NCBI GenBank assembly: GCA_963827275.1
Contig: CAWHAA010000005.1
Coordinates: forward strand, 320,001-384,000
Direction of reading: 5' to 3'
From: an uncultured Spirochaetota bacterium
GTDB lineage: Bacteria; Spirochaetota; UBA4802; UBA5550
Length of the DNA: 64,000 nt
Notes under the pieces: generated by a model
Told to the model about the DNA's origin: nothing
The model's database searches: none
What the model saw: the letters and a program-made list of their open reading frames with translations, nothing else
Translations under genes and position numbers: made by a program
Shown here: positions 1-64,000 of the stretch, piece by piece
Layout of the letters: each line of letters opens with the position of its first letter
How positions within the stretch are numbered: position 1 is the stretch's first letter

Positions 1-99
1 GCCATGACAGGTTCTGCTTCACAATTCCCCGAAAAGATATTGACTCGTATCCAACAAATAATCCACCGTATTTTCACACAAAACCGGAGCAGCACTATA

Positions 100-882
100 A
101 TGGAATTTAAAGAAAAACGCCCTCTCTATCTGTTTGAAGAGATAATCTCCATCCTCAGGGGTGAACACGGGTGTCCCTGGGACAAAAAGCAGACCCACCA
201 GACCCTGCGGCCGTACCTCATAGAAGAAACCTACGAGGCGATTGATGCGATCGAGAGCGGCGATCCCGGACATATCAAGGAAGAACTGGGGGACATTCTC
301 CTGCAGATATACCTGCACGCCGAAATTGCCCGCGAAAAGGGGGAGTTTACCATCGATGACGTGGCGCAGGCAATAACCGACAAGATAATCCTCCGCCACC
401 CCCACGTGTTCGGCGATGACCGGGTCCGGGACGCGGACCAGGTCGTCGAACGGTGGGAGGAGATCAAGAAAAAGGAGAAGCCCCACCGCGAGTCCATGCT
501 TGACGGCGTGCCGAAGCACCTGCCGGCACTCCTGAAAGCGTACCGCATCCAGCAGAAGGTCTCCCGCGTCGGCTTCGACTGGGAAAAGATCGGGGATGTC
601 GCCGACAAGCTCGACGAGGAAGTCGGGGAGCTCAAGGAGGCACTCCGCTCCACCGACCCCGGGCGGATCGCCGACGAGGCGGGGGACATCCTTTTCAGCA
701 TAGCAAACCTGCTCCGCTTCATCAACATCAATCCGGAGGACGCCCTGAGCAGGACCAACAACAAGTTCATGGCGCGTTTCCGGCATATCGAGAAACGGGC
801 CGGCGAGATGAAAAAAAACATCGAGGATATGACGATCGACGAGATGGAGAGCCTCTGGCGGGAGGCAAAGGGAACGGTGTGA
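100..882 (+). CDS. mazG: Nucleoside triphosphate pyrophosphohydrolase MazG
   Basis: GCPWDKKQT, EETYE, EELGDILLQ, KIILRHPHVFG and GFDW motifs; ATG at 100 preferred over ORF start at 4. Confidence 0.93.
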   Translation: MEFKEKRPLYLFEEIISILRGEHGCPWDKKQTHQTLRPYLIEETYEAIDAIESGDPGHIKEELGDILLQIYLHAEIAREKGEFTIDDVAQAITDKIILRHPHVFGDDRVRDADQVVERWEEIKKKEKPHRESMLDGVPKHLPALLKAYRIQQKVSRVGFDWEKIGDVADKLDEEVGELKEALRSTDPGRIADEAGDILFSIANLLRFININPEDALSRTNNKFMARFRHIEKRAGEMKKNIEDMTIDEMESLWREAKGTV

Positions 883-908
883 CGGGGCGCCGCTTCAGGC
901 CGGCGCCC

Positions 909-2567
909 TCATTTTATTGCTCTGACACCCTCAATCTCCCGGAGTATCCGCTTCATGTCATCCGGTGAAATATTCCCGCGCCCGAACTTGTACGAATATA
1001 TTTCTTCTTTTATTCTGTCAATGGCGGCCCCGCTGGCATCCGGGCTTCCGGCCCCGTCCCTGCGCGCCTGTTCAAGCGATTTCTCTGCCGCCTTCAGGAA
1101 CCCTTCGCCGTCGCCACGGTCAATGCAGCGGGCCGCCTCGGCGTGATAGTCCTGCTCCGCGCGCGCGGGCCGTTCCTCCTCCTGCCGCCGGTCGCCCTCG
1201 TGCCCGTGAACGACCAGCCGGTACCGCTTCCGCTCCCAGACCACAACGAAGACGATCGCCCCCGCCAGCGCAATGACAATAAGGGCAATATAGAGGGGAT
1301 TGAAATCGACACGCTTCTCCTTCTCCTCGTCAAAGCGGGCCCCCTGCCGGGCGCCGTCGCCTTTGGCGGTAAAGGAAATCTCTCCGGACAGGGCGGTCTC
1401 ATACTTCCCGCTTTCAGGGTTGAAGAAGGTGAACCTGAAGCGCCCGGGGTTCATGAGGCCGGCCTTTTCCGGCACCAGGGTATAGATATATTTCTTGCTC
1501 CCCCGCAGCCTGCCTCCGTCGATTTTGATAGCGCTTTCTCCTTCCTCCGCTATCACCTTGAGGCCGGGCACTTCGCGCTCGAGCGAGGGCTTCGTCATGG
1601 TGACCAGGTTGCCCGCCCCCTCCACCGTCACGGCGATTTTTTTCTCATCGTACACCCTGACTTCGCCATCCGGGCTGTCAGCACGGATGGTGAAACTGCC
1701 GATATCGCCCTGGAAGGTATCAGGCCTGCCCTGCTCCGGCAGCGGCACAATCGCGATGGATTTGGTGTCAAAGGGGAGGACCTGGGTACGGGTGAAGCCG
1801 GGAACATTCATACCGAAAAATTCATCTATACGGCGGCGCGATGACGTCTCCACTGCCAGGAGCGCCGACCCCCCGCCGACGCGGTAGCTCCCCGCGCCCG
1901 CCGGTATCAGCGCGAAGGTGGCGATGTGCGCCCTGGCGTACTCTCCCTCGCGCCCCTGTTCGCCGAGCGCGGGGTCATCGATCATCTTTATCGCGAACCC
2001 CTTCGTGTCAGGGAATTGATTGAAGCGCTGGGCGCTCGCGCGCAGCCCCGCAGTGAGCAGGTAATATCTCATGATGACGGGCTGTCCCACGTAGGCGGTA
2101 CCGGAGGAAAGCTCCACCGAGGACCTGATGTCCGCAATGGCGGACCCGCCCCCATCGGCCGGGGAGCCGCCGCCGGCCGCCACCGTGAGGGAAACCTCTT
2201 CAGAGAGGAGCCTCTCTTTTCCGCGCTGCAGAACGAGCGGGGGGATCCGGTAGCGTCCGGCCTTACGGGCGGTCACGGAGAAAAGAAGCTTCACCCCCGA
2301 CCAGGACCTGCCGTTGACATACTCATAGCTCTGTTCCATGCCGCTGTACTCGATCGTAAGCCCGGGGACGGACGGGTACTGCACCGGCTTAATCCCGTCT
2401 GCATCGCCGGAGAGCCTGATACGGAGCATGGTCGAGTCGCCCACCTCAATGGAAGATTCCTCGATCTCGGTTTCAAGCCGCGCCGCGCCGTACGCGCCGG
2501 CGGCGTTGAGCGCGAGTATCGCGCAGAGCAGGATCTTACCAGTATTTTTCAAGCTTTCTCTTTTCAT
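909..2567 (-). CDS. batD: BatD-family protein
   Basis: Signal peptide, SYEYVNG and GDIGSF motifs, C-terminal TM helix; last gene of the Bat cluster. Confidence 0.8.
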   Translation of the reverse strand: MKRESLKNTGKILLCAILALNAAGAYGAARLETEIEESSIEVGDSTMLRIRLSGDADGIKPVQYPSVPGLTIEYSGMEQSYEYVNGRSWSGVKLLFSVTARKAGRYRIPPLVLQRGKERLLSEEVSLTVAAGGGSPADGGGSAIADIRSSVELSSGTAYVGQPVIMRYYLLTAGLRASAQRFNQFPDTKGFAIKMIDDPALGEQGREGEYARAHIATFALIPAGAGSYRVGGGSALLAVETSSRRRIDEFFGMNVPGFTRTQVLPFDTKSIAIVPLPEQGRPDTFQGDIGSFTIRADSPDGEVRVYDEKKIAVTVEGAGNLVTMTKPSLEREVPGLKVIAEEGESAIKIDGGRLRGSKKYIYTLVPEKAGLMNPGRFRFTFFNPESGKYETALSGEISFTAKGDGARQGARFDEEKEKRVDFNPLYIALIVIALAGAIVFVVVWERKRYRLVVHGHEGDRRQEEERPARAEQDYHAEAARCIDRGDGEGFLKAAEKSLEQARRDGAGSPDASGAAIDRIKEEIYSYKFGRGNISPDDMKRILREIEGVRAIK

Positions 2568-3252
2568 CGCCGCTCCCTTTCTGTCTCCGCACCGGACTCT
2601 GCTGCAGGGACCGGAGGATATTCTTGACCTGTTCCTTGTTCATGCTGTTCTCCCCGCGGTTGCTCTTATCACCCTGCCGGTTCTCCTGTTTTTTATCCCG
2701 GTTCTTGTTGTCCTGCCCGGACTTGTCTTTATCCTTTGTAGTATCCTTGTTGTCTTTATTATCTTTCTTGTCTTTATTATCTTTCTTTTCTTTTTTGTCT
2801 TTATTGTCCTGATTCATATGTTTCAGCACGTACTCGATATTTTTCTTCGCCCGGTCGTACCCGGGATCGATCTTCAGCGCGTTCATATAGGCGTTGATGG
2901 CCTCACGGTAATTCTTCTGCTTGAGATACACGTTGCCAGAATTAAAAAAGGCCTTTTTCTGCACGTCCCGGTCGTCCGACTGGACAGCGCGCTGGTACCC
3001 GGTCAGGGCGTTATCGCCGTCCTCGAGCATGTAGTCCGCGTCCGCGCTGTTGAAGGCGAGCTTCTTTTTATCGTCCTCGCCCGGCGCATACTTTTCAGCT
3101 TTCTCGTAATACCGCTTGGCGTTGTTGTATTTCTTCTGGTTGAATTCCTCGTTGCCGCTCGAAACGGCATCACGGTAGGGATCAAGCCACGAAATTGAAA
3201 GAAACGCGCAGATGACCATTGCCGGTACAAATGCCGCATGCTTTCCAGTCAT
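2536..3252 (-). CDS. batC: TPR protein, BatC-like, with Asp/Lys/Asn-rich tail
   Basis: TPR motifs (FNSGNVYLKQKNYREAINAYMNALKIDP), DKKDNK repeats, C-terminal KYW; AAGGAG RBS before ATG 3252. Confidence 0.8.
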   Translation of the reverse strand: MTGKHAAFVPAMVICAFLSISWLDPYRDAVSSGNEEFNQKKYNNAKRYYEKAEKYAPGEDDKKKLAFNSADADYMLEDGDNALTGYQRAVQSDDRDVQKKAFFNSGNVYLKQKNYREAINAYMNALKIDPGYDRAKKNIEYVLKHMNQDNKDKKEKKDNKDKKDNKDNKDTTKDKDKSGQDNKNRDKKQENRQGDKSNRGENSMNKEQVKNILRSLQQSPVRRQKGSGDEKRKLEKYW

Positions 3253-3331
3253 ATCGCCGGTCTCCTTCTTAACTATTAATACTGGCATCAATGTACGGCA
3301 CCCTGCCGCCTGACATAGAATCAACGCCTCT

Positions 3332-4333
3332 TTATCTTCTGCGCTCCGGCAGCATCAACTCCACCGAAAGGAGAATGAGCAAAACAAGCACGAAAATCTG
3401 GTACTGCTCGCGGGGTTCCTTGATGATACGCGAGCCGAACTTGCTCCGCTGCTGTTCCGAGATGATGTCCATCACGTAATGGAGGCCCGAGAAACCGTCC
3501 GTTATATCGATGTATGAGCCGCGGGTGAGACCGGCGATGCGCTTCAGGAAAGACGCGTCCTTCGCCGTCTTCACCAGCTTCCCGCCCGAATCCCGGTAAT
3601 AGCTGTCGGGGGACGTGTTGTCGCCGGCCGCCGGTATCACCTCGCCGCCCGCCCTGCCGATGCCCACGGTATAGATGGCGACGTCCATCTCCCGGAATAT
3701 CTTCGCTGCGTCCTCGGCGGTCCCTTCATGGTCTTCGCCGTCCGTGATGATAATAAGGATACGCGACGTGAGCCGCTTGTCCTTGAAGACGCGGGCCGCC
3801 TGCTTGAGCGCCATGCCGATGTCCGTGCCCTTCAGGTTGATCGAATCCGGCGAGGCCGCGTCGAGAAACATCATGAAGGCGCCGTAGTCGTTGGTCAGGG
3901 GGCACTGGAGGAACGCGTCGCCGGAAAAGAGGACCAGGCCCACGCGGTCCCCCGCAAGGGACTCGACGATCCACCGGACCGCGTCCCTGGCGCGCCCGAG
4001 CCGGCTCGGCTTCACGTCCTGGGCAAGCATGCTGGGGCTCACGTCAAGTGCGATGAGCACGTCAGCGCCCTCGTTGTTGACCTCGCGCACCTGTTCCCCC
4101 CACTGCGGCCGCAGGAGCGCCACGGCGCAGAGCACAATTGAAATGACGACAAGGGCCTGCTTCGCCCGCGCGACAGCGCCGGAGCCCTGTATGAGATGGT
4201 TCCGCGCCACGCCGCGCCTGAGGAGCGCGATGGCGCGGCGCTTCCACACAAGGTAGAATACGAACAGCGCGAGGGTCACTGCCGCGGCCGAGACGATGTA
4301 GATAAGATACTGATAGTTACCTAATTGCATCAT
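3332..4333 (-). CDS. batB: VWA-domain protein BatB
   Basis: RPQWG, DVSPSM MIDAS motif, PLTNDY, ITDGEDH. Confidence 0.88.
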   Translation of the reverse strand: MMQLGNYQYLIYIVSAAAVTLALFVFYLVWKRRAIALLRRGVARNHLIQGSGAVARAKQALVVISIVLCAVALLRPQWGEQVREVNNEGADVLIALDVSPSMLAQDVKPSRLGRARDAVRWIVESLAGDRVGLVLFSGDAFLQCPLTNDYGAFMMFLDAASPDSINLKGTDIGMALKQAARVFKDKRLTSRILIIITDGEDHEGTAEDAAKIFREMDVAIYTVGIGRAGGEVIPAAGDNTSPDSYYRDSGGKLVKTAKDASFLKRIAGLTRGSYIDITDGFSGLHYVMDIISEQQRSKFGSRIIKEPREQYQIFVLVLLILLSVELMLPERRR

Positions 4334-4387
4334 GACACCGTGACCCCCCTGTCGCTCCGGGGACACCCGCAGGAAAAATGCTGACCG

Positions 4388-4579
4388 CCCCCCTGTCCCC
4401 CGCTGGGGGCACGTGCGATCATACTTGTACTATAACCCTTACCTGATCTCATCACTAACCGCATTGAGGTCTTTCATAACTTCTTCATTAAAATCGTTAT
4501 ATAATAATCCCCGTTCTCTTCATGTTCCATGATATACATCCAAACCCTTCATTCGTGCCCCCTGCGGGGGACAGGGGGG
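4388..4579. mobile_element. Inverted pair of family-B GC hairpin repeats enclosing an AT-rich spacer (MITE/REPIN-like)
   Basis: CCCCCCTGTCCCCCGCTGGGGGCACG (4388-4413) and inverted CGTGCCCCCTGCGGGGGACAGGGGGG (4554-4579). Confidence 0.7.
4439..4523 (-). pseudogene. Decayed C-terminal fragment of a DUF559-like endonuclease
   Basis: Manual translation across one stop and one frameshift gives MKRTGIII*RF-NEEVMKDLNAVSDEIR*, resembling the DUF559 tail GxxVLRFxNxEVxxxLxxVxxxI. Confidence 0.55.
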
Positions 4580-4581
4580 TC

Positions 4582-5577
4582 TTACGGCACCTTCCGGTAA
4601 AAAACGGAGCGGAGCAGTATTTCAAGAAAAAAGAGCGCCGCCGCCGCCACGATAAACCACTGGAAGCGGTCGTAAAACTCGTGGTACTGCTTCAGCTCCA
4701 CCTGGCTCTTTTCGAGCCGGTCGATGTCCCTGATGTTCTGCCAGAGGACGCCGGCCGAGGTCGCGTTGAAGAACTTTCCGCCCGTGGTCTCGGCGATTTT
4801 TTTCAGCGTATCCTCATCCATGTCCATGACGACATGGCGGGTCATCCCCATGAACCCGGTGGGGTATGGGACCGGCTCGCCCTTCTTCCCTATCCCCACG
4901 GCGTAGATCCGGATCCCCATTTCCGCCGCCGCCTTCGCTGCGGTCTCCGGGTCCATGCTCCCCCGGTTGTTCATCCCGTCGGTCACGAGCAGGATGACCC
5001 TGCTCTTCGACGTGCTCTCCATCATGCGCGCCGTGGCAAGGGCGATCGCATCGCCGATGGCGGTGCCGTCAACGTGCACCGACTCGAAATCGACCTCCTG
5101 CACGATGTCCCGTATCATCCGGTGCTCCAGTGTCAGCGGGCACTGCAAATAGGCCTCGCCCGCGAACACCACCATGCCGACGCGGTCGGTCTTTCTGCGT
5201 GACACGAAGTCCTCGATCACCTTCTTGGACACCGCGAGGCGGTTCTTCGGCTGGAAGTCCTCGGCAAGCATGGAGAGGGAAACATCCATGGCGATCATGA
5301 TGTCCACGCCGAGGTTCTTGACGCTCGAGTAGTGGACCCCCTTGCCCGGCCGCGACAGCGCGACGATCAGGAGCAGGAGCGCCGCAAACCTCAGGACGGG
5401 CAGGAAGCGGTACGTGCGCGCCCGTATGGAGCCCCTGGCGCGGACGACCCTCTCGGAGGATATCGCCACCGCCGCCTCGCGGTTATAGAGCTTCCGGAAG
5501 AGAAACCAGAAGAGCATCGCCGCCCACGGAACAAGCAGGAGCAGCATCAGCGGCGTCTTGAACTCAAGCTGTTCCAT
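4582..5577 (-). CDS. batA: VWA-domain protein BatA
   Basis: DVSLSM MIDAS motif, GTAIGDAI, VTDGMNN, IDRLEKS. Confidence 0.9.
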   Translation of the reverse strand: MEQLEFKTPLMLLLLVPWAAMLFWFLFRKLYNREAAVAISSERVVRARGSIRARTYRFLPVLRFAALLLLIVALSRPGKGVHYSSVKNLGVDIMIAMDVSLSMLAEDFQPKNRLAVSKKVIEDFVSRRKTDRVGMVVFAGEAYLQCPLTLEHRMIRDIVQEVDFESVHVDGTAIGDAIALATARMMESTSKSRVILLVTDGMNNRGSMDPETAAKAAAEMGIRIYAVGIGKKGEPVPYPTGFMGMTRHVVMDMDEDTLKKIAETTGGKFFNATSAGVLWQNIRDIDRLEKSQVELKQYHEFYDRFQWFIVAAAALFFLEILLRSVFYRKVP

Positions 5578-6562
5578 CGCCCGCGTCTCCCGATAATTTT
5601 TTCGCCAGGCCCACGGTGCGGTCGAGGCTGGAATGCAGGAGCTCCGCCGACGGCGTGAACTCCGCGAACTTGGAGAGGTCCCACAGGTTCAGGACGCCCA
5701 TGATGTCGCCATGGTGCGCGTCGTACAGGCCCGCGGGGAACACCTTCCTGATTTTTTTCTCTATCTCGTAGGTGGTCATGTCGGTCGCATCAAACCCGAA
5801 CTGCGACGACAGGAATTTTCTGAATATCATGGAGATGCCGAACACGAATTCGTCGATCTTCCCCTCGGCGATAAGCCTGTCGCCGGCGAAGGCGCCGATC
5901 TCATTAAAAAAGATCCGTATCGGGGGAATGATGACCGGGGCCGCGAGACGCGCCGCCCGCCATCTCGTGAAATACCGCCATCCGACAAAGGCGGCGATCC
6001 CGGCGGCGATGAGGCCCAGGACCAGGAACGCGAGGCGCCAGTAGTTGCCGCCCAGGGCCAGCGGCGGTTCGATTTCCTGGAACTCTCCCTTTTCGTTGAG
6101 CGCGGCGATCTCCACCTTCGGGACCTGGTACCCGATTGCGATCCCGTCCGCGCCCCTGATCTCGACATCGGGCAGCTGCCAGGTGCCGGGATGGTAAAAC
6201 GACATTTGCAGTATCACGGTGATATCGGTCATGGCCGCATCTGACCGGTCGTCCTTCTTTATCGAATGAATAACATACACGGGAACATACTGCGCCGGGT
6301 CATCTTCCGGTTTTTCCCCGTCGGCTTTCTTTTTCGGCGCGGCGTCCTTCTTTGTTTCCTGGTAGAATTCGCGCTTCTCGGGCGGGTTGATCGACAGCGC
6401 CGAACGGCCCTTCACCGCCACGTTGACGCGGTACTCAAGCAATGCGCCCACGGTTGCCTTCTGCGGAGTAACGGTGGCCTTGATCAGGGGTGCGCCCTGT
6501 TCACCCGGGGCCGCCGCCATCACCAGGAGGGCGGCCGCAATTGTCATCACTCTCGATTTCAT
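5564..6562 (-). CDS. Bat-operon membrane protein of unknown function
   Basis: Signal peptide, central TM helix, DMTTYEI and DLSKFA motifs; lies between DUF58 and batA. Confidence 0.7.
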   Translation of the reverse strand: MKSRVMTIAAALLVMAAAPGEQGAPLIKATVTPQKATVGALLEYRVNVAVKGRSALSINPPEKREFYQETKKDAAPKKKADGEKPEDDPAQYVPVYVIHSIKKDDRSDAAMTDITVILQMSFYHPGTWQLPDVEIRGADGIAIGYQVPKVEIAALNEKGEFQEIEPPLALGGNYWRLAFLVLGLIAAGIAAFVGWRYFTRWRAARLAAPVIIPPIRIFFNEIGAFAGDRLIAEGKIDEFVFGISMIFRKFLSSQFGFDATDMTTYEIEKKIRKVFPAGLYDAHHGDIMGVLNLWDLSKFAEFTPSAELLHSSLDRTVGLAKKLSGDAGDGTA

Positions 6563-6566
6563 GCGC

Positions 6567-7406
6567 TCAGGACCTCGTAATCCTGGTTCGGTTGCGTTTC
6601 TCGAAATATTTCAGTATCGGGATCTCGATCGGCTCGGCGGTGCTCAAGGAGATGGCGTTGAATTCAGCCAGGACCGGGAAATTCCCTTTTTCCGGGACCG
6701 CGTCGGAGAGGAACACCTTCCCGGTCTCGAGGTCCACGAACTCGGTGAGCCCGAAGAAGCGGGCCTCCTTTTCAAGCGGGTCTGACACCTGTATCGGGAT
6801 GATGTCGTGCTTTCTCGCAAGCAGCTTCATCTTGAGGACAAAGCCGTCATCCGGGTCAAGGAAGTCCGAGATGATGAAGACGATGCTCCGCTTCTTGAGG
6901 ACGCGCTGGACGAAGTCGATGGCGGCCGATATGCGCGTTTCCCTTCCCGCGGGCCTGAATTTCACGATCTCGTCGAGCACTTTCAAAACGAACTTGCGCC
7001 CCTTCTTGGCGCGGATGAAGCGCTCGACCCGGTCGGTAAAGATGCAGGCGCTCACGCGGTCGTTGTTGATCTGCGCCAGGTTCAGGAAGAGCGCGGCGAC
7101 CTCGAGCACCAGGTCCCGCTTCCGCCTGCCGCTGCCGAACTCGGTGGACCCCGACATGTCGATCATGAGCACCACGGAGAGCTCGCGCTCCTCGATGTAC
7201 TCCTTGATGTAGAGGTTGCGCATCCGCGCGGACACGTTCCAGTCGATGTTCCGGACGTCGTCGCCGTACTGGTATTCGCGCACCGAGTCGAACGACAGCC
7301 CGTGCCCCTTGAAGGCCGAGTGGTACTCGCCCATAAAGAGGGTGTTGATCTTCTTTCCGGGCTGGAGCCGTATCTTCTTTAAGAGCCCGAGTTCCCCGGT
7401 TTCCAC
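6567..7406 (-). CDS. DUF58 protein
   Basis: GEYHSAFKGHG, VREYQYGDDVRNIDWNVSAR, ISDF. Confidence 0.92.
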   Translation of the reverse strand: METGELGLLKKIRLQPGKKINTLFMGEYHSAFKGHGLSFDSVREYQYGDDVRNIDWNVSARMRNLYIKEYIEERELSVVLMIDMSGSTEFGSGRRKRDLVLEVAALFLNLAQINNDRVSACIFTDRVERFIRAKKGRKFVLKVLDEIVKFRPAGRETRISAAIDFVQRVLKKRSIVFIISDFLDPDDGFVLKMKLLARKHDIIPIQVSDPLEKEARFFGLTEFVDLETGKVFLSDAVPEKGNFPVLAEFNAISLSTAEPIEIPILKYFEKRNRTRITRS

Positions 7407-8390
7407 TTACGGGACCTCCACGGAATCGAACAGCATTTTCACCACGTCGTCGGCGCTCTTGCCGTCCGCCTCCGCCTCGTAGGAGAGGATGATGCGGTGC
7501 CGCAGCACGTCGGCGCCGATCTCCTTGATGTCGTCCGGGGTGACGAAGCCCCGGCCCCTGATGAAGGCGATGCAGCGCGACGCCTTCATGAGCGCGATCG
7601 AGGCCCGCGGGCTCGCGCCGAACTCGATGTATTTCTTCAGCTCCTTGCGCGACGGCCGCCTGGTCTCGCCCACGATGGTGACGATGTAGTCGATGAGCTT
7701 GTCGTCAATGTATATCTTTTCGATTATTTCAGCTTTCTTCGCGATGCTGTCCGGCGAGATCACCTTCTTGACATTATCCAGATTTATTTCGCTGAAGCGG
7801 TTCAGGATCTCCTTCTCCTGCTCGTGCGTGGGGTACTCCACCAGGACCTTCATGAAGAAGCGGTCGAGCTGCGCCTCGGGCAGGGGATAGGTGCCCTCCT
7901 GCTCGATGGGGTTTTCGGTGGCAAGCACCATGAAGGGCCGTGCAAGGGCGTGGGTCTCCTCGCCTATGGTGACCTGCCGCTCCTCCATGCACTGGAGGAG
8001 CGCCGACTGCACCTTTGCCGGGGCGCGGTTTATCTCGTCCGCGAGGAGCAGGTTCGTAAAGATAGGCCCTTTCCGGGTGAAGAAGTCGAGCTCTTTCGGG
8101 TTATAGATGCGGGTACCGATGAGGTCCGCGGGAAGCAGGTCCGGGGTGAACTGCACCCTCTGGAACGAAGTGTCGATGACGCGGGCAAAGACCCGTATGG
8201 CGAGGGTCTTGGCCAGGCCGGGAAGCCCCTCAAGCAATATGTGCCCCTCGGAAATAAAGGAGATCAGTATCCGGTCCACAAGGGCCTCCTGGCCCACGAT
8301 GACCTTTGCTATCTCCGCTTTTATCTTACCGACAAAATCATTCTCAGCCTTCACTTTTTCAGTGAGCTTTTCAATCTCGGCGTAATCCAT
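7407..8390 (-). CDS. moxR: MoxR-family AAA+ ATPase
   Basis: GLPGLAKT, QFTPDLLPAD, ADEINRAPAKVQSALL, GASPRA. Confidence 0.95.
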   Translation of the reverse strand: MDYAEIEKLTEKVKAENDFVGKIKAEIAKVIVGQEALVDRILISFISEGHILLEGLPGLAKTLAIRVFARVIDTSFQRVQFTPDLLPADLIGTRIYNPKELDFFTRKGPIFTNLLLADEINRAPAKVQSALLQCMEERQVTIGEETHALARPFMVLATENPIEQEGTYPLPEAQLDRFFMKVLVEYPTHEQEKEILNRFSEINLDNVKKVISPDSIAKKAEIIEKIYIDDKLIDYIVTIVGETRRPSRKELKKYIEFGASPRASIALMKASRCIAFIRGRGFVTPDDIKEIGADVLRHRIILSYEAEADGKSADDVVKMLFDSVEVP

Positions 8391-8827
8391 AGCGCGTCTC
8401 CACGAACGATAGTAATAAAAGGATGTAAGGTATGAAATTTAAAGATATATACTTTTGTCTACAAGAAAAACCGTGTTACTCTATGGCAAACGAAGCCATC
8501 GATATACCAAATTGTTTAGTGATGGCGTTGCCAATAATGTTACACGTGAGTGTACTCAATACAAAAAATATCGGCGGGGGCTGCACCAGGCAAATCGGCA
8601 ACACAGCGCGATCAATATCGCGCTACCGGCTGCATAATACTGAACAAACTAAAATTTTTATATAGCGAATTCCCGCCTGTGACTAAACTCCATAAACTCG
8701 GTTTTGAAGGCAATTTTGACTTGATAAAAAAACAATTTCTATTCAGATTTGCAGATACATCACACTATTGCCAGAACATGCTATTTTTCCATGGTATGCA
8801 ACATAATCTATCAAGAGGAGGAACATC

Positions 8828-10114
8828 ATGCCCATCCATGACAAAGACTTTATCAAGGCCCTCGAAGTCGGAAGGCCGCCGAACATAACGAAGCTTTTCC
8901 CCAACTCAAAGGCGCTCCTGGTGAGCGGGAAAGTGATCGACCGGGCCATGATTGCGAAAGGGAACGCCATCGCCATCGCCGCGAACGTACGGAACAGCTT
9001 CGTCATTCGGGGCGCCCTCATGGCCGCACAGCGCGCGAACGCTGCGATCATCCTTGAAATAGCGAAATCAGAGGGCGGCGCCAAGGCCTACTGTGCCGTC
9101 AATTACTGGAACATGGCGACCCTGATCGATGCGGTCTGCAACGAACTGGGCATCACCGTCCCGGTCGCGATCCATGCCGACCACTACGGCATCCAGAACG
9201 ACAAGGACCTGGCCGCCGCGAAAATCGAAATCCCCACCATGTTCGACGCCGGCATGACGTCCATCGCGATCGACGCGTCGCACCTGCCCGACGACAAGAA
9301 CCTTCTCGCGAGCATCGAGCTCAATCCGCTGGTCCCGAAATGGGCCGGCCTCGAAACGGAGGTCGGCGAGATCAAGGGGAAGGAAGGGCTGTCGACGCCG
9401 GAAGAGGCGCTTTTCCTCATCCAGGGCCTGAACGCGCACGACATCTTTCCCGACTGGATCGCCCTGAACAACGGCACCACGCACGGGATAGAGGAGAGCG
9501 ACGCGGGGATACAGGTCGACCTTACCGCGAAGATACACGCGGCCATCGAAAAATACAAGGTCTCCGGCGCGCAGCACGGGACCTCCGGCAACAGCTCGGA
9601 CCGGCTCCGCCAGATAGCGCAGAAAACCAGGACCACGAAGGCGAACGTCGCCACCGCCCTGCAGATGATCTCCTGGGGCCTGGAAGTCAACGACTACGGA
9701 AACGCCATCATGGACGCGAGCAAGAACTTCAAGAAGACCAAAGGCGCCGGTGTAACCGAGGAGATGTGGGAGGAGATGGTGAAGTACGCCACGGAAAAGA
9801 CCCTCAAGGCGGGTGATTACAAGAAGCTGAACCTCCCCTTCGAGAACAAGCTCACCGGGCTGCCGCGCGATGTCCGCGACCGCATGGCGAAGGGCGTGGA
9901 GGACTTCGTTTATGGAATGCTCGCAAATGTCCTCAACGCGAAGGACACGGCGCCGATGGGGATCGAAGCCATACTCAAGGCAAAATCCTACGACCTCGGC
10001 CCTAAGATGTCACGTATCGAGGACCCGAAAGAATGGACCAAGGAGAAAATAATTGAGAGGGCAAAAGTCTTTTCCAAGGCTCCCGACACCTCCGGCAAAG
10101 ACCATAGCGATTAA
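8828..10114 (+). CDS. fba: Class II fructose-bisphosphate aldolase
   Basis: HADH, DASH, ETEVGEI, NGTTHG, QHGTSG, KANVAT; GAGGAGG RBS. Confidence 0.88.
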   Translation: MPIHDKDFIKALEVGRPPNITKLFPNSKALLVSGKVIDRAMIAKGNAIAIAANVRNSFVIRGALMAAQRANAAIILEIAKSEGGAKAYCAVNYWNMATLIDAVCNELGITVPVAIHADHYGIQNDKDLAAAKIEIPTMFDAGMTSIAIDASHLPDDKNLLASIELNPLVPKWAGLETEVGEIKGKEGLSTPEEALFLIQGLNAHDIFPDWIALNNGTTHGIEESDAGIQVDLTAKIHAAIEKYKVSGAQHGTSGNSSDRLRQIAQKTRTTKANVATALQMISWGLEVNDYGNAIMDASKNFKKTKGAGVTEEMWEEMVKYATEKTLKAGDYKKLNLPFENKLTGLPRDVRDRMAKGVEDFVYGMLANVLNAKDTAPMGIEAILKAKSYDLGPKMSRIEDPKEWTKEKIIERAKVFSKAPDTSGKDHSD

Positions 10115-10127
10115 GATGACAGCGCAC

Positions 10128-10158
10128 GCGATGCCCCGTAATGCGGGGCATCGCTTTA
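10128..10158 (+). terminator. Probable intrinsic terminator after fba
   Basis: GCGATGCCCCG-taatg-CGGGGCATCGC followed by TTTA. Confidence 0.65.
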
Positions 10159-10228
10159 TAAAAACAGATGTAACAAAAAGAGCAGGCATGTTCCTCAGAT
10201 ATACATATAGCAGCTCCCGGGAGGATTA

Positions 10229-10945
10229 ATGAATTATCTTGCGGCACTTTTCATACTTGGCGCCCTGATCCTGCTGCACGAGGCGGGCCACTTTTTCGCG
10301 GCAAAAGCTGCCGGCATCCCGGTGAAGCTCTTTTCAATCGGGTTCGGGCCGGCCCTCTGGAAAAAGAGCATCGGCGCCACGGAATACCGCCTCTCGCTGA
10401 TACCGCTTGGCGGCTACGTGCTCCCCGCCCTCCGGGACGAGAAGGATTATTTCGACATCCCCGTCCACAAACGGATACTGCTCTCCCTGGGCGGACCGGC
10501 GGCAAACATCGCCGCGGTCCTCATACTGTTTGCCGCACTCAACGTGATTCAATCGGGCCCCTCGCTCGCGGGCATATTCATATCCCCGGTGACGCAGACC
10601 GCCTCACTCATGTATAAGATCATTGCATCGCTGGCGGGGCTTTTCACGCAGGACGGCACCCTGTACGGCATCGTGGGCGTTGTGCACCAGGGCGGCACAT
10701 TCATCGACGGCGGCTGGACCAGCGCCGTGCGCCTCGCCCTCGTCCTGAGCGCCAACCTCGCGGTCGTCAACCTCCTGCCGCTCCCTGTGCTCGACGGCGG
10801 AAAAATTCTGTTATGCCTCCTTGAAAAAATAAGCGTGCGGCTCCGGGCGGTGTACATGCCGATGATGGTGATCGGCTGGCTGTTCATAGTCGGCCTCATG
10901 ATATATGCGACTGTCCTGGACGCGGGAAGACTGCTGATGAGTTAA
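10229..10945 (+). CDS. Site-2 protease (M50, RseP-like, no PDZ domain)
   Basis: HEAGH, FSIGFGP, IPLGGYV, GPAAN, NLLPLPVLDGG. Confidence 0.88.
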   Translation: MNYLAALFILGALILLHEAGHFFAAKAAGIPVKLFSIGFGPALWKKSIGATEYRLSLIPLGGYVLPALRDEKDYFDIPVHKRILLSLGGPAANIAAVLILFAALNVIQSGPSLAGIFISPVTQTASLMYKIIASLAGLFTQDGTLYGIVGVVHQGGTFIDGGWTSAVRLALVLSANLAVVNLLPLPVLDGGKILLCLLEKISVRLRAVYMPMMVIGWLFIVGLMIYATVLDAGRLLMS

Positions 10946-11005
10946 TCATGAAAATCAATCCGATGCGGTTACACCTATAAACGAAGGGGTTTGGAAAACC
11001 ATACT

Positions 11006-11383
11006 ATGAAGAAAGGGATACTGTCGATTATCATGGCGGCATGTTTCGCCACCGCGGGGTTCGCACTTATATCGGATTTTAACGGGAGATACGAGAAGGT
11101 CCCGACGTACCGTGACCCCTGGTGCGGCAGGGCAATCGAGATACGCAAGATTCGCTTCAACAAGTACCGCATCTCCTGGGACCTCATCACGGGGAAGCAG
11201 ACCGTGCTTGAGCTGGTGGGAAAATCGCAGGGGAACCTTCTCGATTTCCGCAGCAAGAAGGGCGAGGAGATGTTCGGCTATACGTACGCGCTGACAGACA
11301 ACAAGAACAGGCTGGTCGTCACGCTTACCTCTCCGCAGAAATCCATTGTCTGCGAATTCACCCGCATCAACGGGAAAAATTAG
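11006..11383 (+). CDS. Hypothetical exported protein
   Basis: MKK plus hydrophobic signal peptide; fills the intergenic gap. Confidence 0.65.
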   Translation: MKKGILSIIMAACFATAGFALISDFNGRYEKVPTYRDPWCGRAIEIRKIRFNKYRISWDLITGKQTVLELVGKSQGNLLDFRSKKGEEMFGYTYALTDNKNRLVVTLTSPQKSIVCEFTRINGKN

Positions 11384-11396
11384 GCGGCGGGCATAC

Positions 11397-12323
11397 TCAG
11401 TTCCTCATGAGGCCCGCCACATGCTTCACCTGGGCCGTGAGGTTCGTTATATAAGCGTTCCGTTCCTGGAAGATCGTCCCCTTATCGTCATATTCCTGCC
11501 GCGCCATGCTCTCGATCGCTTTTTCAATGTCTCCGCCCGCCTTGTCGATAAAACCCTCGATAAGCTTCCGGTACGTGAATGTCGCCTCCCGTGACTTCAG
11601 AAGGAATCCCATCGCGTCCGGTCCGGTGAGGACCCAGCCGTGGCCGATGCAGAGCACCTCGGGCGCGAGGGCAATCATCCGATCAATCGAGGCCAGGTAG
11701 TCGGCGTAAGACGAAAGAAATTCAACCTGGGGCTCGTTCCCGTCAGCCCCCTGCGGCACGCCGGCCGCTTCGCCGGTAAACAGGACCTTCATTTCAGGGA
11801 TATAGTAGGCAAGGCAGTCCCTGGTGTGGCCGGGGACTTCGAACACGCGGCAGGTGAGCCCGCCAAGGTCGAACGCGTCCCCGTCCCTGAGAACAAGCTC
11901 GAAATCAATAGGCCGTATCGCCAGGTCCTCGTCACCGGCGATGTCCCTGAAAAGCCCGCGCTGGATCTCGCTCAGCCGGTTCATCATGGCGAGGACCGAT
12001 TCCTTTTTCAGAAGCGGTGCGATCCTTTCATGCGCTCCTATCTTCAGGCCGGGGATGTTTTTTTTCAAATAGTATGCCGCACCCAGATGGTCGTAGTGCG
12101 AATGGGTGATAAACAGGTAATCGAGCCTGGCAGGGTCGCCCAGCAGCTCTTTTACAGATGTGAAATACAGCGGGGCCATCATGTTTATGCCCCCTTCAAT
12201 CATCAGGTTTTTTTTATCGCCCCTGATAATATACGCGGGATAGGCAGGGCCGGCGATGGCGTCGATCCGTTCATGTATGGGGCCGCTCGCCAGTAATTTC
12301 ATGATGGTTGTCCTCGGAATCAA
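11397..12323 (-). CDS. MBL-fold metallo-hydrolase
   Basis: THSHYDH, PGHT, IGHG. Confidence 0.85.
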   Translation of the reverse strand: MIPRTTIMKLLASGPIHERIDAIAGPAYPAYIIRGDKKNLMIEGGINMMAPLYFTSVKELLGDPARLDYLFITHSHYDHLGAAYYLKKNIPGLKIGAHERIAPLLKKESVLAMMNRLSEIQRGLFRDIAGDEDLAIRPIDFELVLRDGDAFDLGGLTCRVFEVPGHTRDCLAYYIPEMKVLFTGEAAGVPQGADGNEPQVEFLSSYADYLASIDRMIALAPEVLCIGHGWVLTGPDAMGFLLKSREATFTYRKLIEGFIDKAGGDIEKAIESMARQEYDDKGTIFQERNAYITNLTAQVKHVAGLMRN

Positions 12324-12330
12324 GTAAATT

Positions 12331-12630
12331 CGCGGGTCAGAGCAACCCGTTTACCGATAACTATCGGTCAGACAAGGTGCCAGAGCAAGCCATTTCTATG
12401 TTATAGGGATAGTTATCGGTAGTTAGAGAGTCAGAGTAATCCAAGGATGGCCTATCATATTGACATTTATCGGTAAAATGTCTGATTTTGCTCTGACACT
12501 TGGCTGTCCACCATATCGAAGGGGTTTACCACCGATAGTTATCGGTTACTCTGACCCCGGAATAACAAGTCAGGAGATGCATGCTGCCGATAACTATCGG
12601 CAGCATGCCCAATTTACTCTGACCCCCGGT
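12331..12630. repeat. Family-A repeat cluster (CCGATA-NN-TATCGG palindromes plus CTCTGACCCC motifs)
   Basis: Palindromes at 12353, 12408 (partial), 12531 and 12587; CTCTGAC motifs at 12334 (rc), 12429 (rc), 12490, 12547 and 12614. Confidence 0.85.
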
Positions 12631-12631
12631 C

Positions 12632-14365
12632 TTACACCGCCTTCCGGCTTTTATTAAACTGTTTGAAGCTCATCACGCACACCCCGGCAGCCAGGCAGAG
12701 GAGGATGATATCGCCGGCAGAGAGCATCCAGTTCCCTTTCGGTATGTATTCTTTCACAAGAATAACAACAAGCGCCACAATGGTCGTTACCAGCATGAAC
12801 AACCCCGGTATCATGGTAAACAGGTACTTTTTGCCTTTCTTTAACAACCAGATACTGACCGTGATCAGCGAGAGCGAGGCCAGAAGCTGGTTCGCCGCGC
12901 CGAAGAGGTTCCAGAGCTGCTTGAACGCATTGAAATACGCCAGGACAAACATGAGGACAACGCAAAGAGCCGAGTTGAAAATGTAGGTGTTGAGTATTTT
13001 CGGGACCTTCTTAAAGATTACCCTCCAGAGCTCCTCGAAAAGGTAACGGTTGAGCCGCACCGCGGTGTCGAGCGTCGTGACCACGAAGCCCTCAACCATG
13101 AGAATGCCGAAGACCGTGCCGTACACGACCGGAAGGCCCACCGCCCGGTTCAACAGGCCGCCCACGCCAAGGGCAAACGCGAGGACCGGGTTCGACTTGA
13201 CCGCAACATCGGTCGGGAACACGATACCGCAGAGCTTGTCGTAGCTCAGGCCGCACCCGATGGTGATGATGACCATTATGGCGAGGAGCGCCTCCAGGGA
13301 CATCCCCCCGAAGGCAACGATCCGTGAATCGGGCTTTTCAAAGTTCACCTGCTTGGCCGTGGTGCCGCCCGCGACTAACGCGTGGAAGCCGCTGATGGCA
13401 CCGCAGGCCACCGTGATAAATAAAACGGGCCACACATACCCCAGGTGCTCGGCCCCCGCCCCAAGGTTGAACATCGGGGCTTCCACCACCGCACCCTGCA
13501 GGCCGAGGATGATGCTGCCGGTAAGCATACCGATAACCCCGCCGTACAGAAGGAAGGAGTTGGTAAAATCCCTCGGCTGGAGCACAACCCATACCGGAAC
13601 GCCTGCCGCAAATATTGTATATACGGAAAGAATTATCATCCAGAGGAAGGAATCAATTTTTATAGGAAACATCAGACCAACTTTAATCGACACGGCACAG
13701 ATTGCTATTGCCACAACAGACATGAGCCAGGGGTTGGCCTTCCGTTTATAAAGCAGATAGCCAAGAATTGGCGCGCAGCAGGTGATGACGATGACCGACG
13801 TGGATGCGATGCCGCCAATGACCGCGTAGGTGATGCCGTTTTCCACGACAGTACGGATCCCGAGATCACCGCCGCCGAAAAATTCAACCGGGTATTTCGA
13901 CGCGAGCGCCGTGGTCGTGAGGGTTAAAAATACCGAGGTGACCATTAACAGCATTATAATCGTGAAACCGATGAACAGCAAAAACCCCGTGCGACCAAGG
14001 GTCTTTTCCGCGATCTCCGCGATGGAACGCCCCTTTTCCCTCATTGACGCCAGGAGCACCGAGTAGTCATGGACAGCGCCGATAAAAATGGTGCCCAGGA
14101 CTATCCACAGCCATACCGGCGCGAAACCGAATATAAGCGCCACGCAGGGCCCGATGATGGGACCGCCGCCGGCAATTGACGCGAAGTGGTGGCCGAAAAT
14201 TACGATCTTGTGTGTCGGCACATAGTCGACGTCGTCCTTGAGCTCGACCGCCGGCGTCACATGGGAGCCGTCAACGTCAAAATTTTTTTCAATGAACCGA
14301 CCGTAGAAGATATAGCCGAGCAGTAATGCAACGATTGAAACACCGAGAACAAGAAGCAGATTCAT
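12632..14365 (-). CDS. cstA: Carbon starvation protein A family transporter
   Basis: GHHFASIAGGGPIIGP, QPRDF, ACGAISGFH, TTLDTAVRLNR, FGAANQLLA. Confidence 0.93.
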   Translation of the reverse strand: MNLLLVLGVSIVALLLGYIFYGRFIEKNFDVDGSHVTPAVELKDDVDYVPTHKIVIFGHHFASIAGGGPIIGPCVALIFGFAPVWLWIVLGTIFIGAVHDYSVLLASMREKGRSIAEIAEKTLGRTGFLLFIGFTIIMLLMVTSVFLTLTTTALASKYPVEFFGGGDLGIRTVVENGITYAVIGGIASTSVIVITCCAPILGYLLYKRKANPWLMSVVAIAICAVSIKVGLMFPIKIDSFLWMIILSVYTIFAAGVPVWVVLQPRDFTNSFLLYGGVIGMLTGSIILGLQGAVVEAPMFNLGAGAEHLGYVWPVLFITVACGAISGFHALVAGGTTAKQVNFEKPDSRIVAFGGMSLEALLAIMVIITIGCGLSYDKLCGIVFPTDVAVKSNPVLAFALGVGGLLNRAVGLPVVYGTVFGILMVEGFVVTTLDTAVRLNRYLFEELWRVIFKKVPKILNTYIFNSALCVVLMFVLAYFNAFKQLWNLFGAANQLLASLSLITVSIWLLKKGKKYLFTMIPGLFMLVTTIVALVVILVKEYIPKGNWMLSAGDIILLCLAAGVCVMSFKQFNKSRKAV

Positions 14366-14479
14366 TGGGTGGCCTCCCGAAGAGGGTATTGATGATGGGT
14401 ACACTGTCGTCAAAATTAATGCGTACGTCAATAAAAAAAGACTAACAAAAATAGTGATATTTGAGCAGGGGATCGAGGA

Positions 14480-15727
14480 TTATGACGCAGATTCGATCAT
14501 TTTTATGATCGCCATGGCATTGAGGACCGCCTTGGGCACAAAAGAAGAATGCAGGGCAAATTCCTGCTCCTTGCTGCCGTCGGGTGCATGCTCGGAGCAA
14601 TGGGGATTGCCTCCCGAGGGGCCCAGGCCGTCAATGGTCGGCATGAAGTCCCAGAAATAATTTCCATCAGACAACCCCCCGCGTTTCTCCAGGTGGACGG
14701 TGAGCCCGAGAAGCCTTCCCGCCGCCTCCCAGAATGAATGCAGGCGCGATGAGCCGGAATTGTCCGGCCACGCGGGCACCCTGCGCACCAGTTCCGCCGA
14801 AGTCCGGCAGGAAAATCCGCCCACCGCACTCGATACGCTGGTATAGCCGTCCAGCGCGAGAATATCAGCAAGGGCTCTGTCGAACACGACGGGAGAAAAC
14901 GCCCGCATCTCGGCATGTGCCTCGGCAAAATGGGGCACGCGGTTTATCTGCGAACCGCCGGCGATTTTGCCCACGTTCACCGTAAGATCGTTCGCATAAT
15001 CCGTTATGGATTCGATCTTCCTGACCACGTCGGCCATCTGGACGATGGCGCTTGCGCCCTTTTTGTGGGAAACGCCGGAATGGGCTCCTTTCCCTTCCGT
15101 GGTAATCCTGATTTCCGCCCTGCCCTTCCGCGAGGTGACCACGTAATAATCCGCGCCGCGCGCGATCCCCGCCTCGAAGATAAGGCACCCGAGAGCGTCC
15201 GCGCCGAGGCGTTTTTTGCACAGCTCGCCGAAATCAACCGAATCGGTCTCTTCTGACGCGTCAAGCAGAAGCGTCCACGATACGTCATCAAATACATCCG
15301 GCGCGGCATACCGGAGCGCCTCCAGTGTCATGAGCATGACGATGGTGCCGCCCTTTATGTCCTCGGTGCCCGGGCCGTAAATGCGGTCGCCGTCGATGCG
15401 CCAGCAAAAATCATTCCGCTCCTCTTCCTCCGGGCTGAAAACAGTATCGAGGTGGGACGCACAACCGATAGTTATCGGTCCTTTCCCGGTCCGGGAAAGG
15501 ACGAGGTGGTCCCCATACAATGGATTCACAGAAGGGACCCGTTCATCGGCAAACCCCAGGTGGCGCATTGCGCCTGCCGTGTAGTCGGCAAGGCGGTTGA
15601 CTCCCCCGGGGTTCATGGTGTAGGAATTTATCCCCACCATGTCACGGAAGGTGTCCATGTAGCGGGGCATGTTTTCTTCAAGGTAGGCGCGCATGCGCAT
15701 TGCTGCCGCAGAATCAAAATACTTCAT
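14480..15727 (-). CDS. M20 metallopeptidase, glutamate carboxypeptidase-like
   Basis: SHLDTVF, GPGTEDIKGG, SEET, GGLSDGN, DGLGPSGGNPH. Confidence 0.85.
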   Translation of the reverse strand: MKYFDSAAAMRMRAYLEENMPRYMDTFRDMVGINSYTMNPGGVNRLADYTAGAMRHLGFADERVPSVNPLYGDHLVLSRTGKGPITIGCASHLDTVFSPEEEERNDFCWRIDGDRIYGPGTEDIKGGTIVMLMTLEALRYAAPDVFDDVSWTLLLDASEETDSVDFGELCKKRLGADALGCLIFEAGIARGADYYVVTSRKGRAEIRITTEGKGAHSGVSHKKGASAIVQMADVVRKIESITDYANDLTVNVGKIAGGSQINRVPHFAEAHAEMRAFSPVVFDRALADILALDGYTSVSSAVGGFSCRTSAELVRRVPAWPDNSGSSRLHSFWEAAGRLLGLTVHLEKRGGLSDGNYFWDFMPTIDGLGPSGGNPHCSEHAPDGSKEQEFALHSSFVPKAVLNAMAIIKMIESAS

Positions 15728-15978
15728 TTTATAAAATGTTCCACCGATCAATAAAAGCTGCATATTCACATGTCCAGAAGATGTAATTTTATCAAGCATT
15801 TTACTGAAGGTGATATTTTTTTCAGGATGGTCACATTCAACTATTCAATAGTTCATAAAAATGATTAATTTTTAATCTATACGCATCGCGCTCGCCTGAT
15901 ATTTCTTGACAGATTCGAAATAGATGCGACATATTAAACAGGTCGCCGGAGCGTACTTCCCAAAAACAGGATACTGAC

Positions 15979-16806
15979 ATGAATACTGCAACCCGCGGAT
16001 TGAACCCGATACAGATTGAAGCCACCACTCTGCCGGACGCATGGTTCCAGACCGTGTACCGCTGCCTTGAGGTCGGGAGGGATTTCACGATCGACCGCGG
16101 CTCTTATGCGGGAGAAAAGCGCCTTGAGTTCGATTATATCACCGTGCATATCAAAAAGCCCGGGGAACACCCCCTCCTGCCGCAGATCCCCGGTCAATAC
16201 AACCTGCCGAACCCGGTAGCAGACGATTATCTCACTGATTATCTCCCCTACCTGATGACCGGGGAGGCAAAGCCTGGTGAATCGTACACGTACGGGCAGC
16301 GGATTTGCAAATACGAGCTCCCCTTCGGCGATGCAAAAAACTACAACGGCAGGGAATTCGAACATATCCTGATCCAGGACAGGGACGCGTGGGAGGACCG
16401 GAAAATCATTGTCGTCGAAAACGGGAAAACCTTTCTGAACCAGATGGAGCTCTGCATCTGGACCTATAAGAACAAGGGCCACCGCAACAACCAGATGGTA
16501 CTCCAGGTAGCGCATCCCACCGACATGCTCCTGCAAGACCCGCCCTGCCTGCGGCTCATCGACACGCGGATACAGGACGGCAGGCTTAACTTCATCATCT
16601 ATTTCCGTTCCTGGGACCTCTGGGGCGGCTTTCCCGCCAACCTCGCGGCCATGCAGATGATGAAAGAGTATATCGCCTCCGAGGTAGGGGTAGAAGACGG
16701 TGAAATCATCGCCGCGTCCAAGGGCCTCCACCTGTATAACTATGTCTGGGAGCTGGCCGAGTGCATACGCGGCAAATCTATCGAGGAGTTCCGGGCTGCG
16801 AAGTAG
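15979..16806 (+). CDS. thyA: Thymidylate synthase (divergent, archaeal-like ThyA)
   Basis: YTYGQRI, DPPCL (catalytic Cys), FRSWDL, PANL, GLHLY. Confidence 0.85.
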   Translation: MNTATRGLNPIQIEATTLPDAWFQTVYRCLEVGRDFTIDRGSYAGEKRLEFDYITVHIKKPGEHPLLPQIPGQYNLPNPVADDYLTDYLPYLMTGEAKPGESYTYGQRICKYELPFGDAKNYNGREFEHILIQDRDAWEDRKIIVVENGKTFLNQMELCIWTYKNKGHRNNQMVLQVAHPTDMLLQDPPCLRLIDTRIQDGRLNFIIYFRSWDLWGGFPANLAAMQMMKEYIASEVGVEDGEIIAASKGLHLYNYVWELAECIRGKSIEEFRAAK

Positions 16807-16843
16807 GCGATAGACGCCATCCATGGGATATTTTGTTTATTGA

Positions 16844-16908
16844 TTGCTCTGACTCCCGGGATCTACCGATAACTATCGGTCCAATAATGATCCCCTTACT
16901 CTGACCCC
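16844..16908. repeat. Family-A repeat unit
   Basis: TTGCTCTGACTCCC, ACCGATAACTATCGGT (16865-16880), TTACTCTGACCCC (16896-16908). Confidence 0.85.
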
Positions 16909-16989
16909 AAAAATGATTTGACAGAACAGTCCAAAACAGGTCACAAACGACACGTTTAGCATGAAATTACCGTCACAAGCGAGACTGGA

Positions 16990-18375
16990 ATGGATTTTTT
17001 TCACGACATCATAAAATGGATTAACGGCTACCTCTGGGGACCGCCAATGCTGGTCATCCTCTTCGGCACCCACCTGTTTCTGACCTTCAGGCTTCGGTTC
17101 ATTCAGCGCTATATCGGCCTGGCCATACGGCTTTCATTTACCAGCGATGCGGATGGTCATGGCGATGTTCATCATTTCGGCGCCCTCGCAACGGCCCTGG
17201 CTGCCACCATCGGCACAGGCAACATAGTGGGAGTGGCCACGGCCGTGGCCCTGGGCGGCCCGGGGGCCGTCCTCTGGTGCTGGCTTACCGGCGTGTTCGG
17301 ATTCGCCACCAAGTATGGTGAGGCCGTGCTGGCGGTCAAATACCGCGTCAGGACCTCGGACGGCACAATGCTGGGCGGCCCCATGTACGCCCTTGAGCGG
17401 GGACTTGGCAAGAAATGGCTTGCCGTGCTCTTCTGCGTGTTCACCTCCATCGCCGCTTTCGGTATCGGCAACATGGTCCAGGCAAACTCCATATCGACCC
17501 TTGCCAGAGAAACGATCGGGGCGCCGCTCTGGGCCACCGGCCTGTTTACCACGATTATCACCGCGGTCGTAATCCTCGGCGGCGTAAAGTCCATCGCGAA
17601 AGTGTGCACACTGCTTGTGCCGTTTATGGCGGGGTTCTATATTATCGGCTGCCTGATCATACTCGGGATCAACCGGGAAACGCTGCTGCCCGCCCTGATC
17701 ATGATCGGGAAGTCGGCCTTTTCACCCCAGGCGGCCGGCGGCGGGTTCATCGGCGCCTCGGTGATGATGGCGGCGCGCTTCGGCATCGCCCGCGGCCTCT
17801 TCTCGAACGAGGCGGGGCTTGGTTCCGCTCCCATCGTGGCCGCGGCGGCCATCACGAAAAACCCGGTCAAGCAGGCCCTGGTCTCCGCCACCGGGACCTT
17901 CTGGGACACGGTGATTGTCTGCGCCATGACCGGCCTGGTCATCGTGTCCACCATTATGCGCTTCCCCGGCGACTTCGGGACATTAGAAGGCGCGCTCATA
18001 ACCAAGCGCGCCTTCGCGGAGATACCGGTCGTCGGCCCGATCATCCTGACGGTCGGGCTCCTGACATTTGTCTATTCAACCATACTGGGCTGGTCGTACT
18101 ACGGTGAGCGTTCCGTGGAATATCTCTTCGGCAAAAGGTCGATCGTTCCCTATCGCGTACTCTGGGTCATCGCCGTCATGGTGGGCTCGGTGGCATCGCT
18201 GCCGCTGGTATGGGACCTTGCGGACACGATGAATATGTTCATGGCACTGCCGAACCTGGTCGCGCTCATCCTGCTCAACGGTGTGATTATCGCCGAAACG
18301 AAAAAATATCTCTGGGAGGGAGACATTCACGACCCGGCAGAGGAAAGCAGCATCACCGGTACCCCATTGCCCTGA
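16990..18375 (+). CDS. Alanine/glycine:cation symporter (AgcS family)
   Basis: AATIGTGNIVGVA, GGPGA, GGPMY, RGLFSNEAGLGSAP. Confidence 0.94.
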   Translation: MDFFHDIIKWINGYLWGPPMLVILFGTHLFLTFRLRFIQRYIGLAIRLSFTSDADGHGDVHHFGALATALAATIGTGNIVGVATAVALGGPGAVLWCWLTGVFGFATKYGEAVLAVKYRVRTSDGTMLGGPMYALERGLGKKWLAVLFCVFTSIAAFGIGNMVQANSISTLARETIGAPLWATGLFTTIITAVVILGGVKSIAKVCTLLVPFMAGFYIIGCLIILGINRETLLPALIMIGKSAFSPQAAGGGFIGASVMMAARFGIARGLFSNEAGLGSAPIVAAAAITKNPVKQALVSATGTFWDTVIVCAMTGLVIVSTIMRFPGDFGTLEGALITKRAFAEIPVVGPIILTVGLLTFVYSTILGWSYYGERSVEYLFGKRSIVPYRVLWVIAVMVGSVASLPLVWDLADTMNMFMALPNLVALILLNGVIIAETKKYLWEGDIHDPAEESSITGTPLP

Positions 18376-19375
18376 ATTTTTTTATTATACTCTCCGCTTC
18401 ATCACGCACCCTGACGTTTTTATCAGCACGCGCCGTCTGGAGCGCCTTCATCGAATCCGGACTATGAATGCGGCCGAGAGCCCTGACCGCCTCAAGGCGC
18501 ACATCATAAAATTTATCTTTAAGAAGTACCGCGAGGCAATCGACGGAAGACGGCGCAGCAAATACGGCAATGGAGCGTGCGGCCTCAAGCCGGACCTCCT
18601 TGTACTTGTCCCGGCATGCACAGTGGAGCAGCGGCAGGCCCTCCCTGATCACTTCCTCGCCAATCTTTCTGGCGGTTTCTTTACGGACCGGCTCAAGATC
18701 ACCCATTCCCCTCAGCAGCTGAGCAAAGCGGGTATCATGAAGGACCCGGCGGGCAAGGTCCGAGTCCACGTTTGCGAGACACGCGCGCGCGGTGTCCCGC
18801 ACCTCCTCATTGCCGTCTGCAAGCAGTCCGATCAGGTAATCAACGCTCCGTTCATCGCCGATACTGCAGAGCGCATGGGCGACCTGGACGCGCATGATTG
18901 AGTGCCGGTCACGGAGACACTCGGCGATATTTTGCACCAGGTGCGCCTTTTTCGTTGCACCGGCAGCATGGACCGCCTCGTATCGCACAATATCCTTTCT
19001 ATCGACCAGGGCAAGGACGATTACCTCCATGATGGGGCCGTCAACATTCGGGCCGCGGCCGGCGATTATCTTCAACAGCTCAATCTTGTCTTTCCAGGCG
19101 CCCCTGGCAATAAGCTCAATGAGGTTCTGTGAGCGCAGGGGGGCGCCCAGCTCGGCAAACTTTAACGTGGCCACGGTCCGCACTGTTTCATCAGGGTCTT
19201 TCAGCATGGTCCTGAGCCTGGCGATTACACGCTCATCCAGACCGGGAAAATTTGCCAGCACCAGAAACGCACGACACCTGATATTCGCCTTTTTATGCTC
19301 CAGGCATTTGATCAAACCCTGGACATCATTATTCTTTTTCAATCGATCGATGTTGGGTCCGAATAGTCCCATCAC
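18353..19375 (-). CDS. HEAT/PBS-lyase repeat protein
   Basis: Repeated L.D....VR..A motifs; overlaps the symporter 3' end by 23 nt. Confidence 0.85.
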   Translation of the reverse strand: MMGLFGPNIDRLKKNNDVQGLIKCLEHKKANIRCRAFLVLANFPGLDERVIARLRTMLKDPDETVRTVATLKFAELGAPLRSQNLIELIARGAWKDKIELLKIIAGRGPNVDGPIMEVIVLALVDRKDIVRYEAVHAAGATKKAHLVQNIAECLRDRHSIMRVQVAHALCSIGDERSVDYLIGLLADGNEEVRDTARACLANVDSDLARRVLHDTRFAQLLRGMGDLEPVRKETARKIGEEVIREGLPLLHCACRDKYKEVRLEAARSIAVFAAPSSVDCLAVLLKDKFYDVRLEAVRALGRIHSPDSMKALQTARADKNVRVRDEAESIIKKFRAMGYR

Positions 19376-19599
19376 AATCCTCCATGAAAAAAACAGAATG
19401 GCGCCGAGAACGTAACGGTGCTATATAAAATATAACAATTAACTCTTAAAAATACAATAGACCGCAGCGGGAATATCCCTGATATTCTCTACATTACCGG
19501 GATTTGAAGCAATATATCAGCGCCGGAGGTCGATATATGGGTCACCTGGGTCCGAAGGAAGTCCATGTCAGGCCGGGAGTAAAAATTGATAATCTCAAC

Positions 19600-19782
19600 G
19601 CAAGGACGCCCGGGACCGACGCGGATTACTGTCCGGGGCGCGGCGTATGCGCCATAGCCTGCCTGAAAGGCGCGCTGAAGCTTACACGTAGGACGAACCG
19701 CGTGCCCCATCCGGAAAATGTTTTTGAAAAAGTCATCCCGAGAAGTTTGGAGCAGGGCAAAGGGTGGGTAATGAAAATGTGA
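19600..19782 (+). pseudogene. Possible remnant of a 4Fe-4S dicluster protein C-terminus
   Basis: DYCPGRGVCAIACLKGALKL is a degenerate CxGCGxCxxxCP motif; no credible N-terminus. Confidence 0.4.
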
Positions 19783-20013
19783 ATACAATTACATGGCGGG
19801 AGGCATAATCGTAACGCATCCCTGCTCCGACGCATTGATATTTTTCGGCGTCCCGGATTTCAGCTTCAACTATCAGAATGGAACGTATGCACTCCCCACC
19901 ATCGACGCGCTGCTCAACGGGGTTATCACCCCGGGGCGGATCGGCTTCGGATTGGCGTCAAGCTTCAGGACCCTTGATTGGTTCCGAGGCAGTGATATGC
20001 AACCACGCCACTG

Positions 20014-20247
20014 TCAGTGGGTGCTCGCTTTTCCGGTCAGGCTTCTTTCTGCTTCAAGCCAATCTCCCATTTCGTCTCCGGGAAAATTATTTTTCACCCT
20101 TGAAAGATAATTATAATAGGCATGGAGCCTGATATCATCCTGGAAACCGGGAAAATCAAATGTTGCTTCGTTCTTTTTTTTATTACTGGTCTTGAATATG
20201 CCAGCCTTCGACATGGCCTGTTGCTGAATGTTTTTTTTCGACAACAT
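20014..20247 (-). CDS. DUF2934-like small protein
   Basis: IRLHAYYNYLSR...GDEMGDWLEAERSL; GGGAGG RBS before ATG 20247. Confidence 0.72.
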   Translation of the reverse strand: MLSKKNIQQQAMSKAGIFKTSNKKKNEATFDFPGFQDDIRLHAYYNYLSRVKNNFPGDEMGDWLEAERSLTGKASTH

Positions 20248-20526
20248 AATCCTCCCTCCCTTTTTTAAAATAATACATCCCGTCACATAGTACTTGAATC
20301 CCGCAAAACCTCCTGATTGGAAAAGCTGTATAAACTGGATGGACAAAAAAATAATACGATGATGTTTCTTTATGTGTTATATAATGTATATATAAATCCT
20401 TAACAGAACAACAGTTATATATAAAAAAATCTGAATTTGATGACATTTATGGGAATACATGATTGACTGATGGCTGATATTTTAGTATTTTAGCTTATAA
20501 TTATTATCAGCGAGTATACAAAGACA

Positions 20527-20712
20527 ATGCAAGCACAATGCATAAAACATCCCGACAATGAGGGGAGATATTTTTGTTCAAAATATACAATATATCTCTG
20601 CAACGAGTGCCTCTTATGCCAGGACCCCGGGGGTTACTGTAAATTCAGAACATCCTGCATCATCAATGAATTTAACAAGCATGGCAAACCACTACTCCCC
20701 ATCGATATATAA
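20527..20712 (+). CDS. Small Cys-rich (B-box-like) metal-binding protein
   Basis: CxxH-x8-C-x7-CxxCxxC-x6-C-x5-C in 61 aa. Confidence 0.7.
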   Translation: MQAQCIKHPDNEGRYFCSKYTIYLCNECLLCQDPGGYCKFRTSCIINEFNKHGKPLLPIDI

Positions 20713-20813
20713 ACATCGAGTGGCGAAATTTATCCTTTACCATTGAAAAATCATTTATCGAATTATCATTCCAATTCGTTAATCCTGTAATCAATTTCAA
20801 GGAAGGATTAATT

Positions 20814-21260
20814 ATGATGATTCAAACGACAATCAATATCCATAAAACAACTCTTGAAAAAATTACTCATGCCTCACTCCATTCCGGTGTTTCCCGCAAC
20901 CAGTTAATAATAAGGCTTTTAAAAAAAGAGATGAATATTGTACAAAATAATTTTAAACATGGTAAAAGAATACAATACCAGGGAAGGGACGGGGCGAAAA
21001 ACTGGCACACATTTCACCTGCAACTCAGGCCGGATGATTATGAATATTTTTTGGACTTGAGGAAGTTGTTTAAAATGTCGATTTCGCGTATTCTTGCAAT
21101 AGCGGTTGCTAAATATCTACAAGATATCAAAAACAAAATTACCGATAACTATCAATATAGAAACTACATTATAATAAAAGACATAATTGATGATGTCATA
21201 TGCTGGAAACTCCTATGGGGATTCCCCAAAACTCCGGAACTGCTATTTTCCCCCCACTAG
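20814..21260 (+). CDS. Hypothetical protein with ribbon-helix-helix-like segments (DUF1564-like)
   Basis: TTINIH...GVSRNQLIIRLL and FHLQLRPDDYEYFLDLRKLFKMSISRILAIAV; AAGGA RBS. Confidence 0.7.
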   Translation: MMIQTTINIHKTTLEKITHASLHSGVSRNQLIIRLLKKEMNIVQNNFKHGKRIQYQGRDGAKNWHTFHLQLRPDDYEYFLDLRKLFKMSISRILAIAVAKYLQDIKNKITDNYQYRNYIIIKDIIDDVICWKLLWGFPKTPELLFSPH

Positions 21261-21385
21261 CCTCTCCCGATACAACCGCCTGATAATATTTATATCACGT
21301 GAGCACAAAACTTCTTGATTAATATACCATATTCCGGGAAATTCGAGAGCTATACCTGTTCAGCGTGACACCAAGGAGGAGATAC

Positions 21386-23152
21386 GTGTCGAAACCTGAC
21401 CCCACAAAGCTTGCCGACTGGCAGATTGCCGAAGAATGCGAAAAAAGCATGAAAACCGTGTACCAGCTCGCTGAAGAGCTGGGGATACAAAACGAGGAAC
21501 TGCTGCCCAATAGCCACTATTATGGTAAAGTCGATTTTGAGCTGGTACTCGAGCGCCTGAAAAACAGGCCTGACGGTAAATATATTGACGTTACCGCCAT
21601 TACCCCTACTCCGCTGGGCGAAGGGAAAAGCACCTCAACCATCGGTCTTCTCCAGGGTCTTGGCAAGCGCGGAAAAAAGGCCACCGGCGCCATACGTCAG
21701 CCATCGGGCGGGCCTACAATGAACATTAAGGGGAGCGCAGCCGGCGGAGGGCTGTCGCAGTGTATTCCCCTCATCCCATTCTCTTTCGGCCTTACCGGCG
21801 ACAACAATGACATCATGAACGCGCATAACCTCGCCATGGTGGCCCTTACCGCACGGATGCAGCATGAATTCAATTACGACGACGCAATGCTCGCGTCCAA
21901 GAAACTCCGGCGGCTCAGCATCGATCCGCGCAGCGTCGAAATGGGATGGGTCATCGATTTCTGTGCGCAATCTCTCCGTAAAATAATGATCGGGATGGGA
22001 GGACCATCCGACGGCTTCCTCATGGAATCAAGATTCCAGATCGCGGCGAGTTCCGAGTTGATGGCGATCCTGGCGGTATCATCAAGCATGGCCGATATGC
22101 GGGAGCGCATCGGAAGGATTGTCATCGCGCACAGCAAGAGCGGCACCCCGGTCACCACCGCCGACCTCGAGGTGGACGGCGCCATGACAGCCTGGATGTT
22201 CAACACGCTCAAGCCGAACCTTTTGCAGACGCTTGAGGGCCAGCCCCTGTTCGTGCACGCGGGTCCGTTCGCGAATATCGCGATAGGCCAGTCGTCGATC
22301 GCCGCCGACAAGCTCGCCCTCAAGCTTTCCGATTACCATGTTACCGAAAGCGGCTTCGGCGCAGACATCGGCTTCGAGAAATTCTGGAACCTGAAATGCA
22401 GGATGAGCAGACTCAAGCCGCACTGCGCGGTCATCGTCGCGACCGTACGGGCGCTCAAGAGCCACGGCGGGGGCCCTCCGGTCCCGCCGGGCCATCCCCT
22501 CGACCCCGTATATACAGAAGAAAATGTTGCGATGGTTGAAAAAGGATGCGCCAACCTGATACGTCATATCCAGACCGTGAAAAAAGCGGGGATAAATCCG
22601 GTGGTATGCATCAATCCATTTTCTACAGATACAAAAACGGAGATCGCGGAGATCAAGCGGCAGGCCGAGGCAGCGGGTGCCCGCGTTGCGGTTTCCCATC
22701 ACTGGCTCAAAGGCGGCGACGGCGCCCTTGAACTCACCGACGCCGTTATCGATGCCTGCGCTGAAAAAACGAATTTCAAGTTCCTCTATGACCTTGAAAT
22801 GCCGCTTTCCAGGCGTATAGAAACGATCGCGAAAAAAGTGTACGGCGCCGACGGTGTTAAATACCTGCCCGATGCCGAAGAAAAACTGAAGAAAATTGAC
22901 CGCGATCCCGAGTTGGCAAAGCTCGGCACCTGCATGGTCAAAACGCATCTTTCCCTGTCCCATGATCCGAACCTGAAAGGTGCGCCTACCGGCTGGGTCC
23001 TCCCCGTGAGGGACATCATCATCTTTCGCGGTGCGGGTTTCGTGGTGCCGGTTGCCGGAGCGATAAGCCTGATGCCGGGAACGGCGTCAGACCCGGCATT
23101 CAGGAGAATCGATGTTGATCTCAATCGGCGGAAGGTGACAGGAGTGTTTTAA
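21386..23152 (+). CDS. fhs: Formate-tetrahydrofolate ligase
   Basis: [47 protein letters not shown] before GTG 21386. Confidence 0.96.
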
Positions 23153-23213
23153 CGATAGTTATCGGTAACATTATAATAATTAATATCATTACATGGGGGG
23201 AGGGTGACGGATA

Positions 23214-24017
23214 ATGAAAACAACAAAACAACTATTCGGATTATTGCTTCTTTCAATTGTGGGACTGTATTGCAGCACAGTGCCCATTACCGGCAGAAAG
23301 CAGCTGATAATCGTTCCCGAATCGCAGATACTTTCCATGAGCATGACAGAATACTCGACATTCATGAAATCAAATAAATTAAGCCAGAACGCCCAGCAGG
23401 CTGCGACCATACGAGCAGTCGGCCAGAGACTGCGGGCCGCGGTCGAGCAGTACCTGTCCTCGATAAATCAATCGGCACTGGTAAAGGATTTCGAATGGGA
23501 ATTCAGCCTGGTGGAATCCAACGAAGTGAATGCGTGGGCAATGCCCGGCGGCAAGGTTGTCTTCTACACCGGCATACTCCCCGTCACAAAAAACGAGACC
23601 GGGATAGCGGTGGTGATGGGACATGAAATAGCGCATGTGGTGGCGCGCCACGGTAACGAGCGCGTGAGCCAGGGCCTCCTGACCCAATACGGCGGCGCGG
23701 CCTTGTCCGTATTGATAAAGGATAAACCTGAAGCGACACAACAACTCTGGATGACCGCCTTCGGCCTCGGGGCTCAAGTGGGAGTCATCCTGCCCTATAG
23801 CCGCACCCACGAAAAAGAGGCTGACCGTATCGGCATGATCATCATGGCCATTGCCGGCTATGATCCCAACCAGGCGGTGGAATTCTGGCAGCGGATGTCC
23901 GAGATGAATACCGGGACAAAGCCCCCGGAATTTCTCAGCACGCACCCCTCAGATAGCACAAGGATCCGCCTTTTGAAGGAAGTGCTTCCAGAGGCGATGA
24001 CTTATTATAAGAAGTAA
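23214..24017 (+). CDS. M48 metallopeptidase lipoprotein
   Basis: Lipobox-like LYC, NAWAMPGGK, HEIAH, FLSTHP. Confidence 0.92.
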   Translation: MKTTKQLFGLLLLSIVGLYCSTVPITGRKQLIIVPESQILSMSMTEYSTFMKSNKLSQNAQQAATIRAVGQRLRAAVEQYLSSINQSALVKDFEWEFSLVESNEVNAWAMPGGKVVFYTGILPVTKNETGIAVVMGHEIAHVVARHGNERVSQGLLTQYGGAALSVLIKDKPEATQQLWMTAFGLGAQVGVILPYSRTHEKEADRIGMIIMAIAGYDPNQAVEFWQRMSEMNTGTKPPEFLSTHPSDSTRIRLLKEVLPEAMTYYKK

Positions 24018-24086
24018 CTTTATATATACATTTCTCGTGATTTGTTTTAGATATTCATATTCTTTGATTTCTCATCTCTTCTTCTC

Positions 24087-24123
24087 CCCGATAGTTATCG
24101 GTTCTATACCGATAACTATCGGG
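24087..24123. repeat. Inverted doublet of family-A palindromes
   Basis: CCCGATAGTTATCGGT-tctat-ACCGATAACTATCGGG; the arms are exact reverse complements. Confidence 0.9.
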
Positions 24124-24161
24124 ACAACTACTCAAAGCACGCCATTTTTCAGAAATTAATC

Positions 24162-24222
24162 TTGACAAGGGGTCATTATTATATTACTATATCAATATAT
24201 CTTGATATAGTAATATAATAAT
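24162..24222 (+). promoter_or_regulatory. Sigma70 promoter of the acsV operon overlapped by a 48-bp inverted repeat
   Basis: TTGACA(24162)-17 bp-TACTAT(24185); ATTATTATATTACTATATCAA-tatatc-TTGATATAGTAATATAATAAT (24175-24222). Confidence 0.8.
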
Positions 24223-24225
24223 ACC

Positions 24226-26209
24226 ATGACGCCCCACACTGTTACCATCGCGCCAGATGCCATCGAAATAACGGTCCCCCACGGCGAGAACCTCCTCCGC
24301 GCCGTGCATGCGGCGGGCGTGCACGTCAACTCCTCATGCGGCGGCCAGGGCACATGCGGGAAATGCCGGGTGCGGATCCTGAGCGGATCCCCTGAAGGCG
24401 GCAGGACCGAAAAAATATCAAACGAAGAATACGCAAAGGGCTACCGGCTCGCCTGCCTGACCCATGTTGAAACATCCCTGAAGGTGGAGATCCCGCCCGA
24501 CTCGCGCCTCCACCGCGGGGTCCTGGACAGGTCCCGCGTGAAATCACCTACCGGCAGGCTGGCGACCGCGCGGGCGGTGGACCTGCCCGGCGCGGATCAA
24601 AGAAGCCTTGTTGTTGAAAAAAAATTCATCACCATAGATCCGCCCACGATCGAAGATAACGCGAGCGACCTGTCGAGGGTCTGCCGCGCGCTCAAAAAAC
24701 AGCACGCCATCAAGGACGCCGAGGTCGATTACCCGGTCCTGCTGAAGCTCTCCCGGGCGATACGCGAAAACAACTGGCAGGCAACCGTTACAATTCTGAA
24801 GGACGGGACGGAGGCGCTTCCCGAAAACAGGCGCTCTCAGATCATCCGCATCCAGCCGGGTGATACGACCGGCCGCCATTTTGCGGTCGCGGTCGATGTG
24901 GGCACCACGACGATCTGCGGAGAGCTCATCGACCTCATAAAAGGGGAAACCATCGCGGATTCATCGGAATATAACGGGCAGATAAAGTTCGGCGAGGACG
25001 TAATCACCAGAATGGTTTTCGCGCAGAAAAACGAGGGCCTGGTCATTCTGCAAAAGACGGCGGCGGATACGATCAACACCGTCATCGATTCGCTGCTCAC
25101 GAAAGGGAACATCGACCGCGCCGACATATCCCACATCACTGTTGCGGGAAATACCGCCATGACGCACATCCTGCTCGGGCTTGACCCGCGGTATATCCGC
25201 TCCGCGCCCTATACGCCCACGGTCAACCAGATGCCCCCTGTCAGGGCGATCGAAATCGGGCTCGGGCTCCCCGGCCACGCGCGCCTCACCGTCATGCCGC
25301 TTATATCAAGCTACGTGGGGGGCGACATCGTGGCCGGCGTCCTTGCCTCCGGACTGCACCGACGCAGCGCCAACACGCTCTTCATCGATATCGGCACCAA
25401 CGGCGAGATCGTTGTCGGGAACCGGGAGTGGCTCGTCACCGCGTCCTGCTCCGCAGGCCCGGCGTTCGAGGGGGGCGGCATCCGGCACGGCATGCGCGCC
25501 ACCTTCGGCGCCATCGAGGAGGTCCGCATCGACCCCGGCACCTGCGAACCGGTGGTCTTCACGATCGGCGGGGAAAAGCCGAAGGGCATCTGCGGCTCCG
25601 GCATCATAAACATCGTGGCCGAATTTCTGGAAACAGGCCTGCTCGAGCCCAACGGCAGGTTCAGGACCGATCTCTCGACCGGCAGGCTGCGGCAGGGCCG
25701 CGACGGCATGGAATTCGTCCTGGTCACGGCCGACCGGAGCGGAATTGACGGCGACATCGTCATCACCGAGGTTGACATCGACAACTTCATGCGCGCCAAG
25801 GGCGCACTCTATGCCGGCTACCAGACGCTGCTTGAGAGCGTGGGTCTTTCGTGGACGGACCTCGACGAGGTGATTATCGCCGGGGCGTTCGGGAGCTACG
25901 TGGACATCGAGAAATCGATCATCACCGGGCTCTTCCCCGACCTCCCGGTGGAGCGCTTCAGCTTCATCGGCAACAGCTCGCTCCAGGGGGCCCGGCTCGC
26001 GCTGCTGTCGCGCGAGCTGCTCGACGAAGCGAATGGGATCGCGGCGAAAGATGACGAACATCGAGCTGAGCGACCACAAATCATACATGGACCACTACGT
26101 GGCGTCGCTCTTCTTCCCCCACACGGAGCTTAGAAATTTCCCGACGGTCATGGAGCGGTTCAAGAATATCGAACGCATGTGCAGCGACAACAAAGGAGAC
26201 AGCGAGTGA
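24226..26209 (+). CDS. acsV: Reductive activator of corrinoid proteins (RACo, 2Fe-2S plus ASKHA domain); frameshift near 26048
   Basis: CGGQGTCGKC, DVGTTT, DIGTNGE, SAGPAFEG, GICGSG; removing one A at 26047-49 restores MTNIELS...YVASLFFPHT. Confidence 0.9.
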
Positions 26210-26961
26210 GCACCATCATAGCGGTCGCCGGCAAGGGCGGCACCGGAAAAACGACAACGGCGGCGCTGATCATACGGCACCTCCTTAAAAAGGGGAAAAC
26301 GCCGCTCCTGGCGATGGACGCTGACCCGAACGCGAACCTGGCGGATTCACTGGGGATCAGCGTGCCCGACACCATCGGGTCCGTGCTTTCGGACTTCATG
26401 CGCAAACGGGCGGAGCTCCCGGCGGGCATGACCAAGCAGGCCTATCTCGACATGCAATTTCACCAGATCCTGAAAGAAGGCAAAGACATCGACATGCTCG
26501 TCATGGGATGCCCCGACGGGCCCGGGTGCTACTGCGCCGCCAACTCGATCCTTAAAGACTACTTCGATAACCTTTCGAAAAATTATCCTTATATCGTGGT
26601 GGATAATGAAGCGGGCATGGAGCACTTCAGCCGGAAGACGGCGGCCCATATCGACACGCTCATCTTCTGCTCCAATTATTCCCTGAAGGGCCTGAAGACT
26701 GTGAAGACGCTTGCTGAAATGGTAAAAGACCTGAAAATAGACGTCCGGGAACGCTACCTGCTGGTCAACCGCACTCCCGAGACCCTTGAACCTGCGTTCC
26801 TGGAGAGCATCAGGGAGACCGGCATTCCATTCCTCGGGCATACCGTCATGGATACCGAGATCGAGGAGTCGGAAATCAAGGGGATACCGCTGATCGATAT
26901 GCCGGACAGCTCGAAGACCGTGCAGAGGATCGAGGAGATGCTGAACAAAATAATCCCATGA
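26206..26961 (+). CDS. cooC: CooC/AcsF-type nickel-insertion ATPase
   Basis: GKGGTGKT, DADPNANL, GPGCYC, DNEAGMEH; GTG overlaps the acsV stop. Confidence 0.92.
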   Translation: MSTIIAVAGKGGTGKTTTAALIIRHLLKKGKTPLLAMDADPNANLADSLGISVPDTIGSVLSDFMRKRAELPAGMTKQAYLDMQFHQILKEGKDIDMLVMGCPDGPGCYCAANSILKDYFDNLSKNYPYIVVDNEAGMEHFSRKTAAHIDTLIFCSNYSLKGLKTVKTLAEMVKDLKIDVRERYLLVNRTPETLEPAFLESIRETGIPFLGHTVMDTEIEESEIKGIPLIDMPDSSKTVQRIEEMLNKIIP

Positions 26962-26972
26962 GATCGCACAAT

Positions 26973-26998
26973 CCCCCCTGTCCCCCCGAGGGGGCACG
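26973..26998. repeat. Family-B hairpin repeat (single copy)
   Basis: CCCCCCTGTCCCCCCGAGGGGGCACG. Confidence 0.8.
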
Positions 26999-27032
26999 AG
27001 GGAGATAATTATATCTGATAAACATGACATGT

Positions 27033-27458
27033 ATGATACAAGGAATAAGCCATATAACATTGATTGTTAACGACATCGAAAAAACAGCGGATCTCTTCCG
27101 TAAAATATTCGATGCGCGAGAAGTTTATTCAAGCGGGGATGATATTCATTCCCGATCAAGCGAAATATTTTTTTTGGTCAATGACGTCTGGTTCGCATTA
27201 ATGCAGGGGAATTCATGCCAGGAAAAAACGTATAATCATGTTGCATTTAAAATCAGCGATGACGATTTCGGCATCTACTCAAAAAAGATTGCAGAAATGG
27301 GCCTGGTAACAATTAAAGACAGGAAAAGAATGCCCGGAGAAGGAAAATCCATATATTTTTACGATTATGACAATCACCTCTTTGAGCTGCATGCCGGGAC
27401 CCTGGAGGAAAGATTGGAGCATTATAAAAAGGAATCGCCGACCGTTCAGCAGTCGTAA
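27033..27458 (+). CDS. fosX: FosX-family fosfomycin resistance hydrolase (VOC fold)
   Basis: GISHITLIV, EVYSSGD, TYNHVAF, GEGKSIYFYDYDNHLFELHAGTLEERL. Confidence 0.85.
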   Translation: MIQGISHITLIVNDIEKTADLFRKIFDAREVYSSGDDIHSRSSEIFFLVNDVWFALMQGNSCQEKTYNHVAFKISDDDFGIYSKKIAEMGLVTIKDRKRMPGEGKSIYFYDYDNHLFELHAGTLEERLEHYKKESPTVQQS

Positions 27459-27504
27459 GAGCCGATCAGCACAATAATACCATGACAGGCATAACAAACG
27501 AATA

Positions 27505-28461
27505 ATGATCCGCACCATGAACACATTGGGCTGCAACTCAGTACCATTTCTCTTTATAATCGATTTTTTGATGAAAAAACCGGTCATCATCCCATTGTCC
27601 GACATCAAAGAATCCGAGATACTTTTTGACATCAATGGCATTACCAACGCCCCGGCATCTACCCGTACCGGGAGCGCGGCGGCGTTGAAGAAATATCCCC
27701 CCTCATATGCACACTATTCAACTGCTTTTGCAAAAGTGCAGGAACACCAGATGCGGGGCGACTCATATCTCCTGAACCTGACATTTCCGACCCCCATAGA
27801 AATATCCCTCACGCTCCGGGAGCTATACTTCCTGAGCAGAGCGCGTTATAAAATATGGTTCCGGGACATATTCCTTGTCTTTTCACCCGAGTCCTTCATC
27901 CGGATAGAGGACGGACGCATCTCGTCCTACCCCATGAAAGGCACGATCAATGCCGCCATCCCGTGCGCCGAAGAGATTATTCTGGGCGATGAGAAGGAGT
28001 TCTCGGAACACCTGACCATCGTCGACCTTATACGGAATGATTTGAATATAGTTGCCGACAACGTTACCGTTGACCGGTTCCGTTATGTGGAGCAGGTACG
28101 CACCTCTGATTCGACGCTGCTGCAGGTCAGCTCGCAGATTTCCGGCGACCTTCCTTCAGACTATCAGGGAGACATCGGGAGCATTATCACCGCGCTCCTG
28201 CCGGCCGGATCCGTGAGCGGTGCGCCAAAGAATAGAACCATTGAGATTATCAACGAGGTTGAGAACTATGACCGTGGCTATTATACCGGCGTTGCAGGTT
28301 ACTTCGACGGGTCGAATCTCGATAGTTGCGTCATGATACGGTATATTGAGCAGATCGGCGGGACACTCTGCTATAAAAGCGGCGGCGGCATAACGGTATA
28401 CAGCGACCCGAAATCAGAATATCAGGAGCTCATCGACAAAGTGTATGTGCCGATTGTTTGA
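27505..28461 (+). CDS. pabB: Aminodeoxychorismate synthase component I (short type)
   Basis: GDSYLLNLT, FSPESF, PMKGTI, IVDLIRNDL, PAGSVSGAPK, KSGGGIT. Confidence 0.9.
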   Translation: MIRTMNTLGCNSVPFLFIIDFLMKKPVIIPLSDIKESEILFDINGITNAPASTRTGSAAALKKYPPSYAHYSTAFAKVQEHQMRGDSYLLNLTFPTPIEISLTLRELYFLSRARYKIWFRDIFLVFSPESFIRIEDGRISSYPMKGTINAAIPCAEEIILGDEKEFSEHLTIVDLIRNDLNIVADNVTVDRFRYVEQVRTSDSTLLQVSSQISGDLPSDYQGDIGSIITALLPAGSVSGAPKNRTIEIINEVENYDRGYYTGVAGYFDGSNLDSCVMIRYIEQIGGTLCYKSGGGITVYSDPKSEYQELIDKVYVPIV

Positions 28462-29038
28462 ATCCATACGGATAAAGAACGGCGTTCCGGATAACCTTCA
28501 ATATCACTCACGCCGGATGAACGCCTCACGTCATGAGATCTTTGGAAAAAATGAGGAGATCCGGCTGGCGGAAGCAATAATTGTTCCGCCCGAATACCAG
28601 ACCGGCACCGTCAAATGCCGGGTCGTGTATGGAGAAGAAATTGACTCAATATCCTTCGAGCATTACCAGAGACGAACGATCCGGAGTTTAAAGCTGATTC
28701 GGTCCGACGATGCGTTCTATGAGCATAAATTATGCGACCGGAGCCTCTTTGAGCAGCTTTTACTGGAACGCGGGACCTGTGATGACATCCTGATCCTGAA
28801 GAACGGCATGATCACAGACACCTCGTTCAGCAACGTGGCTTTTTTTGACGGGTCGGGATGGATCACGCCCGTGTCGCCTCTTCTGCGCGGCACGAAGCGA
28901 GAAAAACTTCTGGACGACGGTATTATAGAGGAAGAAAATGTTCATGTATCTGATCTGGGCCGTTTCAGGCATCTCAGTCTAATAAATGCCATGCTGGACA
29001 TCAGGGATGTCATCATTAATGTTGACAGAATCATGTAG
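28445..29038 (+). CDS. pabC: Aminotransferase class IV, probable 4-amino-4-deoxychorismate lyase
   Basis: LFESIRI, HSRRM, ITDTSFSN, LLRGTKR, INAM; overlaps pabB. Confidence 0.78.
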   Translation: MCRLFESIRIKNGVPDNLQYHSRRMNASRHEIFGKNEEIRLAEAIIVPPEYQTGTVKCRVVYGEEIDSISFEHYQRRTIRSLKLIRSDDAFYEHKLCDRSLFEQLLLERGTCDDILILKNGMITDTSFSNVAFFDGSGWITPVSPLLRGTKREKLLDDGIIEEENVHVSDLGRFRHLSLINAMLDIRDVIINVDRIM

Positions 29039-29085
29039 TGGCCTCTAAGTGTATCTGTTTCTGAGAGATACAAAGGGAGTAAATA

Positions 29086-29979
29086 ATGACGGCAACAATC
29101 ATCAGCGGAAAAGATATCGCCGCGCAGATACGGGAAGAGCTCAGGGCCGAAGTGGCCGGTCTTTCCGCGAAGCACAACATCAGGCCGGGCCTGGTGACCA
29201 TCCTGGTCGGCGACAACCCCGCCTCGGTCAGCTACGTGACCGGAAAGCAGAAGACCGCGCACGAGCTCGGGTTCCACTCCATCCAGGTGACCCAGCCGGC
29301 CGATATTTCCGAGGAAGAGCTGCTGAAGCTCGTTGACCGGTACAACAACGACCCGGCCATCCATGGCATACTGGTGCAGCTCCCCCTGCCGAAGCACATC
29401 AACGAGAACCGGGTGCTGTACGCGATCGACCCGGACAAGGACGTGGACGGGTTCCACCCCGTGAACGTCGGCAGGCTCATGATCGGGGACGCGCGCTTCT
29501 ATCCCTGCACGCCGTACGGGATACGGGAGATGCTGACGCGCGCCGGGGTGCAGATCGACGGCGCGGAGGTGGTCGTGGTGGGACGGAGCAACCTGGTGGG
29601 CAAGCCGATCGCGATGATGCTGGTGCAGAAGCAGAAAGGCGCGAACGCGACCGTGACCGTGTGCCATACCCGCACCAGGGACATAAAAGCCCACACCCTG
29701 CGCGCCGACATCCTGATCGTGGCCGCGGGCGCGCCCAACTCGGTGACCGCAGACATGGTGAAGGACGGCGCGGTGGTCATCGACGTGGGCGTGAACCGCG
29801 TGGGCGTCACCGCGGAAGGGAAAGCAATTCTAAAGGGAGATGTGGACTTCGAAGCGGTCAAAGAAAAGGCGTCGATCATCACGCCGGTCCCCGGGGGCGT
29901 GGGCCCCATGACCATCACCATGCTGATGAAGAACACGGTGCGGGCCGCGAAGCTCGCGGCAGGGATGACGCTGGATTAA
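29086..29979 (+). CDS. folD: Methylene-THF dehydrogenase/cyclohydrolase
   Basis: GILVQLPLP, KDVDGFHP, PCTPYG, GRSNLVGKP, TPVPGGVGPMT. Confidence 0.97.
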   Translation: MTATIISGKDIAAQIREELRAEVAGLSAKHNIRPGLVTILVGDNPASVSYVTGKQKTAHELGFHSIQVTQPADISEEELLKLVDRYNNDPAIHGILVQLPLPKHINENRVLYAIDPDKDVDGFHPVNVGRLMIGDARFYPCTPYGIREMLTRAGVQIDGAEVVVVGRSNLVGKPIAMMLVQKQKGANATVTVCHTRTRDIKAHTLRADILIVAAGAPNSVTADMVKDGAVVIDVGVNRVGVTAEGKAILKGDVDFEAVKEKASIITPVPGGVGPMTITMLMKNTVRAAKLAAGMTLD

Positions 29980-29980
29980 T

Positions 29981-30051
29981 GCCCCCTGGCCCCCGCAGGG
30001 GGCACGCATGTCAGGTTGATTCCCTGATGCCCCCTCGGGGGGACAGGGGGG
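29981..30051. repeat. Inverted pair of family-B hairpin repeats
   Basis: GCCCCCTGGCCCCCGCAGGGGGCACG ... TGCCCCCTCGGGGGGACAGGGGGG. Confidence 0.8.
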
Positions 30052-30076
30052 AGTAAAAGGATAAAAGGGTATTATA

Positions 30077-30295
30077 ATGGAATACAAAACAATCGAGAAA
30101 AAAGACGCGGCCGGCAACATGGTAAAGGTCCTTGACGCGACCTTCGAGCCGGGAACGCCGGAAACAAAAGGCGTCGGCGAAGACAGGGGCTGGCGCAGGC
30201 ACATGACAGATAAAAGTGAGATGCTGAAATACCTGAAAAACGGCGAGCGGTACTGGTATTCTCACGAGTGGTACGGGAGCGAGAAGAAACGATAA
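30077..30295 (+). CDS. Small hypothetical protein inside the acs cluster
   Basis: 72 aa with an aromatic-rich C-terminus; co-oriented between folD and acsD. Confidence 0.72.
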   Translation: MEYKTIEKKDAAGNMVKVLDATFEPGTPETKGVGEDRGWRRHMTDKSEMLKYLKNGERYWYSHEWYGSEKKR

Positions 30296-30304
30296 ATCAT
30301 GCAA

Positions 30305-30324
30305 GCGGGGTCACGTGACCCCGC
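30305..30324. repeat. Family-C perfect palindrome upstream of acsD
   Basis: GCGGGGTCACGTGACCCCGC just before the AAGGAGG RBS. Confidence 0.85.
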
Positions 30325-30343
30325 CTTTCCAAGGAGGACCATC

Positions 30344-31288
30344 ATGGCATTTGAAGCACCGAAAATAAATTACGCGGGAAAGATCAGGGAGATCACACTG
30401 GGCGCGGGCCCGAAAGCGGTCACCGTGGGCGGCGCCACATCCTACCCCTTCCACCTATTTGAAGGGGCCATGCCCCATCCGCCCCGCATCGCCATGGAGG
30501 TCCCGGACTACAAGCCCGAAGACTGGGCCGAGGCGGCCACCGCCCCCTTCGCGGACGTCCTGGATGACCCGGCGGCGTGGGCAAAGAAAAACGTCACCGA
30601 GTACGGTGCGGACATGATCGCCCTGCAGATGGCGAGCATCGACCCCAACGGCATGAACCGGCCGGCGCGGGAAGCGGCCGACATCGCCAAAAAAGTCATC
30701 GCGGCGGTTGATGTGCCGGTGATCCTCTGGGGCGTCGGCAACCATGAAAAGGACACCGAAGTGCTGCGCATCCTTGCGGAAGAATGCGAGGGTAAAAACC
30801 TGGCGATGGGGCCTGTCGAGGAAGGCGACTACAAGCAGATCGGCGCCGGCGCCCTCGCCTACAAGCACGTGGCCATCGCTTCATCGCCCATCGACGTGAA
30901 CCTTGCCAAGCAGCTTAATATACTGCTCGGGAACCTGGGCGTGCCCGCGGACAAGCTCCTGGTGGACCCCACGACCGGACCGCTCGGCTACGGGCTCGAG
31001 TACACCTACTCGGTGATGGAGCGCGACCGGATGGCGGCCCTCACCCAGGAGGACGAGAAGCTCCAGTATCCCCTCATCTGCAATGTCGGATCTGAAGTAT
31101 GGAAAACAAAGGAAGCCAAGATGTCCGCCTCCGACGACCCGAAGCTGGGCGACGCGAAGGAGCGGGGCATCCTGCTCGAATGCATCACCGCGATGAGCCT
31201 CCTCATAGCAGGGGCGGACGTCCTCATCTTGAGGCACCCGGAGTCGGTGAAGCTTATCAGGAAGATGATCAAGAATTTGATGGAGTAG
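30344..31288 (+). CDS. acsD: Corrinoid Fe-S protein small (delta) subunit
   Basis: PFHLFEG, SPIDVNLAKQLN, DPTTGPLGYGLEY, ILRHPES. Confidence 0.95.
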   Translation: MAFEAPKINYAGKIREITLGAGPKAVTVGGATSYPFHLFEGAMPHPPRIAMEVPDYKPEDWAEAATAPFADVLDDPAAWAKKNVTEYGADMIALQMASIDPNGMNRPAREAADIAKKVIAAVDVPVILWGVGNHEKDTEVLRILAEECEGKNLAMGPVEEGDYKQIGAGALAYKHVAIASSPIDVNLAKQLNILLGNLGVPADKLLVDPTTGPLGYGLEYTYSVMERDRMAALTQEDEKLQYPLICNVGSEVWKTKEAKMSASDDPKLGDAKERGILLECITAMSLLIAGADVLILRHPESVKLIRKMIKNLME

Positions 31289-31453
31289 CCCCCCTGTCCC
31301 CCGTAGGGGGCACGAAAGAGGGAGCTGGAAGTATAAAAAACGCAAATCAGGGTCATCATATAAAACAAAGCAGTGAAACAGCATCATATACAATTGATTT
31401 TGAATTATTACAAAATGATTGATCCCTCACGCCCCCTCTGGGGGACGGGGGGG
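31288..31453. repeat. Inverted pair of family-B hairpin repeats around an AT-rich spacer
   Basis: CCCCCCTGTCCCCCGTAGGGGGCACG (31289-31314) ... CGCCCCCTCTGGGGGACGGGGGGG (31430-31453). Confidence 0.8.
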
Positions 31454-31472
31454 GAGATAACAGGAGCACCAC

Positions 31473-33419
31473 ATGTCAGAAGAAACCAAACTCTTTGCCG
31501 ACAAGGCATCGCAGGAAATATATGAAAAAGCAAAAAGAGACGGCGTCAACACGGTCTTCGACAAGGCGGCCGAGCTCAAGGCCTGCCCGATCGGGTCGGC
31601 AGGCGACTGCTGCAAGCACTGCGGCATGGGCCCCTGCCGGGTGCCCGAGCCAAAGTCGCCGGGGGCGGTACGCAAGCTCGGACTGTGCGGAGCAACGGCA
31701 GAGACCATATCCGCGCGCAACTTTTTACGCATGATAGCCGGCGGGGCCGCTGCGCACTCCGACCATGGCCGCGGCGTTGCGGAGATCTTCCTGTCCGCGG
31801 CGAAGGGCGAGATCCCCGGCTACGGCATCAAGGACGAGCAGAAGCTCCTGGCCCTCGCGCTCGACTTCGGCATCGCCATCGAGGGAAAAGACACGAAGGC
31901 GATCGCCATCGAAGTGGGCCAGAAGTCCCTGGCCCTGTTCGGCCAGCAGGACGGGGAGATCATGTATGTCAAGAAGGCGCCGCAGCGGCGCCAGGAGATA
32001 TGGAAGAGAGAGGGCGTCACGCCGCGCGGCATCGACCGCGAGGTGGTCGAGGTCATGCACCGCACCCACATGGGCGTGGACCAGGACTACCGGAGCCTCA
32101 TGAAGCAGGGAACCCGCGCCGCGCTGGCGGACGGCTGGGGCGGCTCGATGCTCGCCACCGACCTCCAGGACATCATGTTCGGCACGCCGGTGCCGTCTAT
32201 GCGGAAGTGAACCTCGGCGTGCTCAAGAAGGACGAGGTGAACATCATCGTGCACGGCCACGAGCCGCTCCTCTCCGAGATGATCGTGATCGCCTCGCGCG
32301 ACCCGAAGATGCTCGAGATGGCCCGTTCACACGGCGCCAACGGCATCAACATCGCGGGCATCTGCTGCACGGCCAACGAGATACTGATGCGCCACGGCAT
32401 CCCCATCGCCGGGAACTTCTTACAGCAGGAACTCGCCATCACCACCGGCGCGGTGGAGGCGATGGTGGTGGACGTCCAGTGCGTGATGCAGTCGCTCCAG
32501 AGCGTTGCGGCCTGCTACCACACCAAGCTCATCACCACCAACCCGAAGGCGGACATCACCGGGTCAGTGCGCATGGAGTTCAACGAGCACGACGCGCTCA
32601 ACTCGGCTAAGGCGATCGTCACCGCGGCCATCGAAAACTTACACGAACCGCTCGAGCGACGTGCTGATACCGAAGGCGAAGGCGCCCATGATCGCCGGCT
32701 TCAGCCACGAGACCATCAACTACATGCTGGGCGGCACCTTCCGGGCGTCGTACCGGCCGCTGAACGACAACATCATCAACGGGCGGATCAGGGGGCTCGC
32801 CGGCGTGGTGGGCTGCAACAACGCCCGCACCGCGCTCGACAGCAACACGCTGATACTGGTCAAGGAGCTGATCAAGAACGACGTGCTGGTCCTGACCACC
32901 GGGTGCACGGCCATCGGCCTGGGGAAGGAGGGCCTGCTCACGCCGGAGGCGGCGCGCGAATTCGCCGGGCCCGGCCTCGCCGAGGTGTGCGAGACCGTGG
33001 GCATCCCGCCGGTCCTCCACATGGGCTCCTGCGTGGACAACAGCCGCATCCTGATCGCGGCCACGGCCGTGGTGAAGGACGGCGGCCTGGGCAGCGACAT
33101 CAGCGACCTGCCCGCCGCGGGCGCGGCGCCGGAGTGGATGAGCGAGAAGGCGATCTCCATCGGGCAGTACTTCGTGGCGTCGGGCATGTACACCGTATTC
33201 GGCGTCACCTGGCCCACGTCGGGCAGCAAAGAGCTCACGAAGCACCTGTTCGAGGACATGGAAAAGATATACGGCGGGCGGTGGGACTTTGCCATCGACC
33301 CGAAGGAGATGGCGCGCAAGATGATCGAGCATATCGACCGGAAGCGGAAAGAGCTGGGCATCGACAAGGCGCGCGAGCGTGTGCTGTTCGACATGGCTGA
33401 CAGGCGGGAGCTGGTGTAA
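31473..33419 (+). CDS. cooS: Anaerobic CO dehydrogenase catalytic subunit; frameshifts near 32195 and 32640
   Basis: CCKHCGMGPCR, AAHSDHGR, VHGHEP, GICCTANE, DVQC, GCNN, GSCVDN and WMSEKA spread over three consecutive frames. Confidence 0.93.
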
Positions 33420-33449
33420 GACAAACACATCACCCCCGCACCCTTCTCT

Positions 33450-33521
33450 CCCCCCCCCGGCCCCCGCAGGGGGCGGTTGAAGCAGGAAGTATAACGTCCC
33501 CCCTCCGGGGGATTTAGGGGG
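33450..33521. repeat. Inverted pair of family-B hairpin repeats (variant)
   Basis: CCCCCCCGGCCCCCGCAGGGGGCG ... GTCCCCCCTCCGGGGGATTTAGGGGG. Confidence 0.7.
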
Positions 33522-33571
33522 CCTGAGTGGAATAGATATGTTGAAGATAAAATGTTGTACGGAGGAACATT

Positions 33572-35777
33572 GTGTCGAAAATAATCGCATCTGCCGCGAT
33601 ACGCGGCGCATATAGCATCGTCGACCGCGCGGAAGCGGACGTAAAACGCGCCATCGACGCGTACGGCCCGAACAGGGAGGTCGCGTTCCCGAACACGGGC
33701 TACTACCTGCCCGTCATCTACGGCATCCTCGGCTACAAGGTGCAGAAGCTTGCCGACATGGAGCATGTCATCAGGGTGAGCAAAAACCTCCTGCCGCCGC
33801 CGGTAAAGGAGAGCCACCATCTCCCCTACCTCGGACCGATCCTCGACGCGGGAATGGCGACGTTTTTCGCGGAGGAGATGCATCGAGGCGATAAAGTATA
33901 TCGACAACCCCGCAGTGTACGTGCCGGGAGAAGACCCGCGCGAGGACAACATCTGGCTCGGCGCCGCTGACGACGTCATCATGCGGAAGCGGGGCGTGGA
34001 GTTCGTCGACGGCACTGCCCCGGGGTTCGCGGCCATGCTGGGCGCTCCCGGAGACCCGGCGGTCGCGGAGAAGATCGCGCTGGAGCTCCAGGAAAAGAAC
34101 CTCTACGTGTTCATGAGCGCCAACACCGGCGGGAAGACCATGTCCGAGCAGCTCGTCGAGCGCGGCGTGCAGATCGGCTGGCCCACGCGCCTTGTCCCCT
34201 TCGGGAAGGATGTGAGCGCCACGGTCTTTTCCATCGGGTTCGCCACGCGCGCGGCCATGTCCTTCGGCGGCATCGAGCCGGGCGACTACCGGAAGATCCT
34301 CATCTACAACAAGGACCGCGTCTTCGCCTTCGGCATCACCTTCGGGTTCGTGAGCGACGAGTGGTACGCCAACGGCGCCGGCTGCATCAACTACGGCTTC
34401 CCCATCATCACCGACACGCCGACCCCGCAGATACTTCCCACGGGCGTGTGCACCTACGAGCACGTGGTGTCAAACGTCCCGCACGAGAACATCGTCTCGA
34501 AGGCGGTCGAGGTCCGCGGCCTCAAGGTCACGGTGAGCAAGGTCCCGGTCCCGGTGGCGTACGGGCCGGCGTTCGAGGGCGAGCGGGTGCGCGGCGACGA
34601 CATCTTCCTCGAGGCGGGCGGCGGCCGCACACCGGCGGTGGAGCTGATCGTGTCAGCGGACATGAACGCGGTCACCGACGGGAAGATCGAGGTCGTCGGC
34701 CCCGAGATAACCGACGTGAAACCGGGGAGCCAGCTCCCCCTGGCCATCCTCGTGGAGGTGGCGGGGCGGCAGATGCAGTCGGACTTCGAGCCGATCCTCG
34801 AGCGCCAGATCCACCACCTTATCAACTACGCCCAGGGGATCATGCACATCGGCCAGCGCGACATCGCATGGCTGCGCGTGAGCAAGCAGGCGGTCGACAA
34901 GGGCTTCCGCATGGCGCACCTGGGGAGCATCCTCCACGCCAAGCTGCACCAGGACTTCGGGAAGATATTCGACAAGGCGCAGGTCACGATATATACGGAC
35001 GAGGCGAAGGTGAAGGAGGTCCTCGACAGGGCGCGCGCCCTCTACAAGCAGCGCGACGAGCGGATCGCCGGCATGACCGACGAGGACACGGACCCCTTCT
35101 ACTCCTGCCTGCTGTGCCAGTCCTTCGCGCCGAACCACGTGTGCGTGGTCACCCCCGAGCGGACCGGCCTGTGCGGCGCGTACAACTGGCTCGACTGCAA
35201 GGCCTCCTTCGAGATCAATCCCACCGGGCCGAACCAGCCGGTGCACAAGGGCGCAGTGCTCGACGCCCGGTACGGGCGGTGGAAGGGCGTGGACGACTTC
35301 GTGGCGAAGGCCTCGCGCGGCACGGTACAGACCGTTGACGCCTACAGCATCATGCGCAACCCGATGACCTCGTGCGGGTGCTTCGAATGCATCGCCGCGA
35401 TCCTTCCCCTGTGCAACGGCATCATGACCGTGGACCGCGACACTGCCGCGATGACGCCGTCGGGCATGAAGTTCACCACGCTCGCGGGCATGGTGGGCGG
35501 CGGCAACATCACCCCGGGCTTCGTGGGCCACAGCAAGTACTACATCACCAGCAAGAAATTTCTGAATGCGGAGGGCGGCATTAAAAGGCTCGTCTGGATG
35601 CCCAGGGCGCTGAAAGAACAGATACGGGAGCAATTCAACCAGCGCGCGGCCGAGATCGGCGTGCCCGATCTCCTGGACAGGATCGCCGACGAGACGATCG
35701 GCACCTCCGAGGAAGAGATACTCCCCTTCCTGACGGAAAAAGGGCACCCGGCGCTGACGATGGACCCGTTGTTTTAA
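33572..35777 (+). CDS. acsB: Acetyl-CoA synthase; frameshift at about 33881
   Basis: FPNTGYYLP, YSCLLCQSFAP, GLCGA, PMTSCGCFE; removing C33881 joins EEM-IEAIKY. Confidence 0.95.
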
Positions 35778-35787
35778 CGATACATAC

Positions 35788-35827
35788 CCGCGTGAAGGCG
35801 GGGTCACGTGACCCCGCCTTCACGCGG
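35788..35827. repeat. 40-bp perfect palindrome (extended family C) upstream of acsC
   Basis: CCGCGTGAAGGCGGGGTCAC|GTGACCCCGCCTTCACGCGG. Confidence 0.9.
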
Positions 35828-35855
35828 ACGAAATCATAATTCAGGAGACGCTACC

Positions 35856-37192
35856 ATGGGAATGACCGGCATCGAAATCTACAAACTCTTACCCCAGACA
35901 AACTGCGGCGATTGCGGCGTGCCGACCTGCCTTGCCTTCGCGATGAAGCTCGCGGCGGGACAGGCGGAGCTGGCGAAATGCCCGCACGTGTCCGATGCGT
36001 CAAAGGCCAAGCTTGATTCCGCGTCCGCGCCGCCGGTGCTGCCGGTCTCCATCGGCGCCTTCAAGACAGGCGGAGAGACGGTGCTCTTCCGGCACGAGAA
36101 GACCTTCGTGAACCCGACGGGGATTGCCGTGCTGGTCACCGACGCCATGAGCGATACTGACGTTGACCGGCGACTGAAGGCCTTCGCGGAGCTCCGCTAC
36201 GACAGGGTGGGCATGCTCCTCGCGGCCGACCTGGTCGCGGTCAAATCCACCAAAGGAGACGCGGCCGCGTTCGGCAAGCTCGTCGCAGAAGGTGGCCGGC
36301 GCGGTCGACGCGGGGCTGATCCTCATGAGCGAGAGCGCGGACGTGCTCGCCGCCGGCCTCCCGCATGCCGCGGGGAAAAAGCCGCTCCTCTACGCGGCGA
36401 CGAAAGCGAACGCCGACGCGGTGGCGAAGCTCGCCCTTGACAACAAGTGCCCCGTGGCGGTGAAGGGAGCGGACCTGGACGAGGTGATCGAGCTCACCCA
36501 GAAGCTGGCAGGCATGGGAATAAAAGAGATCGTGATCGATTCGGGCTCGCGCTCGTTAAAGAAGGCCTTCGCAGGACCAGGTCGCCATCAGGAGGGCGGC
36601 GATCAAGAGCGCCTTCCGGCCCCTGGGCTACCCGACCATCGCGTTCCCGTGCGAGATGGCGAACAACTTCATGGAGGAGACCCTGATCGCGTCCGCCTTC
36701 GTCGCCAAGTATGCGGGGATCGTCGTCCTCTCGGACCTGCGCGGCGAGGGGCTCTTCCCGCTCCTCGTGCAGCGGATGAACATCTTCACCGACCCCCAGC
36801 GCCCCATGGCCACCGAGCAGGGGATCTACCCGATCAACAACCCGGACGAAAACTCGCCGGTCATGGTAACCACGAACTTTTCCCTCACCTACTTCATCGT
36901 GTCGGGCGAGATCGAGGGAAGCCGCGTCCCCGCGTGGCTCCTGGTCATGGACTGCGAGGGGCTTTCGGTGCTCACCGCGTGGGCGGCGGGCAAATTCGTG
37001 GGCGACGCCATCGGCGCCTTTGTGAAAAAATCCGGCATCACCGAGAAAGTGAAGCACCGCTCGATCGTGATCCCCGGGTATTCCGCGGCCATCAGCGGCG
37101 ACCTTGAAGAGCAGCTGCCGGACTGGAAGATAACCATCGGCCCGAGGGAAGCGGCTCATATCCCGGCATTCCTGAAGCAATACCAGGCGTAA
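35856..37192 (+). CDS. acsC: Corrinoid Fe-S protein large (gamma) subunit; frameshifts near 36286 and 36572
   Basis: LPQTNCGDCGVPTCLAFA, LFRHEKTF, NIFTDPQRP, TTNFSLTY, GLSVLTAWAAGKF, GPREA. Confidence 0.94.
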
Positions 37193-37234
37193 CTTCCCGG
37201 CATTGCATATCATCGCGACGAATCGCGGGGTGAC

Positions 37235-38212
37235 ATGAAACAGATGCTCCCATCAGTATGCGGCTTGATCATCTTCATCACAACCGTATCATCCCCCGCT
37301 CCCGCTTTTGAAAGCGCCGGTCCCGGCACGCCGGTCCCGGAACAAACAGGCGAAGCGGCTTCCGATGGGACCGGCTGGCTCCCGGGGACACGCCTCTTCC
37401 CGTCATTCATAGCGGACCCCCGCAGGGTCGCCTTTTCCGGCGGTATCCGCTACCACGATGACGCATTCAACCGGTTCCGGACGCGATACGGCACCGACAG
37501 CCAGGTGCTTGGAAAAAACAGGACCTTCGGCGCGGTCTCGCTCGGGTCGCGCCTGCCGATCTATCGCTGGGACGTGAAAAAAGGGGAGCTGCAATTCGAA
37601 ATCGAGGGGAGCGTATGGGCGCTCTTCGCGTTCAAGCACGCGAGCGGATGGCTCGGCGACGCATCGACACTGTTGAATGCCGATTACTACTTCGCGTTTC
37701 CAACCACCTACGTGTATAAAAACTTCGCGATCCAGTTCCGGCCATGGCACCTGTCATCGCACCTGGGTGATGAATTTATCATACTGTATCCTGAAATAGC
37801 CCGGAGAAACGTGAGCAACGAGGGGATCGACATATATGCATCATATTATATCATCCCCCAGGTGCGGATCTACGGGGGCATCGGCTGCATCTATCACTCC
37901 TTCAAGGGGGCAAAGTTCGATCCTTTCTACATGGAATACGGTGTCGAGATAAGGCCGTTTGGACCGATACGCATCGCCCGCGCATTCATCTTCCAGCCCT
38001 TTGTGACCGCCCACATGAGGAACACCCAGAACAACCGTTTCGCGATTAATGGCAATTACGCGATCGGCATTGAACTGGCCGCTCGCCGCGGCGACTACCG
38101 GCCGAAGATGCAGCTCTTTTTTTCTTTCCATCACGGACCGTCGCTTGACGGCCAGTTCTATCACGCCAAGACGAGCTATTACAGCCTCACCCTCACCTTC
38201 GAGCTGATATGA
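37235..38212 (+). CDS. DUF1207-like exported/outer-membrane protein
   Basis: Signal peptide; LFPSFIADPR, LLNADY, HLSSHLGDEF. Confidence 0.7.
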   Translation: MKQMLPSVCGLIIFITTVSSPAPAFESAGPGTPVPEQTGEAASDGTGWLPGTRLFPSFIADPRRVAFSGGIRYHDDAFNRFRTRYGTDSQVLGKNRTFGAVSLGSRLPIYRWDVKKGELQFEIEGSVWALFAFKHASGWLGDASTLLNADYYFAFPTTYVYKNFAIQFRPWHLSSHLGDEFIILYPEIARRNVSNEGIDIYASYYIIPQVRIYGGIGCIYHSFKGAKFDPFYMEYGVEIRPFGPIRIARAFIFQPFVTAHMRNTQNNRFAINGNYAIGIELAARRGDYRPKMQLFFSFHHGPSLDGQFYHAKTSYYSLTLTFELI

Positions 38213-38225
38213 GGCGGTCCCGGGC

Positions 38226-38783
38226 GTGAAGCACACACCGGCGATAACCAGTGCGCTCCTCCTCTGCTTGATTGCCGCGCACGTGTCAGCAGCCGGGGAA
38301 AAAGCCCCGCAATGGGAAAAAGGCATGGCCGGCATCGCGACCAGCGGCATCGCGGTCGGCGCCCAGATCGAATACCGCTTCATCAGGCAGCTTGGCGTGA
38401 GGGCCATGGGCGTATATGTGTACGGCACCGGGAAAAAGCACGGGCCCATCGTATCAAAAGGGGAGGATCTCTTCTCGGCAATAGCGACGCCGGTCGTCTA
38501 TATCCCCACGCCCGTCGGGTTCATAGAACCGGTCCTGTTCTTCGGGCTCGCGTATTCACACTATCGATGGGGATCATCATATTTCAACATCCGGGGCACT
38601 ATCAATGATGTGACGTTCGGCGGCGGCGCAGGGATCGGTTTCATCGTTGCACCATTCTGCCGGATCGGGGTCAATTGCTGGATAAACTGTGACTACCGGA
38701 TAAAGCGGGAATACGGGATCAAGAAGAAGGGTAACCGGCTGGCGCTGCCGATGCCGTTTCTCGATGTCAGCTTTTTGTTTTGA
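38226..38783 (+). CDS. Hypothetical outer-membrane beta-barrel protein
   Basis: Signal peptide, amphipathic strands, C-terminal Phe. Confidence 0.65.
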   Translation: MKHTPAITSALLLCLIAAHVSAAGEKAPQWEKGMAGIATSGIAVGAQIEYRFIRQLGVRAMGVYVYGTGKKHGPIVSKGEDLFSAIATPVVYIPTPVGFIEPVLFFGLAYSHYRWGSSYFNIRGTINDVTFGGGAGIGFIVAPFCRIGVNCWINCDYRIKREYGIKKKGNRLALPMPFLDVSFLF

Positions 38784-38793
38784 CCTGGGGATG

Positions 38794-38961
38794 TTACTCT
38801 GACCCCGGGTTTTCCGGGGTTTTCACCGATAGTTATCGGTAGCCCGGTTACTCTGACCCCGTATTGCACCGATAGTTATCGGTAACTCCGGCCTCACGGT
38901 TTGACATATGCCACATGATGTACCGATAACTATCTCCATGGTGCCTGTTTGCTCTGACCCC
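38794..38961. repeat. Family-A repeat array
   Basis: TTACTCTGACCCC at 38794 and 38848, TTGCTCTGACCCC at 38949; ACCGATAGTTATCGGT at 38825 and 38868; ACCGATAACTATC at 38922. Confidence 0.9.
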
Positions 38962-39051
38962 CTCACTGTTACACCGAAAAAAGCATTGACGACAAACATT
39001 GATTGCAGAAACTGATTGAAACTGACAAAATAACAACAATCGTACACCAAC

Positions 39052-39603
39052 ATGAAAATCCTGATACTCAACGGTAACCCTCATAGAGACAACAGGGAAT
39101 TTGACCGCTATATCGACTCCCTTTCCAGGGAACTAACAGTCCGGGGCCATAGCACGCAAACCATGGTACTGCGCGACATGGAGATCCGCCACTGCACCGG
39201 GTGCTGGTCATGCTGGTGGAAAACGCCCGGCGTGTGCATGCATCGTGACGACATGCCCTCCGTGTACAGAGGCATCCTTACCGCCGATCTGCTCATCCTG
39301 GCATCGCCGGTGGTTATGGGTTTTATGAGCGCCCTGCTCAAACGCGCCAACGAACGCTTAATCCCCCTCCTGCATCCCTACTTTGCCATGAGGGAGGGCG
39401 AATGGCACCACCGGGGACGGTATGAACGCTACCCCGCGTTAGGCGTTCTCCTGGGACGGGGCAAGGACACCGATGACGAAGACATCGCCATAATAACCGA
39501 CATCTACAGGAGACAGGCGGTGAATTTCCTGACCACCCTCAGTCATGCCTTCACCACAGACCGGCCCATAAAGGAGGCGTGCGATGCGATTGGCGCTCTA
39601 TAA
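39052..39603 (+). CDS. Iron-sulfur flavoprotein / flavodoxin-like FMN reductase
   Basis: LNGNP, CTGCWSCWWKTPGVC, ASPV. Confidence 0.85.
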   Translation: MKILILNGNPHRDNREFDRYIDSLSRELTVRGHSTQTMVLRDMEIRHCTGCWSCWWKTPGVCMHRDDMPSVYRGILTADLLILASPVVMGFMSALLKRANERLIPLLHPYFAMREGEWHHRGRYERYPALGVLLGRGKDTDDEDIAIITDIYRRQAVNFLTTLSHAFTTDRPIKEACDAIGAL

Positions 39604-40273
39604 TGGCTCCCCCCGCGGGAAAAACGGGAATACCGCCATCCTCCTTGGACAATTTACCGCCGGATTTTTGGCTGCCAGTGACAACACCTGCGACTTGATG
39701 TACCTTGCCCGGGTACACCAGCATGGCGATTTTGCGAAAAAGTTCTTCAATGCACAGGCGGTCATTATAGCGTTTCCCCTGTATGGGGATTCCATGCCGG
39801 CCATCGTCAAAGACTTTATCGAGACCCTCGGGACGACAATGCAGTCGGACAAAACCAGGAAGACATCAACACTCCCTGCCCTCGGTTTTATCGTACAGTC
39901 CGGGTTTCCGGAAGCCATACAGTCGAGGTACGTTGAGAGATACTGCGAAAAACTGGCGCGGCGGCTCGGAGCCCACTATATCGGGACGGTGATACGGGGC
40001 GGCGTTGAAGGCATCCAGGCCAGGCCCCCGTTCCTGAACCGGAGGCTCCTGGTCGCTTTCAGGAACCTGGGCAGGCACTTCGGTGTAACAAAAGAGTTTC
40101 ATCCGATCATGAAAAGGAAGCTCGCGGGAAGGGAAAAAATGTCCGCCGCGGGCAGATTCATGTTCCGTATCCTGATGGCAACCGGCCTGGCGAATATATA
40201 CTGGAACATGAACCTGAAAAAGCACGGCGCGTATGGCAGGCGGTTCGACAGGCCGTATGATCCGGCGCCATGA
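39584..40273 (+). CDS. Flavodoxin-like NAD(P)H oxidoreductase
   Basis: NGSPRGKNGNT, FPLYGDSMP, QSGFPE; overlaps the preceding gene. Confidence 0.82.
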   Translation: MRLALYNGSPRGKNGNTAILLGQFTAGFLAASDNTCDLMYLARVHQHGDFAKKFFNAQAVIIAFPLYGDSMPAIVKDFIETLGTTMQSDKTRKTSTLPALGFIVQSGFPEAIQSRYVERYCEKLARRLGAHYIGTVIRGGVEGIQARPPFLNRRLLVAFRNLGRHFGVTKEFHPIMKRKLAGREKMSAAGRFMFRILMATGLANIYWNMNLKKHGAYGRRFDRPYDPAP

Positions 40274-40320
40274 AAAGAATTCAACCTGACCGCCCGGCAC
40301 CGGGACGGGACCCTGAATTT

Positions 40321-41220
40321 TTAATCCACATTGACAGGCGGGTGCCCCGGTGTGATCTCCGGCACGTGATCTTTACGGGCCTGCCCCGCCGTTAAAAATT
40401 TCCCGACGAGAAGGATATGCATCGATTCCGGCAGGCTCTTGTAATCCACTTCTTTTATAAACGTCCCGACAGTGCTCTTGATCACCCTCTGCTTGCCCGG
40501 GTCCCCGGCATTATTCACAATAGCGACCGGCGTATCGGCAGGATAATAACGCCTGAGCTGTGAAAAAAAGCGGGGGTAATCCAGCAGCATGGTGTACACG
40601 ACAAGACTGCTTTTAGCAGCCATGAGTATCTCATTTCTGTCGGCCCTTCCCTTCCAGTCGTCCATGGTAAGTATAACAGCGCTTGTGTCATATCCGAATG
40701 TCGGGCTCATCTTGACCGCGGCGCTGGCTGCCTGGAACGAACCGATCCCGGGCACGACCTCGGTGGGAATATCCTCCGGAAGCATCTCGAGCATAAACGT
40801 AAGGCCGAACACCATGGGGTCGCCGCACTGGAGGTCGGCCACTATCTTCCCCTGCCGGATCGCCGAGATGATGCGTTCGGCCAACTGCTTTCTTGCCCTG
40901 GTCCCTCTTTCGGCCTTAACACGCAGTTCAGGATCCTTTAGAAGCGCAGGATCAACGCCATACATGATGCGCAGGCTGATCGTGCGGGTCCAGACCTCCT
41001 TGTCACTGATATATTCTCCCCACAGACGACGTTCATGATCCGTTTCGACCAGAACGATGTCAGCTTTTTTAATAACGTTGATGGCCCTGACGGTAACCAG
41101 GTCCGGTGCGGTCCCCATACCGACGATATAAAATTTCCCCGGACCAGTTTTGACTGATGCAGTCGCAGCACCGTATGTGCCGCAAATAATGATAATAAAT
41201 ATTTTCAATAGAATTCGCAT
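40321..41220 (-). CDS. Tetrapyrrole methylase (CbiF/CobM-like) with a signal-peptide-like N-terminus
   Basis: FYIVGMG..PDLVTVRA, GDPMVFG, VVPGIGSFQAASA, DTPVAIV. Confidence 0.8.
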   Translation of the reverse strand: MRILLKIFIIIICGTYGAATASVKTGPGKFYIVGMGTAPDLVTVRAINVIKKADIVLVETDHERRLWGEYISDKEVWTRTISLRIMYGVDPALLKDPELRVKAERGTRARKQLAERIISAIRQGKIVADLQCGDPMVFGLTFMLEMLPEDIPTEVVPGIGSFQAASAAVKMSPTFGYDTSAVILTMDDWKGRADRNEILMAAKSSLVVYTMLLDYPRFFSQLRRYYPADTPVAIVNNAGDPGKQRVIKSTVGTFIKEVDYKSLPESMHILLVGKFLTAGQARKDHVPEITPGHPPVNVD

Positions 41221-41279
41221 AGCAACTCCTTTTCCATACGACAGACCCCCGCAGTCAACGGCCCGGAAAAATCGTGAAT

Positions 41280-41639
41280 TTATTCATGCACATCATAGGG
41301 CGTGGAATTCCAGGGAAATATTGTTTTTGATTCTTTTAAAGCATAGTCCTCAATTTTTCTATACCAGGAGATATACTTCTCATGAAGTTCTTTTCCCACG
41401 TCAGACAACTGGTAGCCGCCCTGGGTCTTTTCCAGCAATCTATGACCGAGCACTTCTTCGGTCTTTTTTATCCTGCCCCACGCGGCACGATATGATATGC
41501 CCATTTTTTTCGCGGCGTTCTGAAGTGACCCGTATTTTTCGATATTTTCGATCAGCTTGGCCCTTCCCGGGCCCAGGATCATGCCACGGTCCGATTCAAT
41601 CCACACATGGATCCGGATTACGGCTTTTATGTCATTCAT
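41280..41639 (-). CDS. modE: ModE-family winged-helix regulator (HTH only)
   Basis: LGPGRAKL, GSLQNAAKKMGISYRAAWGRI. Confidence 0.85.
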   Translation of the reverse strand: MNDIKAVIRIHVWIESDRGMILGPGRAKLIENIEKYGSLQNAAKKMGISYRAAWGRIKKTEEVLGHRLLEKTQGGYQLSDVGKELHEKYISWYRKIEDYALKESKTIFPWNSTPYDVHE

Positions 41640-41675
41640 GCCATTCCCCTGAACGATGTAATAAATATCCCTGTC

Positions 41676-42284
41676 TCATACATTGACATAAGGATCTTCG
41701 CCTTTGCACGCGGGGCAGAGCGGTCCGTCCTTTATTTTAAAGGCCTCGCCGCACGATGTACAGTTCGCTATGCGGCTGCCATGCGCGTGACCGGCCAGCA
41801 ATTCGGGCTTCATTTTTATTTTTTTCATGCTGCACAGTCCCGCGCCCGCTTCTTTTATCTGCGAGAGGAGAAGCTGGTAATCCTGCTCCTTCTTCTTTTT
41901 AAGCTTGTAGAACCAGCCCTTGACCTCGGGCCACTTCTCGATTTTCGCGGGATCGATGAAGACCCTGATCCCCTCCCCGCTGCTTTTGTCATACAGGGCG
42001 ATCGCGTACCTGCTGAAATTGAAGATCTTCAGCCATCCGTTGCCTATGGTGCAGGGGGTCAGGAGCTGCAACGCATCCGGGAGGCAGGTCCTTGTTTCAG
42101 AGATCGCGTCGAAGAATTCCCCTTCGGGGAGGTTCTTCAATGCAAGGTCCACCATGAAGCCGCCGATCAGCAGACCGGGCGCCACGCTTCCGTGAAATTC
42201 TTTCAAAATACGGGCAAACTCTTCCAGGCCGTATGAATCCATCTTGTTGTCATAGGTCAGCCTTCTGATACGTATGTCTTCCAT
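41676..42284 (-). CDS. FmdE-family protein with C-terminal zinc finger
   Basis: FHGSVAPG, ETRTCLPDALQ, CTIGNG, CTSCGE...CPAC. Confidence 0.88.
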   Translation of the reverse strand: MEDIRIRRLTYDNKMDSYGLEEFARILKEFHGSVAPGLLIGGFMVDLALKNLPEGEFFDAISETRTCLPDALQLLTPCTIGNGWLKIFNFSRYAIALYDKSSGEGIRVFIDPAKIEKWPEVKGWFYKLKKKKEQDYQLLLSQIKEAGAGLCSMKKIKMKPELLAGHAHGSRIANCTSCGEAFKIKDGPLCPACKGEDPYVNV

Positions 42285-42301
42285 GTTACTTCTCCATAGT
42301 A

Positions 42302-43378
42302 TTAATGTACAATAGTATCGTGCAGTGCGCTTTCAAAGCAATGCACCGCTGTCGCCTTGAATGATATGTACACATCCTGGCCGGTCCTGATATCCAGCTC
42401 GACCAGCGCGCTCCTGGTAATGAGCGACCTGAATACCGTCTCCCCGGCCTGCACGTCCACCTCGAACGTATACCCCTTGTCGAGCACCGCCCGCACTTTC
42501 CCGCCGAATGAATTCCTGATGCTCGAATCAAGCTTCGATCTGCTGAGTATGATGTCTTCCGGACGTATGGCGATATAGCCGCGGCCGGAGCCGGGTTCGT
42601 TCCCGACGCGCACCGTGACGCCGTTCACCTGCGCGTGGAGGCCGCTGAAGTTCGCAGGATAAATGTTCTTTACCCCGACGAACTGCGCCACAAAGGGTGA
42701 GCGCGGCTTCTTGAAGATATCGATCAGGCTCCCCTCCTGCTCGATCCTTCCGTTCTGTAAGATTGCCGCGCGATCTCCCAGGGAGAGGGCCTCGGAAAAA
42801 CTGTGCGTGACCATGATAAAGGTGATTCCCGACGTCTGCTGGAGCGTCTTCAGCAGCTGCTGCAGCTCGGAGCGGAACGCCTGGTCGATGGCCGAAAACG
42901 GCTCGTCCAGCAACAGGACGCGCGGCCCGGTGATGAGCGCGCGGGCGAGCGCGGCCCGCTGGACCTCGCCGCCGCTCAGTGTCTCCGGCCGGCGCTTCAG
43001 GATATGGCCTATTTTCAGCAAATCAACGAGCTCGTTGAATCGATCGCCGGATTTCGCTTCGTGCTTGTATCGATAGCGCAGACCGTACCGGATGTTGTCC
43101 GCCACGTTCAGGTGCGGAAAAAGACAGCTGTCCTGGTACACGATGCAGATGCCCCGCTTTTCCGGAGGAAGATTGGTCACATCAAGCCCGTTGATCATCA
43201 CCGATCCGGACGAGACCGTCTCTATCCCGGCGATGGCCTCGAGGAGAACGGTCTTCCCCGACCCGGTCGGGCCCAGGAGCACGAAAAACTGGTTTTCCGG
43301 GATGCCGAGATTTATATCAGACAGCGAAAAACAGGGCAGATCGACGTTGAGGCCGGTAATTTTGATCATGTCTTCCAT
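42302..43378 (-). CDS. wtpC: Tungstate/molybdate ABC ATPase with TOBE domain
   Basis: GPTGSGKT, LSGGE, LDEP, C-terminal ITRSA..L...FKATAVH. Confidence 0.88.
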   Translation of the reverse strand: MEDMIKITGLNVDLPCFSLSDINLGIPENQFFVLLGPTGSGKTVLLEAIAGIETVSSGSVMINGLDVTNLPPEKRGICIVYQDSCLFPHLNVADNIRYGLRYRYKHEAKSGDRFNELVDLLKIGHILKRRPETLSGGEVQRAALARALITGPRVLLLDEPFSAIDQAFRSELQQLLKTLQQTSGITFIMVTHSFSEALSLGDRAAILQNGRIEQEGSLIDIFKKPRSPFVAQFVGVKNIYPANFSGLHAQVNGVTVRVGNEPGSGRGYIAIRPEDIILSRSKLDSSIRNSFGGKVRAVLDKGYTFEVDVQAGETVFRSLITRSALVELDIRTGQDVYISFKATAVHCFESALHDTIVH

Positions 43379-44163
43379 TTCCTCTGAAGCGTGAGAATCC
43401 TCATGATGATGAACAACACGAGGGAGAGGACGACGAGCAGCATGCTCACCGGCAGGGCGCTGTCCAGACCGTATGATTCGAACCGCTCGAATATGAGCAC
43501 CGGCGCGTTCATCGGGTGGTACGCTATGATTATCACGGCGCCGAACTCGCTGATGGCCCGCGCCGCGCACATGATGAACCCGGCAAGTATGCTCCGGGCC
43601 GCGAGAGGGAACGTGATCCTGAAAAAGGTCTGTGAAACCGAGGCCCCCAGGCTGCGCGATACGCTTTCCAGCCTCGGCGGTATCGCTTCAAATCCGCTTT
43701 TAACGGCGCTGATATAAAAGGGAAGCCCGACGAAGGTGAGTACCGTGATAATCCCTGTAACACTGCCCATGATCTGTATACCCAGGTCCGACATTGCCCG
43801 GCCTATCCAGTGTCCCCTTCCCGCTATGCTTAAGATGGCGATCCCCACTACCGGGTGCGGTATCACGATCGGGAGCTCTATTATGCTCTCCACGATCCGC
43901 TTTCCCTTGAAACTGCTCCTGGCGAGCAGATACGCGAACGGCGTTCCTATGATGAAAGAAATGGCGGCCGCCGCAAGGGAAGTTGCCATGCTGAGCCGGA
44001 TAGCGCGCACAACATCAGCGTCAAGGATGGCGTTCCGTATCGAATCGGCGGAGGGCCTGACCATCAGATGGATTATGGGTACAAGGATGAACGAGAGCAC
44101 GACGGTCCCCGAGACCAGGCATATTCCCAAAAATACTTTGCTCTTTCTAATTCGCAGGTCCAT
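43366..44163 (-). CDS. wtpB: Tungstate/molybdate ABC permease
   Basis: LPIVIPHPVVGIA, SRSLGAS, ARAISEFGA, AYHP. Confidence 0.88.
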   Translation of the reverse strand: MDLRIRKSKVFLGICLVSGTVVLSFILVPIIHLMVRPSADSIRNAILDADVVRAIRLSMATSLAAAAISFIIGTPFAYLLARSSFKGKRIVESIIELPIVIPHPVVGIAILSIAGRGHWIGRAMSDLGIQIMGSVTGIITVLTFVGLPFYISAVKSGFEAIPPRLESVSRSLGASVSQTFFRITFPLAARSILAGFIMCAARAISEFGAVIIIAYHPMNAPVLIFERFESYGLDSALPVSMLLVVLSLVLFIIMRILTLQRKWKT

Positions 44164-45137
44164 CAGTCATCTGTCGAAATATACTTTTGAAGTTCGGCGG
44201 GGACGAGCTTTTTCATGCCGGCATCACGCACCCGGGACGGGATGATGGGCGGCTGCCCTTGCTTTTTAAAGATTGCCAGGCCTTTCTCCGGATCAAGCAT
44301 GTACGCAAGGAACCTGACAGCCGCCTTTCGGTTCGGGCTGCTTTTCAAGAGGGCGACCCCATACGTGCACGACTCGCCCTTCATGTCAATCCATGAGCCT
44401 TTTTTTTCGCCTGCCACTCTCACTTTCGCCTTTGCATAGTTTCCGTCGAAATGGCGGTTGCCGAGGTTGATCTCCTCCGGCAGCGATACGTATTTCAAAC
44501 CGTGCTGGATGGCGACTGACCGGTATTCCCATGCGTAATCAAGATTTTCCGTCTGCAGAAGCGAAAGCAGATCGACCGATTTAGGCCGTATGTTTTCAAC
44601 GGGTCTGTTTGCCAGGACGCCTGCGTACAGCCCGGGCATGTTGTAATATTTTTCAGCAAGCTGGACCACCATGAGGGCCCGGTAACCGCAGGGATCGAGG
44701 TTCGGGTCCGAGTGGCCCCATCTGACGCCCTTTTTCTTCAGGATATTAAACCAGTTTTTGTCACTTATCTCACGGGCAAATTTGCTTTTTTCCGTATAGC
44801 ACAGGACAAGCTGGTTGCTTGCGAATGTAATGTTCCAGTCGGCGTATGATGGAACAAGATAATTATCTATGACGTTATCATCCGCGGACGCAATAATATC
44901 GCAGGGCTTTTTTAGATCTGTTATTTTTCTCGCTGCCTGTATGCTACCGCTCGCTTCAAGAAGAACCTTTATATCTTTATTATTTTCCTCAAAGTCCTTC
45001 TTCATTGCGGCAAAGGGAACTGACAGGCTGCCTGCGTGGAAAATAATCAGGTTTTTTGATTCATTTGGATTACTGCAGTACGTAATGATTATTGTTGAAA
45101 CAATAATCATTTTCGATAAAATGGGTTTTATCTTCAT
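44163..45137 (-). CDS. wtpA: Tungstate-binding lipoprotein WtpA
   Basis: [42 protein letters not shown]. Confidence 0.9.
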
Positions 45138-45710
45138 CCACAACCGCCATATCATCAATAATCATAGCATATGCTTAATTTAGCATATATTGTGTCAACA
45201 AAATTATCATTTTTTATTATTTTTTGTAATTTTTTAAGATTATTTAAGATATTTTTTTATTTTAATTTTAAAATGAATTGCAACAATATGCTATTTTAAA
45301 CAGATCATTTCCATTAATATTGCTGGTTAAAATAAACATATTATATTTTTTGATTATAAAAAAAATACTATTGACTTTTAATAGCTAAAAACAGTATCAC
45401 AATTTTCGGTATGACAAAAGTAACCACCGTTTAAAACCCATTAATACCGACAGCAAGTGTATTCTCAAAAAATCAGAGAAAGCATCTTTCTCAACTGCTG
45501 AATCCGGGTTCGTATATTATTAGTGGGTGTTTTAGGGCGCGGTAGTATATATACTACTGCACCGGTGTGTTCCCGTCACTACTATATCAGCGTCGCATAC
45601 GGGTCTGCCGCATAAATAACCCGGGCTAAGAATGTGTGGAGAATTAAGCAATATTACAAAGCAAGGACATGAAGCGACACGCGGATAGATTGTATAAACA
45701 AGGTGGTAAT

Positions 45711-47432
45711 ATGAAAAAAAACGAGAATGCCGACATCAAAAAAATAATCGAGGGGTATCCAAAAAAGGAATCAGCCATATTGCCGGTGCTGCAGTATTTG
45801 CAAAAGAAAAACCACAACGCTCTCAATGATGGGTCAATCGATACTGCGGCCAGGGCGGTTGGAATCAGCAAAAGCAAAGCATATGGCATCGCAACCTACT
45901 ATACCATGTTCAACACGAAACCGGTGGGCAAATACCACCTCCAGGTGGATACCTGCGTTCCCGGTTTTCTGCACGGGGCGGACGAGATAGTTGCACATCT
46001 CATTAAAAAGCTCGGCATAGGTGTCGGCGAAACCACCGATGACGGGATGTTTACCCTTTCAACGGTCCAGGACCTCGCCTCCTGCGCCACCGGACCGGTC
46101 ATCCAGGTAAACGATCGTTATTATGAAAATATGACCACAGAAAAAACCGACGCGCTGATCAAGGCCCTGAAGAAAGACCAGGTGCCTGCAAACGATACCA
46201 CGATGAATGTCGTTTCCGAATGCGGAATACTGCTAAATGACCGTTCGAAAAAAGACTGCCGTTCGCTCTCCGCATATAAAAAAAGCGGCGGCTATACGGC
46301 GCTGAAGAAAGCGCTTTCGATGAAGCCGGAGGATATCATTAACGAAGTAAAAGAGTCGAAAATCCGGGGACGGGGCGGCGCAGGGTTCCCGGCCGGTATG
46401 AAATGGTCATTCCTTCCCCAAAACGATCCGAGACCCTCATACCTTATATGCAACGCGGATGAGGGTGAACCAGGCACCTTTAAAGACAGGCAGATAATGG
46501 AATTCAACCCGCATCTGTGTATCGAGGGTATTGCCATCAGCGCCTTCGCGATAAAAGCGAAAACCGCGTTCATCTATATCCGCGGGGAATTCTCCTGGAT
46601 CGCCGATATTCTTGAAACTGCCATCGATGAAGCCAGAACGGACGGGCAACTGGACCATGTCGCCATCATTGTTCACCGGGGCGCAGGATCGTATGTCTGC
46701 GGCGACGAAACGGCCCAGATAGAGTCCATTGAGGGAAATCGGGGTAACCCGCGGGTAAAGCCGCCCTTCCCCGCCAATCATGGCCTATACGGCTGTCCCA
46801 CGGTAGTCAACAACGTGGAAACACTTTCCTCCATTCCATATATCATCGGGAACGGGGCCGCCGCTTTTCTTAAGATCGGAGTCCCGGACAACAACGGTCC
46901 CAAGATATTCGGCGTTTCCGGCCATGTGAATAAACCCGGAGTATTTGAATACCCGCTCGGAACCCCGCTGAAGACAATACTCAAGGCGGCGGGGGGCGTA
47001 AAGGGGAAGCTCAAAGGAGTGATAGTCGGCGGGTTGTCAACGGCCATCCTTACCGCAAACGAAGCAAAAGACCTGGCGCTTGGCTATGATTCATGCCAGA
47101 AGGCCGGGACCGCGCTCGGATCGGGCGGCATCATGGTCATCAATGACACGGTATCAATACCTGAACTCGCGCTGCGCACCATTGAATTCTATCAACATGA
47201 ATCCTGCGGGCAGTGCGTTCCCTGCAGGGAGGGATCGCTCGTTATCAAGGATAAACTCAAATCGCTTCTGAGGGGAACCGGCAAAAACGCGGATATTGAC
47301 CTGATTCTTCATCTATGTAAAAACATCAGAGGCCTCACCCTCTGCCCGACAGGCGAAGCTTTTTCAGTGCCGATCCAGGCAATGGTAAGCAAGTTTCGGC
47401 CGGAATTCGAAGCGCTGGTAAAACTGCCGTAG
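45711..47432 (+). CDS. Fused NuoE-NuoF-like NADH-binding diaphorase subunit
   Basis: ATYYTMF NuoE part; RGRGGAGFP, NADEGEPGTFKDR, NNVET, HESCGQCVPCREG, CPTG. Confidence 0.9.
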   Translation: MKKNENADIKKIIEGYPKKESAILPVLQYLQKKNHNALNDGSIDTAARAVGISKSKAYGIATYYTMFNTKPVGKYHLQVDTCVPGFLHGADEIVAHLIKKLGIGVGETTDDGMFTLSTVQDLASCATGPVIQVNDRYYENMTTEKTDALIKALKKDQVPANDTTMNVVSECGILLNDRSKKDCRSLSAYKKSGGYTALKKALSMKPEDIINEVKESKIRGRGGAGFPAGMKWSFLPQNDPRPSYLICNADEGEPGTFKDRQIMEFNPHLCIEGIAISAFAIKAKTAFIYIRGEFSWIADILETAIDEARTDGQLDHVAIIVHRGAGSYVCGDETAQIESIEGNRGNPRVKPPFPANHGLYGCPTVVNNVETLSSIPYIIGNGAAAFLKIGVPDNNGPKIFGVSGHVNKPGVFEYPLGTPLKTILKAAGGVKGKLKGVIVGGLSTAILTANEAKDLALGYDSCQKAGTALGSGGIMVINDTVSIPELALRTIEFYQHESCGQCVPCREGSLVIKDKLKSLLRGTGKNADIDLILHLCKNIRGLTLCPTGEAFSVPIQAMVSKFRPEFEALVKLP

Positions 47433-47458
47433 CGAATAAATTATCTGGAGACTTTTTC

Positions 47459-47830
47459 ATGGCAAATAAAAAAAACATTTTAATCATTGATGACGATCCG
47501 GACATTCTTGACTCGATACAGGTTATTCTTGAAAAGAACGGCTATGCAACCACGACCGCCAAGAGCGGTAAAGACGGCATTGAGGCGGCCGTAAAAAGCA
47601 AACCGGACCTTATCCTCTGTGACATGATGATGGAAACGATCGATTCCGGTGCCAGGGCCGCCCAGGAGATAAAAAAAAGCGTGCCGGGCATTCCCATACT
47701 TCTTATGAGCAGCATCGGCAGCGCCACCGCTTCCAATGTTGAAATTGACAAGCTCGGCTTTAACGGCTTTCTCCAGAAGCCAGTCGAACCCGATGGCCTG
47801 GTAACAATAGTAAAGAACGCATTGAGATGA
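47459..47830 (+). CDS. Stand-alone response regulator receiver
   Basis: IIDDD, PDLILCDMMM, LQKP. Confidence 0.9.
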   Translation: MANKKNILIIDDDPDILDSIQVILEKNGYATTTAKSGKDGIEAAVKSKPDLILCDMMMETIDSGARAAQEIKKSVPGIPILLMSSIGSATASNVEIDKLGFNGFLQKPVEPDGLVTIVKNALR

Positions 47831-47977
47831 TCGGCGCATGCAACAATCATAAATAGAGGCCATCAATCCGTCTGATCGGTGATCCGCACACAAAGCCGGC
47901 AGAGACACTGGCAACACGGTTCAGTCAGGAAAACCGGGTCCCGGTATAATGAGAATATACGAAGAGGAGATTTTGTA

Positions 47978-50684
47978 ATGAGTAAAAATATTTTTATCGA
48001 CGACAAGGAGATCAGTTGTGACGACAACAAGACCGTTCTCCAGATAGCCAGAGAAAACGGATACTATATCCCTTCGTTGTGCTATCACCCAAAATTGGGG
48101 CCGGCGAGCATGTGCCGCGTCTGCGTGGTCGAAGTTGATGGAATGCGCGGCCTTCAGACCGCATGCTCACTCAAGCCGACCGAAGGCATGCACGTACGTA
48201 CTGAAACCCCGCGCGTCATCGAGGCCCGGAAGATGGTGGTCAATCTTCTTCTCGCAAACGGCAACCACAACTGCATCTCGTGCGAAGTAAACGGGGCCTG
48301 CGAGCTTCAGGAAGCGGCGTACCGGCTTGGCATCGAAGTCCCGGCTTTTCTTGTGGAAGAGACCGAGGCGCAGGACGACTCAGCGGCCTTCATCATGCGC
48401 GACCCAAATAAATGCATCCAGTGCGGACGCTGTATCGAGGGATGCAACCGTCTGGTCGTGAATGAGGTCCTCGATTTTGGACTGCGCGGCAGACCATACC
48501 AGGTCATCTGCGATGACGACGCGCCGATGGGAAAATCATCATGCGTGCAGTGCGGTGAATGCGTTCAGCTCTGCCCGGTCGGCGCCCTTATCGAAAAAAA
48601 GGGTATCGGCAGGGCGCGCGCGTGGGAAACAAAGACCGTCAGGACAACCTGTCCCTACTGCGGCGTCGGATGCCAGCTTGAACTTCATGTGAAAGGCGAC
48701 CAGATCATCCGCATTACCGGCGTTGACGGCGCACAACCGAACCAGGGGCATCTCTGCGTCAAGGGACGTTACGGGTATGATTTCATCTATTCAAAAGACA
48801 GACTGACATCCCCTCTTATTAAAAGGCGCTGACGGGAAATTCCGCGAAGCGGGCTGGGATGAAGCACTTGACCTGGTGGCAAATAAATTCAAGCAGATAA
48901 TAAAAGAATCCGGGCCGGATGCCATTGCCGGCGTAAGCTGCGCCAGGAGCGTCAACGAAGACTCATACCATATGCAGAAACTTTTCAGGGCAGTAATCGG
49001 AACCAACAATATCGATCACTGCGCCCGAACTTGACACGCTCCTACTGTTGCCGGTCTGGCAACCACGTTCGGTTCAGGCGCAATGACAAACTCGTTCGGT
49101 GAATTGGAAAACGCGAAGCTCATTTTCTGCATCGGAACAAACATGACGGAAGCTCACCCCGTGGCGTCATACTTCGTAAAACGCGCAGTAAAAAAGGGCG
49201 CGGTGCTGATAGTGGCTGACCCGCGCAAACAGCCGCTCGCCGACAGAGCCAATATCTTCGCCCAGATCAAGGTCGGTTCTGACGTCGCTTTTCTTAACGG
49301 GATTATGCATGTTCTTATCACCGAGGATCTGTACGATAAAAAATTCGTTGAAGAAAACTGTGAGGATTTCGAGGACCTGAAAGCAAAAGTCATGGAGTAC
49401 CCCGTTGACAGGGCCTCAACAATATCCGGCGTCCCCGCTGACACGATTGTAGAAATTGCACGCACCATGGCATCGGTAAAACCCGGCATGCTCTGCTATA
49501 CGCTCGGCATCACCGAGCACACCTGCGGCAAGAATAACGTCATGTCAACCTCCAATCTCCAGATGCTCCTCGGCAACATGGGTATGGAATGCGGCGGCGT
49601 AAACCCGCTCCGCGGGCAGAACAATGTCCAGGGCGCCTGCGATATGGGAGCGCTCCCCGGAGTGTTCCCCGGGTACCAGAGCGTCACAGATGCTGCGTTG
49701 AGGGAAAAATTCATGAAGGCGTGGAACGTCGCGTCCCTCCCTGAAAAGCCCGGACTTATGATCCCGGACATGATGGCGGGCCTGCCCGCAAAAAAAATCA
49801 GGGCGTTCTACATATTCGGTGAAAACCTCGCGAATACGGAGCCGAATATCACCCACGTCGAGCACGAGCTTGCCTCTGCGGAATTCATCGTGTGCAACGA
49901 CATCTTCCCGACCGAGACGACCAGGTTCGCGAATGTGGTGTTTCCCGCCGCGGCCTGGTGCGAAGATGAAGGGACATTCACCAGCAGCGAGCGCAGGGTG
50001 AACCGTGTCCGGAAAATTAAGGACGCCCCGGGAATGTCGAAACCCAACTGGTGGATTTTCAAAGAAATCGCAAAAAGAATGGGGCATGAGTGGACATCAA
50101 ACAGTTCACAGGAAATATGGGACAATGAAGTTTCTGTTCTCGCACCGGCCTATGGCGGCATCAAGTATACCCGCATTGACAATGACGGCCTCAATTGTAA
50201 TGACGGCTTGCAGTGGCCATGTCCCAACACCGAGCACCCGGGAACGAAATTCCTTCACCGAGACGGCAAGTTCAGCAGGGGCAAGGGTCTTTTCAAGGGA
50301 ATAGAATGGACCCCGCCGGCGGAGGTCGCGGACGGGGAGTATCCCTTTGTACTCAGCACGGGAAGGAGATTGTTCCATTATCATTCGCGTACGCAGACGG
50401 GACGCGCCGGCCTCGATACAATACTGCCGGAGGAAACGGCGGACATATCACCTGAAGACGCGGCCAGGTTGGGCATACAGCACAACCAGTACGTAAAGGT
50501 CACCTCGCGGCGCGGCTCCGTTACAGTGAGGGCAAAAGTAACAGAGCAGATCCCTCAAGGTCTCGTATGGATGGCCTTCCATTTCCGGGAGGGAAATGCG
50601 AACTGGCTGACGAATAATGTGTTCGATCCTGAAACAAAGACCGCAGAGTACAAAGCATGCGCCGTTAAACTGGAGAAGGCGTAA
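47978..50684 (+). CDS. fdhF: Cytoplasmic formate dehydrogenase alpha subunit (FdhF-type, N-terminal Fe-S domains), selenocysteine at TGA 49032; frameshift near 48822
   Basis: CPYCGVGC, NNIDHCART-TGA-HAP, PLRGQNNVQG; removing one A at 48821-24 gives PLIK-GADGKFREAGWDEAL. Confidence 0.92.
49032..49063 (+). promoter_or_regulatory. Sec UGA codon with bacterial SECIS hairpin
   Basis: TGA-12 nt-GTTGCC-GGTCT-GGCAAC, similar to the E. coli fdhF SECIS. Confidence 0.88.
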
Positions 50685-50734
50685 CAAGGTTTTGGATTCA
50701 GTTTAATTACGGTTATTAGAAAAGTAAATATATG

Positions 50735-50774
50735 AAAAGACGCCTGATTGTTGTAGATCGGGCGTCTTTTTTTT
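50735..50774 (+). terminator. Intrinsic terminator after fdhF
   Basis: AAAAGACGCCTGAT...ATCGGGCGTCTTTTTTTT. Confidence 0.85.
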
Positions 50775-50979
50775 AGTGCAAGATATTGGTATGTTTTCCT
50801 CAGACCACTATCGCAATATGTTATTATTAACAGAACAATTTAACAATAATGACTTGTTAAAATTAACATATATCAATAATTGACTATTAAAAAATTAATA
50901 TTGACAGTAACCCTTTTCACGATTTTCTTTGTAATTAATTATTTAATTAAGCACATAATGTTTTCAGGAGGACTTCTCA

Positions 50980-53900
50980 ATGAATTATTCACGCCGGGAT
51001 TTTTTGAAGATGGCGGGTGCAGGTGCCGGGGCATTAGCCCTGGGCGGACTTGGCGTAAATTATCTGGTCACAGAATCATACGCAAAAAAACTGAAAATTA
51101 AAAGGGCAAAAGAAGTCATCTCTATATGTCCTTTCTGCTCAGTGAGCTGCCACTTTATCGCTCATGTTAAAGGCGGGAAAGTCGTCAGCACCGAAGGCGA
51201 TCCGGGCTATCCCGTGAGCGAAGGCGCCCTGTGCGCGAAGGGTTCGACGATGCTCTCCATGATAAACAGCGAACACCGGTTACTGAAGCCCCTCTATCGC
51301 GCCCCCTACAGCGACAAGTGGGAAGAGAAAAGCTACGGCTGGATGGTCGAGAAGGTGGCCCGCCGCATAAAGGACACCCGCGACAAGCATTTTATAGAAA
51401 AGAACGCCGCCGGACAGATGGTCAACCGCCTTGAAGCGATGTTCCACGCAGGCTCTTCACAGATGAGCAACGAAGAAGCCTCTGTAGTCGTCCAGGCCCA
51501 GCGTGCCCTGGGAATCGTCAATATCGATCATCAGGCCCGTATTTGACACAGCCCCTCTGTCGCCAGTTTGGCGGAATCATTCGGACGGGGCGCAATGACG
51601 AATCACTGGATTGATATTAAAAACACCGACTGCTGTCTCATCATCGGCAGCAATGCAGCGGAACACCATCCCATCTGCTTTAAATGGGTCATGAAGGCGA
51701 AGGAAGAACGGAATGCCGTGATCATCCACGTTGACCCGAAATTCTCACGTACGTCCGCACGGTCCGACTTCCATGTCCCTCTCCGGTCGGGAACGGACAT
51801 AGCCTTCATGGGCGGGATGATCAACTACATTCTCCAGAACAACCTGTATTTCAAAGAATATGTGAATGACTACACCAATGCTTCTTTTATCGTGGGTCCG
51901 GGATACAACTTCAACAACGGCCTTTTCGCAGGCTATGATCCAAAAAATAAAATCTACAACAAGAAGGACTGGCAGTTCGAGCTGGATGACAAGGGCAACG
52001 TGAAGAAAGACCCGACCTTCCAGAACCCGCGTTGCGTCATGCAGATCCTGCGCAATCACTATTCGCGGTATAACATCGCCAAGGTCTCGGAAATTACCGG
52101 CGTGTCGGCGGAGAACCTCCGGAAAGTATACGAGGCCTACGCGGCAACGGGTAAACCTGACAAGGCGGGGACGATCCTTTACGCCCTGGGTTGGACCCAG
52201 CACACTGTCGGCGTGCAGAACATCCGCACCAGCGGCATCATCCAGCTCCTTCTCGGCAATGCGGGCATCGCTGGCGGTGGAGTCCAGGCGCTCAGGGGCG
52301 AGCCGAACGTGCAGGGGACCACGGACCATGCGATCCTCTATAATGTTCTCCCTGGATATCTGCCGCTTCCAAGGGCCGCCATGAAGACCCTTGCCGATTA
52401 CAACAAGTTGACCACCCCGGTCAGCAAGGAGCCTGAAAGCGTCAACTGGTGGCAGAACAGGCCCAAGTATATGACAAGCTTCCTCAAAGCCTATTTCGGC
52501 AAGAACGCCACCAAGGAGAACGATTTCGGCTACGGCTGGCTCCCGAAGGGCGATCCTGCGAAGAGCGAGCATGACGGCGATTACTCCTACATGTATCTTT
52601 TTGACAAGATGATGAAGGGTGAAATAAAGGGCGGGTCCATCTGGGCGACCAACTCAGCCAATACCCTGCCAAACACAAATAAAAACAGGAAGGCGCTGCA
52701 GAACCTTGACTTCCTCTACATGGCGGAGATCCACCAGAATGAAACGACTGACTTCTGGCACGGCCCCGGTGTTGATCCGAAAAAGGTCAAGACCGAGGTG
52801 TTCCTGTTCCCGTCATGCCACCGGGCCGAGAAAGAGGGAAGCATCAGCAACAGCGGACGCCTGATCCTGTGGCACCACCAGGCGACCGACCCCCGCGGAA
52901 AGTCCAGGTCGATGGGGCAGATCATGATCGACATTATGAATGAGGTCATCGACCTGTATGAAGACGAAGATGGCAAATTCCCCGAGCCCATCGTCAACCT
53001 GAACTGGTACAAGAAATACGATGCCGAAGAAATTGCGAAACGGGTAAACGGCTGGTTCACCAGCGGGCCGAAGAAAGGCAAACAGCTCACCGGATTTACC
53101 GATTTTGCCGATGACGGTTCGACGGCATCACTGAACTGGCTCTACGCCGGGAGCTTCACCAGCGAGGACGGCAACAAGATGAAGCGGAGAAGCTTGAAGC
53201 AGACGCCGCTCCAGAAGGCGATCGGAATATACCCGAATTTCGCCTGGTGCTGGCCAATGAACCGCTGGATCCTCTACAACAGGGCCTCGGTCGATAAAAA
53301 CGGCCAGCCGTGGGACCCCTCCCGGACAGTCATCCGTTGGGACGGCATGAAATGGGAGGGCGATGTTCCCGATGGCGGTGCGCCCCCCCTTGCGGTCCAT
53401 GGAGGCAAGAATCCCTTCATCATGCTCAAGGACGGCCTCGGACAGCTTTACGGAACGGGGCTTGTTGACGGCCCTCTGCCGGAACACTACGAACCGGTGG
53501 AAACACCTCTGCGGAACCATGGCCTGTCCGGGCAGCTCAGCAATCCCTGCGCCAAAATCGTCGAGAGCGATATGGACAAGATCGCTTCGCCGGGGGACCC
53601 GAACTACCCCATCGTGCTCACCACCTACAGCCTGACCGAGCACTGGTGCGGCGGCAGTGAAACAAGGAACGTCCCGTCCCTCCTCGAGGCGGAGCCGATG
53701 CTCTATGTCGAGATGAGCCATGAGCTGGCGGCCGAAAAGGGGATCAATAATGGAGACCCGGTCATAGTGGAAAATATCCGCGGCAGGGTCGAGGCGGTCG
53801 CCATGGTAACGGTCCGTATGACGCCGTTGCGGGTCCAGGGGAGGACAGTCCACCTGATAGGCATGCCCTTCGCCTTTGGATGGACCAAGAAAGGAATCGG

Positions 53901-54048
53901 CGACGCGACGAACCGCCTGACCATATGGGCGGGGGACCCCAACACCTCGATCCCCGAGTACAAGGCCTGCCTGGTGAATATCAGGAAGGCGGACAAAGTG
54001 ACCGAGCTTTCCAACGAAAAACCAACGGGAGGAGAACATCATGTCTAA
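50980..54048 (+). CDS. fdnG: Periplasmic Tat-exported formate dehydrogenase alpha subunit (FdnG-type), selenocysteine at TGA 51544
   Basis: SRRDFLK Tat motif, CPFCSVSC, IDHQARI-TGA-HSPSV in frame with GRGAMTNHW, ALRGEPNVQG. Confidence 0.94.
51544..51575 (+). promoter_or_regulatory. Sec UGA codon with SECIS hairpin
   Basis: TGA-14 nt-CGCCA-GTT-TGGCG. Confidence 0.8.
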
Positions 54049-54730
54049 GACATTCTTCATAGATACATCGCGATGCACCGCATGCAGGGGATGCCAGGTG
54101 GCCTGCAAGGAATGGCAGGAGTTCCCGGCGAACCACACGACGCAGCTCGGGTGGGGTTCACACCAGAACCCCCCCGACCTCAACTGCTTCAATTACAAGG
54201 TCGTAAAGTTCAGCGAGTTCAAGGTAAAGGACCGGGTGTTCTGGAATTTCTTCCCGGACCAGTGCCGTCATTGCACCGAGCCGCCCTGCAAGGTCGCGGC
54301 CGACGGCGAGGTAAAAGGCGCCGTGGTGATCGACAAGGAGACCGGGGCGGTCATATTCACCGAGCGCACGAAAAAGATATCGAAGGGCGGCTTTCTGCAG
54401 ATGAAGGAATACTGCCCCTATAATATTCCGCGCAGGAACGAAAAAACCGGCATAATCAACAAGTGCGACATGTGCCTTGACAGGGTGGAAGCCGGACATA
54501 TTCCCATGTGCGTGAAGACCTGCCCCACGGGCGCGATGAGCTTCGGCGAAAGGGAAGAAATCCTTGAGAAGGCGCACAAGAGGCTTTCTGTCGTAAAAAA
54601 GGAATTCCCCGAAGCCACGCTGCTGGACGAGGGCAGTGTGCGGGTGATCTATCTCATTACCCATAAACGCGAGTTGTATCATGACAATGCGATGCTGAAA
54701 CAACCTGAAAAGAACGCATCGCTCGCATAA
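54041..54730 (+). CDS. fdhB: Formate dehydrogenase Fe-S beta subunit (no TM anchor)
   Basis: CTACRGCQVACK, CRHCTEPPC, KCDMC, CVKTCPTGA. Confidence 0.92.
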   Translation: MSKTFFIDTSRCTACRGCQVACKEWQEFPANHTTQLGWGSHQNPPDLNCFNYKVVKFSEFKVKDRVFWNFFPDQCRHCTEPPCKVAADGEVKGAVVIDKETGAVIFTERTKKISKGGFLQMKEYCPYNIPRRNEKTGIINKCDMCLDRVEAGHIPMCVKTCPTGAMSFGEREEILEKAHKRLSVVKKEFPEATLLDEGSVRVIYLITHKRELYHDNAMLKQPEKNASLA

Positions 54731-54751
54731 ATCAGACGGGCACAGGATATC

Positions 54752-55633
54752 ATGAACGCAATCACCGAAATTACGTCAGACTACATCAGCAAGGCAGTGA
54801 CCCAGGTAAAAAAGATAAAACCCGATTACCTCTCATTGCTGGAGCTGTATGAGAAAATTTTCATCGCCCAGGAAGAAGCCAGGAAACTGGTCCGTCTGCA
54901 AGACTACCGGATACCGGACGATGTGTTAGCTTTAAAATTTTCGGAAAAATTCCCGATGGTCGAGATCTCTCAATTCGCCATAGATGGCGAATCGGCCGGC
55001 AGGCTCTTCCGTACGGTCTGTGACATTCTTTTGGCGGCAGGGAAACATATTTCCGAAAATATAATCAAGATCAGGAGCGCCGTTGAGAATGGATCTCTAA
55101 GCACGGAGCGGCTCTTTTCCGCTATGATCATGTATGATGAATCATTCCTGAAAACAATAGAAGAGGAATTCGCTATTGACAGAGAGGTTCTGCGCTTTGT
55201 GGCTTATAACAGCATGAAGCCATCGCTTGTCATGTTTTCGGAGATGGTCTCTTCTTATCTCGACAGGGAAAATGAGTGGGAAAAGGGATATTGCCCGGTT
55301 TGCGGGTCAATGCCGGAATTATCGGTGTTTGATGTTAATGGGAAGCGGTCATTCGTCTGCAGCTTCTGCGCCCACGAATGGCCGTCAAGAAGAGTATATT
55401 GCTCATTTTGCGAAAATACAGATCATGACACCCTCCGCTATTATGAGATTGAAGATGAAGAGGAGTACAGGGTTGATGTTTGCGACAGGTGCAAGAGATA
55501 CATCAAGACAGTAGACATTAATAAAACTTCCCGTCCGCTGTATCTCCCACTCGAGAAAATATCAACGCCATACATCGATTTAAAATTCAAGGAGATGGGA
55601 TATATTCCCGGGAATATACCGGTTGCGCGATAA
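54752..55633 (+). CDS. fdhE: FDH maturation protein FdhE
   Basis: CPVCGS, CSFC, CSFCEN, CDRCKRYIK. Confidence 0.9.
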   Translation: MNAITEITSDYISKAVTQVKKIKPDYLSLLELYEKIFIAQEEARKLVRLQDYRIPDDVLALKFSEKFPMVEISQFAIDGESAGRLFRTVCDILLAAGKHISENIIKIRSAVENGSLSTERLFSAMIMYDESFLKTIEEEFAIDREVLRFVAYNSMKPSLVMFSEMVSSYLDRENEWEKGYCPVCGSMPELSVFDVNGKRSFVCSFCAHEWPSRRVYCSFCENTDHDTLRYYEIEDEEEYRVDVCDRCKRYIKTVDINKTSRPLYLPLEKISTPYIDLKFKEMGYIPGNIPVAR

Positions 55634-55704
55634 AGATACCACCATGCGTACCAGCAGCATCTTTATCGTTTCATAAAAAACAATAAAACACAAGGAGAAC
55701 TTTC

Positions 55705-56259
55705 GTGAAACGCTCATTATCACTTTTTTTTATCCCTTTTGTAATCTTTGCATCTATTTTTTTTGTATTCTCAAAAAAATCATGTAATGATATAATGCAG
55801 GCGGATGCGGCAAAAAAAATCCCTTTCATGCACAAAACGCATGTTGAGAAATATGAGATCAGGGACTGCCAGACCTGCCATAAATATGATGCAAATGGAA
55901 GGTTCCAGGGCATACCGACCATCGGTGAATGTACCGCATGTCACGACAGAAACGGCGACCTTACCAACAACGACCACATGACGCCGAGAAAAAAATCAAT
56001 GTTTGATTCATATGCCGATACGGACAAACCATGGACATCATGGGCAAAACAACCGGACCTCGTCTATTTCAGCCATAAAGTCGTCATGACCGCAAAATTT
56101 GAAGATGGAAGGATGAAATCGCGGTGCGAGGCGTGCCATGGCGACAAAGCCAGTTCTACGGGTACCGCGATGATCAAGGGGAAAATGCTGATGGGACAGT
56201 GCATGGATTGCCATGATGCGCTTCGAATCAGCAACAAATGCACCGTCTGTCACGATTGA
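55705..56259 (+). CDS. Membrane-anchored pentaheme cytochrome c (ActA/QrcA-like spacing)
   Basis: Five CxxCH motifs (CQTCH, CTACH, CEACH, CMDCH, CTVCH), PDLVYFSH, N-terminal hydrophobic helix. Confidence 0.88.
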   Translation: MKRSLSLFFIPFVIFASIFFVFSKKSCNDIMQADAAKKIPFMHKTHVEKYEIRDCQTCHKYDANGRFQGIPTIGECTACHDRNGDLTNNDHMTPRKKSMFDSYADTDKPWTSWAKQPDLVYFSHKVVMTAKFEDGRMKSRCEACHGDKASSTGTAMIKGKMLMGQCMDCHDALRISNKCTVCHD

Positions 56260-56277
56260 TAATCCGGAAAACCACTA

Positions 56278-56316
56278 CCTGATGCGATGATGAAAACCGT
56301 TATATCACGCATCAGG
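56278..56316. terminator. Hairpin between convergent genes
   Basis: CCTGATGCG ... CGCATCAGG. Confidence 0.5.
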
Positions 56317-56366
56317 TAGTGATCAATATTTCTTTGAGTGCAAACTCTGGTTGCTCCGGTCCACGC

Positions 56367-57386
56367 TCATCTCCCTCCGCCCCTCGTGACGCTAAAAAGC
56401 TCGATCTTCTGTTTCTTGCCGCGCAGTGCGATCGATCCCAGGCCCTCAAAAGCATGCCCGCCCTGCGGCAGCGCGTTTTTCAGATCGCCCGATATGATGC
56501 AGCTTCGCGACTTCGCCCTGCACTCGGACTGTATCCGGGAGGTGGTGTTGACCACGTCTCCGAGGAACGCGACCTCGCGCTTGTAGTCCCCCATCTCGCC
56601 GACCACCACGCTTCCGCAGTGTATGCCGGCTGAAAACCGCGGCCACACGCCGTACTTTTCCTCATATCTCCCGCGCAGGACGTCAATCCTGTCAGCTATC
56701 TGGAAAAAGCATTCGAGGCAGTTCCCGTCCCGGATCCCGTCCTTCATCTTCCAGGTCACGATAATTTCATCACCCACGTATTTGTATATCTCGCCCTTGC
56801 ATTCAACGATGGCGCGCGTCGCATCGAAGAAAAAATCATTCAGGAACGAATGGAACCTGACATCGCCGATCTCCTCCGCGATTGCGGTCGATGACGATAG
56901 ATCGAGGAACATGAAGATCCGTGTTTCCCTCACCGGCTTGTGGTACAGGCCGATCAGCAGCCGGATCAGCGCCCTCTGGCCCAGCAGCCTGCTTATGTTT
57001 ATCAGCAGCATGATCCCGAGGATAAAGAAGATGGCGGTGCCGAAGCCCGGGAGGAGAAACATCCTGACATCGGAGACGAGGTCTTTCGTCCCGAAAACGA
57101 TGACATGGGAAATGGCGTACGATAGAACGATCACGATGGTGAAAATGATCGAACGGGAGAGGACAATCATGATGATCGACAGCTTCCAGATGCGATCAAA
57201 TATAAAGTATTCCACGTAAAACACGGTGAACCCGATCAAAAGCCCGCAGATCATGCCCTGGATGACGGTATATACGGTCGGATCGGGGGAAATCAGGAAT
57301 GAAGTGGCCGCCCCGATGACAATGCCGACCAGCGAGGGGCCGGCCAGCATCCCCAGCCGCATGCCGTGATAGCGTGAAACCCTCAT
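56367..57386 (-). CDS. Membrane-bound class III adenylate/guanylate cyclase
   Basis: Four TM helices; FLDLSSST, KYVGDE, GDVVNTTSRI, LRGK. Confidence 0.9.
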   Translation of the reverse strand: MRVSRYHGMRLGMLAGPSLVGIVIGAATSFLISPDPTVYTVIQGMICGLLIGFTVFYVEYFIFDRIWKLSIIMIVLSRSIIFTIVIVLSYAISHVIVFGTKDLVSDVRMFLLPGFGTAIFFILGIMLLINISRLLGQRALIRLLIGLYHKPVRETRIFMFLDLSSSTAIAEEIGDVRFHSFLNDFFFDATRAIVECKGEIYKYVGDEIIVTWKMKDGIRDGNCLECFFQIADRIDVLRGRYEEKYGVWPRFSAGIHCGSVVVGEMGDYKREVAFLGDVVNTTSRIQSECRAKSRSCIISGDLKNALPQGGHAFEGLGSIALRGKKQKIELFSVTRGGGR

Positions 57387-57555
57387 CCAGAACCCCTCCC
57401 GCGCGCAGCGTAATCCGGCCGTCAACCCGGTTATCAGCGTCTATTAATACCGTCCCCGAAACCCCTCTGTCAATACTTATACTACAAAAATATTCGTTGA
57501 TAAAAAATGATCGTTCCCCGAATGTACCATCCAGATCATTACAGGCGCCATTGCG

Positions 57556-58233
57556 ATGAATCCCGATAACCGGAACACCCCGTACCACAAGGAATCCGCG
57601 CCCTGCGGAACACAGAACAGCTATGAAACGGCGTATAATGACGCGGCCATGAAACTCGCGTCATTATCACCGGCGGAAACCGCCATCAAGAGCGGCGCGA
57701 CAGTTGCCGCACTCGGCGCAGGCCATGCCATCTCGCTCTTTTTTTTCAGGGACAATGTCACGATAACCCATCCGGATATATCCGTAACATTTCATGACCG
57801 GAACGATGACGTGCCCATGTGGGCGAAGATACTCATCCTCCATTATCTCGTGCGGGCGGGAGGCGCCCCGCACAGCGGCGCGCAGATCACCTTCAAACAG
57901 CTCGAGGGCGGCATGGGATATTATACCGCGTTCCAGCGGAGGAGCATCACCCCCCTTCTCGGCCTGTTTGGCGACGCTATGGACCAATTCCTCACCGCCG
58001 GCGCCGCGGCCGGCGGCGTCCCGGCGCCCGTCGGAGATTGCGCGCTGACCTTCCGCGCCTTCCCGAAGGTGGACGTGACCTTCGCGCTCTGGAGGGGCGA
58101 TGACGAGTTCCCGCCGTCGGGAAGCGTCATCTTCGATTCGTCGGTCCAGGACTACCTGTCAACCGAGGACGTGGCCGTGCTCTGCAACATGATCGCGGTG
58201 AGCATCATGAAGGCGCACCGGTCCGGGTCTTAG
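57556..58233 (+). CDS. DUF3786 protein
   Basis: ILILHYL, FPKVDV...WRGDDEFPP, FDSS..YLSTEDV. Confidence 0.82.
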   Translation: MNPDNRNTPYHKESAPCGTQNSYETAYNDAAMKLASLSPAETAIKSGATVAALGAGHAISLFFFRDNVTITHPDISVTFHDRNDDVPMWAKILILHYLVRAGGAPHSGAQITFKQLEGGMGYYTAFQRRSITPLLGLFGDAMDQFLTAGAAAGGVPAPVGDCALTFRAFPKVDVTFALWRGDDEFPPSGSVIFDSSVQDYLSTEDVAVLCNMIAVSIMKAHRSGS

Positions 58234-59015
58234 CTGCCGGGCATCATGTCCTTTATTTTCACTTCCGGGTGATGGTAGCGCTCGTACGCGGGGGTTTTCT
58301 TCCCGTACTGTATCGCGGTTTGCGGGCACCACTGGATGCACGCCAGGCACTGTTCGCAGCGATGGTGCCAGGCCGGCCTGCCGGCTTCAATCGTGATGTT
58401 ACCGGCCGGGCATACCTTCGCGCAGATGCCGCACCCGTTGCACCGGTCATCGACCCAGAAATCCCTGTCAAGCTTCGGGACCATGTTGAAGGTCATCCTG
58501 TACAGCGCGGTAAACACTATCCTCTGCCACAGCGGCCCTTTTTCAATGTGCCCGTGTTCCCTCTTTTTTACAAGGTCCGCAGCGCGGGCGATTTTTTCCC
58601 TCGCGGCGCGGTACTGCTCCTCCATGCGATCGGCCGGGCCGGGCCCGCCCCAGGGAATGTAATTGCTCGGCAGCACAATATCGAACCCCGCCGCGAGCTC
58701 AATGCCGCAGGCCCGCATGACCGCTCCCAGCTGGACAAGCGTCCTGGAAACCTGCCCCGCGTTGACCGCAACGGCAAAGTAATATGTGTCGGGATGTTTT
58801 TCAAGTTTATGCAGAAAGTTCAGCACCGGGGCGGGTACGCCCCACATGTGCACCGGGAAGACCAGGCCTGCCGCGCCCGCGCCTGCGGCGGATACGGGGC
58901 CCTTTCCCGCGCGCGCCATGTCGTACAGGAGCGCGTCACCAATCCCGTCCGCCATCAGCCGCGCCGTCCATAGCGAATTACCCGTGCCGGTATAATAATA
59001 GATCGTGGTTCTCAT
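58230..59015 (-). CDS. EFR1-like flavodoxin/ferredoxin fusion
   Basis: YYTGTGNS, FPVH, CNGCGICAKVCP, CEQCLACIQWCP, RYHHP. Confidence 0.88.
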   Translation of the reverse strand: MRTTIYYYTGTGNSLWTARLMADGIGDALLYDMARAGKGPVSAAGAGAAGLVFPVHMWGVPAPVLNFLHKLEKHPDTYYFAVAVNAGQVSRTLVQLGAVMRACGIELAAGFDIVLPSNYIPWGGPGPADRMEEQYRAAREKIARAADLVKKREHGHIEKGPLWQRIVFTALYRMTFNMVPKLDRDFWVDDRCNGCGICAKVCPAGNITIEAGRPAWHHRCEQCLACIQWCPQTAIQYGKKTPAYERYHHPEVKIKDMMPGS

Positions 59016-59170
59016 AATTCCTCCCGTATGCAGCACACGCTCTCATGAGAGCACCGGTGAAAATAATTGTCCACCAGAATTTGCCTCATGGCAATTTCGT
59101 TCTGGACATATTATACCGGCCCCGGTATCTGTTCCGGTATGGATGCAGCTCCACAGGGCCGGCTGTCTTA

Positions 59171-59196
59171 CGCCCCCTCTGGGGGGTTCGGGGGGC
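59171..59196. repeat. Family-B hairpin repeat (single variant copy)
   Basis: CGCCCCCTCTGGGGGGTTCGGGGGGC, close to 31430-31453. Confidence 0.65.
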
Positions 59197-59253
59197 CTCC
59201 GAATTTCCGACAATGGAACCGGATGCTCCGCGCATGAATCAGGAGGGACCACC

Positions 59254-60006
59254 ATGAAGCTTGCGGTAACCGGAAAAGGCGGCGTGGGAAAAACCACGGT
59301 CGCGTCACTTATCATCCAGCACCTGGCGGCCGGGGGAAAGCGCGTCATCGCGATCGACGCCGATCCCGACGCGAACCTCGCCTCCGCCCTCGGGTTCGCC
59401 GGCGCGGATTCCATCACACCCATTGCCGAGATGGAGCACCTCGTGGAAGAGCGGACCGGCGCAAAACCTGGTCAGTCCGGCTCATTTTTTTCGATAAATC
59501 CGAAGGTCGACGACCTGCCCGAGAAGCTCTGGCTGGAAAAGGGAAACATCCGGCTCATGGTGATGGGGACCGTGAAGAAGGGGGGCGGCGGGTGCGTGTG
59601 TCCCGAAAGCGCGCTCCTCAAGAACCTGGTATCGCACGTGGTCTTTTACCGTGATGATATCGTGGTCATGGACATGGAGGCGGGGATCGAGCACCTGGGC
59701 CGCGGCACCGCCACCGCCGTGGACATGGTGATCGTGGTGGTGGAGCCGGGACGGCGCAGCATCGAGACCGCGGACAAGATCAGGAGGCTCGCGGCCGACC
59801 TGGGGATCGTCCGGATCGGGATCGTGGGGAACAAGGTCCGCGGCGCCGGCGACGAGGAATTTATCCGCGAAAACCTCGCGGGCCTGAAGGTCCTGGGGTT
59901 CATCCCCTATGACGGCAGGCTGATAGAGGCGGACCTGGAAGGACGCGGTTCGCCCGCGGAATTCTCCGGGATCATCGGCGGGATAATCAGAAACATAGCG
60001 CCGTAG
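59254..60006 (+). CDS. cooC: Second CooC nickel-insertion ATPase
   Basis: GKGGVGKT, DADPDANL, GGGCVCPE, DMEAGIEHLGRGT; AGGAGG RBS. Confidence 0.93.
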   Translation: MKLAVTGKGGVGKTTVASLIIQHLAAGGKRVIAIDADPDANLASALGFAGADSITPIAEMEHLVEERTGAKPGQSGSFFSINPKVDDLPEKLWLEKGNIRLMVMGTVKKGGGGCVCPESALLKNLVSHVVFYRDDIVVMDMEAGIEHLGRGTATAVDMVIVVVEPGRRSIETADKIRRLAADLGIVRIGIVGNKVRGAGDEEFIRENLAGLKVLGFIPYDGRLIEADLEGRGSPAEFSGIIGGIIRNIAP

Positions 60007-60015
60007 GCTCCGCGT

Positions 60016-60381
60016 TTACTCGCAGTACACCGCTTTCGCGTTCTCGGATTCCCATACGGTCACTGAAACGATCGCGACGCCGGCGGGAAGCTGCCCCTTC
60101 ATGCGTTCGTAGATATGGCGGGCAAGAAGCTCCGAGCTCGGGTTTTTGTCCGTGAAGCCCTCGACCTCGTTCAGCATGACGTGGTCGAGGGGATCAACGA
60201 CGCTTTTAAGGATCTTTTTCAAGACGGAAAAATCCACGAGGATGCCGATCTCGTCCAGTGTTTCGCCCCCGACCTCAACCTCCACCTTCCAGTTATGACC
60301 GTGCACCGCTTCGCATTTTCCCCGGTATCCCTTGAGCTGGTGGGCGGAGGAAAAATAATCATGCACGGTCAGGCGGTACAC
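60016..60381 (-). CDS. queD: 6-carboxytetrahydropterin synthase (PTPS family)
   Basis: FSSAH, CEAVHGHNW, DF..LK, LDH, NPSSE, VWES. Confidence 0.92.
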   Translation of the reverse strand: MYRLTVHDYFSSAHQLKGYRGKCEAVHGHNWKVEVEVGGETLDEIGILVDFSVLKKILKSVVDPLDHVMLNEVEGFTDKNPSSELLARHIYERMKGQLPAGVAIVSVTVWESENAKAVYCE

Positions 60382-60384
60382 GGG

Positions 60385-61683
60385 CTACACCTCGACATGC
60401 GCCGATCTGAGCTGCTGGCTGTTCTCGAGCGAGATGAAATCCTCATCGAACGAATACCAGATGACCTGGTAGTCTTTCCTGAAGTCCTTGACGTCGTCGC
60501 CGACGAACTTCCCGTCCATCAGGCAGTGCTTCATGAAATCGGCGATCATCTCCATCTCGCGCTCCTGCATGCCGAAGCGGGTCATCTCCTGGACGCCGAT
60601 GCGGACGCCGCTCGGGTTGCTCACCTTCCCCAGCGGGTCGAAGGGGAGCAGGTTCATGTTCAGGATGATGTTATTGTCCTTCAGGACGCGGGACACTTCG
60701 TCGCCGCCGCCCAGTTCTTTCACGTTGACCGCCACCTGGTGGCTCTCGGTGTACCCGAATTCCTTGGCCTCGACATTGAAGCCCCTGTTCTCCAGGGCAA
60801 CGGCCAGCGCCTTCGCGTTCCGTATCACCTGCTCCGCGTACGCCTCGCCGAACACCATGAACTCGAACGTCGTGATGGAAAGAGAGACCAGCGTGTCGAG
60901 GTGGTGGTTGCTCGAGCTCCCCGGGAACGCCCCCTTGTCTATCTTGGCCCAGTCAGTGTCCTTCATGTTGCTGAAGACGATGCCGCGCTGCGAGCCGAAG
61001 AAGGTCTTGTGCGTGCTCGCGTTCACCACCTGCGCACCCTCTTTGAGCGGGTTCTGGAAGCGTTTCCCGGCGATGAGCCCCAGCACGTGGGCCGCGTCGT
61101 AAATAAGGATGATGCCGTTCTCGCGGCAGATGGTCGCCAGCTCCTTTACGGGATCGGGAAAGAGGTAGAGGCTCTTGCCCATGATCATGACCTTGACCGG
61201 CACCTTCTGGAGTATATTGATGGTCTCCTTGACGTCGATGTGGTACCCGTCCGGCGTAAGCGGGAAATTGATGATGTTCGAGGTATACTTACCGACCGAT
61301 CCGTGGCGGTGGTGGCTGATATGGCCGCCGCCGGAAGTGGAGTTGACCATGACGATATCGCCCGGCTTGATGTAGCGGCTGAATACCGCGTCATTCGCCA
61401 CGGTCCCGGAAATGGGCCGCACGTCCAGGTGCTTGCAGTCAAAAAGCGACTTCAGGTGCTGCTTTACCCTGGCCTCGATCTCGTCGATGATCTCCGTGCC
61501 CTGGTAATACCGCTCGCCCGGGTGCCCCTCCGCGTAGCGGTGGCAGAAGTCCGAGCCCATCACCCCCCGGGCGCGCTTGCTCATCACGTTTTCACTGGCT
61601 ATCAGGTTTATGGTGCCCATGCGCCATTCGTTCTGCGTCTTTACGAGCTCTTCAATCCGCTCGATATTTCGTTGATATATCAT
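60385..61683 (-). CDS. glyA: Serine hydroxymethyltransferase (archaeal-like)
   Basis: NLIASEN, YAEGHPGERYYQG, GGHISH, YDAAH, STHKTFFGSQRG. Confidence 0.95.
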   Translation of the reverse strand: MIYQRNIERIEELVKTQNEWRMGTINLIASENVMSKRARGVMGSDFCHRYAEGHPGERYYQGTEIIDEIEARVKQHLKSLFDCKHLDVRPISGTVANDAVFSRYIKPGDIVMVNSTSGGGHISHHRHGSVGKYTSNIINFPLTPDGYHIDVKETINILQKVPVKVMIMGKSLYLFPDPVKELATICRENGIILIYDAAHVLGLIAGKRFQNPLKEGAQVVNASTHKTFFGSQRGIVFSNMKDTDWAKIDKGAFPGSSSNHHLDTLVSLSITTFEFMVFGEAYAEQVIRNAKALAVALENRGFNVEAKEFGYTESHQVAVNVKELGGGDEVSRVLKDNNIILNMNLLPFDPLGKVSNPSGVRIGVQEMTRFGMQEREMEMIADFMKHCLMDGKFVGDDVKDFRKDYQVIWYSFDEDFISLENSQQLRSAHVEV

Positions 61684-61846
61684 GGCTTTCTCGCTATTTT
61701 TATATAATGAATGAAGATATTCGTAACTTTATCAAGAAATACATTTATAATGTCAACCAGAAAGATGCTATTATTGAAAAAAGATGGCTCCCCCCGTTTT
61801 TCTTATTGACACGTACAACTTTTATTTTTAATAAATGCAAAAGTCA

Positions 61847-61920
61847 GGGCAATTAGCTCAGTCGGTTAGAGCGCCTGCCTCACATGCAGGAGGTCGATGG
61901 TTCGAGTCCATTATTGCCCA
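61847..61920 (+). tRNA. tRNA-Val (anticodon CAC)
   Basis: Acceptor GGGCAAT/ATTGCCC, D arm AGCTCAGTCGGTTAGAGC, anticodon arm CCTGC-CTCACAT-GCAGG, GGTTCGAGTCC; CCA not encoded. Confidence 0.95.
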
Positions 61921-62058
61921 CAGAAAACAAACCCTGCAACACACATATAAAAAAGGGCGGCCCGGGGGGTTCTACCCGCAGCAGGAAAACATTCCGCGGC
62001 ACAATAGATGCAACAAAAAACAAGTCATTTTTTCATATCACCCGAGACCCTTGATAAA

Positions 62059-62283
62059 ATGAATATTGATTCGCGGCTCGATACCTATATCCGCGAATCG
62101 TTGAAACGCCATATGAACGGCGAGTATGTCGACTGCGGCGACCGCCAGATCTCAGATTATCTTTATGATAATCTGCAGATATGGATACTGACCAGGGACG
62201 GCACCACGTCAATCATCATATCCGGCAAGATTGACGAGTTGAACAAGCTCTGCCTGAAGCCGGAAGAAACGGCCGCGAGCTGA
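62059..62283 (+). CDS. Hypothetical protein
   Basis: 74-aa ORF between the tRNA and lspA; no motif recognised. Confidence 0.5.
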   Translation: MNIDSRLDTYIRESLKRHMNGEYVDCGDRQISDYLYDNLQIWILTRDGTTSIIISGKIDELNKLCLKPEETAAS

Positions 62284-62336
62284 GCGTGACGCGCGGCCGG
62301 CAATCGATTTTTCCCGCTGTGCGGAGCAGGACCTGA

Positions 62337-62876
62337 ATGAAAAGAACGATTTTACGGATCCTTGTCATCCTTCTCGTTATATCCATCAACATCGGCTGTG
62401 ATCAATACACCAAGCATCTCGCCGGAAAGAGCCTGCGGGGCGCCGGCACCGTCGCTGTAATCGGCGATTACTTCGTTCTCCGCTACGCCGAAAACCGGGG
62501 GGCGTTTTTAAGCATTTTTTCCGGGATACCGAAAGCGATATGGATCCTCGTTCTTCTGATACTGCCGGCCATCGCCCTTGCCGGGATGACCTTCTTTCTG
62601 ATATACAGCAGAACAATTCCCTGGCGCTACCTTGTTACCCTCTCGTGCCTGCCGGGCGGCGGCATCAGCAATGTGATGATCGACCGCCTGTTCAATAACG
62701 GCTACGTGATCGATTTCATGAACATCGGCATCGGAAACATCCGGTCGGGTATTTTCAATTGCGCCGACCTGTCCATCATCATCGGGTGCTGTGCAATGCT
62801 GGTATATGCTTTTAAAATAAAAAGCGGGAGCCCCCCGGGAAACAACACGCAACAGAGGAGAGCAACATGGAACTGA
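62337..62876 (+). CDS. lspA: Signal peptidase II
   Basis: DQYTK, ENRGAFLS, GGISN..DR, VIDF, IFNCAD. Confidence 0.92.
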   Translation: MKRTILRILVILLVISINIGCDQYTKHLAGKSLRGAGTVAVIGDYFVLRYAENRGAFLSIFSGIPKAIWILVLLILPAIALAGMTFFLIYSRTIPWRYLVTLSCLPGGGISNVMIDRLFNNGYVIDFMNIGIGNIRSGIFNCADLSIIIGCCAMLVYAFKIKSGSPPGNNTQQRRATWN

Positions 62877-63250
62877 TCGGCCTGACCCTGATCTTCATCA
62901 TCGCCGGGTGTATCGCCATCGCGACCGCGCTTTCAGCGGTATTCATCTGGATCGGCTCGAAATTCACCAGCGTCCCGGACACCACGTTCGGGAAGGCGTT
63001 CTACGCCGCGCTTCTCTCCAGCGTCGCGGTCTGGGCCCTGACCGGGCTGGGGACGGCATTCTTCGGCATCGGTTCACTTGCCGGCTGGCTCCTCGGCATC
63101 GCGATCACGCTCTGGATACTGAAATACGTGTACGCGACGGACTGGGGGAAGGCCGTGCTGATCTGGATATTCACCGGCATTGCCCATCTGATCGTCGCCG
63201 TGACCATGATCATCCTCCTGGTCAGCGGGGCGATAGCGCTGGCGCTCTGA
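62867..63250 (+). CDS. Hypothetical 4-TM membrane protein
   Basis: Hydrophobic ORF with GAGGAG RBS. Confidence 0.75.
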   Translation: MELIGLTLIFIIAGCIAIATALSAVFIWIGSKFTSVPDTTFGKAFYAALLSSVAVWALTGLGTAFFGIGSLAGWLLGIAITLWILKYVYATDWGKAVLIWIFTGIAHLIVAVTMIILLVSGAIALAL

Positions 63251-63329
63251 ACAGGCGGCGCCGGATCAGCCGGACGGGACCGGCCGGCAATCATGCAGTG
63301 GACCATTATCAGCCCGGGGAAGAATTCAT

Positions 63330-63812
63330 GTGATGATACGTCAATGCCACGAACCGGACTTCGACGCCATGCTCCGCGTCATTAACGATTCCGCGCAGGC
63401 ATACCGCGGCGTGATCCCGGCCGACCGGTGGCATGAGCCATACATGTCGCGTGAAGAGCTGGCGCGGGAAATCAGGGACGGCATTCTCTTCTGGGGCTGC
63501 GAACGGGACGGCGCCCTTCTCGGCGTGATGGGAATCCAGGACGTGATCGACGTGACCCTGATCAGGCATGCCTATGTAGCGACCAGAGAGCGCGGAAAGG
63601 GGATCGGGAGCGGCCTCCTGACCGGGCTCATCGCGCAAACGGACCGGCCGCTGTTGATAGGCACCTGGGCGGATGCGGTCTGGGCAATTCGTTTTTATGA
63701 GAAGCACGGCTTCCGGCTGGTATCACCCGAAGAAAAAGACCGCTTGCTGAAAAAATACTGGAAGATACCGGCGCGGCAGGTGGAAACCTCCGTCGTCCTT
63801 GTCGGACAGTAA
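63330..63812 (+). CDS. GNAT acetyltransferase
   Basis: RGKGIGSGLL, AIRFYEKHGF. Confidence 0.9.
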   Translation: MMIRQCHEPDFDAMLRVINDSAQAYRGVIPADRWHEPYMSREELAREIRDGILFWGCERDGALLGVMGIQDVIDVTLIRHAYVATRERGKGIGSGLLTGLIAQTDRPLLIGTWADAVWAIRFYEKHGFRLVSPEEKDRLLKKYWKIPARQVETSVVLVGQ

Positions 63813-63836
63813 TCCCTTCCGCCCGGACAGCGGCCC

Positions 63837-64000
63837 TTACATGCCGGGCATGCTGGTAAAAACGCCCAGCGGGTCCACCTCGTTCCGCAGGACCGCCAGC
63901 ATCTCAGCCGAGGGCGCGGGTGTCACGGGGATCTCGCCATCGGGCTTGAGGAGCTCGAAGCCGGTTGCCATCTGGGCAAGGCCCATCGGCACGCCCGGGT
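63837..64000 (-). CDS. C-terminal end of a CoA-transferase beta subunit (truncated by window edge)
   Basis: Manual translation PGVPMGLAQMATGFEL...TPAPSAEMLAVLRNEVDPLGVF. Confidence 0.65.
   Translation of the reverse strand, partial: PGVPMGLAQMATGFELLKPDGEIPVTPAPSAEMLAVLRNEVDPLGVFTSMPGM

Follow-up and report, generated by a model that had tools for sequence, protein, structure and literature searches.

Positions 38794..38961 of the window, the whole 64,000-nucleotide stretch of Spirochaetota DNA analysed here, raise the question of what kind of element alternates two short repeats, B and A, upstream of a flavodoxin-like gene (window 39052), and what made it. The host genome (G000) comprises 4.13 Mb in 11 contigs and is 92% complete. 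The array consists of the following parts.

38794..38806, plus strand: B site 1, a TIR-type motif whose reverse strand fits GGGGWSAS
38825..38840, plus strand: A site 1, an imperfect palindrome
38848..38860, plus strand: B site 2, forming with A site 2 the common 42-44-bp B-A unit
38868..38883, plus strand: A site 2
38922..38937, minus strand: A' site, inverted, with the conserved 13-mer intact and the outer arm gone
38949..38961, plus strand: B site 3
38824..38884, plus strand: 61-nt A-B-A stretch identical to G000:C1:43465

Layout of the array and distribution of its sites

The order B-A-B-A-A'-B given in the initial annotation was borne out (B at 38794, 38848 and 38949, all on the plus strand; A at 38825 and 38868; an inverted partial A at 38922), as was its pairing of a directional with a near-symmetric site, the two standing at fixed spacing. 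The spacers, in order 18, 7, 7, 38 and 11 bp, keep to the range of 7-38 bp described there but, contrary to that annotation, are not unique: 61 nt including spacers recur exactly at C1:43465, and sites and spacers were therefore copied as one. Freshwater sequencing run X8 (record 23), which represents another strain, yielded one contig covering 37898-40100 with 26 differences and 1 gap; since this contig spans the array, the array is not an assembly artefact. No length change was seen at the array in the sequencing-run comparison. The array folds better than 200 of 200 shuffled sequences (z -5.1), and an Rfam search of it returned no credible match, only a single chance match with an E value of 0.76. 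At the orthologous locus, one relative (G009) carries B-A-A'-B, one unit shorter, and 13 other relatives carry neither motif, which marks the array as a local insertion with amplification and not as a conserved control element. The spot upstream of the flavodoxin-like gene (loci L159-L171) holds other palindromic repeat families in several species and is a hot spot of repeat insertion.

Further sites of both kinds in the window include the following.

917..929, plus strand: single B site with 1 mismatch
12333..12626: second mixed A/B array, between two minus-strand genes
15464..15479, plus strand: A site in frame in an M20 peptidase gene (peptide PITIG), an example in coding sequence
16844..16908, plus strand: B-A-B array in a divergent intergenic region
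23151..23166, plus strand: isolated A site at the FTHFS gene end
24087..24123: inverted pair of A sites

The recurrence of the same grammar at 12333-12626 and 16844-16908 agrees with the initial annotation. With up to 3 mismatches allowed, the window has 22 strand-matches to A (shuffle mean 0.43); with up to 2 allowed, it has 12 to B (shuffle mean 2.24). Neither count was reached in any of 100 shuffles. The recurrence foreseen outside the window was found in the genome census, in which 247 A cores and 180 B sites fall into 170 clusters. An order-4 Markov model predicts 6.3 A cores and fewer than 0.05 copies of the two exact B 13-mers; A and B are the most over-represented 12-mers of the genome. 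Many clusters are plain tandem arrays, whether the repeated unit is the 42-44-bp B-A unit (up to 10 copies), a 22-bp A unit or a 20-21-bp B unit. With gene positions taken from our own rough gene caller, 190 of 232 A sites (about 81%) and 162 of 180 B sites (90%) were intergenic, with enrichment in convergent gaps, and 49 intergenic regions held both motifs against 8.6 expected. The site profile gives 42-76% conservation for the outer arm of A.

The centre of A lies about 15 bp past B in either orientation, with a B-A spacing of about 8 bp, and 59 fused B-A units were counted in 28 one-kb bins. Such fusion is seen in this genus, with a single case outside it, in G028; family f6, which has both repeat families, shows none. 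The constant spacing may be functional or inherited from a single founder. The sigma-28 promoter consensus has a -10 box similar to A and a TAAA about 20 nt upstream of it. A was rejected as a promoter of this type, TAAA being present at offsets 19-21 upstream in 3 of 232 sites with no peak. A scan for A was run on 11 of the 64 parts of a wider sequence collection, and the best 80 of 119 loci were considered; among the matches listed, the recurring or multi-match records were Spirochaetota or 'Leptospirales' where assigned, and the rest were scattered single matches.

Three further observations concern G000. At G000:C4:635962-637692 an A/B array lies in frame within a predicted protein and gives repeated TDNY and GSEQ peptides; at G000:C10:358103-362596 an A/B array separates two divergent dprA homologues about 3 kb apart; and a Wood-Ljungdahl cluster with FTHFS, RACo and ACS/CODH genes occupies window 21365-37107 of this spirochaete.

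Site B and the RAYT-type transposase genes

No transposase gene was seen in the window, but the genome carries six RAYT-type HUH (Y1) transposase genes, five of which form one clade with B adjoining. The sixth belongs to another clade (G000:C4:639930-640184; L006) and has a different repeat in its flanks, a palindrome in tandem 22-bp copies, of which the genome has 38 sites. The Y1 proteins are 184-199 aa long, combine the HUH motif with the class-2 YxxxNP (Y---NP) motif and have NF047646 as best NCBIfam match at 64-80 bits (cut-off 80). Of 32 Y1 genes in the loci compared, 27 have B no more than 200 nt upstream. For the 19 Y1 genes with B on both sides, taken from 34 non-duplicate loci with two misplaced starts left out, the nearest B flanks were inverted in 9 and direct in 10; in G000 they were direct in four of five. 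A appears near the five G000 genes only once, in imperfect form.

A recent Y1 duplicate consists of two copies of about 870 bp that differ at 2 bases and whose shared sequence runs only from B to B. Contigs of runs X1, X8 and X10 stop at or near its ends, with depth about doubled. Four runs, three of which contain the same two copies, showed neither an empty site nor a circle of the Y1 cassette. Strain X1 lacks one 21-bp B module from an array. At least seven exact B copies were found in 25 of 61 genomes, all with the Y1 clade, 0 B copies in the 14 of 61 without it, and fewer than seven exact copies in 22 that have it; the genomes are related, and these co-occurrence counts, like those for A below, overstate. 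B very probably belongs with this Y1 clade.

The reverse strand of B starts GGGGTCAG and meets the consensus GGGGWSAS. According to PMC3733652, TIR repeats with this consensus surround TIRYT genes, and cleavage of the repeat by the enzyme is a proposal there. B therefore matches a described repeat family, an outcome that the initial annotation had itself named as refuting a new system; of that proposed undescribed system, A and its cognate gene stand and B does not. By analogy the Y1 enzyme may nick at B, and among the suggested roles in recombination, nicking or loading, it is nicking that fits a site flanking HUH transposase genes. Like B, the TIRtrons (PMC3733652, PMC6006769) carry GGGGWSAS, flank HUH-Y1 genes with the same tyrosine motif and occur dispersed as singles, dimers and clusters. 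They differ from B, which in this genus is joined to an unrelated second site and also lies in frame within genes, and may differ in flank orientation, the B flanks scored being direct as often as inverted. They may differ in the C-terminal domain too: subclass 2.1 TIRYT members of TnpA-Y1 have a C-terminal helix-turn-helix (Bac_DnaA_C, HTH_23 or HTH_28; PMC6006769), and a Bac_DnaA_C search of G000 found dnaA only and no DnaA-C helix-turn-helix in the short Y1 proteins. G000 also carries a further G/C-rich repeat that fits GGGGWSAS, at 61 sites.

Site A and the tandem ribbon-helix-helix gene RHH2

The search for gene families that co-vary with motif count, as the initial annotation had advised, gave the Y1 clade for B and a second family, RHH2, for A. 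The two counts are independent in 60 relatives, with 103 A and 0 B in G017 and 0 A and 33 B in G032, and the motifs are fused almost only in this genus; the idea of A and B as one obligate system was accordingly dropped. RHH2 is represented in the window as follows.

20775..20780, plus strand: WTCGTW motif, putatively promoter-like, common to RHH2, Y1, comM and radC
20814..21260, plus strand: RHH2 gene for a 148-aa single-chain tandem ribbon-helix-helix protein, one of 10 G000 copies and a candidate A-binding protein
21141..21153, plus strand: A site internal to the RHH2 gene, with fixed codons for TDNY

In most A pairs about 340-475 bp apart in the relatives, a gene of about 150 codons carries one site internally and has the other upstream. 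Of 45 RHH2 genes, 16 have A no more than 200 nt upstream. The internal site was scorable in 64 of 76 RHH2 genes, and its codons are nearly invariant: GAT in 64 of 64, AAC in 55 of 56, TAT in 59 of 60 and ACC in 41 of 43, against 77%, 33%, 70% and 27%, respectively, elsewhere in the same genes. Other conserved RHH2 columns are mostly near background codon use, with a few at 0.67-0.77. An inverted internal A, encoding TDSY, also occurs. At least seven exact A sites were found in 28 of 61 genomes, all with RHH2, and the 24 genomes without RHH2 have 2 A sites in total; nine genomes combine RHH2 with fewer than seven exact A. Four of these nine (G023, G044, G050 and G060), whose RHH2 is divergent, hold 10-16 copies of an A variant with both flanks swapped, which is found within and upstream of the RHH2 gene too. 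Few sites of either variant occur in G042, G048, G049, G055 and G038 (7 sites in the last) despite 12-78 RHH2 copies. G042 and G049 have 47-78 RHH2 copies. A very probably belongs with RHH2.

RHH2 is patchy, being present in 37 of 61 relatives at 1-78 copies and in 28 of 301 phylum genomes, 27 of them within this order. Of 13 genomes, 8 have it as an interruption between umuD and umuC and the other 5 lack it there; in G000 the cassette at this place (C1:130075-131500; L204) has its own promoter-like motif, which might drive umuC. Sequence common to four RHH2 copies of G047 spans from the upstream A to the gene end. A cassette bounded by the upstream and internal A sites was rejected, homology running on to the end of the RHH2 gene. 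Eight genomes with multicopy RHH2 have no Y1 clade of the B type. The protein looks cytoplasmic and has no linked uptake receptor.

The predicted RHH2 structure (pLDDT 82) consists of two ribbon-helix-helix units and a hairpin. In the fold comparison it came closest to the F relaxosome, chain E (PDB 9f0x; Z 10.2, rmsd 3.1, 95 residues, 10% identity); Foldseek with the model gave no match at E 0.001 or better, and a PDB sequence search with the RHH2 profile gave only weak CopG matches (E about 0.08). In bioRxiv 10.1101/2024.12.19.629322, TraY is described as a single-chain RHH dimer and three TraY copies are reported; from these three copies and from its length, chain E is probably TraY. RHH2 resembles F TraY in the relaxosome in its predicted single-chain tandem RHH fold and in a candidate binding site at fixed distance from an HUH-enzyme site, and differs in its extra C-terminal hairpin, its chromosomal and multicopy genes and the separation of A and B in other genera. 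RHH2 as a nuclease or recombinase was rejected: its distant homologues do not keep the Tyr and His that all close homologues share, and no catalytic residue is invariant in the family. The C-terminal hairpin was barely covered by the fold search. Direct binding of RHH2 to A is considered likely.

Gain of A in coding sequence bears on how the site spreads. A is in frame in 30 predicted genes, a small number of which are inserted arrays, doubtful gene calls or gene ends; shuffled words yield 0.18 sites. Words one mismatch away from A are rare. Of the peptide positions able to carry A, with two giant repeat proteins omitted, 28 of 90 do so (0.76 expected); the corresponding figures for the two B 13-mers are 7 of 56 and 0.05, and reversed control words gave 0. 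The giant proteins, at G000:C7:270754-283704, have 96-residue repeats with an A core in 16 units. At the codons for PIVIG in carB, exact A is present in 7 of 17 A-rich genomes and a sequence one base off in 3 more, the remaining 7 having 2-4 mismatches; 0 of 13 A-free genomes come within 1 mismatch (one genome in the comparison is without the segment). A second gene compared in the same way has an A site only in this genus. Transposition cannot place A in an invariant CarB peptide, and selection or drive on the word itself is therefore needed.

DUS/USS and HIP1 are short exact words that build up in coding sequence through point changes and form pairs in intergenic gaps. A is like them in its gain by point change in coding sequence, its few one-mismatch neighbours and its pairing in gaps; unlike them, it is much sparser, regional and set in tandem arrays, and its candidate reader is a multicopy RHH protein whose gene carries its own site, not a surface receptor or methyltransferase.

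WTCGTW was found upstream of 9 of 10 RHH2 and 5 of 5 Y1 genes, against 109 of 3507 genes (3.1%) overall. The best further matches precede comM (G000:C5:287937), an ORF6N gene (C5:632041), radC (C2:273508), a lamin-tail-domain gene (C4:389183) and a PLD-domain gene (C2:270458). These genes form a candidate competence or DNA-stress regulon on the strength of the shared motif. The link to competence is partial, since WTCGTW was not found within 130 nt upstream of the two dprA genes, recA or the one scorable comEC, and other high-scoring matches (NAD kinase, queC, lolA) are unrelated.

A parallel to RHH2 was found in DUF1564 (PF07600), to which RHH2 was pointed by an Atlas feature score of 0.90. 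RHH2 itself scored below the cut-off on PF07600, and an hhalign comparison was colinear over 96 columns at a probability of 37% (11% in another comparison), which suggests weak homology; DUF1564 has the same predicted topology and top fold match as RHH2. Its genes are multicopy in 12 of 151 phylum genomes, with fixed codons at the place matching the RHH2 site (GGA in 22 of 22, GTT in 19 of 19) that form part of a palindrome also present in the gene flanks. A 12-mer of this palindrome, whose form was partly known before the test, has 53-199 copies in all 12 DUF1564 genomes. In the remaining 139 genomes, four of which belong to the same family and do not have the gene, it has 0-4. That family is taken to be the Leptospiraceae, from the range of PF07600. 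A table row in PMC5722270 also underlies the assignment. DUF1564 of Leptospira resembles RHH2 in its dispersed multicopy genes, tandem-RHH topology and codon-fixed abundant palindrome with a central A-GT-T; RHH2 differs in having no PF07600 score, and the two site sequences are not the same. Judged from sequence, the coupling of site and gene seen for A and RHH2 extends to DUF1564 with another palindrome. Literature searches covering few subscription journals found the TIR/TIRYT and TraY papers and no description of A, RHH2 or a DUF1564-repeat link; the available portions of PMC3493377 and PMC4243447 contained nothing informative on A/RHH2 or the DUF1564-repeat link. B adds a new member to the known TIR-type repeats, and A with RHH2 and the DUF1564-repeat link appear to be undescribed.

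Spread of the sites and competing readings

The reading of the array as a tandemly amplified mosaic of two independent site families that spread by molecular drive is given an even chance of being right. DNA with an A or B site would be favoured on recombination and the sites would spread. The transposase would nick and rejoin DNA at B, and RHH2 would bind A as double-stranded DNA; expressed with DNA-uptake genes, RHH2 and Y1 would bias which incoming or recombining DNA stays. From such a bias would follow new sites by point change, amplification of 20-22-bp modules and spread of site-carrying cassettes. More speculatively, RHH2 standing at a constant distance from B may help the nicking in this genus, like TraY in the relaxosome. 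Drive during transformation as the actual cause is a serious prospect, though the odds lean slightly against it. Uptake sequences are far denser than A, which has 232 sites in 4.1 Mb (about 55 per Mb) and leaves large zones empty.

Drive alone does not account for the avoidance of origin and terminus. In G000, A and B arrays are absent from contig C2, which carries dnaA, and from C6, where GC skew reverts. In the near-complete G016, with zone bounds set after the data had been viewed, 2 of the 74 clusters listed (covering 100 of 112 sites) lie within 0.6 Mb of dnaA and 0 at 3.60-4.32 Mb opposite. Sites in coding sequence are zoned as well (near, 24 of 60; far, 4 of 30; p=0.015). No strand bias of sites relative to replication was evident by eye in 50-kb bins. 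The 13-bp near-palindrome matS is confined to part of the chromosome and has an RHH-containing reader, MatP. A shares with matS/MatP the 13-bp near-palindrome, the restriction to a chromosome domain (arms only, in G000 and G016) and a candidate RHH reader, and could likewise be an architecture signal, RHH2 binding along the replichore arms, host selection keeping the sites and B arrays following. The zoning of arrays and of coding-sequence sites speaks for such a signal, and origin by point substitution fits selection. It is nonetheless unlikely: RHH2 is patchy across the relatives, reaches up to 78 copies and acts as an inserted cassette, and arrays turn over between species; A avoids both terminus and origin with hundreds of sites, and its gene is patchy and mobile at 0-78 copies, in which the system departs from matS/MatP. 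In two DUF1564 genomes that start at dnaA, the analogous motif leaves only modest gaps of 641 kb and 333 kb around the origin, a weak echo of the zoning, and is present near mid-chromosome with no terminus gap.

More doubtful still is the view that A and B are ordinary REP-like non-autonomous elements copied by RAYT-type enzymes, with A a passenger hairpin and its presence in RHH2 incidental. REP, REPIN and BIME elements with RAYT are like the array in being short intergenic repeats in two-unit mosaics with enrichment in convergent gaps and a Y1 enzyme, and the intergenic shares of both sites, the tandem and mosaic arrays resembling BIMEs, the 61-nt piece copied between loci and the better-than-shuffled folding all suit this view. 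The conserved GTAG/CGTC tag of REP hairpins was not found in the profiles, however, and B is non-palindromic and forms no hairpin. A goes with the gene of a non-catalytic RHH protein, is gained synonymously in core genes and has an outer arm too weakly conserved for a good hairpin substrate. The A-rich genomes G021, G045 and G038 are without this Y1 clade, insertion cannot place A in the invariant PIVIG of carB, and codons are fixed within two gene families, RHH2 and DUF1564.

A role for A as a transcription-factor operator, by which RHH2 would repress itself through upstream and intragenic sites and run a regulon, is rated a little lower again. It draws on the predicted RHH fold, on the RHH2 genes with A shortly upstream and on the G047 copies, whose shared sequence starts at the upstream A. 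Against an operator, sites are also found mid-gene, between convergent genes and in tandem arrays of ten units; the orthologous promoter region is without sites in 13 of 14 relatives; and the many RHH2 copies are left unexplained. A CRISPR-like or other spacer-acquisition array, suggested by the alternation of repeats with short spacers and already dismissed in the initial annotation, is refuted by spacers shared with another locus and has next to no probability. The uneven spacer lengths, whole units in tandem elsewhere, the lack of a credible Rfam match and the failure to find cas1 in this 92%-complete genome also count against it.

A broader proposal is offered tentatively, as one that would more probably fail than hold. 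RHH2 and DUF1564 may represent a new class of selfish element without a transposase, in which a DNA-binding gene that carries its own site, induced with DNA-uptake genes, drives that site into the chromosome, core coding sequence included and on the replichore arms only; here the site would have been joined to an HUH site as a mini relaxosome-like unit, and the abundant Leptospira palindrome would be the DUF1564 site.

The wider question is what makes and keeps short bacterial repeats that have no transposase of their own. For B, these results supply a testable candidate substrate of the TIRYT enzymes, whose activity is a proposal in PMC3733652. For A, three tests tie the repeat to a candidate reader: a codon-fixed copy in the gene, the joint presence or absence of site and gene from genome to genome, and sequence that covaries. 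By this rule DUF1564, a family of Leptospira paralogues of unknown function, gains a candidate binding site, and silent changes in carB and other core genes point to molecular drive beyond the known uptake-sequence lineages.
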